Positions 1 to 56,369 are shown, counted from the stretch's first letter. The stretch is DNA of 56,369 nucleotides from Methanomassiliicoccales archaeon (GCA_028682915.1 JAJRAN010000135.1:1-56369); one strand, 5' to 3'. The notes: generated by a model not told the origin, from the letters alone. Made by a program: numbers and translations.

Positions 1-87
1 ATCGATGAGTACTGGTGCACCGAGAGAAATCTGAAGCGCCCTGGCACCAATGATGCGAGCCTTCTCGAACCTGGTGTACTTCTTCAT
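1..87 (-). CDS. rpoK: DNA-directed RNA polymerase subunit K (Rpo6), first 29 codons; CDS runs off the left window edge
   Basis: Not in the ORF track because it is truncated. The reverse complement of 1..87 translates to [29 protein letters not shown], the conserved [17 protein letters not shown] core of archaeal RpoK/Rpb6. GGTGAT lies at 91..96, 3 nt upstream of the ATG (85..87). Confidence 0.75.
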
Positions 88-211
88 ACAATCACCAATA
101 AAGGGGTAAAGCCCCTAATTAACGGGTCCCTTATAAGCTTTTTGTAGTGATGGCAAGGCTTCCTCCCGCCTCCCAGCATCCCGCCAGCATAATGCCGTGA
201 GGCACCGTCGC

Positions 212-703
212 TCATCTTCCCTGCAGCCTTTTCCTCGTATATGGGACCAGGCCTCCCTCGTCCAAGATGCGGATTAGGAAGTCGGGCAGTGGGGAGAACG
301 ACAGCCTCTCTCCGCTTGGCAACTGGATCCAGCCGCCATGAAGGTCGATCCCTATCTCCTCTCCAGGCGTTATCCTTGAGGCGGCGTTCGCACAGGTTAT
401 GACCGGCAGGCCGACGTTGATGGCATTGCGGTAGAAGATCCTGGCGAAGCTCCCGGCCACCACGGCCGAGACCCCGGCGTGCTTGAGGGCCAGGGGCGCC
501 TGCTCCCTGCTGGAGCCGCAGCCGAAGTTGCGTCCTGCCACCACGATGTCGCCCTTCGCCACCTTCCTGGGGAACTCCGGGTCGGCGTCCTCCATGACGT
601 GGGCGGCGAGGTTCTTGGAGCTGTAATCGTCCAGGTAACGGCCGGGAATGATCAGGTCGGTGTTGATGTGGTCCCCGAACACCCATGCCCTTCCCTTGAT
701 CAT
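212..703 (-). CDS. leuD: Aconitase-family dehydratase small subunit (3-isopropylmalate / homoaconitate dehydratase, LeuD/HacB type)
   Basis: 163 aa. MIKGRAWVFGDHINTDLIIPGRYL and GRNFGCGSSREQAP blocks are typical of the LeuD/HacB swivel domain. ATGA overlap (700..703) with the large-subunit gene. LeuD versus HacB cannot be resolved by eye. Confidence 0.85.
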   Translation of the reverse strand: MIKGRAWVFGDHINTDLIIPGRYLDDYSSKNLAAHVMEDADPEFPRKVAKGDIVVAGRNFGCGSSREQAPLALKHAGVSAVVAGSFARIFYRNAINVGLPVITCANAASRITPGEEIGIDLHGGWIQLPSGERLSFSPLPDFLIRILDEGGLVPYTRKRLQGR

Positions 704-1962
704 CGGTTCACCTCCCTGGGATCGGCTATCTCACCTTTCAAAGCGCTCGCGGCCACGGTGGCCGGCGAGGCGAGGTACACCTCAGCCTCCGGGGAACCCA
801 TCCTACCCTTGAAATTGCGGTTGGTGGTGGAGATGCATCTCTCCCCTGGTGCCAGCAACCCCTCGTGTGCCCCGAGGCAAGGACCGCACCCTGGGTTCAG
901 GATGACGGCCCCAGACCTAGCGAGGGAGGACAGGATGCCTCTCTCGGAGGCCTCGATGTAGATGTCTCTTGACGCTGGCGCGACGATCAGCCTGACCTGC
1001 TGGGATGCCTGCCTGCCCCGAAGCACCCGCTCCGCCTCGATGAGGTCCTCCAACCTGCCGTTGGTGCAGGAGCCGATGAAGGCCTGGTCGATAGGTATGC
1101 CGGCCGCCTCCTCCACAGCGACGACGTTATCCACTGAGTGGGGCTTGGCCACCTGCGGGCCGAGGCGGGACATGTCGAACTCCAGCATCTGGCGGACGGT
1201 GGCTCCTGGATCTGAAGCTATCTTGCGGTTCACCGCCTTGCCTCTCGCCAACAGGAACTCATCCGTCTTCGCATCGGGGAAGCAGACCCCTGCCTTGGCC
1301 CCCATCTCCACGCTCATATTGGAGAGGACCATGCGCCCGGCGATGGAGAGCGCGTCGACCACCTGCCCCACGAACTCCACGCATTGATAATCGGCGCCAT
1401 CGGCCCCTAGGTCACCGATGACCCTGAGGATGGCATCCTTGGCCGTTGTGCCCAAGGGCAGAGAGCCGCTCAACGATAGCCTTAACGTATCAGGCACCTT
1501 GAGCCAGAGCTCGCCGGTGGCCCATACCGAAGCCATCTCGGTGGCGCCTATGCCGGTCGAGAACGCCCCCAGAGCGCCATAGGTCGTGGTGTGCGAGTCG
1601 GTCCCAACTATGAGCATCCCGGGTAAAACGTGTCCCTTCTCCGGTAGCACCTGATGGCAAACGCCGGCTCGGAGATCATAGAAATTCGATATGCTGGAGG
1701 CTTTCGCGAACTCCCGCACCGCCTTGTGGCCCTCCGCTGCCTTCACGGTGTTGGCTGGCACTCGGTGGTCGAAGAGCATGACGACCTTGCTCCGGTCCCA
1801 GATCTCCTTTCCTCCCATCTCCTGGAAGGCCTTCAGCACCAAGGCCGAATTCTCGTGCGACATGGCCAGGTCGATCCTGGCGGTGACTATGTCCCCCGTC
1901 GACGCCTCCTTCCCGCTAGCATGGGAAAGGACCTTTTCAGCGAAGGTCTTGGCAGCCATCAA
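700..1962 (-). CDS. leuC: Aconitase-family dehydratase large subunit (LeuC/HacA type)
   Basis: 420 aa. Fe-S ligand and substrate motifs VGTDSHT, IGSCTNGRLEDL and NPGCGPCLG. Translationally coupled to the small subunit. Confidence 0.85.
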   Translation of the reverse strand: MMAAKTFAEKVLSHASGKEASTGDIVTARIDLAMSHENSALVLKAFQEMGGKEIWDRSKVVMLFDHRVPANTVKAAEGHKAVREFAKASSISNFYDLRAGVCHQVLPEKGHVLPGMLIVGTDSHTTTYGALGAFSTGIGATEMASVWATGELWLKVPDTLRLSLSGSLPLGTTAKDAILRVIGDLGADGADYQCVEFVGQVVDALSIAGRMVLSNMSVEMGAKAGVCFPDAKTDEFLLARGKAVNRKIASDPGATVRQMLEFDMSRLGPQVAKPHSVDNVVAVEEAAGIPIDQAFIGSCTNGRLEDLIEAERVLRGRQASQQVRLIVAPASRDIYIEASERGILSSLARSGAVILNPGCGPCLGAHEGLLAPGERCISTTNRNFKGRMGSPEAEVYLASPATVAASALKGEIADPREVNR

Positions 1963-2023
1963 GGTGAGCGAACAAGGGTGCTGATTAATAACGGTGTTGG
2001 TCGTAGGCGTGACAGTGCTGGCA

Positions 2024-2428
2024 CTATCGTTTGTCCCGGAGCATGCCGCTGAGGCGTTGGAACAGGATCTTCCAGGTCAAGTAGCCAATCACCTTCCCGT
2101 CCTTGTCCACCACCGGAAGGTGCCTGATGTTCTTACTGGCCATAAGGTCCAATGCCGCTTCCAGCGTGGTCGAAGGGGGCACGGTGATGACCGGGCTGGT
2201 CATCACTCTTTCCACCGTCAGATAGAGGAACCTCGACTGGGCCTCGAGATAATGGCGCAGGAGGTCCCGCTCCGTGAATATCCCCACCAACCTTCCCGAC
2301 CTATCGACAACCAGGACGCTGCCGACCTCCCTCTCCACCATGAGCTCGATGGCACTGATCACCGCGTCCTGAGGATCCACCATTTCCTTCTTGGAGGTCA
2401 TCAGATCGCGTACGGTTTGACCGCTCAT
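2024..2428 (-). CDS. CBS domain pair protein
   Basis: 134 aa with two CBS-like repeats: MVDPQDAVISAIELMVEREVGSVLVVD and VMTSPVITVPPSTTLEAALDLMASKNIRHLPVVD. Confidence 0.8.
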   Translation of the reverse strand: MSGQTVRDLMTSKKEMVDPQDAVISAIELMVEREVGSVLVVDRSGRLVGIFTERDLLRHYLEAQSRFLYLTVERVMTSPVITVPPSTTLEAALDLMASKNIRHLPVVDKDGKVIGYLTWKILFQRLSGMLRDKR

Positions 2429-2467
2429 GTCGCAGTATGTTTGGAAGCTCGACCCATATAATGATGT

Positions 2468-3832
2468 TTAGGACCACCTCTCGATGTAGGATTCGACGTC
2501 GAACTTCGACTTGGCGCCCCCGTAGCTCATGAAGCGGACCTTGCCGAACACCTTGCGGGAAGGCCAGGCCCGGTCGTGCACCCCTCCGATCGACCATGCT
2601 ATTCCCGTATACCCGTTGGGGTCCCGTCCATCGAGCTCGTAGCGGTCGTTGAGCATGATGGCCGTGCGCATCGCTTCCTCCGGGGTCTCGGACCACTCGA
2701 GTATCTTCTTGGCCCAGTACATGCGCATGTATCCATGCATCTTGCCTCGACTGACCATCTCCCTCTGGGCGGCATTCCATAATCGGTCGTGCGTCCTGGC
2801 CTCCTCGAATTCCCGCGCCGTATAGATATAATCGCGCTCATCGTAGCGATGCTGGTCCAAAGTGACCTTCGACCATTCCGGGAACCCCGAAACGGAATCG
2901 TAATCAGGGACATGGAGGCAGAAGTTGTCGGAGAGCTCCCTGCGCACTACCAATTCCTCAAGGAATGCCTTCTTCGAAGTTTCTGGTGCCTCGGACCTGG
3001 TGACCTCCCAGGCGACCCGCAACGCAGATATTTGGCCGAAGTGAAGGTAGGGCGAGAGGTCGGATTGGCCTTCCCGGGTCGGGTCGTTGCGTCGCTCTGG
3101 GTAGCCTGATAGGCCGTGGGTCAGGAACGCCTTGAGCCTCTTCTTCGCCGCCTTCCCTCCTGGTTCTATCCAGGTTATCAGGTCTCCAAGATCCTCGGCT
3201 TGAACGGAGGATCTGGCCTTCTTCCAATCGACAGGCTGGGCTTCTTTCCAAGTGGCCTTTGGCATTTTGATCGGTGGCGGTCGACGGAGGTAGGAGGGGA
3301 ACAGGGCGTTGATCTTCCTCCGCAGGGTCGCCGCCCCCCATTCCCTTTTATTAGAGGCGAACCGGCAGGGCACGATGTTGTGCGCGTCCACCTCATAGAC
3401 TGTGACATCGATCTCCCGAATTGCTCTTTCCTTCCAGGCCTGCTTCGCCCGCAGCGGGTCGAAATCGGTCACCAGGGCCGCCGGGTTCACCTCACTGATC
3501 AGATCTGGGACGGTCTTCTCTGGCTCCCCGACAAGGAGGCGAAATCCCATTCCCTTCCCGGTCAGCTCCCGCTCCACCTCTGTCAGCCCATCGAGCATGA
3601 AGTCATAGTGCCGCCTTGCCGCCCCGATGAACTTCGGGGCCAGGGCGAAGAAGACGAGCACGGGCAGCCCGAGCCGGTCGGCGATTTCCGAGGCGAAGGT
3701 CAGGGCTTGGTTGTCTTCGCAGCGTTGCTCTCGGCTCATCCAGTAGCAGACGCACTCACCTTCATCACCTCCTTTGCGCAGCACCAGCGCCCTGTTCGCC
3801 AAGTCGATTGCGCTCATCGTCATCGGATGCAT
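2468..3832 (-). CDS. phr: Deoxyribodipyrimidine (CPD) photolyase, class II
   Basis: 454 aa. The C-terminal FAD-binding block WNAAQREMVSRGKMHGYMRMYWAKKILEW...NDRYELDGRDPNGYTGIAWSIGGVHDRAW is characteristic of class II photolyases. The start could be one of the three Met codons in the first 6 residues. Confidence 0.85.
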   Translation of the reverse strand: MHPMTMSAIDLANRALVLRKGGDEGECVCYWMSREQRCEDNQALTFASEIADRLGLPVLVFFALAPKFIGAARRHYDFMLDGLTEVERELTGKGMGFRLLVGEPEKTVPDLISEVNPAALVTDFDPLRAKQAWKERAIREIDVTVYEVDAHNIVPCRFASNKREWGAATLRRKINALFPSYLRRPPPIKMPKATWKEAQPVDWKKARSSVQAEDLGDLITWIEPGGKAAKKRLKAFLTHGLSGYPERRNDPTREGQSDLSPYLHFGQISALRVAWEVTRSEAPETSKKAFLEELVVRRELSDNFCLHVPDYDSVSGFPEWSKVTLDQHRYDERDYIYTAREFEEARTHDRLWNAAQREMVSRGKMHGYMRMYWAKKILEWSETPEEAMRTAIMLNDRYELDGRDPNGYTGIAWSIGGVHDRAWPSRKVFGKVRFMSYGGAKSKFDVESYIERWS

Positions 3833-3862
3833 GATAAAGGAACTAAATGCTTCCGCTCATTC

Positions 3863-4615
3863 TCACAAGGGAACGGACCACCTGACTTCACTCCTCAGCG
3901 CAAGAAGCCTAGAATCCAGCATCAAGGCAATAGCGGACAGAGGTAGAGAGAATAGGACGATCAGAGGCTCATCGAGCGTAAACCCGACCATTATCACAAA
4001 CATAGCCGCCCCCAAGGAAAAGGGAAGGAGCAGGTGAGCGTGCCTCCTCTCGCTGCGCTCGAGCTCCATGACCCTCCTTCTATCTGGCTTCGGGTCAGAG
4101 AGCACGGCGAAGGCCATGGCCGAGGAGAGCATGCACGCTTGGTGCATTGCCGAGCTGGTCCTTCTCTTGGGGGAGAGGGACCGAAGGCAGAGTTCAACGA
4201 ACAAAGGGGATGCGACCGCTGCCATTTCGCCCAACTGGATCGCTTCGAGTGATGCGGTCTCGCGCCCGATCTCCCCCTCCCGCTGATCGTGGAACCAGCC
4301 AAATGGGCCGACCGCGAGGCTCCGGTCCTGGATATAATGAAGGGCGCGGCCCAAGCACCACATGGCGTCCGCCTCCCGGCCTTCAAGGTGGGCGACCCTC
4401 GCCTTCCAGAGCATGCCCTTGATGAATCGTCTGGTCGCTCGGTGATGCCTCATCCGGCGACGATGGAGAAGGCCTCGCCCGTCCCTAATCATTACCTTGT
4501 CGCCCTCTCGGTCGGGCTGGATCGAGCCCTGTCGCAGTGCGTTCCTGAGCTCGTTTGGAAGGCCCAGCTGGTCGCTCAAGGCGCTAGCGATCTCCAGATG
4601 GCTCTTCCACTTCAT
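3863..4615 (-). CDS. Hypothetical protein with C-terminal transmembrane segments; possible zinc-dependent phospholipase C / P1-nuclease-like metal site
   Basis: 250 aa. N-terminal MKWKSHLEIA, then QPD, RHH, LHYIQD (HxxxD) and WFHDQRE resemble the W/H/D/H ligand order of zinc-dependent PLC-like hydrolases. Two hydrophobic helices sit at the C-terminus. This is a weak assignment by eye only. Confidence 0.4.
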   Translation of the reverse strand: MKWKSHLEIASALSDQLGLPNELRNALRQGSIQPDREGDKVMIRDGRGLLHRRRMRHHRATRRFIKGMLWKARVAHLEGREADAMWCLGRALHYIQDRSLAVGPFGWFHDQREGEIGRETASLEAIQLGEMAAVASPLFVELCLRSLSPKRRTSSAMHQACMLSSAMAFAVLSDPKPDRRRVMELERSERRHAHLLLPFSLGAAMFVIMVGFTLDEPLIVLFSLPLSAIALMLDSRLLALRSEVRWSVPL

Positions 4616-4667
4616 CCCGTCCCCTGGAAGTGTATATGATGAAATATATAAAAATAATATGTTGCAC

Positions 4668-5306
4668 CTAATCCGTTGCCTCGTCCCGGGTCGGTGCCTT
4701 GCTGCCGTCTGAGGGCGAGGCCTTCTGCTTGGGAGCCCTCAGCCGCCGCCAGCCGATATAAATCATGATGGCTGAGACGCTCAAGAGGACGACGCCGAGT
4801 ATTATCAGCTCGGGGCTGGCCCAATTCTCGCCGAAGAGCCTGTTCGCCCCTTCGGAGGGGTCTCCGCTGCTCATCTCCGACCCTCCGGACATGTATGTGG
4901 AGGCAGGAAGCCCGATGAGGATGGCGGCGATGGCGCCCACGACCATCAATAGCGTGAGGGAGAAGACTATTACGATCTTGGTGTTCTCTCCGGGCGAGAC
5001 GACGTCCCGGGCCTTCCAGGATAGCCCATAGTAGACGAAGCCGTGGTCCTCGAACCGGGTCACCAGCTCCCCCTCCTCGAGCTTCTTCAGGTGCCTGTGC
5101 ACCGCGGCCTTGTCTATCCCCAATTGGTCCGCGAGCTGCGCCACCGTCCTGCGCTGGGGATGCAAAGCCTTCAGTATCTCCATGCGGCTGTCCGAGGCCA
5201 GGGCGAAAAGGGCCTTCTTATCCAGCTCGACCTTCATCTTGCTTTCCCTGTCGTATGGATAGGAGGACGGGGTGCTTAACCCCTTGTCCGCCTCTGCTCC
5301 AATCAT
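4668..5306 (-). CDS. ArsR-type winged-helix transcription regulator fused to transmembrane helices
   Basis: 212 aa. wHTH block SDSRMEILKALHPQRRTVAQLADQLGIDKAAVHRHLKKLEEGELV, followed by two hydrophobic helices (IVIVFSLTLLMVVGAIAAILIGL and LIILGVVLLSVSAIMIYIGW). ATGA overlap (5303..5306) with the upstream beta-propeller gene. An alternative start is MKVELDKK at 5237. Confidence 0.65.
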   Translation of the reverse strand: MIGAEADKGLSTPSSYPYDRESKMKVELDKKALFALASDSRMEILKALHPQRRTVAQLADQLGIDKAAVHRHLKKLEEGELVTRFEDHGFVYYGLSWKARDVVSPGENTKIVIVFSLTLLMVVGAIAAILIGLPASTYMSGGSEMSSGDPSEGANRLFGENWASPELIILGVVLLSVSAIMIYIGWRRLRAPKQKASPSDGSKAPTRDEATD

Positions 5307-7183
5307 CTCACTGCTCCGATCGCCGCCACCTCGCCCTCGGCCATTAGCATCGGAAGGTAGCCATAGTCACGTTCCTTGTAGACCAGCCTTCCATGCTCGC
5401 TTAGATCGAGGAGCGAGTTGACATAGACGGTGGTATCGGAGATGGTGTAGAGCCAGTCTCCGATGAACTGGGCGCGCATCACGTACTCGCCAGGCCCAGG
5501 CTGGACCTTCCCCTTGAGCTCGATCGCCGTATCAGTGATGGTGAAGACATAAGCCCCCGAGGTGCAGTTATAGGTGCTTTGGTCCCACGAAGAGACGGGG
5601 ATGATCAGGCTCCCAGTTACCGGATCGTAGGTGACGGCCTTGTGGTCCCAAAGTGCCTCAGAGTACGACCAGCCAGGGATGACCAGGTTGTCAAGCTCGG
5701 TCGGGAGAGATGGGTCGGAGACGTCGAAGAGCGAGACCTTCAGCGAGCTGTTCTCCATGCCTATGCCGACCAATAGACCGTCCGCGATGGGGTGCAGGTA
5801 GGAGGAATAGCCAGGCACCTTCAGTTCTCCTTGCACCTTAGGTGCGGAGGGGTCGCTGAGGTCGATCACGAACAGGGGGTCGACCTGCCTGAAGGTGACC
5901 AGGTATAGCGTGTCACCGGAGAAGCGGCAGGAGAAGATGCGCTCACCTGGAGCCAGGTCCTCGAGCGCCCCTATGATGGCCAGGCCCTCGTCGAGGACGT
6001 AGACCGCGTTGCGCTGGTTGTCCCAGCTGAAGGTAGTGGCCACCCGGAGAAGGCCATTGTCCTCGTCCATGGAGAACTGGTTGATCAGATAGCCGGGGAC
6101 CACCCCGCGCGATCTCGCCTCCACGTGCAACCCGTCCAAGCCTATCTTGTAAATGGTGGTCGTGGTGGTGTCTGAGCTGACCGCGACCGCATCCAACGTA
6201 TTCGTCCCCCGTGAGTCATTGAAGACCGTATCAGCAGCGCCACCGTTCCATTGCTGGAAGGTCAGGTACATCGCCTCTGAGGAGACGTAGATGTTGGATG
6301 CGTACCCGGTAAGGATGGAGGTCAGGTTGCTCTCCATGCTCGCCACGTCCAAGGCCATGATGTTGAGGAAGGATGCGGGGTCCTTGCAGCCTGGATCATA
6401 ATGGACATCGGTGACGGGAATGGCATCGGACTCGTTACCCTGCCATTCCTTGGGAAGGGAGACCACAGAATCATATGTCCAGAGGAAATGCTGAGTGACC
6501 AGGTACACGACGCCGTCGCTCATTCGGCTGGTTACGCCATAACCGGAGGTCCCGACGGTCCCGACCAACGAGGCTCCCCCGTTTCCGTCCAAGGAAAAGA
6601 CGGCTATGACAGTCCTCTCTTCTGGCATCCGCCAAATGGCTGGGGCATAGATTCCATAGGCATCATCGCCGGTAGAATTGTAAGGAAGGTAAGGTCCGCT
6701 TACCGAGACCACAGCCACCATCCTGCCATCATCGAGGTATATGCCCTGTATCCATGCCGAATAACCCTCCCCTAGGCCTAGAACCTCGATAATATCGATG
6801 ACCGTAGCGTTGGCCAACTCGTCAGCGGGATAGGCTTTGACGATGGAGATGCTAGCGCCTGAAGCGATGTAGAGGAACGCCCCGTCCGTCTTCACGCTGT
6901 CGGCCTCGTCCACTCCTTCGACCTGGATGTTGGTGGTCGAGTGGCGAACTGAATCCGCCCCGGCGGCATTTCCGCTCATCGCCTCTGTGAAATAGTCCTG
7001 CCAGATATCGTTCCCTTGGGACTGGTGCACGAAATCCTGAAGCTGAGCGTTGGTCCTGAAGGTAGGCAGGAGGCCGGTGGTATCCTGGTCCTGCAGATCA
7101 GAGAGGACGATGAACCCCCCGGAAAGCAACAGACCGAAGGCGATCAAGATCGCAATGATGGCTGAGTCTCGTCTTCCGTTCAT
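5303..7183 (-). CDS. Secreted/anchored beta-propeller domain protein (COG4880 / Beta_propel family-like)
   Basis: 626 aa. N-terminal signal anchor AIIAILIAFGLLLSGGFIVL. The block TNIQVEGVDEADSVKTDGAFLYIASG is typical of the secreted beta-propeller family found in archaea and Firmicutes. Confidence 0.65.
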   Translation of the reverse strand: MNGRRDSAIIAILIAFGLLLSGGFIVLSDLQDQDTTGLLPTFRTNAQLQDFVHQSQGNDIWQDYFTEAMSGNAAGADSVRHSTTNIQVEGVDEADSVKTDGAFLYIASGASISIVKAYPADELANATVIDIIEVLGLGEGYSAWIQGIYLDDGRMVAVVSVSGPYLPYNSTGDDAYGIYAPAIWRMPEERTVIAVFSLDGNGGASLVGTVGTSGYGVTSRMSDGVVYLVTQHFLWTYDSVVSLPKEWQGNESDAIPVTDVHYDPGCKDPASFLNIMALDVASMESNLTSILTGYASNIYVSSEAMYLTFQQWNGGAADTVFNDSRGTNTLDAVAVSSDTTTTTIYKIGLDGLHVEARSRGVVPGYLINQFSMDEDNGLLRVATTFSWDNQRNAVYVLDEGLAIIGALEDLAPGERIFSCRFSGDTLYLVTFRQVDPLFVIDLSDPSAPKVQGELKVPGYSSYLHPIADGLLVGIGMENSSLKVSLFDVSDPSLPTELDNLVIPGWSYSEALWDHKAVTYDPVTGSLIIPVSSWDQSTYNCTSGAYVFTITDTAIELKGKVQPGPGEYVMRAQFIGDWLYTISDTTVYVNSLLDLSEHGRLVYKERDYGYLPMLMAEGEVAAIGAVR

Positions 7184-7230
7184 GCCTTATCGGGCTTAGA
7201 TTCGGTAAGGAGGTATACTTACCCCCTCCT

Positions 7231-7254
7231 GCCGTTGACTTTTCCGTCAACGGC
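7231..7254. promoter_or_regulatory. Perfect 9-bp inverted repeat GCCGTTGAC-N6-GTCAACGGC in a divergent promoter region
   Basis: Read directly at 7231..7239 and 7246..7254. It lies between the start of the propeller/ArsR-TM operon (7183, minus strand) and the small membrane protein gene (7263, plus strand). No terminator is needed here, so it is an operator candidate. Confidence 0.35.
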
Positions 7255-7262
7255 CTCCCAAA

Positions 7263-7670
7263 ATGCTAATGAAGGTGAGCCACGCATCATTGAATCGAAA
7301 GCGCATGTCCGAGGAAGGGAGTGGCGGCAGCCGCATGGGGTTGGCCTTTGGCTATCTGATAATTTGCGCGGCCATAGCGATATTGGTGTCCTGGTACCTT
7401 GACGTGTGGTGGTATTTCTTCCCCATCATGATGATCGCGGGTGGGGCCTATCTTCTCGCGATAGGCTTCCTGGCTTCAAGGGCGTCTGCTTCCAAGGGAG
7501 GGCCTTTGTTCATCTACCTCATCCTTTGGGGAGGCGCCCTGCTCATCCTGGGCCTGGAATGGATCCTGAACGACCTCTATCCCGGAAACCTGATCTTCCT
7601 GGTAGTGGTTTTCATGGTGTTCATCGGGGCCGTGGCGCTCCTGGGATATCTCATACGAAGGCGGAGCTGA
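7263..7670 (+). CDS. Small integral membrane protein (4 predicted helices), function unknown
   Basis: 135-aa ORF that is almost entirely hydrophobic after residue 25. The start is uncertain (7263 or MGLAF at 7335). It is divergent from the propeller/ArsR operon. Confidence 0.45.
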   Translation: MLMKVSHASLNRKRMSEEGSGGSRMGLAFGYLIICAAIAILVSWYLDVWWYFFPIMMIAGGAYLLAIGFLASRASASKGGPLFIYLILWGGALLILGLEWILNDLYPGNLIFLVVVFMVFIGAVALLGYLIRRRS

Positions 7671-7690
7671 GCGGCGCTTCCCGGGCCTTA

Positions 7691-7728
7691 GACCGTTTTT
7701 CCCAACCTCTAAATAATGGGAAACGGTC
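7691..7728 (+). promoter_or_regulatory. Long imperfect inverted repeat bracketing a TATA-like element upstream of rubrerythrin
   Basis: GACCGTTT(TT)TCCCA-acctctaaataa-TGGGAAACGGTC. The A/T-rich loop CTAAATAA lies ~40 nt upstream of ATG 7757. It could also terminate the upstream membrane-protein gene. Confidence 0.3.
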
Positions 7729-7756
7729 ATCGGGGCTTAGGAACCGGAGGATACCA

Positions 7757-8296
7757 ATGCACGCGATGACAGAGCAATTCATGCACAACGCGTTCGCCGG
7801 CGAGTCCATGGCCCACATGAGGTACATGGTCTACGCAGAGGCAGCGGAGAAGGAAGGGTTCAAGAACGTGGCCAGGCTTTTCCGCGCCGTGGCCTTCGCC
7901 GAGGAGATCCATGCCACTGGACATATGAGGCGCGCCCCGAACAAATTGGGCGCGGTGGCCGCTGAGGCCCCTTTTGGAGTGGGGAAGACGGCCGACAACT
8001 TGGCCAACGCGGTGGCGGGGGAGACCTACGAGATCGAGGAGATGTACCCGGTCTTCATGGAGACGGCGAAGTTCCAAGGCGAGAAGCTTGCCCTCACGTC
8101 CTTCGATTGGGCCTACAAGGCCGAGGTGGTGCACCAGAAGATGTACATCGAGGCCAAGGGCCTGGTGGACAAGGGGAAGGACTGGCGCGACGCCAAGGTG
8201 CATATCTGCTCCACCTGCGGCTGGACCGTGGAAGGGGATGCCCCGGACGTCTGCCCCGTGTGCGGCGCGAAGAAGGCGGGCTTCAGGCAGTTCTGA
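7757..8296 (+). CDS. rbr: Rubrerythrin
   Basis: Internal start of track ORF 7406..8296. GGAGG lies at 7746..7750, 6 nt before ATG 7757. Di-iron ferritin-like motifs GESMAHMRY, EEIH, GETYEIEEMYP and HQKMY. C-terminal rubredoxin knuckle CSTCG...CPVCG. Confidence 0.9.
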   Translation: MHAMTEQFMHNAFAGESMAHMRYMVYAEAAEKEGFKNVARLFRAVAFAEEIHATGHMRRAPNKLGAVAAEAPFGVGKTADNLANAVAGETYEIEEMYPVFMETAKFQGEKLALTSFDWAYKAEVVHQKMYIEAKGLVDKGKDWRDAKVHICSTCGWTVEGDAPDVCPVCGAKKAGFRQF

Positions 8297-8438
8297 CGTC
8301 GATGCTTCCACCCAAACGCCTTATATCGAATCCCTTACCTCTTTTCTTGCTTCATGGGCTGAGCCCTAACGCTCGACCTACGTAACAAGAATGCGAACCC
8401 TTATCCTACGATATCGAATGCTACGTTGAGCGATTAAG

Positions 8439-9359
8439 ATGAGAGATGGACGAGAATTAAGGAAGCTGGTCGAGAGCAAGCGCTTCCTCTTCTTCGGAGG
8501 CAAGGGCGGAGTGGGCAAGACCACCATGGCCGCCGGCACAGCGCTTTGGCTGGCGGACCAGGGATACAATACCCTGATCATCGCCACCGACCCGACAATA
8601 TCGCTCTCCGCCACCTTCGAGCAGCCGATTAGCGAGACGGAGGTCACCCCCATAAAATGCTCCTGCAAGCTCAGCGGGCTGAACATCAACCCCAAGAAGG
8701 CCATGGGCGTGTTCCAGAGCAGGATGACCGGGATGCTGGAGGGTTTCTCGACGCTATTCGGCAGCGAGCTTCTATCGACGCCGTGCACCGAGGAGATCGC
8801 CGCCTTCGATCAGTTCGTGTCGTACATGCAGGACACGGAGCACGACAAGCTGGTGTTCGACACCGCCCCGACAGGTCATTCCCTCAGGGAGCTGAGCATG
8901 CCCTTCGACTGGTCCGGCTATGTATCCAACCAGATCAAGCACCGCCGCGAGCTCTCGGAGGCTTTGGGGTTCGTCTATGATGAGGGAATGATCGAGGACC
9001 TCAAGCTGGAGAAGGAGCGCTATGACAACGCCGTCAAGGGCTTGGCGGACGACACGGTATCTGCTTTCACCATGGTCACTTTGCCAGAGAAGCTTCCGAT
9101 AGAGGAGTCGGCCCGTGCGGTCGAGGACCTGGCCACGTTCGGGATCAAGGTCCCCTCCATGATCGTCAATGAGGTGATACCCCGCAAGGTCCTCGAGGGC
9201 AATTGGTTCTTGGAGAGGAGGAGGGCCACGCAGGATAGATATCTGCTGGAGATAGAGGATAGGTTCAAGAGCCTAATCATCAAGGAGGTCCCGCTCTTGG
9301 AGACCGATGTGTATGGTGTCGAGAACCTGCGCAAGATAGGGGGCCACCTCTATGACTGA
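8439..9359 (+). CDS. arsA: ArsA-family anion-transporting ATPase, single (half-size) domain
   Basis: 306 aa. Deviant Walker A FFGGKGGVGKTT, signature DTAPTGHSLREL, and PCTEEIAAFDQF equivalent to the Cys113 region of E. coli ArsA. Only one nucleotide-binding domain, versus the bacterial pseudo-dimer. Confidence 0.8.
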   Translation: MRDGRELRKLVESKRFLFFGGKGGVGKTTMAAGTALWLADQGYNTLIIATDPTISLSATFEQPISETEVTPIKCSCKLSGLNINPKKAMGVFQSRMTGMLEGFSTLFGSELLSTPCTEEIAAFDQFVSYMQDTEHDKLVFDTAPTGHSLRELSMPFDWSGYVSNQIKHRRELSEALGFVYDEGMIEDLKLEKERYDNAVKGLADDTVSAFTMVTLPEKLPIEESARAVEDLATFGIKVPSMIVNEVIPRKVLEGNWFLERRRATQDRYLLEIEDRFKSLIIKEVPLLETDVYGVENLRKIGGHLYD

Positions 9360-9681
9360 GAAGCTGAGGCTGACCCTGCTTTCCTTCGCCTGCTGCAATC
9401 CCAAGCTGGGGGTGCACGACAAGGCCTACCTCGAGAGGATCAAGGAGGCCCTGGCCAAGGTCGGGGCCGAGGCGGACATCGAGCTGGTGCACGCCACGGA
9501 CGCCATGATGTCCAAGAGGTACGGCTTCATGTCCGAGATCATCCCTCTGTTCGACAAGTATGGCCAGGCCGTGACCCCGGCCTTGTTCGTGGACCACAAG
9601 CTGGAGCTGTATGGCGGCGTCCCGACCGTGGAGAAGCTGATAGAGGTTCTGGGCAAGCACCTCAAGAACGAAGCCGTCTGA
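9352..9681 (+). CDS. arsD: ArsD-like arsenic metallochaperone / thioredoxin-fold protein
   Basis: 109 aa. Vicinal cysteines in LLSFACCNPKLG sit at the position of ArsD Cys12-Cys13, and the overall length and layout are like ArsD. 8-nt overlap with the arsA stop (9352..9359). Confidence 0.6.
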   Translation: MTEKLRLTLLSFACCNPKLGVHDKAYLERIKEALAKVGAEADIELVHATDAMMSKRYGFMSEIIPLFDKYGQAVTPALFVDHKLELYGGVPTVEKLIEVLGKHLKNEAV

Positions 9682-9757
9682 AGGGAGCCAGAAGCTTCCC
9701 GGCCGTCCGGCGCATTCTTGCCAATCCATTTATCGACGTAGAGTTCTAATCGGTCCG

Positions 9758-10567
9758 ATGAGCGAGCGTTTGAAGGAGGACCTCAGGACCAGATGCGAGG
9801 AGCTGGGCATACGCATGATGGGCGTTGCCCCTGTAGAACGTTGGGACACTCCGCCCTTCGACCCCTGGATACCGGAGGAGTTCCGGCCAAGGGCGATCTT
9901 CCCCGAAGCCAGGTCCGTGGTAGTGATCGGACTGCCAATCACCCTACCGGTGCTCGAGACCTCTCCCTCCATTCATTATCACCAGCTATACAAGACAGTG
10001 AACGAGATTCTCGACCAGTCGACCTATTGGATCTCGAACTTCCTCAACGAGCAAGGCCATGCATCGCTCTTCATCCCCAGGGATGGCTACGGTCATATCC
10101 AACTGATGAAGGAGAGGCCTTTGGCCTTCTTCTCGCACCGCCACGCCGCCTATCTGGCTGGGTTGGGCACCTTCGGCCTTAATAACATGATATTGACCAA
10201 GGAATACGGCCCAAGGGTCAGATTCGGCAGCGTGCTCACGAGCGCCGTCATTCCTGGCGACCCGATAATGGCCGAGCAGTTGTGCACAAGATGCCTGCGG
10301 TGCGTGGACATCTGCCCGGTGAGAGCCCTGGGGGATGAGGACTACCCAAGGAGCTTGACCAATAAAACCGATTGCGCCAGCAGGGCCGTGGAACTTGCGG
10401 GCAAGTTTGCTTCCCCTTGCGGCTTCTGCATTAAAGTCTGCCCTATTGGCGATGACCGCAGGCTTTACCATCGGGAGGACCTGGACATCTACGATGAAGA
10501 GGACCCGAAATATAAAGCCCATCACCAGGCTTGGAAGCACACCCGGTCGTACGGATCGAGGAAATAG
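9758..10567 (+). CDS. QueG / reductive-dehalogenase-like protein with two [4Fe-4S] motifs
   Basis: 269 aa. CTRCLRCVDICP (CxxCxxCxxxCP) and CGFCIKVCP ferredoxin motifs. GLGTFGLNNMILTKEYGPRVRFGSVLT resembles the QueG/RdhA core. Confidence 0.6.
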   Translation: MSERLKEDLRTRCEELGIRMMGVAPVERWDTPPFDPWIPEEFRPRAIFPEARSVVVIGLPITLPVLETSPSIHYHQLYKTVNEILDQSTYWISNFLNEQGHASLFIPRDGYGHIQLMKERPLAFFSHRHAAYLAGLGTFGLNNMILTKEYGPRVRFGSVLTSAVIPGDPIMAEQLCTRCLRCVDICPVRALGDEDYPRSLTNKTDCASRAVELAGKFASPCGFCIKVCPIGDDRRLYHREDLDIYDEEDPKYKAHHQAWKHTRSYGSRK

Positions 10568-10615
10568 ACCCGAATGAAGGGTCGGACTTCCTGGGCTTTG
10601 GGAATGTAAAATCGC

Positions 10616-10843
10616 CTAAGGCAGCTCCGTCTTGGCCAGGAAGTAGGAGACGGCCATGTTCTTCCTCTTCACCTTCACGACTCCCTTCTTCTCCAGCTCC
10701 TGCAATGCGTTCATGCATTGGGCCTTCGGCAACTTCGACAGGGCGGTGACCTTCTCAGCGCTGAGCGCCTTCTCCTCGCCAATAACAGCAGCCAGTTTCA
10801 TCGCGTTGAATAATTTCTCAGCTTGAGGTGTGACATTAGCCAT
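10616..10843 (-). CDS. Small winged-helix DNA-binding protein (putative regulator)
   Basis: 75 aa. LSAEKVTALSKLPKAQCMNALQELEKKGVVKVKRK has an HTH plus wing pattern. Divergently arranged from arsC. Confidence 0.45.
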   Translation of the reverse strand: MANVTPQAEKLFNAMKLAAVIGEEKALSAEKVTALSKLPKAQCMNALQELEKKGVVKVKRKNMAVSYFLAKTELP

Positions 10844-10963
10844 ATTACTGGAAGAAAGTTAGCCAGTGCATATAACTATCGGTCTAGAGCCGGTGAGATG
10901 GGACGTGAGACACAAAGCAAACCAAATGCAACTTGGTTACATCATTTTGCCCTCTCTGAGCAG

Positions 10964-10977
10964 CGATAGATTTATCG
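10964..10977 (+). promoter_or_regulatory. TATA-like box embedded in a short palindrome upstream of arsC
   Basis: CGATA-GATT-TATCG at 10964..10977, ~37 nt upstream of the GTG start at 11014. A second inverted repeat, AACCAA-N7-TTGGTT, lies at 10920..10938. Confidence 0.3.
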
Positions 10978-11013
10978 GCCAATCCATAACTACTGGCATG
11001 GAACTGATGTGCT

Positions 11014-11430
11014 GTGCCCGATAAGAAAAGCATACTATTCATTTGCACACACAACGCCGCCCGATCACAGATGGCAGAGGGGCTGGTGAATCAGATTCTC
11101 GCAGAAAGCTATGTCGCTCAGAGCGCTGGCACGAAGCCCAGTCGCGTACACCCCCTGGCCATCGAAGCCATGGCAGAGGTCGGTATCGACATCTCGAAGC
11201 AAAGGTCGAAGCGACTGGACGAACTCATGGGATATGATTTCGACGTTGTGGTCACCCTTTGCGCCGATGCTGAGGAAATTTGCCCTTTCTTCCCCGGAAA
11301 AGAGCATATGCACCAAGGTTTCCAAGACCCAGCATCAATCGATGGCGATCATGATGAGGTGCTGGCCGTGTTCCGAAGAGTTCGCGATGAGATCCGAGGG
11401 TGGATCGAGGTAACATTCGGCCCTAGGTGA
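11014..11430 (+). CDS. arsC: Arsenate reductase, LMW-PTP (thioredoxin-coupled) type
   Basis: 138 aa with a GTG start. P-loop ILFICTHNAARSQMAEG (CX5R-S) plus downstream Cys in VVTLCADAEEICP, as in Staphylococcus/Bacillus-type ArsC. Confidence 0.85.
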   Translation: MPDKKSILFICTHNAARSQMAEGLVNQILAESYVAQSAGTKPSRVHPLAIEAMAEVGIDISKQRSKRLDELMGYDFDVVVTLCADAEEICPFFPGKEHMHQGFQDPASIDGDHDEVLAVFRRVRDEIRGWIEVTFGPR

Positions 11431-11592
11431 GTCTCTGAGCTCGATCCCATGGCATCCCCCGAGAATGGGATAGATGAAGAAGGGGGATCAGCGGAGGAAT
11501 CTTAGACTCTCGCAGACCGCTCGCTTGGAGGATTTGGAACGGTCGCGTTTTGCCCGAAATGCTGCCCATCGTATTCGAGATGCCTCAGGGGA

Positions 11593-12198
11593 TCATCTGA
11601 ACTTGGGAAGGCAACGACCTGTCTCGAGCGAGTAGGTGTGATACTCGCTTCCGAACTTCTCCCGCATCATCTTCTCTTCCTGAGGTACGCGCACGAAATA
11701 GAATACCGCGAAAACGGCGAGGAATATCAGGCCAACAATTGCGTTCTGGATTAGGAGGGGTGTGGCGAAGGCATACAGCCAAAGCGAGGCGTACATGGGA
11801 TGGCGGATACGCCGATAGACCCCGTTCCTGACCAATGTGTGCTCACCTGCGATATGCGGGGTGAGGGCGAAGTTGGTGCCCAGGTCGGAATGGGACCTCC
11901 ATAGCAGGTAGACGGACAGCACCATCAGGGCGGCGCCTATCCAGGCTAGCTGATCGGGCAAGTGGTAGTTGGCGAAATCGACCCAAGGGGTCAGGATGTA
12001 TGCCAAAGGGATGACCATGCTCACCGCGATCATCACCACCAGGAAGCGGTCAAGGGGGGAGCTCTTGCCCACCTCCCTTTCCTCGATCCCCATCATGAAG
12101 AACACGCGAATGTACAGCGAGGCCGCCGCGCAGATCACGTAGATGAGGGAAAATACGCTGATATTCATTCCGTTCCTCTGGGAATGCGCCTTAGGCAT
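11593..12198 (-). CDS. Isoprenylcysteine carboxyl methyltransferase (ICMT/PEMT) family membrane methyltransferase
   Basis: 201 aa, multi-pass membrane protein. The C-terminal block LVRNGVYRRIRHPMYASLWLY is diagnostic of the ICMT/PEMT family. A TATA-like TTATATA lies immediately upstream of 12198, so the true start may be MNISVF at 12168. Confidence 0.7.
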   Translation of the reverse strand: MPKAHSQRNGMNISVFSLIYVICAAASLYIRVFFMMGIEEREVGKSSPLDRFLVVMIAVSMVIPLAYILTPWVDFANYHLPDQLAWIGAALMVLSVYLLWRSHSDLGTNFALTPHIAGEHTLVRNGVYRRIRHPMYASLWLYAFATPLLIQNAIVGLIFLAVFAVFYFVRVPQEEKMMREKFGSEYHTYSLETGRCLPKFR

Positions 12199-12367
12199 TC
12201 AGGCTATATAATGGCCTCTTGCTCATTGACAATTCCCGCGAAGCACCAGAGGACGGATCTCAGCGCCTTGTCCTTGGTGCTTCTCTTTGTTAGGTTGTTC
12301 CATCACCGTCGGTCGCTTATGTCCTACCTGTTAGGTTAGATGCTTCTGGTGACAAGTGGAACGGGAG

Positions 12368-12442
12368 CGGGCCCGTGGGGATTTGAACCCCAGTCTTTGG
12401 CTTCGAAGGCCAAAAGGATAATCCAGACTACCCTACGGGCCC
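12368..12442 (-). tRNA. tRNA-Arg (anticodon TCG)
   Basis: Reverse complement GGGCCCG-TA-GGGT...; acceptor GGGCCCG/CGGGCCC; anticodon arm TTGGC-CTTCGAA-GCCAA; T-arm TGGGG-TTCAAAT-CCCCA; discriminator G. No CCA encoded and no intron. Confidence 0.85.
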
Positions 12443-12562
12443 GAGTAATCCTGGTTATGCGGCTTTCCCAGATAAGCCTTTGTCCCGTTGAAGGGAGCGC
12501 CTTGCGCTCAATCGGATGACTTTGGATAAGGATTAAAGGGCGAGGTGCGCAATCGCCGGGTC

Positions 12563-13609
12563 ATGAAGCGGGTCACGATGGGGCACGGCGCAGGCGGGGA
12601 GATGATGCAGGAGCTCATTCACTCCCACATCATTCCCTTCCTGCCGCAGGTCAATGGCGAGGTGCCATTGCAATCCTTCGATGACTCAGCGGTCGTTGAC
12701 GGCATAGTCTTCACGACCGATGGCCACACTGTCAAGCCCCTATTCTTTCCCGGAGGGGATATAGGGTCCTTGAGCGTGTGCGGAACGGTGAACGACATCT
12801 CCGTTATGGGCGGTCAACCGCTGGCGATATCCTGCTCCATGATACTTGAAGAAGGCTTGGAGATCGAGGTGCTTGAGAAGGTCGCCAAGAGCATCGGCGA
12901 CACGTCCAGGTTATGCGGCGTCCCGGTGGTCACCGGCGACACCAAGGTCATGGAGTCGGGCAAAATAGAGAGAATGGTGATCTCCACCTCTGGAATCGGA
13001 CGGAGGAGCCCGTTCTTAGACCACGACTTGAAGATCGCATCTTCTTATCGCAAGGTAGATTCCAGATGGATGACCGATGACAATCTAAGGGAGGGCGACA
13101 TGCTGATCGTCACGGGGACGGTCGGCGACCACGGAATCGCCCTTCTGTCCTTCAGGGAGGGTTACGGTTTTGAGAGCCAGGTCCAGAGCGATATCGCCCC
13201 GATGAACCATCTGGTGGAGCGTATCCTGCAGGTAGGCGGAGCGGTTTGCATGAAGGACCCGACCAGGGGGGGCCTCGCCAATGCTGTCAACGAATGGGCA
13301 TCCAAATCCAAGGTCGGAATCGAGGTGGAGGAGAGCGCCATACCCATCTCTGACCCGGTCCACAACGCTTGCGAGCTTCTTGGGCTCGACCCCTTGACCA
13401 TCGGGAACGAGGGAAAGATGATCGTTGGCGTGGTCCCAGAGATGGCAGAGGAGGTCCTCAAGGCCATCCGCCATGACCGATATGGGAAGGACGCGGCCAT
13501 CATAGGGAGAGCCACGTCGAAGGTCAAGGGCGTGGTCCTTCGCACCGAGGTCGGAGGCAAGAGGATACTCGAGCCTCCGGTCGGGGATCCAGTCCCTCGT
13601 ATCTGCTGA
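12563..13609 (+). CDS. hypE: Hydrogenase maturation protein HypE (carbamoyl dehydratase)
   Basis: Starts MKRVTMGHGAGGEMMQELI (the track ORF begins at GTG 12545). PurM-like fold motifs are present. Ends with the invariant HypE C-terminus PRIC. Confidence 0.9.
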   Translation: MKRVTMGHGAGGEMMQELIHSHIIPFLPQVNGEVPLQSFDDSAVVDGIVFTTDGHTVKPLFFPGGDIGSLSVCGTVNDISVMGGQPLAISCSMILEEGLEIEVLEKVAKSIGDTSRLCGVPVVTGDTKVMESGKIERMVISTSGIGRRSPFLDHDLKIASSYRKVDSRWMTDDNLREGDMLIVTGTVGDHGIALLSFREGYGFESQVQSDIAPMNHLVERILQVGGAVCMKDPTRGGLANAVNEWASKSKVGIEVEESAIPISDPVHNACELLGLDPLTIGNEGKMIVGVVPEMAEEVLKAIRHDRYGKDAAIIGRATSKVKGVVLRTEVGGKRILEPPVGDPVPRIC

Positions 13610-14218
13610 TCAAACCAGCTTCTCTATGTAGAAGCAGATGACGAAGGCGATCGCGCCTATGATTGCCATCCTCGCTCCCTGGACCCAGGGATTGCGTCCG
13701 CCGGAGCGGCCCATGAGAACCCCCGTGATGAAAAGGACTCCGATGGCCAAAGCGATCGCGATCCAGGCGGCAGTGGTGATATCTGCGTGCAATAATACGA
13801 ATGGGCTGAGTATGACCAAGCCCACCAGTAAGGGAGCCATGAAGATCACCAAGGAGATGAGCAGCATGCTGGACCTCGCCGACCTGCCGATGTGTGTGTC
13901 ATCCAAGGGACGAAGCATCGCTTTCTCGATCTCGTCGATGCGCTTGCTCTGCTCCAGATTCTCGGCCTCGTAAGTACTGACGCCTGTCGATATGCCTAAA
14001 GCGACGGAGCTCGTCAATATGGTGACGACGGTCAACCTCGTGTTGGGGTCGCCTGAGAAGGCGGACCCGATTATGATGCCGAGCATAACGAAGGTGGAGT
14101 CGAATACCGTGTTCACTAAATACCTGCGGATGGTCGGCCACGTGCCCGGCGTGCTCAACGCTGCTTTGATGCCTTCGGAAATCCTGCTGCGAACCATCGT
14201 CGTAGACCGGGATAGCAA
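13610..14218 (-). CDS. VIT1/CCC1-family-like membrane protein (putative Fe/Mn transporter)
   Basis: 202 aa with 5 hydrophobic helices. An acidic amphipathic loop YEAENLEQSKRIDEIEKAM sits between helices 2 and 3, as in VIT-family proteins. Its stop codon abuts the hypE stop (13609/13610). Confidence 0.5.
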   Translation of the reverse strand: MLSRSTTMVRSRISEGIKAALSTPGTWPTIRRYLVNTVFDSTFVMLGIIIGSAFSGDPNTRLTVVTILTSSVALGISTGVSTYEAENLEQSKRIDEIEKAMLRPLDDTHIGRSARSSMLLISLVIFMAPLLVGLVILSPFVLLHADITTAAWIAIALAIGVLFITGVLMGRSGGRNPWVQGARMAIIGAIAFVICFYIEKLV

Positions 14219-14478
14219 ACACGCGATGCAGGTATTCTATCGTTTCGGTGCCTCCCGGGATATTCGCGAGACCGCAAAAATGCTGGAACGGTCGACAATC
14301 GGGGGCAGCCCGTTTCCTTCAATGATAAATGCCTATTTTTTAGACAATCCAGTAAAGCCAGAAAATTGCACAATTTATAAATAGTCAGCGACTGAATAAT
14401 TGCCCTTACGAGTGTGGACGTCACTAGAGGGTTAATTCTATCGTTAGCCCAGGTGGCGGAATGTAAAGGAGGGGCAAG

Positions 14479-17145
14479 ATGCTTAGAAGTACAGCTAAGA
14501 TTCTCAGCATAGCGATTGTGCTAGCAATGGTGCTGGGTGCGTTCGCCGTCGTAGCGCCGGCATTGAGCGCGCCTACTACACCAGCGGCTACGGATGTGGC
14601 GAATATCGCCGATCCCGAGCCAATGTATGCGGGAGAGGAATACAGGAACCAGAACCTTGACTACAGTGCCATGGCCCAAGACCTTGATTCGGTCAGCGGG
14701 AATGCCCTGGCAGCTCCTGGCAATAATTATGCGAATGGTTCGATTGCCAGGTACTACGTGGGCAGCTACGGCAAGTGGGCTTATAACGAGACGGGCGCCA
14801 CTGGCTATATGCAGTTCGAAAAGATGGCGGAGACCACGCACTGCGAGCTTTGGGTCGCGACCGACCTGACGTTCCCTGTGGGAGACCCACGCAATGCTCT
14901 GACCCAGCAATTGACCGTCAACGTCTCACAGGCCCAATATATGGCCAAGCACTTCGAAACTGTGGTCTATCCGAATATGACCGCGTTTTACGGAGCTCCA
15001 CCTCAGATCGATGGAGAGAACTCTTGGTTCAAGGCCCAAGGCAGGCCCTACTTCGGGACGAATGTCACCGGAAGGGTCATGATCATGGCCTTCAACATCG
15101 TCGATGAGTCTTTCTGGGACTCGAGCTACCCGAGCTACATCGTCGGTTACTTCTCGCCTGACATGGATGGCCTGTACGACAGGAACATCATCCATATGGA
15201 TATCTGGGACTGGCAGAACAGGACCACTGGCTCATCTGCAAGGCCGTGGGTATACGAATCCACCTTGGCCCATGAGTACCAGCACCTGCTTAACAACTTC
15301 TTCAACCCTGACCAGATTTCCTTCGTCAACGAAGGTTGCTCCATGTATGCCGAGGTAGTATGCGGATACGGCATCGACATGAGCTACGTCAACCGGTTCT
15401 TCTACACCCCGGACAACTCACTAGTTGACTGGGGCGACCAAGGGCAGATCAATATCCTTGCCGACTATGGAGCGGCGGCATTGTTCACCGCCTGGCTAGC
15501 AGACCACTTCGGACCGGAGATGGTCCAGGCCATGGTCCATAGCGAAGGCACAACGGGAATCGACTCCGTCAACTTTGCCTTCGGGGAGATTGGTGCCACT
15601 GGATGGGACTTCAACAAGGCCTTCATTTATTGGCGCTTGGCCAACCTCATCCTGAGCGACACGCCTGGCAATGGATGGTTCAACTATAAGTCCGTGGACG
15701 CCGCCTCGAACTCCGTGGGCGGGCCGAGAGTGTATGACTGGTATCCGTATTGGGACGGGCCGGTCTGGTCCGGCGGGATGGACTTCGGAACCACCGCTAC
15801 CTACGATGGCTATACCACTGGCATACGCAACCTGGGGGCCTATGGTACTGACTACATCTACATCGATGGAGCGGACGATAACTATTGGTCAGAGGGCTTT
15901 AACCCAGAGGAGCTCAAGTTCGTCTTCGCTGGCGATGCCATGAGCTCGAAGGGCTGGCAAATGGCCCAGGTTCCAGAAGGCACCGGCGACCTGATTTGGG
16001 GCGAGAACTTCAACAGCGGGAGCTGGGGCAACTGGATACCGATGAGCGTGGGATCAATCGCTGGTGGCGGCCCATGGAGCTTGGTAAACGCTGGCGGCGG
16101 GGACTACTACGCAGCAGTTGATGGTTGGGCTTCAGGCGACCCGTTCGACGCGAACGTGTACCAGTACGAACGGTTGTACTATTGGGCCTATATCGACCTC
16201 TGGGACTACAACAAGGCCACGCTGACCTTCGATATGGACTTCAAGATGGGTAGCGACTATGATTACGGCAGGGTTCGCTACTCTGTGGATGGAGGTAGCG
16301 TATTCCAGACCTTGGGTCTGTGGTATGATGACTTCAGTGGGACCTATACCATCGATGTCTCCGACCTGACAGGTTTCAACGTTATCCTGAGATGGGACTA
16401 TCTGACCTGGGGCGGAGATGAATTTGGGGACCCCGGCCACATGTACATCGATAACGTGGCCATCAACGAAGTCACCACAACCACTGGCTGGTGGTCCGAC
16501 AAGGGCGACCTGGTCGACTACAGCCTGATGACCACGCTGGACCTGACCGGAATGGAGACGGCCGTCCTTAACCTGAACACCGCTTGGGACATCGAGCCCT
16601 ATTGGGACTTCGGATTCGTCCAGGTATCCACCGATGGCGAGAACTGGACCTCCGTAGCGAACGAGTACACGACCTCGGACCATGATGGCTCAGCAATGGA
16701 CACGATCGTCGAGAACCTGCCTGGTATAACCGGCAGCTCTGGCGGTTACGTGATGTCCAGCTATGACCTGAGCGAGTGGGCGGGACAGGTTGTGCAGGTA
16801 AGGCTAAGGTACATGACCGACTGGGGCACCAGCCTCGGTGGATGGTTTGTGAAGGGCGCGGACCTCAATGGAGAGGAGATCGCCATGGACGCATGGACGT
16901 CTAGCACCCCGGCGGAGACCAACCACTGGCTAGTGACGCTGTACTTCCCTGGTGCGACTGGCATGGACAGCGGAGTCTACATGCTGCCCATCATGACCAC
17001 CCTAACATTGGACGAGGTCAGCCAGACGGTCCTGCGAACCTTAACCAGCTTCACCGAGTACCCTGAGATGTATGTCATCATCAGCCCGATGATCGGGAAC
17101 GCTGACTACATGTTCGGGTTCGGCAACGAATGGGTTTGGGACTAA
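14479..17145 (+). CDS. Secreted zinc metalloprotease with InhA(M6)-like C-terminal jelly-roll domains
   Basis: 888 aa. AGGAGG lies upstream. Signal peptide ILSIAIVLAMVLGAFAVVAPALSA. Zinc site TLAHEYQHLLNNFFNPDQISFVNEGCSMYAE (HExxH...NEG). Two C-terminal modules (YGRVRYSVDGGSVFQTL and FGFVQVSTDGENWTSV) resemble immune-inhibitor-A MAM-like domains. Confidence 0.7.
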   Translation: MLRSTAKILSIAIVLAMVLGAFAVVAPALSAPTTPAATDVANIADPEPMYAGEEYRNQNLDYSAMAQDLDSVSGNALAAPGNNYANGSIARYYVGSYGKWAYNETGATGYMQFEKMAETTHCELWVATDLTFPVGDPRNALTQQLTVNVSQAQYMAKHFETVVYPNMTAFYGAPPQIDGENSWFKAQGRPYFGTNVTGRVMIMAFNIVDESFWDSSYPSYIVGYFSPDMDGLYDRNIIHMDIWDWQNRTTGSSARPWVYESTLAHEYQHLLNNFFNPDQISFVNEGCSMYAEVVCGYGIDMSYVNRFFYTPDNSLVDWGDQGQINILADYGAAALFTAWLADHFGPEMVQAMVHSEGTTGIDSVNFAFGEIGATGWDFNKAFIYWRLANLILSDTPGNGWFNYKSVDAASNSVGGPRVYDWYPYWDGPVWSGGMDFGTTATYDGYTTGIRNLGAYGTDYIYIDGADDNYWSEGFNPEELKFVFAGDAMSSKGWQMAQVPEGTGDLIWGENFNSGSWGNWIPMSVGSIAGGGPWSLVNAGGGDYYAAVDGWASGDPFDANVYQYERLYYWAYIDLWDYNKATLTFDMDFKMGSDYDYGRVRYSVDGGSVFQTLGLWYDDFSGTYTIDVSDLTGFNVILRWDYLTWGGDEFGDPGHMYIDNVAINEVTTTTGWWSDKGDLVDYSLMTTLDLTGMETAVLNLNTAWDIEPYWDFGFVQVSTDGENWTSVANEYTTSDHDGSAMDTIVENLPGITGSSGGYVMSSYDLSEWAGQVVQVRLRYMTDWGTSLGGWFVKGADLNGEEIAMDAWTSSTPAETNHWLVTLYFPGATGMDSGVYMLPIMTTLTLDEVSQTVLRTLTSFTEYPEMYVIISPMIGNADYMFGFGNEWVWD

Positions 17146-17205
17146 ACGCAAAAAACCCTTTTCCCTTTTATCTTTTATTTTTTCTTTTCTTGCTTATGTT
17201 TTAAT
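17146..17205 (+). terminator. Oligo-T rich terminator region after the metalloprotease gene
   Basis: CCCTTTTCCCTTTTATCTTTTATTTTTTCTTTTCTTGC lies immediately after the stop at 17145. Archaeal termination typically occurs at oligo-T tracts. Confidence 0.4.
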
Positions 17206-17228
17206 ATGAACTAGATACTCTGGGGAGC

Positions 17229-17336
17229 GGGCTCATGGTCTAGCGGTCATGAGGTCGCCTGGAACTCCCAAACGGCCTGGCAAACAACGCCCTTACACGG
17301 CGTAGATCGCCGGTTCGAATCCGGCTGAGCCCACCA
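17229..17336 (+). tRNA. tRNA-Val (anticodon TAC) with a 32-nt non-canonical intron in the D-arm; CCA encoded
   Basis: Acceptor GGGCTCA/TGAGCCC; anticodon arm ACGCC-CTTACAC-GGCGT; T-arm GCCGG-TTCGAAT-CCGGC; discriminator A plus CCA. Removing ~17252..17283 restores the D-stem GTCT/TGAC. See findings for the BHB fold. Confidence 0.75.
17252..17283 (+). other. tRNA-Val intron (boundaries +/-1-2 nt)
   Basis: Central helix GTCA (17246..17249) pairs with TGGC (17278..17281). 3-nt bulges are TGA (17250..17252) and AAA (17282..17284). The inner helix is GGTCG/CGGCC. Confidence 0.6.
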
Positions 17337-17366
17337 CCTATCACCCTGAAAAAAAGGTCGTTGCAT

Positions 17367-18569
17367 ATGATCGATTTTCGTCCTTTCCAAGGCATGCTCC
17401 CGAAAGTCAGGGGCTCGGACCGCATCGAGGATAGGGTCTCCCCTCCCTACGATGTGATAGATGAGAAGCAGCTAGCGGCGCTCAAATCGAAACCGTTCAA
17501 CATTACGAGGATCACCCTTGGCGGCGAGGATGGCGATTATTCAAACGCCGCCGGGCTGCTAAACTCCTGGATTAGGTCAGAGAAGCTGAGAGAGGACGAT
17601 GCAGACGCGTTCTACATAATGCGACAGGAGTTCGCTCATGGCGGGCGACGCCACGTGAGGACCGGGATCATGGGCGCCCTCGGGCTCCAGACCTATGAGG
17701 CAGGCAACATCTCCCCTCACGAGGAGACCTTCCCGAAGATAAAGGAGGACAGGTTGAACCTCCTCCGGGCGACCGAAGCCCACCTCGAGTCGATCTTCTG
17801 CCTGTACGACCGCCTCGACCCGAAGGTACTGGAGGCGGTGGCCTCCCAGGCAACCATGCTCTTCGAGGTGACGGACGACCTGGGGACGAGGCATTGGTTC
17901 GGTAGGGTGTCAGACCCTGAACTGGTCAGTACGATCAGGTCGGAACTGGCGAAGAAGAAGCTGCTCATCGCGGACGGGCATCACCGCTATGAGACGGCAT
18001 TGCGATATTCCTCAGAGCATCCAGAGGATGCGAAGAAGGGATACGTCCTCGCAACCCTGGTGGCGGGAAACGACCCTGGGTTGATAGTACTACCGACCCA
18101 TCGTCTCTTCACGGGCATCCAGATAAACACCGAGGAGTTCCTCTTCCACGCCTCCAAGTTCTTCGCCATCTGGGAGGTCCAGACGATGGAAGAGCTGACG
18201 AAGCTGTTGTCGACGAACAGCCGGGTTTGCCTTGGGATATTGATGGCGGACGGTCGGAGGTTCGTGTTCGAGCTGGCATGGAGGCCGACGGACGACCCGT
18301 TATGGTCCGTGGATGCCTACGTGTGCGAAGAGCTGGTGCTCAAGAAGATATTGCAGAAGAAGGGAGAGGTCAATGTAAAATATGACCATGAGGCCCTCTC
18401 GATCGAGAAGAAGCTGGTCGCGGGCGAAGGTTGCCTGGCCGTGGTGCTGTCCTCACCGAAGTTAGAATCCATCTGGAAGGTCGCGAACGAGGGGGAGAAA
18501 ATGCCTAAGAAATCCACCTACTTCTACCCCAAGATATGGTCCGGCTTCGTCTCCTATCTCATGAGATAA
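17367..18569 (+). CDS. DUF1015 family protein
   Basis: ATG at 17367 (the track starts at TTG 17361). The N-terminus MIDFRPFQGMLP...RVSPPYDVIDEKQL and the later ADGHHRYETAL block are family signatures. Confidence 0.75.
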   Translation: MIDFRPFQGMLPKVRGSDRIEDRVSPPYDVIDEKQLAALKSKPFNITRITLGGEDGDYSNAAGLLNSWIRSEKLREDDADAFYIMRQEFAHGGRRHVRTGIMGALGLQTYEAGNISPHEETFPKIKEDRLNLLRATEAHLESIFCLYDRLDPKVLEAVASQATMLFEVTDDLGTRHWFGRVSDPELVSTIRSELAKKKLLIADGHHRYETALRYSSEHPEDAKKGYVLATLVAGNDPGLIVLPTHRLFTGIQINTEEFLFHASKFFAIWEVQTMEELTKLLSTNSRVCLGILMADGRRFVFELAWRPTDDPLWSVDAYVCEELVLKKILQKKGEVNVKYDHEALSIEKKLVAGEGCLAVVLSSPKLESIWKVANEGEKMPKKSTYFYPKIWSGFVSYLMR

Positions 18570-18573
18570 GGCC

Positions 18574-19470
18574 TCAAGGAATCTTGCAGGTATCGGTAAG
18601 GCCGACCATTTCCACGAACCTTGCTGGGCTCTTCTCGAAAGCTTCCAAACACTCCTTGGAATCGAAGTAGTACTTTTTCCCTTCATACTCCCAGGAGAAC
18701 TTGGCGGTTGCCGGGATGACCTCGGCCCCACAGACCGGATCCAACGTGGTCCTGCGTGCCTTGGAAACCATCACCCTCGCCCCCATCTCGAAGCAATGAA
18801 CGATCTCGTCGGCACCAACCTTCCTCAGGACCTCGAGGTTGCGCATGTCCTCCACCTCGGAGACGATGTAGATGTGGGGGTTGATGCGCTTGGCCGCGAT
18901 CACCACCATGATGTTGGTTGGGTCGTGCATGGTAAGCACTATGGCCCTGGCCTCGTCGATGTTGGCCCTTTGCAGCGTGTCCGGGTCAGTGGCATCGCCT
19001 GAAATGACCTGTGTTCCATTGTCCACCAGGTAGGCGACCCGGGCAGGGTCCTTATCCACCACCACGAACTTGTCCCCTTTCTCCTTTAACTGCTCGAAGA
19101 TTCGTTGCCCTACATTGCCATATCCGCACAGAATGATGTGATTCTTCATCCTAACCCTCCTCGATGGTAGGCCAAGCTCCTCCCTCAGATCCATGGATAT
19201 AACGTGGTTGAATATGCTTTGTAAAGATGTGATCAGGGCCGTGAACCCTAACACGACGACGAAGACCGCCAGGGCCTGGCTTGCCATCGTGGTAGGATAG
19301 AGGTCGCCATAGCCCACGGTGAAGATGGTGACGATGGTGAAGTAGAATGCTTCCCAGAGCGTATGAACGGTCGGCTCCAGAAGCAGGAAGCCGATGGTAC
19401 CGATGATTGGCACGGTTCCTATCAGGATCAAAGAAGCCAAGAACCATTTCTGCCTTCGGCGCAGCTTCAT
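18574..19470 (-). CDS. Potassium channel: 2-TM pore + RCK (TrkA-N) domain + C-terminal YHS/TRASH-like metal-binding domain
   Basis: 298 aa. Selectivity filter TVGYGD, Rossmann IILCGYGNVGQR, and C-terminal DPVCGAEVIPATAKFSWEYEGKKYYFDSKECLEAFEKSP (YHS-type). Confidence 0.8.
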   Translation of the reverse strand: MKLRRRQKWFLASLILIGTVPIIGTIGFLLLEPTVHTLWEAFYFTIVTIFTVGYGDLYPTTMASQALAVFVVVLGFTALITSLQSIFNHVISMDLREELGLPSRRVRMKNHIILCGYGNVGQRIFEQLKEKGDKFVVVDKDPARVAYLVDNGTQVISGDATDPDTLQRANIDEARAIVLTMHDPTNIMVVIAAKRINPHIYIVSEVEDMRNLEVLRKVGADEIVHCFEMGARVMVSKARRTTLDPVCGAEVIPATAKFSWEYEGKKYYFDSKECLEAFEKSPARFVEMVGLTDTCKIP

Positions 19471-19554
19471 TATTATCTCTCTTCGATGGAAGATAATGCC
19501 AAGGCGATTATTTCAACCTGAGTCCTTTTGTGGCGAAATTCTAAGAGAAGGGTG

Positions 19555-19653
19555 TGGAGCCACTGGAGGGAATCGAACCCTCGACCTACGCCTTACCAAG
19601 GCGTCGCTATTTAGAGACGCGCTATGCACGCGTTACCTCTAAGCCACAGTGGC
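19555..19653 (-). tRNA. tRNA-Thr (anticodon GGT) with a 24-nt non-canonical intron in the D-loop; CCA encoded
   Basis: Reverse complement: acceptor GCCACTG/CAGTGGC; anticodon arm ACGCC-TTGGTAA-GGCGT; T-arm GAGGG-TTCGATT-CCCTC; discriminator T plus CCA. 23-24 extra nt lie between D-loop AGAGGT and the D-stem 3' strand TAGC. Confidence 0.8.
19611..19634 (-). other. tRNA-Thr intron (boundaries +/-1 nt)
   Basis: Canonical hBHBh' fold. The D-stem GCTT/TAGC forms the outer helix. AGAG/CTCT is the 4-bp central helix. Bulges are GTA and AAA. The inner helix is ACGCG/CGCGT with loop TGCATAG. Confidence 0.7.
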
Positions 19654-19743
19654 GTCTGCCCCTCGAACTAGCTTTTCCTTGATAAAGGTTTCGCGGTGGC
19701 TTGGCCATAAGTATTTTCCCCGTCGGTCCATTTCCGTTGATTG

Positions 19744-21663
19744 ATGAAGAACGAGATGAGCGCTTTCGACGTGCTCCGCGTGGTCAAGGAGATGCAGGAG
19801 CTTGTCGGTGGTTATCTGGACAAGGTATTCCATTGGGAGCGCAGGAACGTCCTTCTTCGGGCGAACGTGCCTGGCCTAGGGAGGCGAGAGGTCCTGCTCA
19901 TCGATCAGAACTTCCTCTACGTCTCCAAGGACAGACCAGAGATGCCTGACATGCCCTCCCAGTTCGCGGTCCACCTGCGCAAGCTCTTGTCCAATGCCAG
20001 GATAACGGGGATAAGGCAGCATGAGTTCGACCGCGTGGCGATCATCGAACTGCAGAGGGACGAGGAGTATCAGATCGTGATCGAGCTCTTTGGGGAGGGC
20101 AACCTGTTGCTCGTCTCCAACGGCAAGATAGTGAATTGCCTGGTATCGAAGACCTGGAAGCACAGGGACGTCAGACCCGGCGCAACTTACGAATTCCCTC
20201 CTGCTCGCTTCAATCCCAGGGTTCAAGGCGAGGAGGCGTTCGGCAAGGCCGTCCATTCCTCGAAATCTGATGTCGTGCGGACATTGGCGACCTCCATAAA
20301 CCTCGGGGGTCAGTATGCGGAGGAGGTCTGCCTGCGAGCCAAGGTCGATAAGTCTCAGAAGGCCAGCTTGATCGATGATGACTCGCTGTCCAGACTGACC
20401 CAGGCGGCCTTGGCCATCCTGGAGGAGGCTTCGTCCGGCGACCGTTCCTGCGCTTACAAGGAGGCGAATGGGGAGGTTGTGGACGTCTCCCCCATCGAGC
20501 TGCTGCAATTCGCCAGCAAGGAGAGGGTTTGCTTCCCTTCCTTCTCCGAGGGGATGCAGTTCTATCTCGAACATAGGAGGGCGAGGGAGAAGGAGGCCAC
20601 CGTCAACCCGGAGGTGCAGCGCCTCTCGCGGCAGCTGTCCCAGATCAAGGAGGCGGAGCAGAAGTCCGAAGCCGAGGCCGACTCATTGGTCATGCAGGCG
20701 GAGGCGGTCTACGCCAATTACCCCCTGGTGAGCTCGTCGTTGTCCCGCATGAAGCAAATGGCGGATGGAAAGGATTGGGAGGAGCTCAAGGCCTTGGGAA
20801 AGGAGGACGCGAACCTGCACCACATAGACCCCAAGCGGAAGGTGGTGGGCATATCCTTGGGGGAGCTGGTGGTGGAGCTCGACTACACCAAAGGGTTGGA
20901 GGAGAATGCCAGCCTGATATACGCTCGAGCCAGGGAGGCCAAGGACAAGGCCGTCCGCTCTCGTGAGATGATAATTCAGACCGAAGGCAAGATCGCGGAG
21001 CTAGAGCGCAAGGACGCGCTCGAGGCCAAGAAGGCCAAGGTCGAGACCAAGCCCACCAAGCAGTTCTGGTTCGAGGCCTACAAGTGGTTCATCACCAGCG
21101 GCGGGCACTTGGTCCTAGCTGGCCGTGACGCCCGGACCAATGACCAGGTGGTGAAGAAGCACCTGACCTCGGTGGACCGCTATGCGCACGCCGACGTCCA
21201 TGGGGCCCCCAGCGTGGTCATAAAGGAGGGCTCCACCGCCACCGAGCAGGAGCTGGCCGAGGCCTGCGTCTTCGCCTTGGCGCACTCCAAGGCCTGGAAC
21301 GCCGGCATAAGGGAGGGGAGCGCCTATTGGGTGCTACCAGACCAGGTGTCGAAGACCCCGGACGCGGGGGAGTTCGTGCCCCGCGGGGCTTTCATCATCC
21401 GGGGTAAGCGCAATTACGTCCATCACATCCAATTGCAGCTGGCGATAGGCGAGATCGAGCACCAGGGAGCTAGGAAGATAATGTGCGGTCCGAAGGAAGC
21501 GGTCGTGCTGCTCTCCAAGAGGCATGTCATCATCGTTCCGGGGGAGGGGGACAGGAGCAAGACCTCCTCGACGCTGGCCAAGGAGATGAACGTGCCAGAG
21601 GAGGAGATCTCCCGCATCCTTCCCCCTGGAGACGTGGAGATCAGGGAGCGAGTTGGCCTTTAG
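19744..21663 (+). CDS. NFACT-family protein (Rqc2/RqcH/FbpA homologue; ribosome quality control)
   Basis: About 639 aa. NFACT-N block MSAFDVLRVVKEMQELVGGYLDKV, a central coiled coil, and the NFACT-R/DUF814 block FWFEAYKWFITSGGHLVLAGRDARTNDQVVKKHL...RYAHADVHGAPSVVIK. Confidence 0.85.
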   Translation: MKNEMSAFDVLRVVKEMQELVGGYLDKVFHWERRNVLLRANVPGLGRREVLLIDQNFLYVSKDRPEMPDMPSQFAVHLRKLLSNARITGIRQHEFDRVAIIELQRDEEYQIVIELFGEGNLLLVSNGKIVNCLVSKTWKHRDVRPGATYEFPPARFNPRVQGEEAFGKAVHSSKSDVVRTLATSINLGGQYAEEVCLRAKVDKSQKASLIDDDSLSRLTQAALAILEEASSGDRSCAYKEANGEVVDVSPIELLQFASKERVCFPSFSEGMQFYLEHRRAREKEATVNPEVQRLSRQLSQIKEAEQKSEAEADSLVMQAEAVYANYPLVSSSLSRMKQMADGKDWEELKALGKEDANLHHIDPKRKVVGISLGELVVELDYTKGLEENASLIYARAREAKDKAVRSREMIIQTEGKIAELERKDALEAKKAKVETKPTKQFWFEAYKWFITSGGHLVLAGRDARTNDQVVKKHLTSVDRYAHADVHGAPSVVIKEGSTATEQELAEACVFALAHSKAWNAGIREGSAYWVLPDQVSKTPDAGEFVPRGAFIIRGKRNYVHHIQLQLAIGEIEHQGARKIMCGPKEAVVLLSKRHVIIVPGEGDRSKTSSTLAKEMNVPEEEISRILPPGDVEIRERVGL

Positions 21664-21679
21664 GTATAGTGGAGGGGAG

Positions 21680-21753
21680 CGCCCGAGCCGGAATTCGAAT
21701 CCGGGTCTGCAGGTCCGCAGCCTGCTAGGATGTCCAAGCTACCCCACTCGGGC
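21680..21753 (-). tRNA. tRNA-Arg (anticodon GCG)
   Basis: Reverse complement GCCCGAG-TG-GGGT-AGCTTGGACA-TCCT-A-GCAGG-CTGCGGA-CCTGC-AGAC-CCGGA-TTCGAAT-TCCGG-CTCGGGC-G. 74 nt, no intron, no CCA. Confidence 0.85.
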
Positions 21754-21801
21754 AAAAGACGAAACACCCTCAAGACTCACCGGCTCTTATACTTAACCAC
21801 A

Positions 21802-22659
21802 TCAATAGGTCGTGCTCATGTCCAGCTTCCCTTTCTTCCTGGCCAAGCGGTCGGCGTAGCGGAAGATAGCTAGTGAGAGCACAAGGAAGAATGCGCTCGT
21901 CACGAGGAGCATGAGGAAGATGTCCCCGGTGGAGTAGGCTGCGAGGCCGCTGTCCCACTGCAGGTCCGCAGGGAGGACCGCCCTCCGGATCACCTCCAGC
22001 CAGTAGGTGATGGGGATGGCCAGCCCGATTACCTGGCCCCAGGTGGGCAGGAAGGTTATGGGGAAGGTCACGCCGCAGAAGAGGTAGAACATCCCGGCGA
22101 TGCCCTCGTTTATGCCCATGCTGTGCTTGGCGGTGAGCATGGACACGCCTGCCAGTGCGATCCCGATCATGCAGATGCAGAAGAGCCCTACCGCCATGGC
22201 TAGGAGCAAGAGGGGCCAGTTCACCTCGCCAAGACGTATAGGCAATCCCAGGAAGACGATCCCGAAGGCCAGGGTGATGATGGCGGCGGTGGTGGTGATG
22301 ACGATCTTGGGGACCGCCCTCCCCACTATGTAGAAGTAGAAGGATATGGGCGCGATGTAGACCTGCTTCAGCGTCTGGTAGTGCTCACGGTCCTCGTGGA
22401 TGACGAACACCACCCCGAACAGGACCTGGGCGACGTACATGTAGAATGTGTTGCCCACGAACATATAGCAGAATATCTCCGGCTGCTCCAGGACCGACCC
22501 CCAGATCACCAGATACATGAAGACCAGGATGAGCGTGGCAGAGATGGGCTTGACGACCGAGTATATGGCGAAGAGCCAAGGGCTGGTCCAGTTCGATTCC
22601 ATCTGCCATCCAAGCCAGGCGGCGTGCCTAAGGGTCCGGAGGTTTTCCCTCATTGCCAT
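21802..22659 (-). CDS. ABC-2 type transporter permease (second permease)
   Basis: Real start at MAMRENLRTLRHAAWLGW (22659, or 22653 giving an ATGA overlap with the upstream stop). 6 hydrophobic helices. The 98-codon N-terminal extension in the track overlaps the upstream permease and is rejected. Confidence 0.75.
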   Translation of the reverse strand: MAMRENLRTLRHAAWLGWQMESNWTSPWLFAIYSVVKPISATLILVFMYLVIWGSVLEQPEIFCYMFVGNTFYMYVAQVLFGVVFVIHEDREHYQTLKQVYIAPISFYFYIVGRAVPKIVITTTAAIITLAFGIVFLGLPIRLGEVNWPLLLLAMAVGLFCICMIGIALAGVSMLTAKHSMGINEGIAGMFYLFCGVTFPITFLPTWGQVIGLAIPITYWLEVIRRAVLPADLQWDSGLAAYSTGDIFLMLLVTSAFFLVLSLAIFRYADRLARKKGKLDMSTTY

Positions 22660-23465
22660 CTCAGCGTCAGCCTCCCTTCCCTCTTGCCCAGGTACTCCAT
22701 GTAATGCAAGGCGTAGCGCGCGGCCAGTATGAACCCTACCGCCAGGCCGACCAAGACCATCAGCTCGATTTGCCATGACAGGAAGGGCATGATCTGCGAC
22801 CCGTTGAACATCAGCTGTCTCATGGCATCGAGCCCCAGGGTGATGGGGATTATGCTCGCCCCCAGGGCGACCCAGAAGCCCAGCGCCTTGACCGGGAAGT
22901 AGAAGCCCGATACCAAGTAGATGGGCTCCTGCAGGATGTTGGACAGATGCCACGCCCCTCTACCGTACATCAGGTAGAGCGAGGAGAACATCATCCCCAT
23001 GCCATAGAGGGCGATCAAGGTGACCACGAACACGGCCAGGAGCGCCGCGGGATTGGTCACCTCCAGCTCCACATCGAAGAGGAGGAACCCCAGGATGAAG
23101 GTGGACAGGGCCCTCACGCCGGTGAGGAACATCCCTCCGACGGCCATCCCGGCCAGCACGGACATCCTGGACATGGGAGCGATGAGGTAGAGCTGCAGGT
23201 TGCCCGTCTCCTTCTCCCAATAGAATTGGGCGGCCATGCTCCAGAGGACGTTGACCCAGAACGCGGTCATGGCCCCGCCCAGAACGACGAAGCCGGTGTA
23301 GATCTCCGGCGCCCCCATGGCCCTATAGAAGAAAATGAAGGCGGCGATGCCCAGCAAGGGCAGGAAGATGTCGAAGAGGATCCAGCTCGGCTCCCGCTGC
23401 ACCCCGATGATCCGAGGATAGGCCCGGCCCCACATGGCGCGCCAGTTGAGCCGGAGGTCCATCAT
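22650..23465 (-). CDS. ABC-2 type transporter permease (first permease)
   Basis: 271 aa, 6 TM helices. 4-nt overlap with the ATPase gene (23462..23465). Confidence 0.8.
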   Translation of the reverse strand: MMDLRLNWRAMWGRAYPRIIGVQREPSWILFDIFLPLLGIAAFIFFYRAMGAPEIYTGFVVLGGAMTAFWVNVLWSMAAQFYWEKETGNLQLYLIAPMSRMSVLAGMAVGGMFLTGVRALSTFILGFLLFDVELEVTNPAALLAVFVVTLIALYGMGMMFSSLYLMYGRGAWHLSNILQEPIYLVSGFYFPVKALGFWVALGASIIPITLGLDAMRQLMFNGSQIMPFLSWQIELMVLVGLAVGFILAARYALHYMEYLGKREGRLTLRWQ

Positions 23466-24427
23466 TCGAGTCCCCTCCCCACCAGCTGGATGAACACGTC
23501 CTCCAGGGTGGGTTCGGTCTTGTCGAGCGAGATGACCTTGGCGCCCTTGCCGGTGATGAATGAGATTATGTCCGAGATGACCGCCTCGTCCTCTAGGACG
23601 AAGCGGACCTCCTCCTTCGACCCGTCGCCCTTGGCGTTGAAGCCCTTGACCCCGGGCATTGAGCTGATCTCACCGACGCAGGCGCAGGGGGAGGTGGTTA
23701 TGGTGAAGGTCGACTCCTTGGCCACCATCTTCTTCAGTCTGATGGGTGTGTCGCAGGCCAGTATCCTGCCATGGTCGATTATGGCCAGCCGGTCGCAGAG
23801 CTGCTCCGCCTCCTGCATGTAATGGGTGGTCAGCAGGACGGTCTTTCCCCCATCGTCCTTGACCCATTTGCGGATGTAGTTGCGGATGTTCATGGAGGCG
23901 TTGACGTCCAAGCCCAGCGTCGGCTCGTCCAGGAAGATCAGGTCCGGGTCGGTGACGAAGCCGCGTATCACGTTCATCTTCTGCCTCTGGCCCGTGGAGA
24001 TGGTGCGCACCTTGGAGTTGGCCTTGTCGGAGATGCCGAACAGCTCCAGCATCCCGTCGATGGTCTTCTTGGCCTCCTCGCTGGGTATGCCGTAGAACTG
24101 GGAGAACATCCACAGGTTCTCCCTGACGGTGAGGAGCCCGTAGCCGGAGGTCTCGCCCCCTGAGACCATGTTGATGCGCGGCCGAATGGACTGGGCCTCC
24201 TTCTCCACGTCGTGCCCGAGGACCTTGACCGTGCCGGAGCTGGGCAGGAGGAGGGTGGCTAGTATTTTGATCAGGGTGGTCTTGCCCGCCCCGTTCGGCC
24301 CCAGGAGGCCGAATAGCTCTCCCTCCTCGACCTGCAGGTTGACGTGGTCTAGGGCCACCAGGGGCTTCTTCCCCTTGGCGCCCCCGAAGTTCCTGACCAG
24401 TTGATAGGACTCGATGGCGTAGGGCAT
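23462..24427 (-). CDS. ABC transporter ATP-binding protein (DrrA/ABC-2 exporter type)
   Basis: 321 aa. Walker A GPNGAGKTT, signature STGQRQK, Walker B LIFLDEPTLGLD, H-loop TTHYM. Confidence 0.9.
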   Translation of the reverse strand: MPYAIESYQLVRNFGGAKGKKPLVALDHVNLQVEEGELFGLLGPNGAGKTTLIKILATLLLPSSGTVKVLGHDVEKEAQSIRPRINMVSGGETSGYGLLTVRENLWMFSQFYGIPSEEAKKTIDGMLELFGISDKANSKVRTISTGQRQKMNVIRGFVTDPDLIFLDEPTLGLDVNASMNIRNYIRKWVKDDGGKTVLLTTHYMQEAEQLCDRLAIIDHGRILACDTPIRLKKMVAKESTFTITTSPCACVGEISSMPGVKGFNAKGDGSKEEVRFVLEDEAVISDIISFITGKGAKVISLDKTEPTLEDVFIQLVGRGLE

Positions 24428-24469
24428 GGGCTAGGTCGTATCAGAAGATGTCCAGAAAAGAGTATCGGC

Positions 24470-24661
24470 CTACGCCTTGTTATGCTGGTGGTAGCGGGTG
24501 GCGTATCCAGCGATGCGGTTGCGCATGGTGATGGACTGCACGTTGGTGAGCTTGTCCACCAGCTGCTTGTTGGCCTCAAAGTCGTCAGTGAAGAGCCGGG
24601 GGTACTTCTCGACGAGCTCGATGGCGACTCTCTTGATGTAAGTGGGCCTGATCCTTCCCAT
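24470..24661 (-). CDS. rps17e: 30S ribosomal protein S17e
   Basis: [35 protein letters not shown] is the conserved S17e N-terminus. The track ORF has a 3-codon extension. Confidence 0.85.
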
Positions 24662-24697
24662 GGTATCCACCAGGTAAGTCCGGGTTAAGGTCTAGGC

Positions 24698-25378
24698 CTA
24701 TTTAAGGCTTTTCAGCTCTTGCCGTCGGGACTTGCCGCAGGTCATCTTGCCCTCTGGACAAGGCCCGCGGACGCAGCCAGGGCCGGCTCCGGAGAAGATG
24801 CTTGGGGACACGCGCTTCACCTGTCGCAGCATCTCGTCGGCGACCTCCCTCAGCTCCCACTGAGCCCGCCGGCAGCATCTCAGGCAGAAGAAATGCCAGA
24901 GCTCGCGGGCATTCATGGTGACGGTGATATTGGTGGTGCAGGCGTTGGGGAGGACGTAGCGGGCGTCCTCCGCTGGCACCTTTTCCGATAGCTTTCGGTA
25001 GCATTCCCAGGCCTTCGCCATCATCTCGTCGAACTCGGACTTGAGCTCATCGTCCTCCGCTATGGAGGGAGGAGTGACGAAGGCCGCCTCCTTCAAGGAT
25101 ACGTACCTCTGGCTCTGCTGGGAGAAGGAGGCGATGCGGTGGCGAACCAGCTGGTGGGTGAGCGCCCTGGAGACACCCTCGATGGAGAATGTATAGCTGG
25201 CATGCTCGATGACCGAGTGATGCCCCATACCCGTGATGTCGGATATGGCCTTCCCCGCCCTCTCCTCATCGATCTCCTCCAGCAGCTTGCTGGCACCCTT
25301 CTTGGAGTAGCAAGAGCGGGCAGCGGCTGCGCAGAGCCGTTCGGCGTCCTTGGTGTAGGATAGGAGCGTGACTTTCAT
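24698..25378 (-). CDS. thyX: FAD-dependent thymidylate synthase ThyX
   Basis: 226 aa. HHSVIEH and the ThyX motif RHRIASFSQQSQRY (RHRxxSxxxxSxR). Confidence 0.9.
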   Translation of the reverse strand: MKVTLLSYTKDAERLCAAAARSCYSKKGASKLLEEIDEERAGKAISDITGMGHHSVIEHASYTFSIEGVSRALTHQLVRHRIASFSQQSQRYVSLKEAAFVTPPSIAEDDELKSEFDEMMAKAWECYRKLSEKVPAEDARYVLPNACTTNITVTMNARELWHFFCLRCCRRAQWELREVADEMLRQVKRVSPSIFSGAGPGCVRGPCPEGKMTCGKSRRQELKSLK

Positions 25379-25419
25379 TCCAATTGGGGATGGGACGCCT
25401 GGGCATTAAGCTGTTCGCT

Positions 25420-26133
25420 CTAGCGGTAGGTGTACTGGAAGTCGACCTCGACGTTGCCGGGCTTGACCTGGGCGCCCCTCCTGGGGAAATCGCCGGATAA
25501 TAGCTGCTTGAGGCGGATGACGCTCAGCTGCCTTGGCGCCAAGAGGGCGCTGATGCCTTCGATGTGGCCGTCCCCCACCACGGCCAGGACATTGATGTAC
25601 CTGGCCTCGGCCTCGGCGATGCGCCCGGCCATCACCTGGTTGCGGTCGTCGATCAAGGCCTTCTTCATGGTGGGGTACTCCTTGCCGAACTGGGCCATGT
25701 ATTGGTCCTCGTTCTCAGTGAATTTGTCAAGCTCCTTCTTCACCTTCTTCTTGCTGGTGAAGAGGCCAGTGAGCGCGGAGACGGTGAGCAGCACCCTCTC
25801 CTTGAACGGCATCTCCTGCCACAGGCGGCCGAAGAGGACGGAGGCGTCGGCATCGATCAGCAAGGCCGGGATCCCCGCCTCACGAGCGGTGTCGATGGCC
25901 GCTAGCATCTCCGATCCCAGCTCCCCTCCGAAGTCCTTCGCCATCCTCTTCTGGAAGATGGAAAGGAGCCTGTAGGTCGGAGGCATGCTGCGCTTGGCCT
26001 GGGGGTTCTTGAGAGCGTAGTAGCGATTGGGGTCGAGCTCGACGCAGACCGCGCCTGGCATCTCGCCGAGGATGATCTCCCGTATCTGCGCGCCGATATC
26101 GAAAACATGGCCTACGCCTATGAGGATGATCAT
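25420..26133 (-). CDS. TraB/PrgY-family protein
   Basis: Internal start MIILIGVGHVFDIGAQIREII...AVCVELDPNRYYAL matches the TraB-family N-terminal pattern. The upstream 80 codons in the track overlap the neighbouring gene. Confidence 0.7.
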   Translation of the reverse strand: MIILIGVGHVFDIGAQIREIILGEMPGAVCVELDPNRYYALKNPQAKRSMPPTYRLLSIFQKRMAKDFGGELGSEMLAAIDTAREAGIPALLIDADASVLFGRLWQEMPFKERVLLTVSALTGLFTSKKKVKKELDKFTENEDQYMAQFGKEYPTMKKALIDDRNQVMAGRIAEAEARYINVLAVVGDGHIEGISALLAPRQLSVIRLKQLLSGDFPRRGAQVKPGNVEVDFQYTYR

Positions 26134-26195
26134 CGAGCCACGAAACCGCTTGGCGTCCTTATGCTTTTCCTTCGGAGGCGCGACCTTCCCGCAGG

Positions 26196-26402
26196 TCACC
26201 CGAAGCCCATCACCATGACATAGAGGATGAAGGCTATCAACATGGTCAGGAGCGGAAGTCCTAGGAATAGGAGGAGGATTATCCAGAGCAGCTTGTTGCT
26301 GTCCTTCGGCGAGGCAAACCCGCCCCCGCACCTGGTGCAGTACTTGAACCCGTCCTCGTTGTAAACCCCACAATTTTGGCAGTACGTAGCCTTAGACCTC
26401 AA
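26196..26402 (-). CDS. Zinc-ribbon membrane protein
   Basis: 68 aa. CQNCG...CTRCG zinc ribbon followed by one long hydrophobic helix. Confidence 0.5.
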   Translation of the reverse strand: MRSKATYCQNCGVYNEDGFKYCTRCGGGFASPKDSNKLLWIILLLFLGLPLLTMLIAFILYVMVMGFG

Positions 26403-26433
26403 TGAGTAATCTTGGGGTATTGCGGTAAATAAC

Positions 26434-27144
26434 TTGCTCCCCGACGAAGCGTTTAATTACCTAGGGGTTCTGGACGGTGCGTTGAGAAGAGAGGCGAGGT
26501 TCGACCTGGTCGCGTTCGACATGGATGGGGTGCTGGTGGACTATACCAGCTGCTGGACCTGGATCCATGACCATTTCTCGGTGGACAACGAGGGTGCCCT
26601 CAACGAATTCATCGAAGGCCGCATAGACGACAAGGAGTTCATGCGCCGGGACATCGCCCTATGGAAGGAACGCAACCCTAGCCTCAACCGGATGGACCTC
26701 GACACCATCCTCGAGCCGCTTCCGATGACCACTGGGATAACGGAGACGGTCAGCGCGCTGAAGGCGGCCGGGATCAAGACGGTAATCATCACCGGGGGCC
26801 TAGATATCGTGGCCGAGAGGATCGCCAAGCACTATGGGTTCGATGACTTCCTGGCAAACGGGGTGGAGTGCGACGACCGAGGAATGGTGACCGGGGAAGG
26901 GATCCTGCGCGTCGAGCTCAAGAACAAGCGGGCCGCCCTGGAGTCGTTCCTCGCCAAGTACTCCGTGCGGAAGGAGAGGGCCGCCAGCATAGGCGACAGC
27001 TTCATCGACATACCTATGTTCGAGGCTTCCGGCATGAGCATCGCCTACAACCCCTCGGACGAGCTGGCCGCGCGCAGGGCCACCTTTGTCGTCAGAAGCC
27101 AGGACCTCACCGCCGTCCTTCCCTATCTTCTGAAAGGCAAATGA
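26434..27144 (+). CDS. HAD-superfamily hydrolase, phosphoserine phosphatase (SerB)-like
   Basis: Motif I LVAFDMDGVLVD, motif II VIITGG, motif III/IV K...IGDSFIDIPMFE. The start codon is uncertain (a non-ATG start, with no ATG before motif I). Confidence 0.65.
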   Translation: MLPDEAFNYLGVLDGALRREARFDLVAFDMDGVLVDYTSCWTWIHDHFSVDNEGALNEFIEGRIDDKEFMRRDIALWKERNPSLNRMDLDTILEPLPMTTGITETVSALKAAGIKTVIITGGLDIVAERIAKHYGFDDFLANGVECDDRGMVTGEGILRVELKNKRAALESFLAKYSVRKERAASIGDSFIDIPMFEASGMSIAYNPSDELAARRATFVVRSQDLTAVLPYLLKGK

Positions 27145-27152
27145 GCATAAGG

Positions 27153-27806
27153 TCAGCTCTTGTGGCCATGCTCCCCGATTAGAGGAACGAAGACGCAGCC
27201 TCCGAGATTCTCTACCTGGAACCTTCCACCTTTGCGCGTGACCCTGACCAGGTCCTGGTACCAGGAGCTTCCCACTGGCACCAGCATCTTGCCTCCGTCG
27301 GAGAGCTGGTCCTTGAGCGGTTGCGGCACACGAGGGGCGGCTGCGGCCACCGAGATGCGGTCGTAAGGGGCATGCTCTGGAAGGCCTTTGGTCCCATCGC
27401 CTTCGGTCACCATGACTTCTTCCGCGTAACCCGTGGCCTCCAAATTCCTCCGGGCCATCTCCGCCAAGTATGGAAGGCGCTCGATGGTGTACACCTTCCC
27501 CCTGGGCCGCACCAGCTCGGCCATTACCGCAGCATGATATCCGGACCCGGTCCCGACCTCCAGCACCGTGTGCCCTGGTCGCAGGTCCAATTCCTCCGCC
27601 ATTATCGCCACCATATGCGGTGCGCTGATCGTCTGCCCTTGGCCGATGTGCAAGGGCGTGTCCGAGTAGGCCTGCTCTTGCATCTCCGGTGGCAGGAAGA
27701 GATGCCGGGGCACGGCCAGCATGGCGTCGGCCACGCGCTGGCTGCGTACGTGTCCCGAGCTCCGCAGCCCGGACACCATCCTCTCCCTGGCTTCCTTCGG
27801 TTCCAT
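27153..27806 (-). CDS. pcm: Protein-L-isoaspartate O-methyltransferase
   Basis: Start MEPKEARERMV at 27806. VPRHLFLP, TISAPHMVA and SAM motif VLEVGTGSGYHAAVMAE. The track N-terminal extension overlaps the upstream gene. Confidence 0.9.
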   Translation of the reverse strand: MEPKEARERMVSGLRSSGHVRSQRVADAMLAVPRHLFLPPEMQEQAYSDTPLHIGQGQTISAPHMVAIMAEELDLRPGHTVLEVGTGSGYHAAVMAELVRPRGKVYTIERLPYLAEMARRNLEATGYAEEVMVTEGDGTKGLPEHAPYDRISVAAAAPRVPQPLKDQLSDGGKMLVPVGSSWYQDLVRVTRKGGRFQVENLGGCVFVPLIGEHGHKS

Positions 27807-27810
27807 CTTC

Positions 27811-28410
27811 CTATGAGTATGTTGTGCGGGCGCTCTTGGCATAGATGCGCACGATCTCCCGGGCGGGGACGCCACCATGGCGGACCATCCCCTCCCTGGT
27901 CTTGATGTAATGGATGACCACGTCGTCCCTACCGATGTTCAGGATGTCCCCCACGAAGAACTCCTCGTCCGGCAGGGCGGTCAGCTCGGCCGCCAAGGTC
28001 CTTGACGTCTTGTTGACCGATATCTTGACCCTGACCTTGTCGAACCTCTTGGCCCAGATGGTCTTGATCTCCTTGGCCGGTGCCTGGCTGACCCGCCGCT
28101 CCCCCTTCTCGATTGCGGTCACCACCACGTTGGTGTCCCCCACGAAGAGCTCGTCCCCCACCGCCACCAGCTCGTCCTCGCCGAACTCGAAGTCCAACTT
28201 CGAGGTCTTACCCATGTCGCTGAGGATGATCGGCAGCTTGACCGACTTGGGCTCTCGCACCACGGCGCCGTGCACCTGTTGGCACTCTTGGCATCTGACC
28301 GTGGTCTCCAGGACGTCGCCGCCCTTGGATATTCTCCCCTTCAGAACCTCGTGCAGCGTCTTCTCGCCGCACGAGGGGCAGTCCAGATAAAGCGAATTGG
28401 GAATCGCCAT
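27811..28410 (-). CDS. Archaeal zinc-finger protein (COG1326-like), function unknown
   Basis: 199 aa. N-terminal CPSCGEKT...RCQECQQVH (two CxxC pairs) followed by repeated beta-rich modules. It lies 4 nt upstream of pcm. Confidence 0.55.
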   Translation of the reverse strand: MAIPNSLYLDCPSCGEKTLHEVLKGRISKGGDVLETTVRCQECQQVHGAVVREPKSVKLPIILSDMGKTSKLDFEFGEDELVAVGDELFVGDTNVVVTAIEKGERRVSQAPAKEIKTIWAKRFDKVRVKISVNKTSRTLAAELTALPDEEFFVGDILNIGRDDVVIHYIKTREGMVRHGGVPAREIVRIYAKSARTTYS

Positions 28411-28464
28411 CTCATCCCCTCTTTGCGCACACGACCATTTCCATATCGCCGCGCCCTATTGAAT

Positions 28465-29022
28465 CTATCTTTTTATCTCGAAGGGGGCGTCATGCCCGGG
28501 GACCACTACTTCAGCCCACTCCACTATCCTGCGCATGCTCCTCAAGGCCTTCTCGGGATCGTAGTTGAGGCCTGGAGGCACCCACTTCCGGTAGTTGTCG
28601 GCTATGGGCAAAGCATCGCCCACGATGGCGTACTTCCTCTCCGCTTCCACGAACACGCTGACGCTGCCTGGGGTGTGCCCGGGTGTCCGAACCAAGCGGA
28701 CCGATTCGTCGATCGCGCTCTCCTGGCCCTCTTCCTCGGGTTCGGAATCGAACTTGATCACCTTGGCTTTGGGGAAGAGGTCGTTGTTCTCACAATGGTC
28801 GTGGTGGTCGTGGGTGTTCACCAAGATGTCGACCTGCTCTGGTCTCACCTTAAGACCCTTCAGCGAGGCGACCAGCTTCGGCCTGTTGGCGCGGGAGGAG
28901 GTGTCCACCACGATGACGTGCTTCTTGCTTCGCACCAGCGTGGAGGAGCTGTGCGCCTCCAGGACCACTTTGCCATCCCTTCGGATCATGCCTTCGCATA
29001 GGACGTTGATCTTCGCAGTCAT
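28465..29022 (-). CDS. MBL-fold metallo-hydrolase
   Basis: Start MTAKINVL at 29022 gives an ATGA overlap with the rhomboid stop. HxHxDH motif THDHHDH, and later PGHTPGS and VVPGHD. Confidence 0.8.
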   Translation of the reverse strand: MTAKINVLCEGMIRRDGKVVLEAHSSSTLVRSKKHVIVVDTSSRANRPKLVASLKGLKVRPEQVDILVNTHDHHDHCENNDLFPKAKVIKFDSEPEEEGQESAIDESVRLVRTPGHTPGSVSVFVEAERKYAIVGDALPIADNYRKWVPPGLNYDPEKALRSMRRIVEWAEVVVPGHDAPFEIKR

Positions 29023-29903
29023 CTCAATTTCACCTCGTAGCCGCAATCGCTCACTAGCTTGTCACCCTTATAATGGAAGTTGGACCCGCACTTGGGGCAT
29101 TTGGCCTTGGCGGCGAAGTACTCCAGCCAGGCCTTCCTGATATCCGGCTGCCTCTCGCCTCTTATCTTCTCTAGGGCGGCCCTGAGCTCCGGGGTGGTGG
29201 CCAGGGGCTCCAGGCCCTCATCCTTGTACTTGACCTGCCTCTGTGCTTTCTGCGCCTTTCCCAATAGCGTGCCTAGCGCCATCCCGGTCAGGAACCCTCC
29301 CAGGTGCGCAGCGTAGGCAACACCGCTGGTGCCGATGCCCAGGACGATCGGGAGCTGGGCAACGAAGAAGGCCAAGGTGGCCATCCAGACGGGGACGTTG
29401 GGAAGGACGATGAAGAAGAGAGGAAGGGTGAGCTTATCCCGGGGGTAAAGGATGAAGAGCGCTCCCACCAGGCCAGCTATGGCACCGGAGGCCCCGATGA
29501 TGATGACCGAGCTGCCCCACATCACCATGGACTGGAGGACCAGCCCGAGAACGCCAGCAGCGATGTAGATGATGAAGACCTTGTTCTTCCCGATCCGCTC
29601 CTCCAATGGCCATCCGAACAGGAAGAGGAAGAGCATGTTGGCGAAGATGTGGTAGATGTCCGCGTGCACGAACATGCTGGTGAAGATGGTATACAGGTCC
29701 TGGCCGGTCTGAAGATAGATGGGACGGAACCCGAGCTCTACCCTGATGACGCTGCCACCCAGTATCTCCATGAAGAAGATCAGCAGGTTGCCTATGAGCA
29801 GCATCAAGGTCAGGGAGAGGCGCTTTTGCAGCATCCCCAAGGCCAGCGTGGCGACCATGACCACTATCGCCGCGTAAGAGAAGGCGTCCATGTTCCGGTG
29901 CAC
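29019..29903 (-). CDS. Rhomboid-family intramembrane serine protease with C-terminal zinc ribbon
   Basis: 294 aa. HADIYHIFANM, catalytic GASGAIAGLVGA (GxSG) and AHLGGFLTG. C-terminal CPKCG...SDCG. Confidence 0.8.
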   Translation of the reverse strand: MHRNMDAFSYAAIVVMVATLALGMLQKRLSLTLMLLIGNLLIFFMEILGGSVIRVELGFRPIYLQTGQDLYTIFTSMFVHADIYHIFANMLFLFLFGWPLEERIGKNKVFIIYIAAGVLGLVLQSMVMWGSSVIIIGASGAIAGLVGALFILYPRDKLTLPLFFIVLPNVPVWMATLAFFVAQLPIVLGIGTSGVAYAAHLGGFLTGMALGTLLGKAQKAQRQVKYKDEGLEPLATTPELRAALEKIRGERQPDIRKAWLEYFAAKAKCPKCGSNFHYKGDKLVSDCGYEVKLR

Positions 29904-29989
29904 CTATCTGATGGATGGATATGTTGGTTTCGCTGGTCAAGGGCCATCCAATCTTATTAGTGGGTCCTGGGAAATGCAAGGGTGAACTT

Positions 29990-30559
29990 ATGAAGGTCGA
30001 TGCGGGAATCGCCATCGAGGAATGCGCTTCCGTCTATCCGCCATCGGAGGACACATACCTGATGCTGGACTGCTTGGAGGTGAGGCCTGGAGACCGGGTC
30101 CTGGAGATGGGCTGCGGGACCGGTATCCTCGCCCTACATTGCGCCAAGGCCGGCGCCATCGTGTCGGCGGCCGATATCAACCCCAAGGCAGTGGACTGCG
30201 CCCGGGCGAACGCCAAGTCGAATCGCCTGGAGATGAGCGTGGTGCAATCTGACCTGTTCTTGGACGTGGAGGGCGTGTTCGACCTCGTCATCTTCAACCC
30301 GCCATACGTCCCCGACGAGATCAGGGGGGACATCGAGCGCTCCTGGGCTGGCGGGGAGGACGGGGTCAGGGTGCTGGAACGTTTCCTGAAGGACACCCCG
30401 GACCATCTGAGGGAGGGCGGAAGGATAGTGGTGCTGCTCTCCACGGCCATGGAGGACGCTGCCCTGCAATGCGTGCTCTCCCAGTTCGTCAGGGATAGGC
30501 TCGGGGCGAGAAGGCTGTTCTTCGAGAGCATCTGGGTCGAGAGCCTGCGCCTACCTTGA
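29990..30559 (+). CDS. HemK/Mtq2-type N5-glutamine (release factor) methyltransferase
   Basis: Start MKVDAG at 29990. SAM motif LEMGCGTGILAL and catalytic NPPY (VIFNPPYVP). Its 3' end overlaps the convergent gatE stop by 9 nt. Confidence 0.75.
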   Translation: MKVDAGIAIEECASVYPPSEDTYLMLDCLEVRPGDRVLEMGCGTGILALHCAKAGAIVSAADINPKAVDCARANAKSNRLEMSVVQSDLFLDVEGVFDLVIFNPPYVPDEIRGDIERSWAGGEDGVRVLERFLKDTPDHLREGGRIVVLLSTAMEDAALQCVLSQFVRDRLGARRLFFESIWVESLRLP

Positions 30560-32425
30560 GCCCTGGACGACCTTGGCGATCTCCTTCTTCAGCAGCTCGC
30601 TGGCCATCTTGCCATCCACCTTGCCGCGCAGGCGCTCCATCACCGGGCCCATCAGAGGTCCCACCGCCCCCATGCCCTTCTCTTTCACGAATGCCTGGCG
30701 CTCTCTCACCACCTCGGCCACGATCGCCTCCGCCTCCTCCCCGTCCAGGCGCTGCAGCCCCAGGTCACTGACCGCCTCGTCGACGGTCCTGCCCTCGCTC
30801 ATCCTCTTCAGGACCAGGGGCAGGGCCTCCTTGGCGAACCTTCCGTCATGGAGCGCGGCGAACGCCTTCAGGAGGGGAGCGTCGTCCAGCTTGGCGACGT
30901 CGGCCCCCTCCTTCTGGATCTCGGGCAGGGTGCTGAGCAGGGTTCGGGCCGCCACCGCCGCAAGGTCGTACTTGATGGCTACCTCCTCGAACAGGTCCTC
31001 ATAGCCATCGCGGACTATCTGGCGGGCCTGCTGCTCATGAATCCCGTACTTGGTCACGAAGCGATCCACCTTCTCCTCTGGCAGCTCCGGTAGCCTGGAG
31101 CGGACCTCTTCCATCCTGCGCTCGGTGATGGTGATGGGCTTCACGTCGGTCTCGGGGTACATGCGGCTCGCGCCAGGCAATGGGCGGGAATAGGCGGTGC
31201 TGCCGTCCGGAAGGGGGTCCCTCGTCTCCTCCGGGACGCCCTCCAGCGCCATATTGGCCCTCTCCACTGCGGCCCTCAGCGCCGCCTCCGCCTTTCCGGC
31301 CTCGTCGGCGCAGATGGCGAACGCCCCCTCTCCCTCGATTGACATCGCCCCCCTCATGGCCGCGACCTCTTCCGGGGATATGCCGTATCCGGGCAGCTCG
31401 TCGGAATGGAAAATGCCCATCACCCCCGCGCGCATCCTCGCCCTCTGGGCCATCTCCGCTCCCAGGCGCAGGTGCCCGTCGGGGCTCTTCATCACGCCCT
31501 CGAACCCGGGAAGGGGCGCTCCCAGCACCTTCCCTCCTTTGGAGAGGGCGCTGGCGATCACCTTGGACCTGCAATCCTTCATGATGGCGGTAAGGTCGAC
31601 CGCATCAGTCCGTACGGGGGAGACCATCTTCGAGCGCAGCCTTTCCTGCACCAGTAGCAGCGACCTCTGCCGGTCGACCTCCCTCTGCACGTACTCGGGC
31701 AGCATGCGCAGCTCCTGCACCCCCTTCACCTCGACCCGCGCGCCTCCAGGTATGGATATGTTCAGGTCCTCGCGTACGGTGCCGAGGCCGCGCTTCACCT
31801 TCTTCGTCGCCCTGAGCAGGGAGCCCAGCCTGGCGGCGACCTCCTTCACCTCTTCGGGCGTGTGCATGTCCGGGCCGGTGGCCACCTCGATCAAAGGTAT
31901 GCCCAATCGGTCCAGCTTGTAGGTGACCTCCTGCCCCTTGGCCTCCATCTTCCGGGCGGCGTCCTCCTCCAGGCATATGGATTGGATGGTGATGCGCCTG
32001 CCGTCGACCTCCAAGGCGCCGTCCACCGCCACCAGGGCGGTCCTCTGGAAGCCAGTGGTGTTGGAGCCGTCGATGACGATCTTGCGCATGAAGTGGACCT
32101 CGTCGACCACCTTGGCATGGAGCAGGGCGGAGAAGGTCAGGGTGACCTCGATGGCCTGGGCATCGGCATCGTGTGGAGGCTCCTCGTCCGCCTCGACCAG
32201 GCAGGTCACCCTGCGGGGGGCGAGGTAGCGGAAGCGCATTCTCCTTTCCGCCTGGGCCAAGGCAGCCCGGTCCACCTCTCCCAGCTCGCTCTGCGTGGGA
32301 CGGAGGCGGCGATGCAGCTCCACGCCCGGATCTTCGACCAGCTCGGTGGCGCAGGAGCAGAACAGCTTCTTGGTGTCGAGCTGCTGATGGATCTCGATTC
32401 CGCAGGTGAGCTGATGAGCGGTCAT
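30551..32425 (-). CDS. gatE: Glutamyl-tRNA(Gln) amidotransferase subunit E
   Basis: Start MTAHQLTCGIEIHQQLDTKKLFCSC at 32425, overlapping the gatD stop by 1 nt. GatB/E core plus a YqeY-like tail. The R/G-rich alternate-frame ORFs in this region are artefacts. Confidence 0.9.
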   Translation of the reverse strand: MTAHQLTCGIEIHQQLDTKKLFCSCATELVEDPGVELHRRLRPTQSELGEVDRAALAQAERRMRFRYLAPRRVTCLVEADEEPPHDADAQAIEVTLTFSALLHAKVVDEVHFMRKIVIDGSNTTGFQRTALVAVDGALEVDGRRITIQSICLEEDAARKMEAKGQEVTYKLDRLGIPLIEVATGPDMHTPEEVKEVAARLGSLLRATKKVKRGLGTVREDLNISIPGGARVEVKGVQELRMLPEYVQREVDRQRSLLLVQERLRSKMVSPVRTDAVDLTAIMKDCRSKVIASALSKGGKVLGAPLPGFEGVMKSPDGHLRLGAEMAQRARMRAGVMGIFHSDELPGYGISPEEVAAMRGAMSIEGEGAFAICADEAGKAEAALRAAVERANMALEGVPEETRDPLPDGSTAYSRPLPGASRMYPETDVKPITITERRMEEVRSRLPELPEEKVDRFVTKYGIHEQQARQIVRDGYEDLFEEVAIKYDLAAVAARTLLSTLPEIQKEGADVAKLDDAPLLKAFAALHDGRFAKEALPLVLKRMSEGRTVDEAVSDLGLQRLDGEEAEAIVAEVVRERQAFVKEKGMGAVGPLMGPVMERLRGKVDGKMASELLKKEIAKVVQGSR

Positions 32426-33717
32426 CAGGCTTCCCTCCGCTCGGAGATCTCGCCCTTCATGTTGGTAAGCATCAAGGACCTCGTTTGTTCCGGGCCTTTG
32501 GTGTTGGCGAGGACCCACATGAGCTTGACCAGTGCCGTCTCGGGCAACATGTCCTCGCCAGGTATGACCCCGGCATTCAGCAGGTCCCTTCCAGTGTCAT
32601 AGACGTTCAGGTTCACCCTGCCGCTCAGGCACTGGGAGGTCATTACCACTGGCAATCCCTTCTTGGCCTGCTTCCTCACCACCTCCACCAGCTCTCTGGA
32701 GACGTGCCCCAGGCCGGTGCCGGCTATCACGGCCCCCTGATGCTGCGCGAGGAATGACTCCAAGGCGCTCGGGGACATCCCGGGATAGAAATGGACCAGG
32801 CAGACCTTTTCCTCCATGCCCTTCCTCAATCTCACCTTGGAGCTCGATTTGACGCGGTAGGGAGAGAGGGCCTCGATCCTCCCGAGCTGGTCCATCCTCG
32901 CCACCGGCCCCTCGTTGATGCTCTGGAAGGCGTCGCGCCGGCTGGTATGCATCTTCCTGACCCTTGTCCCCCGATGCACCGCGAACGTATCGTCGGACAT
33001 CGAGCCGTGCATGAGCACGAACACCTCGGCGGCATCCGAGCCGACGCAGAACCTCGCCGCCGAGATCAGGTTGGTGTAGGCGTCCGAGGAAGGACGGTCC
33101 GAGGAGCGCTGTGCCCCTACCAGCACCACCGGCCCCGGCAGGTCGTCGAGCATGAATGAGAGCGCGGCCGATGTATACCCCATGGTATCCGTGCCATGCG
33201 GAACGATCACCCCCTCGTCCCCCCTGCTCAATCGATCGGCGACCTCCTCCGCCAGCCTCTGCCAGTATTCCACCCTCATGTTCTCTGAGAAGATGGAGAA
33301 GATGACCTTGGCGTCCACCTGGCAGACCTCGGCCATCTCGGGAACGGCGGAGACCAGGTCCGTGGCGGAAAGAGCGGGATGGACCGCGCCCGTGCGATAG
33401 TCCACGTAAGAGGCGATGGTGCCGCCGGTGCCCAGCACCGCCACCCGTTTCTTGCCCTCGGCGATGATGGGGGATTTGACCTCCCGGTCCCTCTTCGCTC
33501 CTTTGCTTGCCATGGTCAGGGTGGCCCCCTCCGTCAGCCTGACCCCTATGTTATATCCGCTCCTCTGCTTCAGGACAACCACGTCCGGGTCGGAGAATTC
33601 ATGGTGTGGCATGAGCACGCCAGACCTCTCGATGACGCCCACGCTCACCCTAACATTGTCCCCTTCCTCTGCTCCAGCGGCGCGCAGGAGATCCGCGACC
33701 CTCCGTGAATAGCTCAA
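32425..33717 (-). CDS. gatD: Glutamyl-tRNA(Gln) amidotransferase subunit D
   Basis: 430 aa. Asparaginase-type motifs VLGTGGTIAS and PHGTDTMGYT. Sits directly upstream of gatE. Confidence 0.9.
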   Translation of the reverse strand: MSYSRRVADLLRAAGAEEGDNVRVSVGVIERSGVLMPHHEFSDPDVVVLKQRSGYNIGVRLTEGATLTMASKGAKRDREVKSPIIAEGKKRVAVLGTGGTIASYVDYRTGAVHPALSATDLVSAVPEMAEVCQVDAKVIFSIFSENMRVEYWQRLAEEVADRLSRGDEGVIVPHGTDTMGYTSAALSFMLDDLPGPVVLVGAQRSSDRPSSDAYTNLISAARFCVGSDAAEVFVLMHGSMSDDTFAVHRGTRVRKMHTSRRDAFQSINEGPVARMDQLGRIEALSPYRVKSSSKVRLRKGMEEKVCLVHFYPGMSPSALESFLAQHQGAVIAGTGLGHVSRELVEVVRKQAKKGLPVVMTSQCLSGRVNLNVYDTGRDLLNAGVIPGEDMLPETALVKLMWVLANTKGPEQTRSLMLTNMKGEISERREA

Positions 33718-33769
33718 TCCAATCGCCTGGGTCGAGATTAGGCTTCGGCAATATGGTTTTTTTGCGGAT

Positions 33770-33835
33770 CGGGAGCCTAAGCTCCGCTCAAGGAAATGAG
33801 AGAAAGAAAAAAATGGGAAAGGAAAGTTAAGGAAA
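33770..33835 (-). terminator. Pyrimidine/T-rich terminator region downstream of the giant surface-protein gene
   Basis: The minus strand reads CCTTTTCCTTAACTTTCCTTTCCCATTTTTTTCTTTCTCTC, followed by the hairpin GGAGC-TTAG-GCTCC (33771..33784). Confidence 0.35.
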
Positions 33836-33847
33836 AGGTTTGGATGC

Positions 33848-36800
33848 TCAGTCCTTCCTGGCGATTACTATTAGGAGGACACCCAGCATTAGCGCGCCGA
33901 TGAGGGCGATGGTTATGGCCAGGGTCCAGTTGAACTCCGTTACGACCTCTTGGACCACGATCATGGTGTTGCCCATGCTCATGTCCACGCTGGCCTCGGC
34001 CAAGGTCGGGTTCTCGTTGAACTTGACCGTGACCGTGTAGTTGTTCATGCCCAGGTCCATCGTGCCGTCCTCGGACTGCGCCCAACCGACGACCTCGTGG
34101 GTCACCGTGCCGTCCTCGCCAGTGTCATCGGCCCAGGCGATGTTGCCCAGGGCGTCAGTGGCTACGACGTAGGCTCCCGCGGTGCTGCGGTTGAACTTGT
34201 CCTTGGCGAGCACGGTTAGGTCGTACCAGACTCGGATTCCGGTCTTGACGACGTTCGCCATGTCCTCATTCACGATTACGGTTCCGCTGACCACCTGTGG
34301 GGTGAACTCGACCCTGCCGCCATAGTCCTCGACCGAGTTCGGGAAGGTAGCCGTCACGGAGTAGGGCTCCGCGCTAGCGTCCTTGCCGTTCGGGGTCTGG
34401 ACATATGACTTCACCAGTTGCGTGTACACTCCGTCCTCGTCGGTGGTCCCAGTGTAATTGTACAGGCCGTTGGCGCTCGCGAGTACTATGGTCGCACCAG
34501 GCACGCCGTGTCCCTGTGGGTCGGTGGCCTTGGTCATCAGGAAGAACTTCACGATCACGTTGGTCTGCACTACCACGCTGGTCGGACCATTCACGCTGAC
34601 GGTTGTCGGGTCTGGCTCGGCCGGGCTGAACTCGGCATCGTGTCCTGGGTAGCTGCTGGTGTCGACTCCGCCGAAGGACGCATTCACCTTGTACGGGTTC
34701 ATGCTAGTGTCCTTGCCGGCAGAGGTCAGCACAAAGCTGACCGCCCTGGTCGCGAAGATACCGTTCTCGCTGGTCTTGCCCTGGTTGACGACATCGCCCT
34801 TGGCATTCTTGACGGTCACTGGCACATTGGCCAGGGTGTTACCCCACGGGTCCTTGACCACGACGATCAAGGCGAAGGCAACCGTTATCTCGCTGTTCCC
34901 ATCGGCTTTGATCTTGCCGATGAGGGTCGAGTCCGTCACAGATACCTCGGAGTTCGCTGACCATATGGCGAAGTCGCCTGCTATGAGCGTCGCGTTGGAG
35001 ATCGAGGCTACACAGCCGTCCAGGAAGATGGCGTCATCGAGGACCTTGATGGTACCGCCGTTGACGGTTACCTCAGAGTTCTTAGCGACAATTCCATCAT
35101 ATACCGGTACTGGAAGGCTCATGTTGCGGATTATTCCATCCGAGCTCATGTAGGGCACTATCAGCGTGCGGGACAGGATGTCGTCGTTGAAGGTCAGCTC
35201 AGAGTCCACGACCATGACGCCCGTGGTCAGCATTCCGAACTCGTTACCGGAGGTGCTAACCACCGCGCCATCGATGGCAAAGACACCGATGTGACCGAAC
35301 AACAGCTCAGACAGCATCTCTGGGGAGATCCAGAGGTCCAGCATTGGCAGGTAAGTCATGCCGTCCATCATGCCCAAAATAGGCGCGAACTGGAACATGA
35401 CATCCACCAGGGTGCAGTACCCAATCTGGTTGTCCTCGATGCTCACCGCACCACCTTTTATGAAGATCTCCTTGTTGTTGAACAAGAAGATGTTGTCCTT
35501 GATGGTGCCAGTGGTCTGCTCCGTCAATACACCAGCTATGGAGTTCAGCGCGAACACGTTGTCTATTATCTGGCTCATGTCACCATCGCGAACGAACATA
35601 CCGATGGAGTTGTCAGCGATCATACAGTCCGTGATCACCGGCGATGCGCCATTTTCCACCAGGATACCATTCCTGTTGTTCATGGCTATCGTCGAGGACA
35701 TGATGACCGGCGCGCAGCCATCCACCACTACGCCGTTGCGCAGGTTGTACACTATCTGGCTGGTGAATATCTTGGCTGATGCCGTCGGCCCAAGGTAGAG
35801 CTCTAGCGCATCGGTCACAAGGACGTTCATGAAGTCCAAGCCACCGAACACGTTGAACTCATAGTAGTAAGCCGACTCCCCATATTCCGATAGCCAGAAG
35901 TCCACGTTGAAGGCCTTCAACATACCACCTGCATCGACGGTGATGGTCGCGAGACCGTCACTGTCGTCGCCGATGATCTCGAAGTCCACCAGCATGAACA
36001 GCACTAGGTTGCCGCCCTCCTGCACGGTGAGGTCGCCGTTGAAGATCACAGGGTTGTTGATAACGCTGCTCTCTCCATTGACGATCCAATCAACAGCGCT
36101 ATCGAACAGCAGACCGTACTCACCGTTGTTGTTGAACATGCCGTTTATCACGGTGACGCTGCTGTAGCTGTCGATCCACAGGCCGCTAAGGAAGTTGTTG
36201 CTGACCTGCGTATTCTCAATGGTCCCATAGCTGTCGTAGATCCACAAGCCGTTGGCGCCGCTCATGCTGAAGACGCAGTCCTGGATGAGGAAGCCATCGA
36301 CGTAATCGAATTGGCCGCCATCGACGACAGACATGGTCACGTCCACGTTGACGAACGATATATCATAGGAGTCTTCGACCCAGACGCCAAACGTGAATCC
36401 AGTGACCGGGGTGTCGCTGATCCAGATGTTCTCGCTGTTCATTACGAAGATGCCGACGCCGTACCTGTATCCGTCCGATTCAGGTCCGTCACCGCCATCC
36501 TCGCCTTCGACTGCCATCGCGCTCAGCACATTGCTGTAGGCGTCACCGTCATCGCTGAAGGTTATCGCCAAGCCACCGTAGGCGTTGCTGACCACATTGT
36601 AGGCTATGTCGAAGTACTGACAGTTGTCCACCCAGAGGCCGTACCCAGAGCCAACTCCATCTATGGTGTTCTCCATGATGTCGATGTACTCGAAGTAGCT
36701 CACGAAGATGCCGTTGAAGCCGACGTTCGTGATCTGGTTGTTGGTTATGCTCAGGTCTCCGGACAAGTAGTCCTCGAACTCGTCATATCCGCCGCCCAGA

Positions 36801-39800
36801 TAGATGCCCGACCCGCCGCAGTCCGTGAAGGTGTTGTCGGTGATGGTCAGGCCATCCACGTAGGCTCCCCAGAGTCCATCGGCCCCAGCGCCGGACACTT
36901 CATTGCCCATTACCAGCACATTGTAGGATGGCAGGATCTCCTCGACATAGTAATCGTAGCCCTCCACGATGATGCCGTAGGATTCCGTGTCCGACATGCA
37001 GGTGATGGTGTTGTCCAGGATGCTTCCGGTGCCGCTGTAGGCGCTGATTCCCTCATAGGCCGCGTTGGTCACCTGGTTGTTCTGGATGAGGAAGCCCGCT
37101 AGGTCCACCTCGATGCCATAGCCGCACGAGTCGACGGTGTTGTCGGTGATGGTCACCGGTACCGCCGCAATTGGCCAGCTGACGAAGTAGATGCCTCCAT
37201 CCGCCGCGCTCACAGTGTTCTCAGTGATGGTCGCAGTGCCAGAGACGCCCGCTCCCCAGTAGTACTCGCTGGAGTCGTCGTAGATCTCGATGTCGATGGC
37301 CCAGCAGTATTCGTCCCAACCGTCACCAGTGACGGTGTTGTTGTTGACGACTACCGCAGCGTCGATGGTCGCCCATGGCGATCCCCAGTTGTAGTCGGTG
37401 CCACGGTACAGGTCCGCGTACAGGCCCTCCTCGTATGCCTCTTGGATCACGTTGTCCAGGAGGTTCACGGTGGTCTGTACGACCGCAGTGGTCTCGCCGT
37501 AGGTGGCCCAGGACCATTCCTGGACCTCTAAGGCTGTGTAGGCGTACCAGACCTCGTTGCCCTGGAACAGCACATCGATGGTGGCCTCGGCAGATGCCGT
37601 GTCATCGTACCTGTATGGCAGGGTTCTTGCATCGGCCCCGCCACCAAGGTAGACCCCGTTACCGCCGTATGCGTACAACACGTTGTTGAGCACGGAGATG
37701 GTGGAGTCCAAGCTGCTGTAGGCCTGGCCTGTCGATGAGGTTGTCCATGCCTCTAGGTCCATCAGCCAACCGGAATACGTCCAGTACCAGCGGCTCAGAT
37801 AGTTGTCATAGACATCTATCGTGCCTCTGGAGGTTGCTACCGCGCTGGTGAACACACCATAGTAGTCCTCTTGCGCCAGGTTGCTGACGTAGACGGTGAT
37901 CCCATCATAATAGCCGCTGATGTCGTTGCCACTGACGTCGACCATGTAGGTTATGTCAGAAGTCGCGAAAACCTCGGTCTCGTAAGGCGGGAAGTAGTGC
38001 TCGAACATGGCGCTCGAGATGATGTACACATACACACCGTCAGTGTAGGCTTCGATGTCGTTGCCCTGTATGGTCACGACGGCGTTCGAACTGGTCGCGC
38101 CCCAGCTGTTGTACACGCTGGCCTCTGACCAGACGTATACGCCTTGGTATGCGTACCAGACGGTGTTGCCTACCACGTTGACGTTGAACTCCATGGTCCC
38201 GGTTCCGAGGCCCTCTGAGACCGGCTGATATGCTATCATTACCAGGCCGTAGTCAGCGATTCCGTAACCGAAGTCAAGGACGTTGTTCTCGTAGTTGGCG
38301 TCCACCGCAAGATCGGCTGTCGATCCGGCGTCGATGCTGGTCAGGGTCTGTGTGATGGTGGCATAGATACCATAACTGAAGTAGGTGTCCATGTCGCTGA
38401 TCATGTTGCCCTGGGCGTCGATGCTGAAGGCGGTCGCTATGCTTCCGCCTCCGGCGCTGAGTATCTCGTCATCGATGCCGACGGCTCCCAATCCTGGGAA
38501 CGAAGATTCCGTCAGGATGTTGTTCATTATGCTTACGTCATGCTGGACGCTCGACTCTCCATCGGCCGCGGTCATGTAGTATAGAACGCTATAGAACTGA
38601 GCCGGGCCGGGCCCGCCTATCGGGGGCGCGAACGGCGACCACATGCTTTCCATCCACGGATCGAGGTCTCCAGTGATGTTGTTGTCCTGGAAGATCGTCT
38701 CCGCGGTTATGCTCCATGTGGCCATCTCTGTCGCGATGTAGGTCTCCATATAGAACGTGCCGGCATGGATTCCCAGGTTGCCCTCGACCCTCTTGGTCAC
38801 GGACAGGGAATAGCTGCCTTCCAAGGCGCTGTCCTCTACGATGGTCCACATCGCGCCGCAGGATATTACCTGCTCGAAGACGCAATTGGTGATGGCCATG
38901 CTGCTAACGCCACCGTTTATTGGCGAATCCAATAGGCCGATGGCCAGCCCCATCACGAGATAGAAGTTCATGTTCGTGACCACGACGTTCATGGTGCCGT
39001 TCCAGTCCAGTAGCGACAACGCAGCCCAATAGCCGTACATGTTGCCGCCGATGTAGTTGAACGTGGTGTCGTTGATCACGACGGTCATTACTCCGTCAAC
39101 GCATTCGAAGAGCATACCGCCAGTCATGAAGTGGGTGACCGAGGTGTGAGTGACGATGGCCGTCAGGTTACCCTCGGCATGCACGAAGGAAGCGTATCCT
39201 GCGGACATGCGCTCCATGGTGAAGTGCACGGTCATCCAGTCATTGTCGTAGGCGTACCAGTTCCAAAGCCTGAGGTCCCAGTTCATGTTGCTGCCCGCGA
39301 AGTTGACACCATATGCGTAATCCGCTGGTGTGGATGGAGAGAACTTGGACTCCATCATGGCGTACCTGATCTCGGCGTCGCCACTCTCGAACAGCACGAT
39401 CTCGAATACGTTCTTCAGCTGCTCGCTGTCAGACTGCCACACATACCAGTGGAAGATGATCGCACCCTCCACCTTCTTGTAGCCGATGCCCGGGTACTCG
39501 CTGGTCGTCCAATATGGGTTCTGGGCGGCCGCGATCATGTTGGGGACACCAGGTCCGAAGTTGTAGTATGTGCTGTTCACATCGGAAACGCCAAACCCGA
39601 GCCAGCCATATACGGACATCGTGACCTGGTCATAGAGTTCACCATTGAACTCGAAGTTCCAGTCCAGGTCCACGGTCAGCCAGGAGTTGGTCGTCCACGC
39701 ATCGGGGTCGATCATCACGTAGTTGCTCTCGACCTCGCTTGGCAGGAACAGCTGGGCGTTATCGGCCATCGAGCCGTCGAAGTTGTCGCGCAGGTAGACT

Positions 39801-42800
39801 ACCCTTGCGTCATGCATCGCGTCGATGTGCACGCATCCCGAGCCTTGCCCGAGGAACTCATCGTCCACCAATTGGGCGGAGACGTCGTTCGCGGAATACA
39901 CATAGATGCCGAATTCCCCGAGCTCGAAGGTCGTGTTGTCCACGTTGACGGTCACGTCGCCGTTCATCAGGGTGCGCAGGTAGAATCCGAACCAGTTGTT
40001 CGACAGGAAGGATCCGGTCGCTTCTACCACCACGTCATCCTGATCCGCCTCCGCGAACAGTCCGAACTCGCTGCTGTTGAGGAGTTGGGCGTTCTGCAAG
40101 CTGACGGTTATCCCGCCCACTTGCGAGTGGATCTCGATGCCCTTGGTGTTGTTCTCGAAGGTCGTGTCCACCACGCTCAGGTCGACCGCCCCGGCCGCGT
40201 CAAGGAACATTCCAATATCACAATTGAAGATCCAGGACGGGTCGATGACGACGTCGATCGTGCCCATGGCTGCGATGACATCGAACCCTTTCTCTCCAGT
40301 GTTCGTGACCTGGACATCGGTCAGGTCAAGGACTACGTTGCCCATGGTCGATAGCACGAGGACGCCATTGATGCTGGTGTCGTTCAGGCTAACACCGGTC
40401 ATGGTCAGGTTGAGGTCTCCCACGGATTGGAGGACCACTGCGTTGCCGTTCCAGGTGTGATCGACCACGACGTTGTCGAACGTGGCCATCAGCTTGCCGT
40501 TCATGGAATAGGCAAGTATGCCGTTGTCCACATTGTCCGTGAGCACGGAGTTCGACACATCCAAGACCACATCTCCGACCAAGGAGGTGATATAGACCCC
40601 GTTGCTGGCGTTCACCAGGTTGAGGCCGTCGATGTTTACCTCGGTCGTTAGGTTGGAGAGCACGTATAGGCCATAGCCGTTCATTATGCTGTATGGCCAC
40701 ATCTCCAGGTTCGCCTGGCTCAGATCAACGCTGACTGCGCCCTCAGGGGCTTCCAGCCAGATCATGTTGACTGCTACCCAGCCGTTCCAGGGGATCTCGT
40801 ACTTCATCTTGATGTGCCGGTTGATGTCGTTCCCTACGAAGTTGATGTTACCCAGGTCGGAGTACAGCACGATGCCGCCGTGCAGGTTGGTGTCCAATCC
40901 ATTGAAGTTGGCTACGATGTTTCCAACCGCGTCAGCCTCGAATGCCGATAACTCCCACCAGGACGGGTACCAATATTCCGGCCCGGTCAGTATGTCGTTG
41001 TTCACGGACAGGTCAACAACGTTGGCGGTTATTGTGCCGGTTGCGCTCAGGAACACTCCCTGGATCACATTGTTGATCGACACGCCATTGGCGTTGAAGA
41101 CAATGTTCCCATTCGGCACAGAGACGTATGCGCCCATGTAGCTCATGTTGCTCCAGATATCCGTCATGGAGACGCTTGCCGAGTGGTTCGAGGAAACGTA
41201 TAGAACGCTGTTCATTACATTTCCAGAATTGTAATACCACGAGCCATCGGTGTACATCTGGATCTCTACGTTGGTCATGGAGGCTGTAACCCCGCCCTCA
41301 TCGGCGACCAGGTCGACTCCCGCCCTAGTTGAGTCCGCTCCAGTTACAAGGCCGTTCGTCCAGGCGAAGTTGACATTACCAAGCGTCGATTCGACGAAGA
41401 CGCAATAGTAGGTGTCGTTCATGTCAACGTCAACCATGGTCAGGGCGATATTACCCAAGGCCACAACGTAGACGCCATAGAGCGAGTGGTTGATCAACGT
41501 GGGGTCGATCCTCGCTGTTACCGCGCCGTTTGGTGCCATGGCAGATATGCCAGTTATCGCGCCCTCTATGGTCGCATCGGAGACGTCCAAGACGATGTTA
41601 CCATTGGCGGTTTCCACACTCAGACCTAGGAATAGGCCTGTAGCGTAGAACCTCGTTGCGGTGACTGTGGCAGTGGTGTTGACGTCACAATAGACGCTGC
41701 CTTCTCCGCCAATTAAGTAGTCCCCGATGATGTTGACGTCGGTCATGGTGATGGTTGCTCCACCCTCATATGACCAAACATACACACCATACCCTTTGAC
41801 GCTGGTCATGTTGACATTGTCTAGGGTTATTGTTATGGCGCCAAATGCTTGTGCATATACGCCATACTGCGTCAAATTCTCGAAGGTGACGTCGGATACG
41901 GCGATGTTGACCCCACCGAATGGGGCTAAAGCGAATGCACCGATGGTGGCGTTTTGGACCCTCATATTGGTCAAGGTCACTTGCGCCATACCAGATTGAC
42001 CAAGAGTCAACGCACCTGCAGCATAGGTCGTGCCAAGGTCGATGACATTACCCAATGTCACGCCGTTGACGCTAACGACCGCGTTAGCCATCTGAGATAC
42101 CGCCGCGGCGCAGGACTGAGCATAGTAGATGGCAGTCCCTCCGCTGATGCTTACCGATGCGTTCCAATAGGCATCGGCCAAGACTGCGGTGGTCATGCCC
42201 GCCGAGGGCGAGGTGTAGAGCCCGCCAACGACGCTGACCGAGGCGTTCTGCGCAGAGGTCGCTCTTATCGCGTTGCCGCCGACATTGGCCATGACGCAAT
42301 CCGTTATGGTGGCCACGATGTTACCATCATTGGTTACCAGAACCAGTCCATTGGCCGCGTCATTGATCACGAAACCCGACAAGGCCACGTTCATGTTGCC
42401 TATGGTCCTTGTGTAGGTTACCGCGTTGCCAGATATGAACTGGATGGTCCCGCTGATGGTCGCCGTGGTGTCCACCACTTGGACGCCGTTAGTGGCATAG
42501 CTGAGGGTGAAATACACCATCCTGGACCCGGACGGACCGGTTAAAATTATGCCGTCCCATGAGCCTGGTATGGTTCCGGTGGAGCTTGAGAATCTTATGG
42601 TACCACCGGATGCGCTGGTACCGTTAGCCCACAAATAACCCTCAACAGTCAAGCTTGAGCCATCGGTGAAATTGACGTACACACCGGGGTCGATCTTTAG
42701 CCAGACCCCGCTTTGTACGGTAATATCACCGTCAATCACATAGTTGTCCGCCGTCGTCAGCTGCGTATTCGTAGTGACGTCGGTGTTTATTGTTACTGTC

Positions 42801-42937
42801 GCCGCGCTCGCATGGCTGGTGCTAAGTAACAGCACCAACGCAAAAGCGAATACGAGCAACGCGACATAGAGCAATGCTCTCTTTCCAAGAACGCGACCTA
42901 TCGGTAGGGTGCGTTCAGTAACGTTTGCCGTATCCAT
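33848..42937 (-). CDS. Giant (~3,030 aa) cell-surface protein: signal peptide, dozens of right-handed parallel beta-helix (PbH1/NosD-like) repeats, Ig-like modules, C-terminal transmembrane anchor
   Basis: The uninterrupted ORF runs to 42964 (TTG). The ATG at 42937 is preceded by GAGGTG. Signal/anchor LLYVALLVFAFALVLLLSTSHASA. Recurring ~22-25-aa N/G/V/T-rich turns such as NGVYITS, NGILAYS and NGVLVLS. NosD-like block NVISNN..GI.L..S at aa ~2000-2500. Three CarboxypepD_reg-like modules follow. Ends LAITIALIGALMLGVLLIVIARKD. Confidence 0.8.
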   Translation of the reverse strand: MDTANVTERTLPIGRVLGKRALLYVALLVFAFALVLLLSTSHASAATVTINTDVTTNTQLTTADNYVIDGDITVQSGVWLKIDPGVYVNFTDGSSLTVEGYLWANGTSASGGTIRFSSSTGTIPGSWDGIILTGPSGSRMVYFTLSYATNGVQVVDTTATISGTIQFISGNAVTYTRTIGNMNVALSGFVINDAANGLVLVTNDGNIVATITDCVMANVGGNAIRATSAQNASVSVVGGLYTSPSAGMTTAVLADAYWNASVSISGGTAIYYAQSCAAAVSQMANAVVSVNGVTLGNVIDLGTTYAAGALTLGQSGMAQVTLTNMRVQNATIGAFALAPFGGVNIAVSDVTFENLTQYGVYAQAFGAITITLDNVNMTSVKGYGVYVWSYEGGATITMTDVNIIGDYLIGGEGSVYCDVNTTATVTATRFYATGLFLGLSVETANGNIVLDVSDATIEGAITGISAMAPNGAVTARIDPTLINHSLYGVYVVALGNIALTMVDVDMNDTYYCVFVESTLGNVNFAWTNGLVTGADSTRAGVDLVADEGGVTASMTNVEIQMYTDGSWYYNSGNVMNSVLYVSSNHSASVSMTDIWSNMSYMGAYVSVPNGNIVFNANGVSINNVIQGVFLSATGTITANVVDLSVNNDILTGPEYWYPSWWELSAFEADAVGNIVANFNGLDTNLHGGIVLYSDLGNINFVGNDINRHIKMKYEIPWNGWVAVNMIWLEAPEGAVSVDLSQANLEMWPYSIMNGYGLYVLSNLTTEVNIDGLNLVNASNGVYITSLVGDVVLDVSNSVLTDNVDNGILAYSMNGKLMATFDNVVVDHTWNGNAVVLQSVGDLNLTMTGVSLNDTSINGVLVLSTMGNVVLDLTDVQVTNTGEKGFDVIAAMGTIDVVIDPSWIFNCDIGMFLDAAGAVDLSVVDTTFENNTKGIEIHSQVGGITVSLQNAQLLNSSEFGLFAEADQDDVVVEATGSFLSNNWFGFYLRTLMNGDVTVNVDNTTFELGEFGIYVYSANDVSAQLVDDEFLGQGSGCVHIDAMHDARVVYLRDNFDGSMADNAQLFLPSEVESNYVMIDPDAWTTNSWLTVDLDWNFEFNGELYDQVTMSVYGWLGFGVSDVNSTYYNFGPGVPNMIAAAQNPYWTTSEYPGIGYKKVEGAIIFHWYVWQSDSEQLKNVFEIVLFESGDAEIRYAMMESKFSPSTPADYAYGVNFAGSNMNWDLRLWNWYAYDNDWMTVHFTMERMSAGYASFVHAEGNLTAIVTHTSVTHFMTGGMLFECVDGVMTVVINDTTFNYIGGNMYGYWAALSLLDWNGTMNVVVTNMNFYLVMGLAIGLLDSPINGGVSSMAITNCVFEQVISCGAMWTIVEDSALEGSYSLSVTKRVEGNLGIHAGTFYMETYIATEMATWSITAETIFQDNNITGDLDPWMESMWSPFAPPIGGPGPAQFYSVLYYMTAADGESSVQHDVSIMNNILTESSFPGLGAVGIDDEILSAGGGSIATAFSIDAQGNMISDMDTYFSYGIYATITQTLTSIDAGSTADLAVDANYENNVLDFGYGIADYGLVMIAYQPVSEGLGTGTMEFNVNVVGNTVWYAYQGVYVWSEASVYNSWGATSSNAVVTIQGNDIEAYTDGVYVYIISSAMFEHYFPPYETEVFATSDITYMVDVSGNDISGYYDGITVYVSNLAQEDYYGVFTSAVATSRGTIDVYDNYLSRWYWTYSGWLMDLEAWTTSSTGQAYSSLDSTISVLNNVLYAYGGNGVYLGGGADARTLPYRYDDTASAEATIDVLFQGNEVWYAYTALEVQEWSWATYGETTAVVQTTVNLLDNVIQEAYEEGLYADLYRGTDYNWGSPWATIDAAVVVNNNTVTGDGWDEYCWAIDIEIYDDSSEYYWGAGVSGTATITENTVSAADGGIYFVSWPIAAVPVTITDNTVDSCGYGIEVDLAGFLIQNNQVTNAAYEGISAYSGTGSILDNTITCMSDTESYGIIVEGYDYYVEEILPSYNVLVMGNEVSGAGADGLWGAYVDGLTITDNTFTDCGGSGIYLGGGYDEFEDYLSGDLSITNNQITNVGFNGIFVSYFEYIDIMENTIDGVGSGYGLWVDNCQYFDIAYNVVSNAYGGLAITFSDDGDAYSNVLSAMAVEGEDGGDGPESDGYRYGVGIFVMNSENIWISDTPVTGFTFGVWVEDSYDISFVNVDVTMSVVDGGQFDYVDGFLIQDCVFSMSGANGLWIYDSYGTIENTQVSNNFLSGLWIDSYSSVTVINGMFNNNGEYGLLFDSAVDWIVNGESSVINNPVIFNGDLTVQEGGNLVLFMLVDFEIIGDDSDGLATITVDAGGMLKAFNVDFWLSEYGESAYYYEFNVFGGLDFMNVLVTDALELYLGPTASAKIFTSQIVYNLRNGVVVDGCAPVIMSSTIAMNNRNGILVENGASPVITDCMIADNSIGMFVRDGDMSQIIDNVFALNSIAGVLTEQTTGTIKDNIFLFNNKEIFIKGGAVSIEDNQIGYCTLVDVMFQFAPILGMMDGMTYLPMLDLWISPEMLSELLFGHIGVFAIDGAVVSTSGNEFGMLTTGVMVVDSELTFNDDILSRTLIVPYMSSDGIIRNMSLPVPVYDGIVAKNSEVTVNGGTIKVLDDAIFLDGCVASISNATLIAGDFAIWSANSEVSVTDSTLIGKIKADGNSEITVAFALIVVVKDPWGNTLANVPVTVKNAKGDVVNQGKTSENGIFATRAVSFVLTSAGKDTSMNPYKVNASFGGVDTSSYPGHDAEFSPAEPDPTTVSVNGPTSVVVQTNVIVKFFLMTKATDPQGHGVPGATIVLASANGLYNYTGTTDEDGVYTQLVKSYVQTPNGKDASAEPYSVTATFPNSVEDYGGRVEFTPQVVSGTVIVNEDMANVVKTGIRVWYDLTVLAKDKFNRSTAGAYVVATDALGNIAWADDTGEDGTVTHEVVGWAQSEDGTMDLGMNNYTVTVKFNENPTLAEASVDMSMGNTMIVVQEVVTEFNWTLAITIALIGALMLGVLLIVIARKD

Positions 42938-43247
42938 GTCTCGCCACCTCAGGAAGAGGTACAAGAAATTCCTCCCGAACCAAAGCGTTTAAATTGTAGA
43001 GGTATTATGGATTTGCCTATTACTTAAACCTTCTTCCAGCATAGGGAAAAATCCCGCCTTTGAGCCATTTAACGAAAAACCGTCTGGCTAGTCCATCCGC
43101 TTCGGATAATGATTCCAATGGATATTCGGCAGAACATAATTCCTGCGAAGACTTGTTATCGGAATGCGAAATGGCGCATACGAAGCGTCGTGACATCTTC
43201 GCGGATTCTGAGAAAGGTTAAGTGAAAAGAACGAAATATCGGCTCTC

Positions 43248-43904
43248 GTGCACAAGACCACGACGATCGAGATGGAGGCGGACGTGCTAGCCGAGAATCG
43301 GAAGCTTGCGGCCGACAACCTCCGTAAATTGAGGAGCAAGGGGGTGAGGTCGGTGGATGTGATGGGATCCATCGGATCGGGGAAGACCGCTCTGATCGTC
43401 AGACTTGCCAAGGAGCTCAAATCCAAGGGCAAGAGGGTAGCGGCCATTGCCGGTGATGTGACCGGCGAGGACGATTACAGGATCTTCAAGGGTGCTGGCA
43501 TCCCCTCCATCAACCTGAACACGGGCAAGGAGTGCCACCTCGACGCACATTTAGTGAACGAGGCGCTGGATGAGCTCAGGCTCGAGGAGTATGATGTGCT
43601 GTTCATCGAGAACGTGGGGAACCTGGTCTGTCCTGCGGACTTCCCGCTGGGCACCGACCATCGGATGGTCGTGATCTCCCCGACGGAGGGGGATGACATG
43701 ATCAACAAGCACCCCATGATCTTCCTTGAGGCGGAGATCGCGGTGCTCAACAAGATCGATCTCCTCCCTCATCTGGATGTTGACGTGGACCGGCTGAAGG
43801 CCGACTACGCCAAGATACGGAAGGGAGGTACATTGCACATGACTAGCGCCAAGAGCGGGGCGGGGCTGCCCGAGCTGCTCAGGGCTTTGCATCTCACGGA
43901 CTGA
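43248..43904 (+). CDS. hypB: Hydrogenase nickel-incorporation GTPase HypB
   Basis: 218 aa with a GTG start. P-loop VMGSIGSGKTALI, ENVGNLVCPA and NKIDL. No His-rich N-terminal stretch. Confidence 0.85.
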   Translation: MHKTTTIEMEADVLAENRKLAADNLRKLRSKGVRSVDVMGSIGSGKTALIVRLAKELKSKGKRVAAIAGDVTGEDDYRIFKGAGIPSINLNTGKECHLDAHLVNEALDELRLEEYDVLFIENVGNLVCPADFPLGTDHRMVVISPTEGDDMINKHPMIFLEAEIAVLNKIDLLPHLDVDVDRLKADYAKIRKGGTLHMTSAKSGAGLPELLRALHLTD

Positions 43905-43960
43905 GGTCCAAAATGGTTCAGCACAGATCGCGAATAGGTCATTGAAAGCTTGAGGGAGTG

Positions 43961-45289
43961 ATGAGCATGAAGATACTGGCCGTTGGCGGTGGGGGCAGGG
44001 AGCACGCGATAGTCAAAGCTCTGGCGCGGGGCGAGGCCGAGATATTCTCGGTGATGAAGAACAAAAACCCTGGCATCGCCCGGGCCAGCAAGGACTTCCT
44101 TCTGGCCAAGGAGACGGACGTGGACAAGGTCGTCCAATACGCGCTCGCGAAGAAGGTCGAGCTGGCAGTGATCGGTCCCGAATCCCCCTTGGAAGCGGGT
44201 TTGGTGGACCGGCTGACACAGAAGGGGATCGGTTGTGTCGGCCCGACCAGGTCCGCCGCGAGGATCGAGACGTCCAAGAGCTTCGCACGAGGGCTCCTGT
44301 CCAAGTATCGGGTCCCGGGCAACATAAGGTTCGCATCCTTCACTGACCTGGACGCGGCGGAGAGGCACCTCCGATCGATAGACTATGAGGTCGCGGTCAA
44401 ACCCACTGGCCTCACGGGCGGGAAGGGGGTGAAGCTGCAAGGGGAGCACCTGGCCGATGGCGCCGAGGTGCTCGCCTATGTCAGGGAGATCTTCGAAAAG
44501 GGAATCGGTGGAGCGGGAGTGGTCCTCGAAGAGAGGCTTGAGGGGGAGGAGTTCACCCTGCAGGCCTTCTGCGATGGCAAGAACGTCGTCCCCATGCCCC
44601 TGGTCCAGGACCACAAGAGAGCTTTCGATGGCGATAAGGGGCCGAACACAGGCGGAATGGGCTCCTACTCGTCCGAGGATCATCTCCTGCCATTCGTCAA
44701 CTCCTCGGAGATGGAGGAGGCGGTCGATTCCATGAAACGGACCGTGGCAGCCCTTGCCAGCGAAGGTGCGCCCTATCGCGGCATCCTGTATGGCCAATTC
44801 ATGCTCACCAGGGACGGCCCCAGGATCATCGAGTTCAACGCCCGGTTCGGCGACCCAGAGGCGATGAACGTCCTTCCACTGCTAGAGTCCGACTTCGTAG
44901 GGATTTGCTCTGGCATCGCGTCCGGCGATGTTTCGAGGAGGAGCTGCGAGTTCAGGAGGGCCGCGACCGTCTGCAAGTACGTGGTGCCGGAAGGGTATGG
45001 GACCGAGCCTATGGCCAATGTCCCGATCAAGGTGGACGAGGAGGGGGTGCAGAGGGCGGGAGCGGAGCTCTACTATGCCGCCGTGAACGAGGTCGGGGGC
45101 GAGATCCTCACCTCGACCTCCAGGGCGGTGGCGGTCGTGGGCATAGATGTCAACATCGACGCCGCGGAACGCCAGTGCGAAAGGGCGCTGCGCTTCATCT
45201 CAGGCGAGCACATCTACGTCCGGCACGACATCGGCAAGCATGAAATAATCCAGAGGAAGGTGGAGCGCGTGAGGGCGCTCAGGAAATAG
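43961..45289 (+). CDS. purD: Phosphoribosylamine-glycine ligase
   Basis: MSMKILAVGGGGREHAIVKAL N-terminus, an ATP-grasp core, and C-terminal GEHIYVRHDIG. The start is 43961 or 43967 (the track uses GTG 43958). Confidence 0.9.
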   Translation: MSMKILAVGGGGREHAIVKALARGEAEIFSVMKNKNPGIARASKDFLLAKETDVDKVVQYALAKKVELAVIGPESPLEAGLVDRLTQKGIGCVGPTRSAARIETSKSFARGLLSKYRVPGNIRFASFTDLDAAERHLRSIDYEVAVKPTGLTGGKGVKLQGEHLADGAEVLAYVREIFEKGIGGAGVVLEERLEGEEFTLQAFCDGKNVVPMPLVQDHKRAFDGDKGPNTGGMGSYSSEDHLLPFVNSSEMEEAVDSMKRTVAALASEGAPYRGILYGQFMLTRDGPRIIEFNARFGDPEAMNVLPLLESDFVGICSGIASGDVSRRSCEFRRAATVCKYVVPEGYGTEPMANVPIKVDEEGVQRAGAELYYAAVNEVGGEILTSTSRAVAVVGIDVNIDAAERQCERALRFISGEHIYVRHDIGKHEIIQRKVERVRALRK

Positions 45290-45319
45290 TTTTTATCCTC
45301 CAGGGCGCTTCGCTTGCAC

Positions 45320-45937
45320 ATGAAGAAGCTGGACGTCATCGCCCTTCACATCCAGGAAAGGCTTGACGAGAAGGACACGGTGAGGGAGATAGCCATCAAG
45401 TCCTCCAGGGCCATCATCCGCATCTCAGGCAGCGTTGTCCACTCCATACACAAAGGGGAGGACGTGACCGAGATGATGTCCGAGGCCTTGGACGAGGCCC
45501 AGCGCTTGCGTGGCCTGCTCAAGGAGCACCCCGAGCTTCTTAACTCGGGCTTGGTGGAGGACGCGATGCAGGAGCTGTCCGAGGCCGCCATCCTGCTCTC
45601 CATCTACACCAAGGACGAGCTGCCATCACCTGACGAGCTCGAAGTCCCGTACACCGCGTACCTGCTCGGCCTCGCCGACTGCATCGGCGAGCTCAGGAGG
45701 TTCGCGCTCGAGGCCTTGAGGGCAGGTGACACGGAGAAGGCCACGGAGTACCTAGAGATGATGGAGGACTTCTTCCAGGTCATCATGAGGTTCGACTATC
45801 CCGATGCCTTGGTCTCCATCAGGAGGAAGCAGGACATCGCGCGATCGCTGTTGGAGAAGACACGGGGCGAGGTGGCGGTGGCCGTGAGCTCGAAGAGGCT
45901 GGCGGACCGCATACGCGCCCTCGATGACAAGCTTTGA
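45320..45937 (+). CDS. Translin-family protein (archaeal COG2178)
   Basis: About 205 aa, all-helical. YLLGLADCIGELRRFALEALRAG is the conserved translin-family block. Confidence 0.7.
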   Translation: MKKLDVIALHIQERLDEKDTVREIAIKSSRAIIRISGSVVHSIHKGEDVTEMMSEALDEAQRLRGLLKEHPELLNSGLVEDAMQELSEAAILLSIYTKDELPSPDELEVPYTAYLLGLADCIGELRRFALEALRAGDTEKATEYLEMMEDFFQVIMRFDYPDALVSIRRKQDIARSLLEKTRGEVAVAVSSKRLADRIRALDDKL

Positions 45938-45950
45938 GCCGTCGGCGTGG

Positions 45951-46274
45951 TCAGAGCGCCTTCTTCAGTACCGCCTCTATCTCTTCCTTAGGCACGAGCC
46001 CGACGATGCTCTCGACCACCTCTCCATCCTTTATGAAGAGCAGGGTGGGAATGGCCAGCACCTTGAATCGTTTGACCAGCTCGGGGTTGCTGTCGCAGTC
46101 CATCTTCCCGAAGGCGGCCTTGGCCGAGTTCTCCTCAGCCACCTTGTCGAATATCGGGGCCATCTGCCTACAGGGCCCGCACCAGTTGGCCCAGCAATCG
46201 ATCACCAGCTTGGGGTGTTCCCTGGCGATGCCCTCATAGCTATCCTTTGTGACCTCGAGCGTGTGCTTGGACAT
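45951..46274 (-). CDS. trxA: Thioredoxin
   Basis: 107 aa. Active site WANWCGPCRQMAP, with a typical length and ending. Confidence 0.9.
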   Translation of the reverse strand: MSKHTLEVTKDSYEGIAREHPKLVIDCWANWCGPCRQMAPIFDKVAEENSAKAAFGKMDCDSNPELVKRFKVLAIPTLLFIKDGEVVESIVGLVPKEEIEAVLKKAL

Positions 46275-46389
46275 TCTATCGGACGACTATCGCCCCGGCA
46301 AGATAACTAGTTTGCCGAGGGACCGTACTCCCTTGAAAGGGAACGACCAGGGTCAGATGGAAGGATGTAAAAATGGAGAAGGGGTTTTC

Positions 46390-47109
46390 TCATTTCTTGC
46401 GGCGCTTGCTAGCAGGTCGCTTGTAGACGAAATAGGCGACGAGCAAGAAGATCATTATGCCACCGATGAGGATGGCGTTCATGCTCCCGTAGTCGCCCAT
46501 GCCGACCCAGACGGTCTGAGAGAATATCGTCCCGCCCGATTCGAAACGGACGAACTGACCGTTGGGGTCCAGCTGCACCGAGACCTCGTGCTGCCCCTTG
46601 CCCACGCTCTCGGTCCAATTGTAGATGACCACCTTTGACCCGCTAGCCGTCAAATCTATCTCCCTCTCTTCTAACAGCTTGCCGTCGGCATAGAAGTAGA
46701 CGGGCACGCCAGACAGGGCGACCGACCCTTGGTTCACGACCTTGGCAGTGATGACGATGGGCACGACCGATTTGACGTAATAAGGCATGGTCGCGACCAT
46801 CTTCGCCCCCGCGTTCGATGTGGAGGTGACGTTCACCACGATGGTCATTTCGGTGGCGGCGCTCGGGGCCGTGAAGTTGAACTGGAACACGCCACTGGAC
46901 GACTTGCCATTGGCTGGCGATATGATGGCATCGGCCACGTTCTGCCCTTCGACGGTGACGATGAAGGAGTAATTGCCTCCAAACTCCTCCGCGGGACCGC
47001 CCACGGCGGTAACGAAGTAGGTATTGGTCTCGTCGATGGCCACGGTCGACTTGCCCTCGACCTTGATATGGATAGGTGCGGTCGCATCAACCATCGGCGA
47101 CGCGAGCAT
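46390..47109 (-). CDS. CARDB/Ig-like domain surface protein with C-terminal membrane anchor (N-terminus unresolved)
   Basis: 239 aa from the first ATG. Two beta-sandwich modules (the second is VVNQGSVALSGVPVYFYADGKLLEEREIDL, CARDB-like). Ends AILIGGIMIFLLVAYFVYKRPASKRRKK. In-frame codons upstream of the ATG encode a signal-peptide-like stretch (see findings). Confidence 0.55.
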   Translation of the reverse strand: MLASPMVDATAPIHIKVEGKSTVAIDETNTYFVTAVGGPAEEFGGNYSFIVTVEGQNVADAIISPANGKSSSGVFQFNFTAPSAATEMTIVVNVTSTSNAGAKMVATMPYYVKSVVPIVITAKVVNQGSVALSGVPVYFYADGKLLEEREIDLTASGSKVVIYNWTESVGKGQHEVSVQLDPNGQFVRFESGGTIFSQTVWVGMGDYGSMNAILIGGIMIFLLVAYFVYKRPASKRRKK

Positions 47110-47147
47110 GACTCCTCCCAGTAAAAGCAGGAGGAGGGCGATGACGC

Positions 47148-50100
47148 TCAGCGCTTTTTGCGTTTTAGCACCCCCTTCTGTATGATCACCAGGATCAGAA
47201 TGGTCGACACCGCAAAGAGCAGACCTAGCAGGGCCAAGGTAAAGAGCGGGATCTCAGGGGCCTGCGTGGAGACGCCGTTCCCAGTCACCGATAGCCCGCC
47301 TGGAATGTTGAACGCGGGCAACGACGGCTCGAACTCCAACACGGTGTAAGTTCCGGACGATCCCTTTGAGGCCGCGTTTAGAACTACCGTCACCTGCCCA
47401 TCGGGGTTCTCGCGGATGGGCGTGAGGCGAAGCTCGAAGTTGCTCTTGCTGCCAGACGACAGCAGGGCGGTGAGGTTGTTTGACCAGGTCCCTCCGCTCA
47501 GGCGGACCTGCGCCTCCCAACCCCATGTGGCAAGCTCTTCGGAGTTGGTGACCGTAATGACATAGGTGTCATCGACGTTCCCAGTGTTGGTCAGGGACAT
47601 CTTGTACTCATAGTCCTCGCCCGTGGTGGCCTGAGCCGAGACGTAACTCATGCTAACGGAATAGCTCGGGACGATGCCGACATCCATGTTGACCGTGTCC
47701 GACTTGGTGCTGTGGGATGACAATGCCCTTATGGTGACGCTCTGGTGGCTCACCTTCGCGTTCGCCGGAGTGGTTATGGTCACGGTCACCAGCTGAGAGT
47801 TGGACGTCCCGAAGCCCACGGAAACGGGATTCTGCGAGAAGGCCACGGTCCACCCTGACGCCGCTGTCTGGACGCTTAAGGTGTAGGAGTCCGCAGAATT
47901 GCCGGTGTTGATCACTCTGAGGTTGTACGAGACGCTCTCGCCCGCCTCCACGGTACGTCTCTCCGTGGTGTCCCATTGGAGGTCCACGCCATAATCGGCC
48001 ACCTTGACCAGGTTGATGATGCTGCTCTGGCTGTCCTGAAGGTTCAGAGTGAACTCGGAGCTGTACTCCGCGCTCGCTCCCTGCTCCACGCCACTTCCGG
48101 TGGCTCTGACCTGATAGACGTCTGGTGGCAGGTAGACCTCGAAGCTTCCATCGGCTGCGCTCGTGAGCGTCTTGTAGTTCTCGCTGGAGAACTCGAGGAC
48201 GGCTGGACCGGCGATCCCGCCCAGCTGGGTGACTCCGAAGTACCTGACCCCTGGCACTAGATCGAAGTTCAAATTGGTGCTCGTGTATGGCGCAATGTCG
48301 ATCGTGCCCATGAACACGGCAGGTCCGCTAATCTCCTTGATGTAGATGGAGTAGTTACCAGGGGCCAGTTCGGTCGTATAGCCTGAGGCGGTACCGGTGG
48401 CGTTGGTCCAGATTGCCGTGCTTGAGCTCGGGACGAACTCAAGGGTAGCGGCCACGTTCTGGCCGGATACCCTTACCGTTCCAGATATCGTGCTGTTGTC
48501 AAGCTGCTTCTGCACCGGGACGGTCAACGACTTGGTGGAGTTGACAACGAAGCTAAGGGAGCCTTGGTACCGGACGTAGCGGTCCTTGGTTTCGAGGACC
48601 TCTTGCGTCCTGTAATCGACCGTGGCCACATAGCTTCCCGCAGGCAGATAGGTGGTGAAGGACCCAGCGACGCTCGTGGTAAGCGTGAGATCGCCTCCTA
48701 AGACGTTCGATATCACCACCGGGGCGATGGCGGTAATCGTTTTACCGTCGGCCTTCACAGTGCCTTGGATGAAGTAGGCCACCTGGTTCACCAGCTCGAT
48801 AGAGTTGGCGCCGTTGACGATGGTCTCGTTCACCAGCGTGGCATAACGAGATCCGAGTTTTTCGATGAGGACGTAGAAGCTATAGTTCCCTGGCTGCAAG
48901 TAGGTCGAGAACGTTCCCGTCGCCCTGAGCTCCTTGGAGTCGGGGCCGGAGATGGTGATCTTTGCCTGAGCGCTACGGTCGGGGGTGATCGCCCCGGTGA
49001 CCAGGTAACGCTTGACCAATTCGATATTGAGCAAGGATGGGTCCGAGCCCACGCTCACCGTGAGCGAAGCCCCGTATTGGTACTTCGAGACGTTGTTGCC
49101 GGCCACCACATCCTGGTCCGCAAGGACCTGGTAGACACCAGGCTTAAGCTGGATGCCGATCAAGCCCCCTGCAGAGCTGGTCGCTGTCAGGGACTGGGCC
49201 GAGCCGCTGGTCGCATCGAAGGTGATGTTGACGCCCGGCATGGTGGCTCCCTCGAAGGTGACGACTGCGGTGACGGTACGGTTGACGGCGACCATTTGAA
49301 CGTTCTCGGTCTTCGAGCCCGAGAGCTGGGAGAAGGATTTCGTATGAGGGAAGTAGCCGTCCAGGTCGACCGCCAAATCATAGTTCTTGCCTGGGGCCAG
49401 CTGGAACTCGTACTTCCCGCTGCTGTCCGTCTCCTTGACTATGACCCGACCGTCGACGTCCATTACCTGGACCGGTACGCCAGACATAGCCTCCGCAGAG
49501 TCCATTACCGAGTCGCCATCGGCGTCGTACCAGACTGTACCAGATATCCTGGCGGAGCTGGAAAGGCTCAAGGTCAACGGGCCGGAGCTGGTCACGGTCA
49601 CATCGCCCCAATAGGCCCCTCCCGACTCTCCGTTGTAAACGAAGTATACATCGTTCGGTATGAGCAACCGGAACTGGCCGGTGGAGTTGGTGATGGCGCT
49701 GATGACCGCCCCATTGGACCGGGATTCGAAACGGATGGTCAAGCCGCTAAGGACAGAGGTGCCCTGGACATTGCCTTGGACGTAGTAGGCGGGGACCAGC
49801 AGGGGGTTGAGGGACAGCGTTCCTGAGCTCTTCGCCAGTTGGTTCAGGTAGGCGAAGTCGATTCCGTTCAGGCTGGCCATGATGTGCATGTCGTATTGAC
49901 CGGCGGGTATGCTGGCGGAGTATCGGCCCGCGGAATCGGCTTGGACCACGTAGGTCGATTCTTCATTGTATATGGAGATCGTGGCGTTGGAAGCCACAAT
50001 CCCTGTGGAGAGCCAGGCTTGTCCATTGATGGTCATGACGTCCTTCACCGTGAGCGATTCGCTTACGGTCTCGCCGTTGGTGAGGTTGTACTTCAGCTGC

Positions 50101-53100
50101 CCCAAGGTGGTTCCGCTGACGCCTGAGAGAAGCTCGTAGGTGCCATAGACCAGGTCATTGAAGGCGAACTTGCCCGAGCTGTCAGTGGTCGCGGTTGTCG
50201 TCGTCCCATTGGTGTAATCGACCAGCTCCACCTCGAACCCTGCGGCCTTGGTGCCGTCCGTGTACGAGATCGTGCCTTTGATGGTGGCTGGCTTGATGGC
50301 TATGTCCACCGTGGTGTCGGCTAATGGCATCAATTGAACGCTCTTAGGGGTGGTGGGATGGCCATCGACGATGGCATAGACCTGGGCATCGACAGCGGGA
50401 ACGTAGCTTATCAAATACCCGCTATCCGTCGAAGTCGTCTGCGCCTTGAAGCCTAGGTCCTGGTTCTCGGCGACGACTGTAGCACCCGAGATGATGGTGT
50501 CCGTTCCACTGGTGTATGCTCCGTCACCGTCGACGTCCCAATAAACATTGCCATTCAGGTTAGTGCTGGCTATGGACATGTCGCCGTTGATGTGATACTC
50601 GGTTTGCCTCATCGCCTGGGAGTAGCTTACGGTCGTTTTTGTGCGGGTGAGCTCTGTGCCCATCAGGGTTCTCTTGTCGAGCTCGCCGTACGAATATACT
50701 ATCTTGACCTCCCCGAAGGGGGCGATCAAGGAGTAGCGTCCCTCTGAATCGGTCTGGACGTAATCATGCGGTATGCCGTACTCGTCGAGCACGGTCACCC
50801 ATAGTCCCGGATAGGGGAGGCCGGAGTCGGTGGTCACTTGCCCTTCGATGATGGCTCCATCGTAATATTGCACGAACACGATGCCCTGTGCCAGGTCGTA
50901 GGCGGACACGTCTACCACGCCCATTGCCTCACCAGCGGCGATCTGTTTCTGCAGCTCGAGGGCCTCATCGTAGGATATGGCCTTCCAGGCATCGGTGTGG
51001 TTGGCCACCTCCTCCTCTGGGTATGGGTTGTAATATGCGGTCTTGTAGACCATGCGGAAGTGGGTCTGGTTCCAGGCTTGCATTGGGGGCAGGCTAGCTA
51101 ATGAACCGGAGAAGCCAGGTATGCCCTGCTCGCTATAGCCGATGTCGTAGGGACCATAACCCATGAAAGCGCGGTAAAGCATGGTCTGATAGAACAGATC
51201 CGTGTACACGATCGAATAGTCGGTTATGGTCATGTCCGAGGTGACCTCGTCTAGCGGTATCGTCTCCTCGACGTTGCTGGCGGTGATCACCGTAGCGTAG
51301 ATCTGATAGAAGTCCACGGGGCTGTTACTTACTTCCGATATTTCGTGATCCGACAGCTTGCATGGAGCATAGAAGATGTTGTATCCTGTCGCAGAGAAGG
51401 GGAAGAGGCGCGAGTCGATCGCGAAGTAGCCGATGTCCGAGCCAGTGATCTCGCGTATATCATGATACAGGGACGCGCATTGCTCCTCACCGATCTTGGC
51501 TATCTCCACCCTGGAGGCGACGTATTTCGCGTTGAGGGCGGAGAGGTCCTGGGTGAAATTGCCGTAGACGTCAGGGTTCGCCAGGACGACCGATATGTAG
51601 GGTGAAGGGTTCTCCAGGATGCTCCTGAGCTCGACCATGTCGACGCCGTGGGATACCATGGCGTCGGAGATGGCGGATCCCTCACTGATGTCTCCGTATT
51701 CGATGCATCTGGTGATCAGCATGGCGATGGCTTGGTTCTCGTCAGTGCAGGTGATGTAGTTGCCTGCGAACTGGTAGCCGTTCTGGAAGTTATCAGCCAC
51801 CGTGGGGTGGTCTCCAGCCTGCACCGCCTCGAACCCATAGTCCCACCAGGACAGGAAGGCAGGTCGTTCAGTCACGGCGAGATCGACGTCTTGATCACTA
51901 TACCAATCCCATGCCGCCGGGAAGTATTGAGATGGCAAGGGCAGGCTGTAGCCGAAGGCCCCCAAGTACCAGGGCGCTTTATAGTCCGTCGGTCTCAGGA
52001 CCTGGGGCATGGCGTCGTATATCTGGTTATCATAAGTTTCCTTGTACTCGGAGGGTATGCCAGCGTCCACGGCCCCCCATACGTTGGGCACAAGCACGAG
52101 CATGAGCACGAAGAACACGGCCAAGACGTACTTCACGTTGAAGACCTTCCTCAACCAGGTGAACGGGTTCTTGGTCATGCTCGCCGAGGACACGCCCTTG
52201 GGGTAGTCCTGGAATCGAACGGCGTCGATTATGAGGACCAGGACCCAGGCACCCATGACCGCGAAGGCGGGGGCGGCGTTGAACAGGAACCTGCCGGCGG
52301 AGGCGGCCATGAATATGGCGGTGGCCGTCCAGACCACCAGGAAGACGAAGTAGGCGGCGAGGTTCTTCGGTATCTTTATCAGCGCATATCCGATGCCGGC
52401 GAGAGCAAGCCAGAAGGTCACGATTCCGAAGGACATGGCCAAGGTGGAGAAGTTGGGGGCCTGGGCCTCGGATATGGTGGAATAGAGCTTGCTCTTCACC
52501 AGGTAGCCTTGCCCGGTGATTATTGCGTCGAACAGGTTGGGCGAGACGAAGGAGATGACCGTCAGGCCAACTACCGCGATGATGATGAAGATTGGCAATA
52601 TCAGGACCCATGGCAGGTCCCGGGTGAGGGTGAACATCGCTCCCACCACCATCATGGCCAGGAACAGGATGAGCGGAACAACGAACCAGGTATACCAATA
52701 ATCCATCACCCAGTACAATGGGAATATGAGCAAGAAGGCCAGTCCGAGCATGATGGATACGTTGATCCAAACTCCCATCGAATCTGTCTTCTTGAAGAGG
52801 TTGATCATGAGCTGGACCAGGAAATATACCAGCACGATGATCAGGATGTACATGTATCCAGTCCAGATGAATGCCACCGCGGCCACGCACACTCCCGCGA
52901 GGGCCGCATAGATGACCGAAACCTGATTGGCCTTGAAGTATTGACCTAGGCCGGAGGTGATGGCCTTGCGCCCCCTCCAGTTGGAGACCCACTTATCCCC
53001 CACGATGCTCTTCAAGCTCATCAGTAGGAAGTAGAAGCAGAACACCACGAGGAAGAGTACCATGGCGTCGTGGTCCGCCTCCGATGCCACGGAGCGCTCG

Positions 53101-53636
53101 ATGTGCGCCGGCATCATGGCGAATAGGAAGGCCGCGGCCAGTCCCACCTTCCTTCCGAAGGCCTGCCTGCCGATCATGTAGACTGGAATGCAGGTCAGGG
53201 CGCCCCAGAAGGCCGTGGCGGAGACCAAGGTGAAGCCAGTGCTGTCAGATACAGGGCTACCTGTGACACTGGACATGACCATACCGGTCACTGCCACCGA
53301 CCAGTCGAAGAGCGGTGGGCGTGGGTTCCTCAGATCCCATGGATAGTTGAGCAGGGTATCTGTGTAGAGGTGGTGGCCCGTTTGAGTGACATAGTCGATG
53401 ACGCGCTCGTGGTAGTATGAGTCGGAACCTCCCGAGACGAGGTAGCCGTTGTCAATCGAGGGGCCAAGGACAAAATAGCTCCTTACGAAGAAGGCCAGCA
53501 GCACTATGAAGACCAGGATGGCTGCTGTGCGCCAATTCTGCCTCAGCCAGGTGCTAGACCCTTTGCCGAGACCGCTGAGAAAATTCAGGCGGCTCCGCTT
53601 CGTGGGGCCACCTGACCCTCCCTCAATAGATGCCAT
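47148..53636 (-). CDS. aglB: Archaeal oligosaccharyltransferase AglB (STT3 family) fused to a ~1,240-aa Ig-like repeat extension and a C-terminal TM anchor
   Basis: ATG at 53636 (the track uses TTG 53639), with AGGAGA 6 nt upstream. Multi-pass N-terminal domain with the first-loop motif GGSDSYYHER. WWDYG motif encoded at 51834..51848. After aa ~925 there are about eleven CarboxypepD_reg/SdrD-B-like modules and two CARDB/NEW3-like modules. Ends LFTLALLGLLFAVSTILILVIIQKGVLKRKKR. Confidence 0.85.
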   Translation of the reverse strand: MASIEGGSGGPTKRSRLNFLSGLGKGSSTWLRQNWRTAAILVFIVLLAFFVRSYFVLGPSIDNGYLVSGGSDSYYHERVIDYVTQTGHHLYTDTLLNYPWDLRNPRPPLFDWSVAVTGMVMSSVTGSPVSDSTGFTLVSATAFWGALTCIPVYMIGRQAFGRKVGLAAAFLFAMMPAHIERSVASEADHDAMVLFLVVFCFYFLLMSLKSIVGDKWVSNWRGRKAITSGLGQYFKANQVSVIYAALAGVCVAAVAFIWTGYMYILIIVLVYFLVQLMINLFKKTDSMGVWINVSIMLGLAFLLIFPLYWVMDYWYTWFVVPLILFLAMMVVGAMFTLTRDLPWVLILPIFIIIAVVGLTVISFVSPNLFDAIITGQGYLVKSKLYSTISEAQAPNFSTLAMSFGIVTFWLALAGIGYALIKIPKNLAAYFVFLVVWTATAIFMAASAGRFLFNAAPAFAVMGAWVLVLIIDAVRFQDYPKGVSSASMTKNPFTWLRKVFNVKYVLAVFFVLMLVLVPNVWGAVDAGIPSEYKETYDNQIYDAMPQVLRPTDYKAPWYLGAFGYSLPLPSQYFPAAWDWYSDQDVDLAVTERPAFLSWWDYGFEAVQAGDHPTVADNFQNGYQFAGNYITCTDENQAIAMLITRCIEYGDISEGSAISDAMVSHGVDMVELRSILENPSPYISVVLANPDVYGNFTQDLSALNAKYVASRVEIAKIGEEQCASLYHDIREITGSDIGYFAIDSRLFPFSATGYNIFYAPCKLSDHEISEVSNSPVDFYQIYATVITASNVEETIPLDEVTSDMTITDYSIVYTDLFYQTMLYRAFMGYGPYDIGYSEQGIPGFSGSLASLPPMQAWNQTHFRMVYKTAYYNPYPEEEVANHTDAWKAISYDEALELQKQIAAGEAMGVVDVSAYDLAQGIVFVQYYDGAIIEGQVTTDSGLPYPGLWVTVLDEYGIPHDYVQTDSEGRYSLIAPFGEVKIVYSYGELDKRTLMGTELTRTKTTVSYSQAMRQTEYHINGDMSIASTNLNGNVYWDVDGDGAYTSGTDTIISGATVVAENQDLGFKAQTTSTDSGYLISYVPAVDAQVYAIVDGHPTTPKSVQLMPLADTTVDIAIKPATIKGTISYTDGTKAAGFEVELVDYTNGTTTTATTDSSGKFAFNDLVYGTYELLSGVSGTTLGQLKYNLTNGETVSESLTVKDVMTINGQAWLSTGIVASNATISIYNEESTYVVQADSAGRYSASIPAGQYDMHIMASLNGIDFAYLNQLAKSSGTLSLNPLLVPAYYVQGNVQGTSVLSGLTIRFESRSNGAVISAITNSTGQFRLLIPNDVYFVYNGESGGAYWGDVTVTSSGPLTLSLSSSARISGTVWYDADGDSVMDSAEAMSGVPVQVMDVDGRVIVKETDSSGKYEFQLAPGKNYDLAVDLDGYFPHTKSFSQLSGSKTENVQMVAVNRTVTAVVTFEGATMPGVNITFDATSGSAQSLTATSSAGGLIGIQLKPGVYQVLADQDVVAGNNVSKYQYGASLTVSVGSDPSLLNIELVKRYLVTGAITPDRSAQAKITISGPDSKELRATGTFSTYLQPGNYSFYVLIEKLGSRYATLVNETIVNGANSIELVNQVAYFIQGTVKADGKTITAIAPVVISNVLGGDLTLTTSVAGSFTTYLPAGSYVATVDYRTQEVLETKDRYVRYQGSLSFVVNSTKSLTVPVQKQLDNSTISGTVRVSGQNVAATLEFVPSSSTAIWTNATGTASGYTTELAPGNYSIYIKEISGPAVFMGTIDIAPYTSTNLNFDLVPGVRYFGVTQLGGIAGPAVLEFSSENYKTLTSAADGSFEVYLPPDVYQVRATGSGVEQGASAEYSSEFTLNLQDSQSSIINLVKVADYGVDLQWDTTERRTVEAGESVSYNLRVINTGNSADSYTLSVQTAASGWTVAFSQNPVSVGFGTSNSQLVTVTITTPANAKVSHQSVTIRALSSHSTKSDTVNMDVGIVPSYSVSMSYVSAQATTGEDYEYKMSLTNTGNVDDTYVITVTNSEELATWGWEAQVRLSGGTWSNNLTALLSSGSKSNFELRLTPIRENPDGQVTVVLNAASKGSSGTYTVLEFEPSLPAFNIPGGLSVTGNGVSTQAPEIPLFTLALLGLLFAVSTILILVIIQKGVLKRKKR

Positions 53637-53671
53637 CAACTATCTCCTAGGAATTGACAACAGATTACAAA

Positions 53672-53686
53672 ACCACTATAAATACG
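53672..53686 (-). promoter_or_regulatory. Putative TATA box of aglB
   Basis: The minus strand reads CGTATTTATAGTGG. TTTATA (plus strand 53676..53681) lies ~40 nt upstream of ATG 53636, with AGGAGA in between. Confidence 0.4.
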
Positions 53687-53699
53687 TTCTTTCAAGGAC

Positions 53700-53716
53700 G
53701 AGGCAAAAAATCGCAT
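53700..53716 (-). terminator. Oligo-T tract downstream of pyrF
   Basis: The minus strand reads GCGATTTTTTGCC, ~40 nt after the pyrF stop (53747). Confidence 0.35.
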
Positions 53717-53746
53717 TCTGGCTGATTGTCCGGGAATGGGCTTTCC

Positions 53747-54397
53747 TTACCCTTTCAAGGCCGATTTTATGTCGTTGACAAAGGCGCTCGCGGCTGCCCT
53801 CGGATCAGGGTCGCCGTAGATGCTTCGGCCGACGATGACGTAGTCAGCGCCATGCCTGATAGCGTCCGATGCGCTCCCTCCCTGCGCCCCTACTCCCGGG
53901 GAGAGGATCAGAAGCCTTCCGATGACGGAACGCAAATGAGCGATCCGCTCGGGCCTGGTCGCCGGTGCGATCACTCCGCTGGCACCAACCTCCACCGCGA
54001 GCTTGGCCAGCTGATCGGCCATGGGGGCGGTGAACTCCTTTCCGCCTGGATGGCTCATCTCCGTGACGACGAACACGTCCTTCCCTTTGGCGGCGTCCAC
54101 TACGGCTTTGGCAGAGTCGTGCCCCACGAACCCCTGGACGATTATGCCAGAAGCCCCGCGGCGGAAGGTCTCTTCAGCGATCAAACGGTTAGTGTTGGGG
54201 ATGTCGGCCACCTTGAAATCGCAGATGACCGGGGCCAATACGGAAAGCTTGGTGATCATCTCCGGACCGCCGGAAAGCACCAGGGGCCAGTTGATCTTGA
54301 TGGCGTCCACCTGTTTCTTGACCTCGGTGGCGATGGCCAGGGCTTTGTCGACATCCGTCTCGTCCAAGGCCAATATCAACCGGGTGGACCGCAACAT
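53747..54397 (-). CDS. pyrF: Orotidine 5'-phosphate decarboxylase
   Basis: Start MLRSTRLILALDETD at 54397. DFKVADIPNT (K..DI..T) and PGVGAQGG motifs. The track N-terminal extension is rejected. Confidence 0.85.
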   Translation of the reverse strand: MLRSTRLILALDETDVDKALAIATEVKKQVDAIKINWPLVLSGGPEMITKLSVLAPVICDFKVADIPNTNRLIAEETFRRGASGIIVQGFVGHDSAKAVVDAAKGKDVFVVTEMSHPGGKEFTAPMADQLAKLAVEVGASGVIAPATRPERIAHLRSVIGRLLILSPGVGAQGGSASDAIRHGADYVIVGRSIYGDPDPRAAASAFVNDIKSALKG

Positions 54398-54482
54398 GAG
54401 CTTCCTGAGGAACAGCGAATCCCCTGGATAAAAGCATAGCCTTCGGCAAAGGTTGATATGCCGACTTGCCCTGGGACAAGGC

Positions 54483-55580
54483 ATGAAGCCCAAGGTCTTG
54501 GAGGCTGGCTCGGCCTACACCCGCTCGCTTCCGACCGGGTGCAAGCGCTGCCGCCAAGGCTCGAAGATGGTGCTCCTGGTGACCGGAAAATGCCAGAGCG
54601 GGTGTTTCTACTGCCCGCTGTCCCAGACGAAAAAGGGCAAGGAAGTCATCTTCGCGGATGAGATGGCCGTGGATGGGCCAGAGGACGTGCTCCATGAGGC
54701 GAAATTGATCAAGGCCAAGGGCACGGGAATCACCGGTGGAGATCCCCTGGACAATTTAGAGGCGGTGCTCGGCTTTATCCGCCTGCTGAAGTCCACCTTC
54801 GGGCAGGGACATCACGTCCACCTTTACACGGCGACGATAGACAAAGCCGCCTTCCATGCCCTCCAGGACGCGGGATTGGACGAGCTCCGCATTCACCCTC
54901 CACTACGGCTCTGGAAGAGGATGGGCGGAAGCGGCCTCGCGGAAGCGGTCAATGATCTGGACGTCACGGTCGGGCTGGAGGTCCCCGCCCTGCCGGGAGA
55001 GGAATCCTCCTTGGAAGCTCTGATTCGATACGCGGACTCGATCGGGCTGGACTTCGTCAACCTGAACGAGCTGGAGTTCTCGGAGACCAATTACCTGGCG
55101 CTGCACCGCAAAGGGATCGAGGTGAAGGACGACATCTCCGCGGCGGCCAAGGGAAGCGAGGCGCTGGCGAAGAAGATGCTCGAGCTGGACGTCCGTGTCC
55201 CCGTGCACTATTGCTCGTCCTCCTTCAAGGACTCGGTGCAGCTGCGCAACCGCCTGAGGCGGCGGGCCAAGAGCGTGGCGAGGAAGGGCGACGTCATCAC
55301 CGAGGAAGGGACCTTGCTGAAGGGGGTGGTGGAGGCGGAGAATTCCGAGCGGGCCCTCCGGTTGCTGAAGGGGGTCTATGACGTCCCTGACGATCTCTTG
55401 TCCAAGGATGAGAGGACGGGAAGGCTCGAGGTAGCCCCTTGGATCCTAAGGGAGCTGGAGGGGGAGCTTCCGTTCGATTCCTTCATCGTCGAGGAGTACC
55501 CGACCGCCGACCGCCTGGAGGTGGAGCGCGAGCTGCTCCTCGGGAAAAGGAAAAAGGATAGGAAGGCCCGAGCGCGCTAG
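54483..55580 (+). CDS. Radical SAM protein (COG2108-like, PFL-activase related)
   Basis: Start MKPKVLEAG at 54483. CxxxCxxC cluster motif GKCQSGCFYCP, and GITGGDPL (SAM-binding GGE-like). Function unknown. Confidence 0.75.
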   Translation: MKPKVLEAGSAYTRSLPTGCKRCRQGSKMVLLVTGKCQSGCFYCPLSQTKKGKEVIFADEMAVDGPEDVLHEAKLIKAKGTGITGGDPLDNLEAVLGFIRLLKSTFGQGHHVHLYTATIDKAAFHALQDAGLDELRIHPPLRLWKRMGGSGLAEAVNDLDVTVGLEVPALPGEESSLEALIRYADSIGLDFVNLNELEFSETNYLALHRKGIEVKDDISAAAKGSEALAKKMLELDVRVPVHYCSSSFKDSVQLRNRLRRRAKSVARKGDVITEEGTLLKGVVEAENSERALRLLKGVYDVPDDLLSKDERTGRLEVAPWILRELEGELPFDSFIVEEYPTADRLEVERELLLGKRKKDRKARAR

Positions 55581-56011
55581 GCCACTATGATGCTCTGCAC
55601 GTTGTGATGCCTGGCCACGATGTCCCTGGCGATCTTGAGGTTGCGCCCGTTCTTGCCGATCGCCCGCCCCTTGACCTTAGGGTCCACCGTCACGGTGGCA
55701 TGCACGATGTTGCCCCGGTTCTCGATGACCACGCTTTGGACGCCGTAGTTATAGAAGACGTTCTTGATGAACTGCTCGGCGTCGTCGGAGTACTCGATCA
55801 CCTGGATGTTCTTGCCGGTGGTGTTCTTCAGGTGGATGACGTTCTCCCCCGCCTTGCCCACGGCCCGGTTGGCCTGCCCCGGCTCGACCACGAACACCAG
55901 CTTCTCCTCCGTCTCCATGCAGTCCTTGACGTGGGTCTTGGTGACGTTCTCGAAGAGGGTGATGTAGCGCAGGGTGTCTTCGGTCAGTTTTACTTCAGGC
56001 ATGAGGATCAC
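55577..56011 (-). CDS. nusA: Archaeal NusA-like transcription factor (two KH domains)
   Basis: 144 aa. KH GxxG loops AVGKAGENVIHL and AIGKNGRNLKIARDI. 4-nt overlap with rpl30e, matching the conserved rpoA2-rpl30e-nusA order. Confidence 0.85.
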   Translation of the reverse strand: MILMPEVKLTEDTLRYITLFENVTKTHVKDCMETEEKLVFVVEPGQANRAVGKAGENVIHLKNTTGKNIQVIEYSDDAEQFIKNVFYNYGVQSVVIENRGNIVHATVTVDPKVKGRAIGKNGRNLKIARDIVARHHNVQSIIVA

Positions 56012-56283
56012 AGCGAAAGTATGTTGGAGGTGCCCTTGTCGATAATGGCCACCGCCGAGACCGAGAACGGCTTCCCGGCCAGGGCGCCCAGCTCCATGTT
56101 GGTGCCCTCGAACGTTCTCACCGGCACGGAGGTCGTCGTCTTTAGGAACTGACTGGGGCAGTTCGCGGAGATGACCACCATCTTCGCCTCTCCATTCCTC
56201 ACGGCCTTCTCAGCTTGCTGCACGCCGAACACGACCTTCCCGGTCTGCACGGCGGTCTTCAATGCCCTTCCGATATCAATCAT
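56008..56283 (-). CDS. rpl30e: 50S ribosomal protein L30e
   Basis: 91 aa. LKTAVQTGKVVFGVQQAEKAV...AKMVVISANCP...GTNMELGALAGKPFSVSAVAI is the L30e/L7Ae-fold pattern. Confidence 0.9.
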   Translation of the reverse strand: MIDIGRALKTAVQTGKVVFGVQQAEKAVRNGEAKMVVISANCPSQFLKTTTSVPVRTFEGTNMELGALAGKPFSVSAVAIIDKGTSNILSL

Positions 56284-56369
56284 TGGTCTGCCCCCTCTTA
56301 ACTGGTTTATATTCCAAATTGACGGCTCCGGTGCCGAGCGTAACAGGCTGCCCCACTATAATGTTTTCT
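56276..56369 (-). CDS. rpoA2: DNA-directed RNA polymerase subunit A'' (Rpo1C), last 30 codons; CDS enters from the right window edge
   Basis: Not in the track. The reverse complement from 56368 reads ENIIVGQPVTLGTGAVNLEYKPVKRGQTND-stop, the conserved ENIIxGxxxPxGTG C-terminus of subunit A''. The stop TGA (56276..56278) overlaps the rpl30e start. Confidence 0.7.
   Translation of the reverse strand, partial: ENIIVGQPVTLGTGAVNLEYKPVKRGQTND

Follow-up and report, generated by a model that had tools for sequence, protein, structure and literature searches.

Of the enzymes of archaeal N-glycosylation only AglB is universal, and to our knowledge all structural and biochemical work on it has been carried out on forms of 600-1,050 amino acids. 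The contig of an uncultured Methanomassiliicoccaceae archaeon analysed here over its whole length of 56,369 nucleotides (the window; GCA_028682915.1 JAJRAN010000135.1:1-56369) encodes an apparent AglB of twice this size, which raises the question of whether so large a protein is a genuine, natively fused oligosaccharyltransferase (OST) and, if so, what its long C-terminal extension does. The single ORF runs without interruption for 2,163 codons counted from a TTG at 53639, in line with the roughly 2,160 first annotated, and contains no stop codon or frameshift near 50.9 kb. A database copy of the protein (P0001), 100% identical, starts one codon later, and the ATG at this position is likely to be the true start. 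In ORF numbering the TTG is residue 1; in P0001 numbering, which is one lower, the ATG is residue 1. The features of the locus are collected in Table 1.

Table 1. Features of the giant AglB gene and of the gene that follows it, in window coordinates.
Feature	Coordinates	Strand	Basis and remarks
Giant AglB ORF	47148..53639	(-)	stop codon 47148-47150; ATG 53636, giving 2,162 aa; identity to P0001
Multi-pass GT-C membrane domain	52077..53636	(-)	P0001 residues 1-520; Pfam STT3, hydropathy, AF2 helices, Foldseek match to AfAglB-L
GGSDSYYHER, external loop 1	53403..53432	(-)	ORF residues 70-79
DHD motif	53067-53075	(-)	in GT-C membrane domain
TISE motif, external loop 5	52467-52478	(-)	in GT-C membrane domain
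Extracellular catalytic globular domain	50883..52076	(-)	P0001 residues 521-918; motifs, weak AglB_core-like and STT3-PglB_core Pfam matches, Foldseek
WWDYG	51834-51848	(-)	in extracellular catalytic domain
D1-D11, 11 prealbumin/CarboxypepD_reg-like beta-sandwich domains	47997..50882	(-)	P0001 residues 919-1880; AF2, per-domain Pfam, conservation profile
D12 and D13, NEW3/FixG_C/CARDB-like Ig domains	47328..47993	(-)	P0001 residues 1882-2103; NTGN..D.Y motifs
Linker, TM helix and cytoplasmic tail GVLKRKKR	47151..47327	(-)	linker ~27 aa (low-confidence); helix P0001 residues 2131-2154
CARDB partner gene	46390..47151	(-)	signal peptide, Ig-like domain, CARDB domain, C-terminal TM, basic tail

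The N-terminal part is recognised as an OST both by sequence and by predicted fold. Pfam STT3 (PF02516) spans residues 62-518 with a score above its cut-off (E 1e-13), the best NCBIfam match is archaeo_STT3 (TIGR04154) over residues 40-644, and a sequence search of the PDB finds AglB-L of A. fulgidus (AfAglB-L) with E 3e-8. With the AF2 model of residues 1-1110 as query, the best Foldseek matches are structures of AfAglB-L (7e9s, 3wak and 5gmy; E 3e-21 to 3e-19); eukaryotic STT3 (STT3A/B) ranks next, ahead of PglB. The hallmarks from which the initial annotation had named the protein, namely the multi-pass membrane domain, GGSDSYYHER and WWDYG, all lie where they had been placed. Across 42 homologues of 35-86% identity, D72, D188-H-D190, T387-I-x-E390 and W597WDYG601 are invariant, the third of these reading T387-I-S-E390 in the window protein. 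D72 (in GGSDSYY) aligns with the GGNDPWY of AfAglB, and D188-H-D190 with its NDHH; WWDYG is found in 321 of 322 long relatives, and the sequon N856-x-T of the catalytic domain is also invariant. A candidate counterpart of the DK or MI motif of the Ser/Thr pocket is an invariant D741..F745-P746 (in AIDSRLFPF), which lies at about the right distance past WWDYG, is an exact fit to neither DxxK nor MxxI, and falls outside the region aligned with the solved structures. On motifs, profiles and modelled fold, residues 1 to about 918 are a genuine AglB/STT3 enzyme of family GT66 that keeps the external-loop-1 Asp and the DxD/DxH, TIxE and WWDYG motifs, and the window protein is predicted to be a catalytically competent N-oligosaccharyltransferase.

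Beyond the catalytic domain the same polypeptide continues directly, without a linker, into D1, which begins at about window position 50882 and is as strongly conserved as the enzyme itself. The AF2 model of residues 963-2162 is all-beta (pLDDT 85), with D1-D11 at pLDDT of about 85-90; the division into eleven modules and two further CARDB/NEW3-like ones proposed at the outset is thus borne out. DxDGDG-type motifs, as known from SdrD_B, occur in D2 and D6. The stretches RVINTGNSADSYTLSV (ORF residues 1908-1923) and SLTNTGNVDDTYVITV (ORF residues 2015-2030) were those by which the last two modules had been singled out, and in the region of D12 and D13 a choice-of-anchor T model scores 62 bits, below its cut-off of 70. 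D3, the only domain compared with the others of the same protein, scarcely matches them (E >= 0.002), and the full-length alignment of homologues persists down to about 26% identity in the array. The ORF ends, as first described, in a hydrophobic segment (ORF residues 2135-2153) and KRKKR, and 318 of 322 long relatives likewise have a hydrophobic C-terminal helix and basic tail; no sortase-type motif before this helix is conserved in the 42 homologues. The basic N-terminus and the 13-TM-type GT-C fold would place the catalytic domain outside the cell and KRKKR fits the positive-inside rule, so that the idea of a protein pinned at both ends stands, the predicted topology fitting two membrane attachments. 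The interdomain arrangement of the array is not defined in the AF2 model (pTM 0.41), which favours neither an arch nor a rod.

The giant architecture is the norm across Thermoplasmatota, a mostly wall-less archaeal phylum, and is not peculiar to the Methanomassiliicoccales source genome. More than 100 full-length homologues of 35-86% identity align at 100% coverage, and the same architecture is found in more than 300 full-length relatives, about 2,050-2,770 aa long; 411 relatives occur in GTDB species-representative genomes, in which, at 69 loci besides the window, an ORF of 2,050 aa or more runs without interruption. When the query is restricted to the enzyme domain, proteins of 2,050-2,770 aa still make up nearly all relatives down to about 30% identity. 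The carriers include Methanomassiliicoccales (among them M. luminyensis), Methanomethylophilaceae and the cultured Thermoplasma, Ferroplasma, Oxyplasma, Cuniculiplasma, Caldiplasma and Aciduliprofundum; O. meridianum and a Cuniculiplasma sp. encode it, the protein is likewise encoded in complete genomes of cultured species, and Thermoplasma volcanium, sequenced since 2000, has a form of 2,076 aa (TVG1271204). Orthologues are consistently fused, no split pair having been seen among more than 400 loci, and the window protein is a genuine, natively fused AglB. The view that AglB ends with its catalytic domain holds for the characterised enzymes, but not for these giant forms. The C-terminal anchor is missing from some relatives of 1,100-1,340 aa, and the array of Acidiplasma is short (about 860 aa), so that not every lineage needs the array in full. 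No paper describing the family was found in the literature as far as it was searched. The window has the features that define the family (AglB, about 13 beta-sandwich domains, a TM helix with basic tail, and a CARDB gene), and its protein is a new, ordinary member of an uncharacterised family long present in databases.

Purifying selection marks the array as functional, and its length is tightly conserved. Its dN/dS of 0.13-0.17 compares with 0.09-0.12 in the enzyme part, and purifying selection spans the junction between the two, where residues 900-1010 are among the best-conserved and most confidently folded regions. Measured from WWDYG to the C-terminus, the median length is 1,551 aa, and 87% of 329 proteins lie within 1,450-1,600 aa. 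Across Thermoplasmatota the architecture and the array length are conserved, and each position in the array keeps its own domain. The extension had also been described as rich in sequons, which is not so for the window protein (14 observed against 12.7 expected from composition; z = 0.5) but is true family-wide (a mean of 24 observed against 13 expected, about two-fold); two sequons are invariant in 42 of 42 sequences. Sequon enrichment was the basis of the earlier idea that the extension is the enzyme's own substrate.

The signal peptide of the CARDB protein is encoded only if translation starts at CTG 47151-47149, overlapping the TGA of AglB, as the first ATG (47109) would exclude it. A CARDB gene comes next in essentially every locus having downstream DNA, the stop and start codons in most cases overlapping as NTGA, and M. 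luminyensis and a distant Thermoplasmatota MAG show the same synteny. Because the neighbourhood is syntenic overall (RNAP-L7Ae-NusA-pyrF-aglB-CARDB-trx-translin-purD), adjacency alone says little; the start/stop overlap is the stronger evidence, and it suggests that this small type-I CARDB membrane protein is a co-translated (translationally coupled) partner of AglB. The partner protein matches anonymous CARDB structures only, and no OST subunit. A neighbouring gene encodes a beta-helix protein of 3,038 aa whose layout, with a C-terminal TM and a basic tail, is like that of the extension and of the CARDB protein.

The envelopes of relatives give the setting: M. alvi, a member of the Methanomethylophilaceae in the same order as the window archaeon, has a single membrane and no wall or S-layer (PMC10673518), and among the Thermoplasmatales the cells of C. 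divulgatum and O. meridianum are covered, in place of an S-layer, by an unordered exterior protein layer of ~20 nm (PMC12448462). We lean, if only slightly, towards the view that the giant AglB is one polypeptide with two membrane attachments whose array is a length-constrained surface scaffold, a role drawn from conservation and topology; the initial suggestion that the enzyme may scaffold the envelope agrees with both the purifying selection and the conservation of length. The enzyme would perform general N-glycosylation of surface proteins, and the array would form an arch or stalk of fixed length, estimated, on the assumption of ~4 nm per domain, to reach ~45-50 nm at full extension and ~20-25 nm when folded back. 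It would, probably jointly with the CARDB partner, be a structural element of the membrane-anchored glycoprotein coat which stands in for an S-layer in these wall-less cells, would hold the catalytic site inside this coat or keep a defined space around it, and may itself be glycosylated at the conserved sequons. A whole phylum, taking in both the classic wall-less Thermoplasma and the gut methanogens of the Methanomassiliicoccales, carries an AglB of twice the characterised size with 13 extracellular beta-sandwich domains, a second anchor and a putative translationally coupled partner, and the purifying selection and conserved array length point to an unrecognised structural or organisational role of the OST in glycoprotein-coat cells without an S-layer. 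The question is open to direct testing in cultured, partly tractable carriers (M. luminyensis, T. acidophilum/volcanium, Cuniculiplasma and Oxyplasma), and cryo-ET of envelopes already exists for cultured carrier species.

It is also conceivable, though rather unlikely, that the array and its CARDB partner handle substrates, as a holdase, lectin or landing platform for nascent polypeptides or lipid-linked glycans near the active site, in a part like that of the non-catalytic luminal subunits of eukaryotic OST and not as a structural element of the envelope. The conservation and linkerless attachment of D1 and the coupling of the partner would suit such a part, and CarboxypepD_reg, NEW3 and CARDB folds are common in carbohydrate-active proteins, according to their Pfam descriptions. 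However, 13 domains of tightly kept length exceed the needs of a binding platform, no array domain matches a known lectin or chaperone family by per-domain Pfam or Foldseek, and the partner resembles no OST subunit. An improbable alternative is that the product is a polyprotein, cleaved after translocation into an AglB of normal size and a separate, C-terminally anchored surface glycoprotein of ~130 kDa, so that a coat protein is made 1:1 with the enzyme. The extension alone does have the layout typical of Thermoplasmatota surface proteins (beta-sandwich domains, C-terminal TM, basic tail), which the beta-helix neighbour and the CARDB protein share, and some relatives lack the anchor or have shorter arrays; against this, the well-folded junction has neither a flexible linker nor a conserved cleavage motif, and no split orthologue was seen among more than 400 loci. 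Still harder to credit is a trans-envelope tether, in which the C-terminal helix of two-membrane species would lie in the outer membrane and the array, estimated to span tens of nanometres if fully extended, would bridge the intermembrane space: two membranes are reported for M. luminyensis in work cited in PMC10673518, but the same architecture occurs in single-membrane, wall-less relatives (Methanomethylophilaceae, the family of single-membrane M. alvi, PMC10673518; Thermoplasma; Ferroplasma), and a helix followed by a basic tail is as expected for ordinary stop-transfer insertion into the cytoplasmic membrane. The joining of two genes by an error of assembly, frameshift or gene calling can be dismissed, given the 69 independent uninterrupted loci, the complete genomes of cultured species and the selection across the junction.

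Among known systems the characterised archaeal OST AfAglB-L (PDB 3WAJ, 3WAK, 5GMY, 7E9S) is the best structural match to the window protein, with the same order of GT-C membrane domain and extracellular catalytic domain and with the external-loop-1 Asp, DxD/DxH, TIxE and WWDYG aligned, at only about 14% identity in the structural alignment. AfAglB-L stops after 868 aa at the end of its globular domain, the peripheral beta units being counted in, whereas the window protein has ~1,240 aa more, with 13 beta-sandwich domains and a second TM anchor. The archaeosortase A-associated AglB/PGF-CTERM system was considered and rejected: the protein scores 213 bits with TIGR04154, far below the cut-off of 450, no PGF-CTERM model was reported in its scan at E <= 0.1, and no conserved motif precedes the TM helix. 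Arrays of SdrD B-repeat/CarboxypepD_reg domains in bacterial surface adhesins are beads-on-a-string stalks, as here, and D2 and D6 add Pfam and PDB matches of the SdrD_B kind to their DxDGDG motifs; unlike the adhesins, the window array has no adhesin head or sortase signal and is joined to an enzyme, and unlike their repeats it is not recently expanded and has a low dN/dS.

The best PDB sequence match of the extension profile is eukaryotic NOMO, a subunit of the BOS complex (PDB 9C7V; E 5e-23, collinear over ~4-5 domains), which shares with the extension its domain clan, a size of ~1,250 aa and a single C-terminal TM with a short tail. NOMO is an ER protein of 12 prealbumin-like domains with a C-terminal TM, proposed to act as an ER-sheet spacer, length-dependent and near the secretory machinery (PMC8327139, PMC11186639); unlike the window protein it is not fused to STT3 but stands alone, with a signal peptide of its own. 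In per-domain scans NOMO_3rd, NOMO_5th and NOMO1-like_2nd reach 14-16 bits against cut-offs of 27, NOMO_5th totals 45.6 bits over the full length with no single stretch passing, and Foldseek searches with the array do not single out NOMO. Because generic CarboxypepD_reg far outscores these NOMO-specific models domain by domain, the likeness is at clan level only, the PDB E-value reflecting many clan-level domain matches, and membership of the NOMO family was rejected. There is little reason to expect that the array is an archaeal NOMO-type ruler fused to the OST, related to NOMO of the ER translocon by ancestry as well as by fold, and that its fixed length between two membrane-bound ends sets the thickness of the ~20 nm unordered exterior layer found in place of an S-layer in Thermoplasmatota; were this nevertheless true, a natural fusion would physically link an OST to a NOMO-like spacer.

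The giant AglB of the window is encoded by one uninterrupted open reading frame (ORF) of 2,163 codons, counted from a TTG at 53639; the identical database protein (P0001) has 2,162 residues and begins at the next codon, the ATG at 53636. Two numberings, one apart, are accordingly in use: ORF numbering, with the TTG as residue 1, and P0001 numbering, with the ATG as residue 1. The motifs quoted in the initial annotation were all found where it had placed them, and its recognition of an STT3 enzyme is borne out by a Pfam match at residues 62-518 (E 1e-13). Pfam also returned five CarboxypepD_reg stretches (E 5e-37), SdrD_B, and FixG_C/NEW3 near residue 1900; the NCBIfam models archaeo_STT3 (213 bits, cut-off 450) and choice-of-anchor T (62 bits, cut-off 70) both scored under threshold.

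Features of the giant AglB and its surroundings, with the residue numbering named where it is specified
Feature	Residues	Window position	Remark
Giant AglB ORF		47148..53639 (-)	
GGSDSYYHER	70-79 (ORF)	53403..53432	
WWDYG		51834..51848	exact
N856-x-T (WNQTHF)	856-858 (P0001)	about 51063-51071	catalytic domain
D1-D11	919-1880		prealbumin/CarboxypepD_reg-like; two AF2 models combined, per-domain Pfam
N1714-x-T (LDNST)	1714-1716 (P0001)	about 48489-48497	start of D10
D12	1882-1986		NEW3/FixG_C-like; AF2, per-domain Pfam
NTGN..D.Y module, first	1908-1923 (ORF)		
D13	1992-2103		weakly CARDB-like; AF2, per-domain Pfam
NTGN..D.Y module, second	2015-2030 (ORF)		
Hydrophobic segment	2135-2153 (ORF)		followed by KRKKR
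CARDB partner gene		46390-47151 (-)	
CTG at junction		47151-47149	overlaps aglB TGA
First ATG of CARDB gene		47109	
Thioredoxin gene		45951-46274 (-)	107 aa, WCGPC
Beta-helix ORF		33848-42964 (-)	3,038 aa
InhA-like MAM protein		14479-17145 (+)	888 aa
Beta_propel family protein		5303-7183 (-)	626 aa

Residues 1-939 align with Archaeoglobus fulgidus AglB-L (5GMY, 3WAJ; E 3e-8), and the sequence alignment pairs D72 with the aspartate of external loop 1, DHD with the DxH motif, and WWDYG with its counterpart. In an alignment of 42 sequences of 35-86% identity, D72, D188-H-D190, T387-I-x-E390 and W597WDYG601 are invariant. In the AF2 model of residues 1-1110 (16-sequence alignment, mean pLDDT 72), about 13 long helices lead into a mixed alpha/beta domain, and the best Foldseek matches of this model are to A. 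fulgidus AglB-L (7E9S, 3WAK, 5GMY; E 3e-21 to 3e-19), with eukaryotic STT3A/B and then PglB next in order. The protein belongs to AglB (GT66), outside the archaeosortase A-associated subfamily. From these motifs and the predicted fold we conclude that the enzyme part is intact, the DK/MI motif being without a clean assignment, and that the enzyme is very probably active.

The remainder of the chain had been described as about eleven modules plus two, and this count agrees with the AF2 models, which resolve D1-D11 followed by D12 and D13. The model of residues 963-2162 (18 sequences, mean pLDDT 85) is all-beta until a linker, about 27 residues long, that precedes a transmembrane (TM) helix at 2131-2154; its pTM of 0.41 leaves the arrangement of the domains relative to one another undefined. 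A Foldseek search for a specific structural analogue of the whole array returned nothing beyond generic multi-Ig proteins, none with a TM-score above 0.26. The single domain compared with the others of the protein, D3, bears them scant similarity (phmmer E >= 0.002), so that a recent tandem-repeat expansion is ruled out as the origin of the array. A PGF-CTERM/archaeosortase sorting signal was likewise discounted, as no NCBIfam model matched and no conserved PGF-like motif precedes the C-terminal helix.

An assembly artefact or frameshift is ruled out by full-length homologues, by uninterrupted ORFs elsewhere and by members in cultured species. A search with the giant AglB recovered more than 100 proteins of 2,117-2,227 aa at 96-100% coverage, and a search of 1.8 billion cluster representatives with the enzyme domain as sole query gave lengths of 2,050-2,770 aa for almost every relative at about 30% identity or more. 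GTDB species representatives yielded 411 relatives, and 69 of the homologous loci examined, besides the window, have ORFs that run uninterrupted for 2,050 aa or more. Members occur in Methanomassiliicoccus luminyensis (2,173 aa), Thermoplasma volcanium GSS1 (TVG1271204, 2,076 aa), Oxyplasma meridianum (2,113 aa) and Aciduliprofundum sp. MAR08-339 (2,081 aa), and also in Caldiplasma, Cuniculiplasma and Ferroplasma. The protein had been presented as unusual; the observation itself stands, but the framing does not, as this form is the Thermoplasmatota-wide, if uncharacterised, norm.

Both ends of the architecture are maintained: among the 322 proteins retrieved with a length of 1,900 aa or more, WWD[YWF]G lies within the first 900 residues in 321, and a hydrophobic helix with a basic tail closes the chain in 318. 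In 87% of the 329 anchored members, 1,450-1,600 aa separate WWDYG from the C-terminus, the median being 1,551 aa. Acidiplasma is an exception, with about 860 aa after WWDYG and the anchor kept; proteins of this type, of about 1,430 aa (P0315, P0236 and P0314, 1,425-1,442 aa), combine a short array with a TM anchor. Other Thermoplasmatota AglBs, of about 1,100-1,340 aa, have a few beta-sandwich domains and no C-terminal TM helix; the anchorless short relatives retrieved include P0250 and P0294 (1,290 and 1,339 aa), P0254 and P0256-P0265. Against three relatives of 76-80% identity, dN/dS is 0.09-0.12 in the enzyme part and 0.13-0.17 in D1-D11. Column conservation is about 0.65 for the enzyme part together with D1 and drops to about 0.45 in D2-D13. 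The giant AglB is an intact oligosaccharyltransferase (OST) fused to a conserved, selected and length-constrained array of 13 domains and a second anchor.

The extension had also been called rich in N-x-S/T sequons. For the window protein this fails: its composition predicts 12.7 sequons, and 14 are present (z = 0.5). The 42 homologues average 24 where 13 would be expected, with z as high as 7. The N856 and N1714 sequons, each present in 42/42 sequences, are candidate conserved sites of self-glycosylation or of structural importance.

The gene order RNAP-L7Ae-NusA-radical SAM-pyrF-aglB-CARDB protein-thioredoxin-translin-purD is common to the window, M. luminyensis and a distant Thermoplasmatota metagenome-assembled genome (MAG). 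The CARDB gene lies 3' of aglB in essentially every locus with downstream DNA, the exception being a second paralogue in one MAG. This Methanomassiliicoccaceae MAG, MFD01299.bin.2.50, carries two full-length paralogues, on contigs CAVYIY010000008.1 (locus L010) and CAVYIY010000006.1 (L015), and pyrF, CARDB and thioredoxin neighbours are absent from the latter. The CARDB partner begins with a signal peptide, continues through an Ig-like and a CARDB domain, and closes with a C-terminal TM helix and a basic tail. Its start and the aglB stop codon overlap in most loci, in the form NTGA. The window junction reads CTGA, as in about 20 related Methanomassiliicoccales loci, others having ATGA, GTGA or TTGA; translation has to begin at that CTG or another non-canonical codon for the signal peptide (LSVIALLLLLLGGVMLASPMVDATA) to be encoded, and a start at the first ATG would remove it. 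The pattern is suggestive of a termination-reinitiation coupling that uses a non-canonical start codon. The partner is not a recognisable duplicate of D12/D13 (nothing significant by BLASTP), nor an OST-subunit homologue, PDB and Pfam profile searches matching only generic or anonymous CARDB.

The thioredoxin gene, directly downstream of the CARDB gene on the same strand, keeps this position in about half of related loci. Its product was considered as an Ost3/6-like subunit and rejected: it has no signal peptide and is therefore presumably cytoplasmic, and its OST3_OST6 match (24 bits, cut-off 27, within the thioredoxin fold) probably reflects the shared fold. No agl gene cluster was found within the window, where the neighbours of aglB are housekeeping genes; such genes in the window include those for the aconitase family, photolyase, GatD/GatE, PurD, HypB and NFACT. 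The window also encodes a 3,038-aa protein that has an N-terminal signal/anchor and numerous right-handed beta-helix (Beta_helix/NosD) repeats; its C-terminal part holds prealbumin/Ig-like domains and a TM helix, and the chain ends in ARKD. At the syntenic position, M. luminyensis likewise has a beta-helix giant (locus L001, 18775 onward). The InhA-like MAM and Beta_propel proteins are likely secreted or surface-exposed as well; otherwise the window holds housekeeping genes.

The basic N-terminus would lie inside the cell, the GT-C fold would expose the catalytic domain to the exterior, and the last helix with its KRKKR would return the chain to the interior; with both ends in the cytoplasmic membrane, the array between them might form an arch or a folded stalk. 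A wall and S-layer are absent in the relative M. alvi (PMC10673518), and in Thermoplasmatales the exterior protein layer is unordered and about 20 nm thick (PMC12448462). On the best-supported reading, inferred from these features, the array would be a structural, ruler-like element of the glycoprotein coat, built around the coat's glycosylating enzyme. Less likely are an array that serves as a substrate-handling platform, a polyprotein cleaved after synthesis, and a tether between two membranes. Shorter AglB relatives are natural length variants that could help to probe the ruler idea.

The window protein adds one member to a large family, present in public databases since the first Thermoplasma genomes under varied annotations (STT3, AglB, GT39, 'carboxypeptidase regulatory-like'). 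Searches of freely accessible full texts turned up no paper that describes or discusses the architecture. As a single gene it is unsurprising; as a feature of N-glycosylation and the envelope in Thermoplasmatota it is clear, testable and apparently unexplored.

Among PDB sequences, a profile of the extension matches eukaryotic NOMO2 best (9C7V; E 5e-23), and the two are collinear across several domains. NOMO has about 12 prealbumin-like domains, a C-terminal TM helix and a short tail, and has been proposed as a spacer of ER sheets (PMC8327139, PMC11186639); its overall plan and that of the extension are alike. Orthology to NOMO, or membership of that family, is weakened by per-domain Pfam scores, in which generic CarboxypepD_reg ranks far above the NOMO-specific models. 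The latter stay below their own cut-offs, and the resemblance is treated as analogy together with clan-level homology, without membership of the NOMO family.
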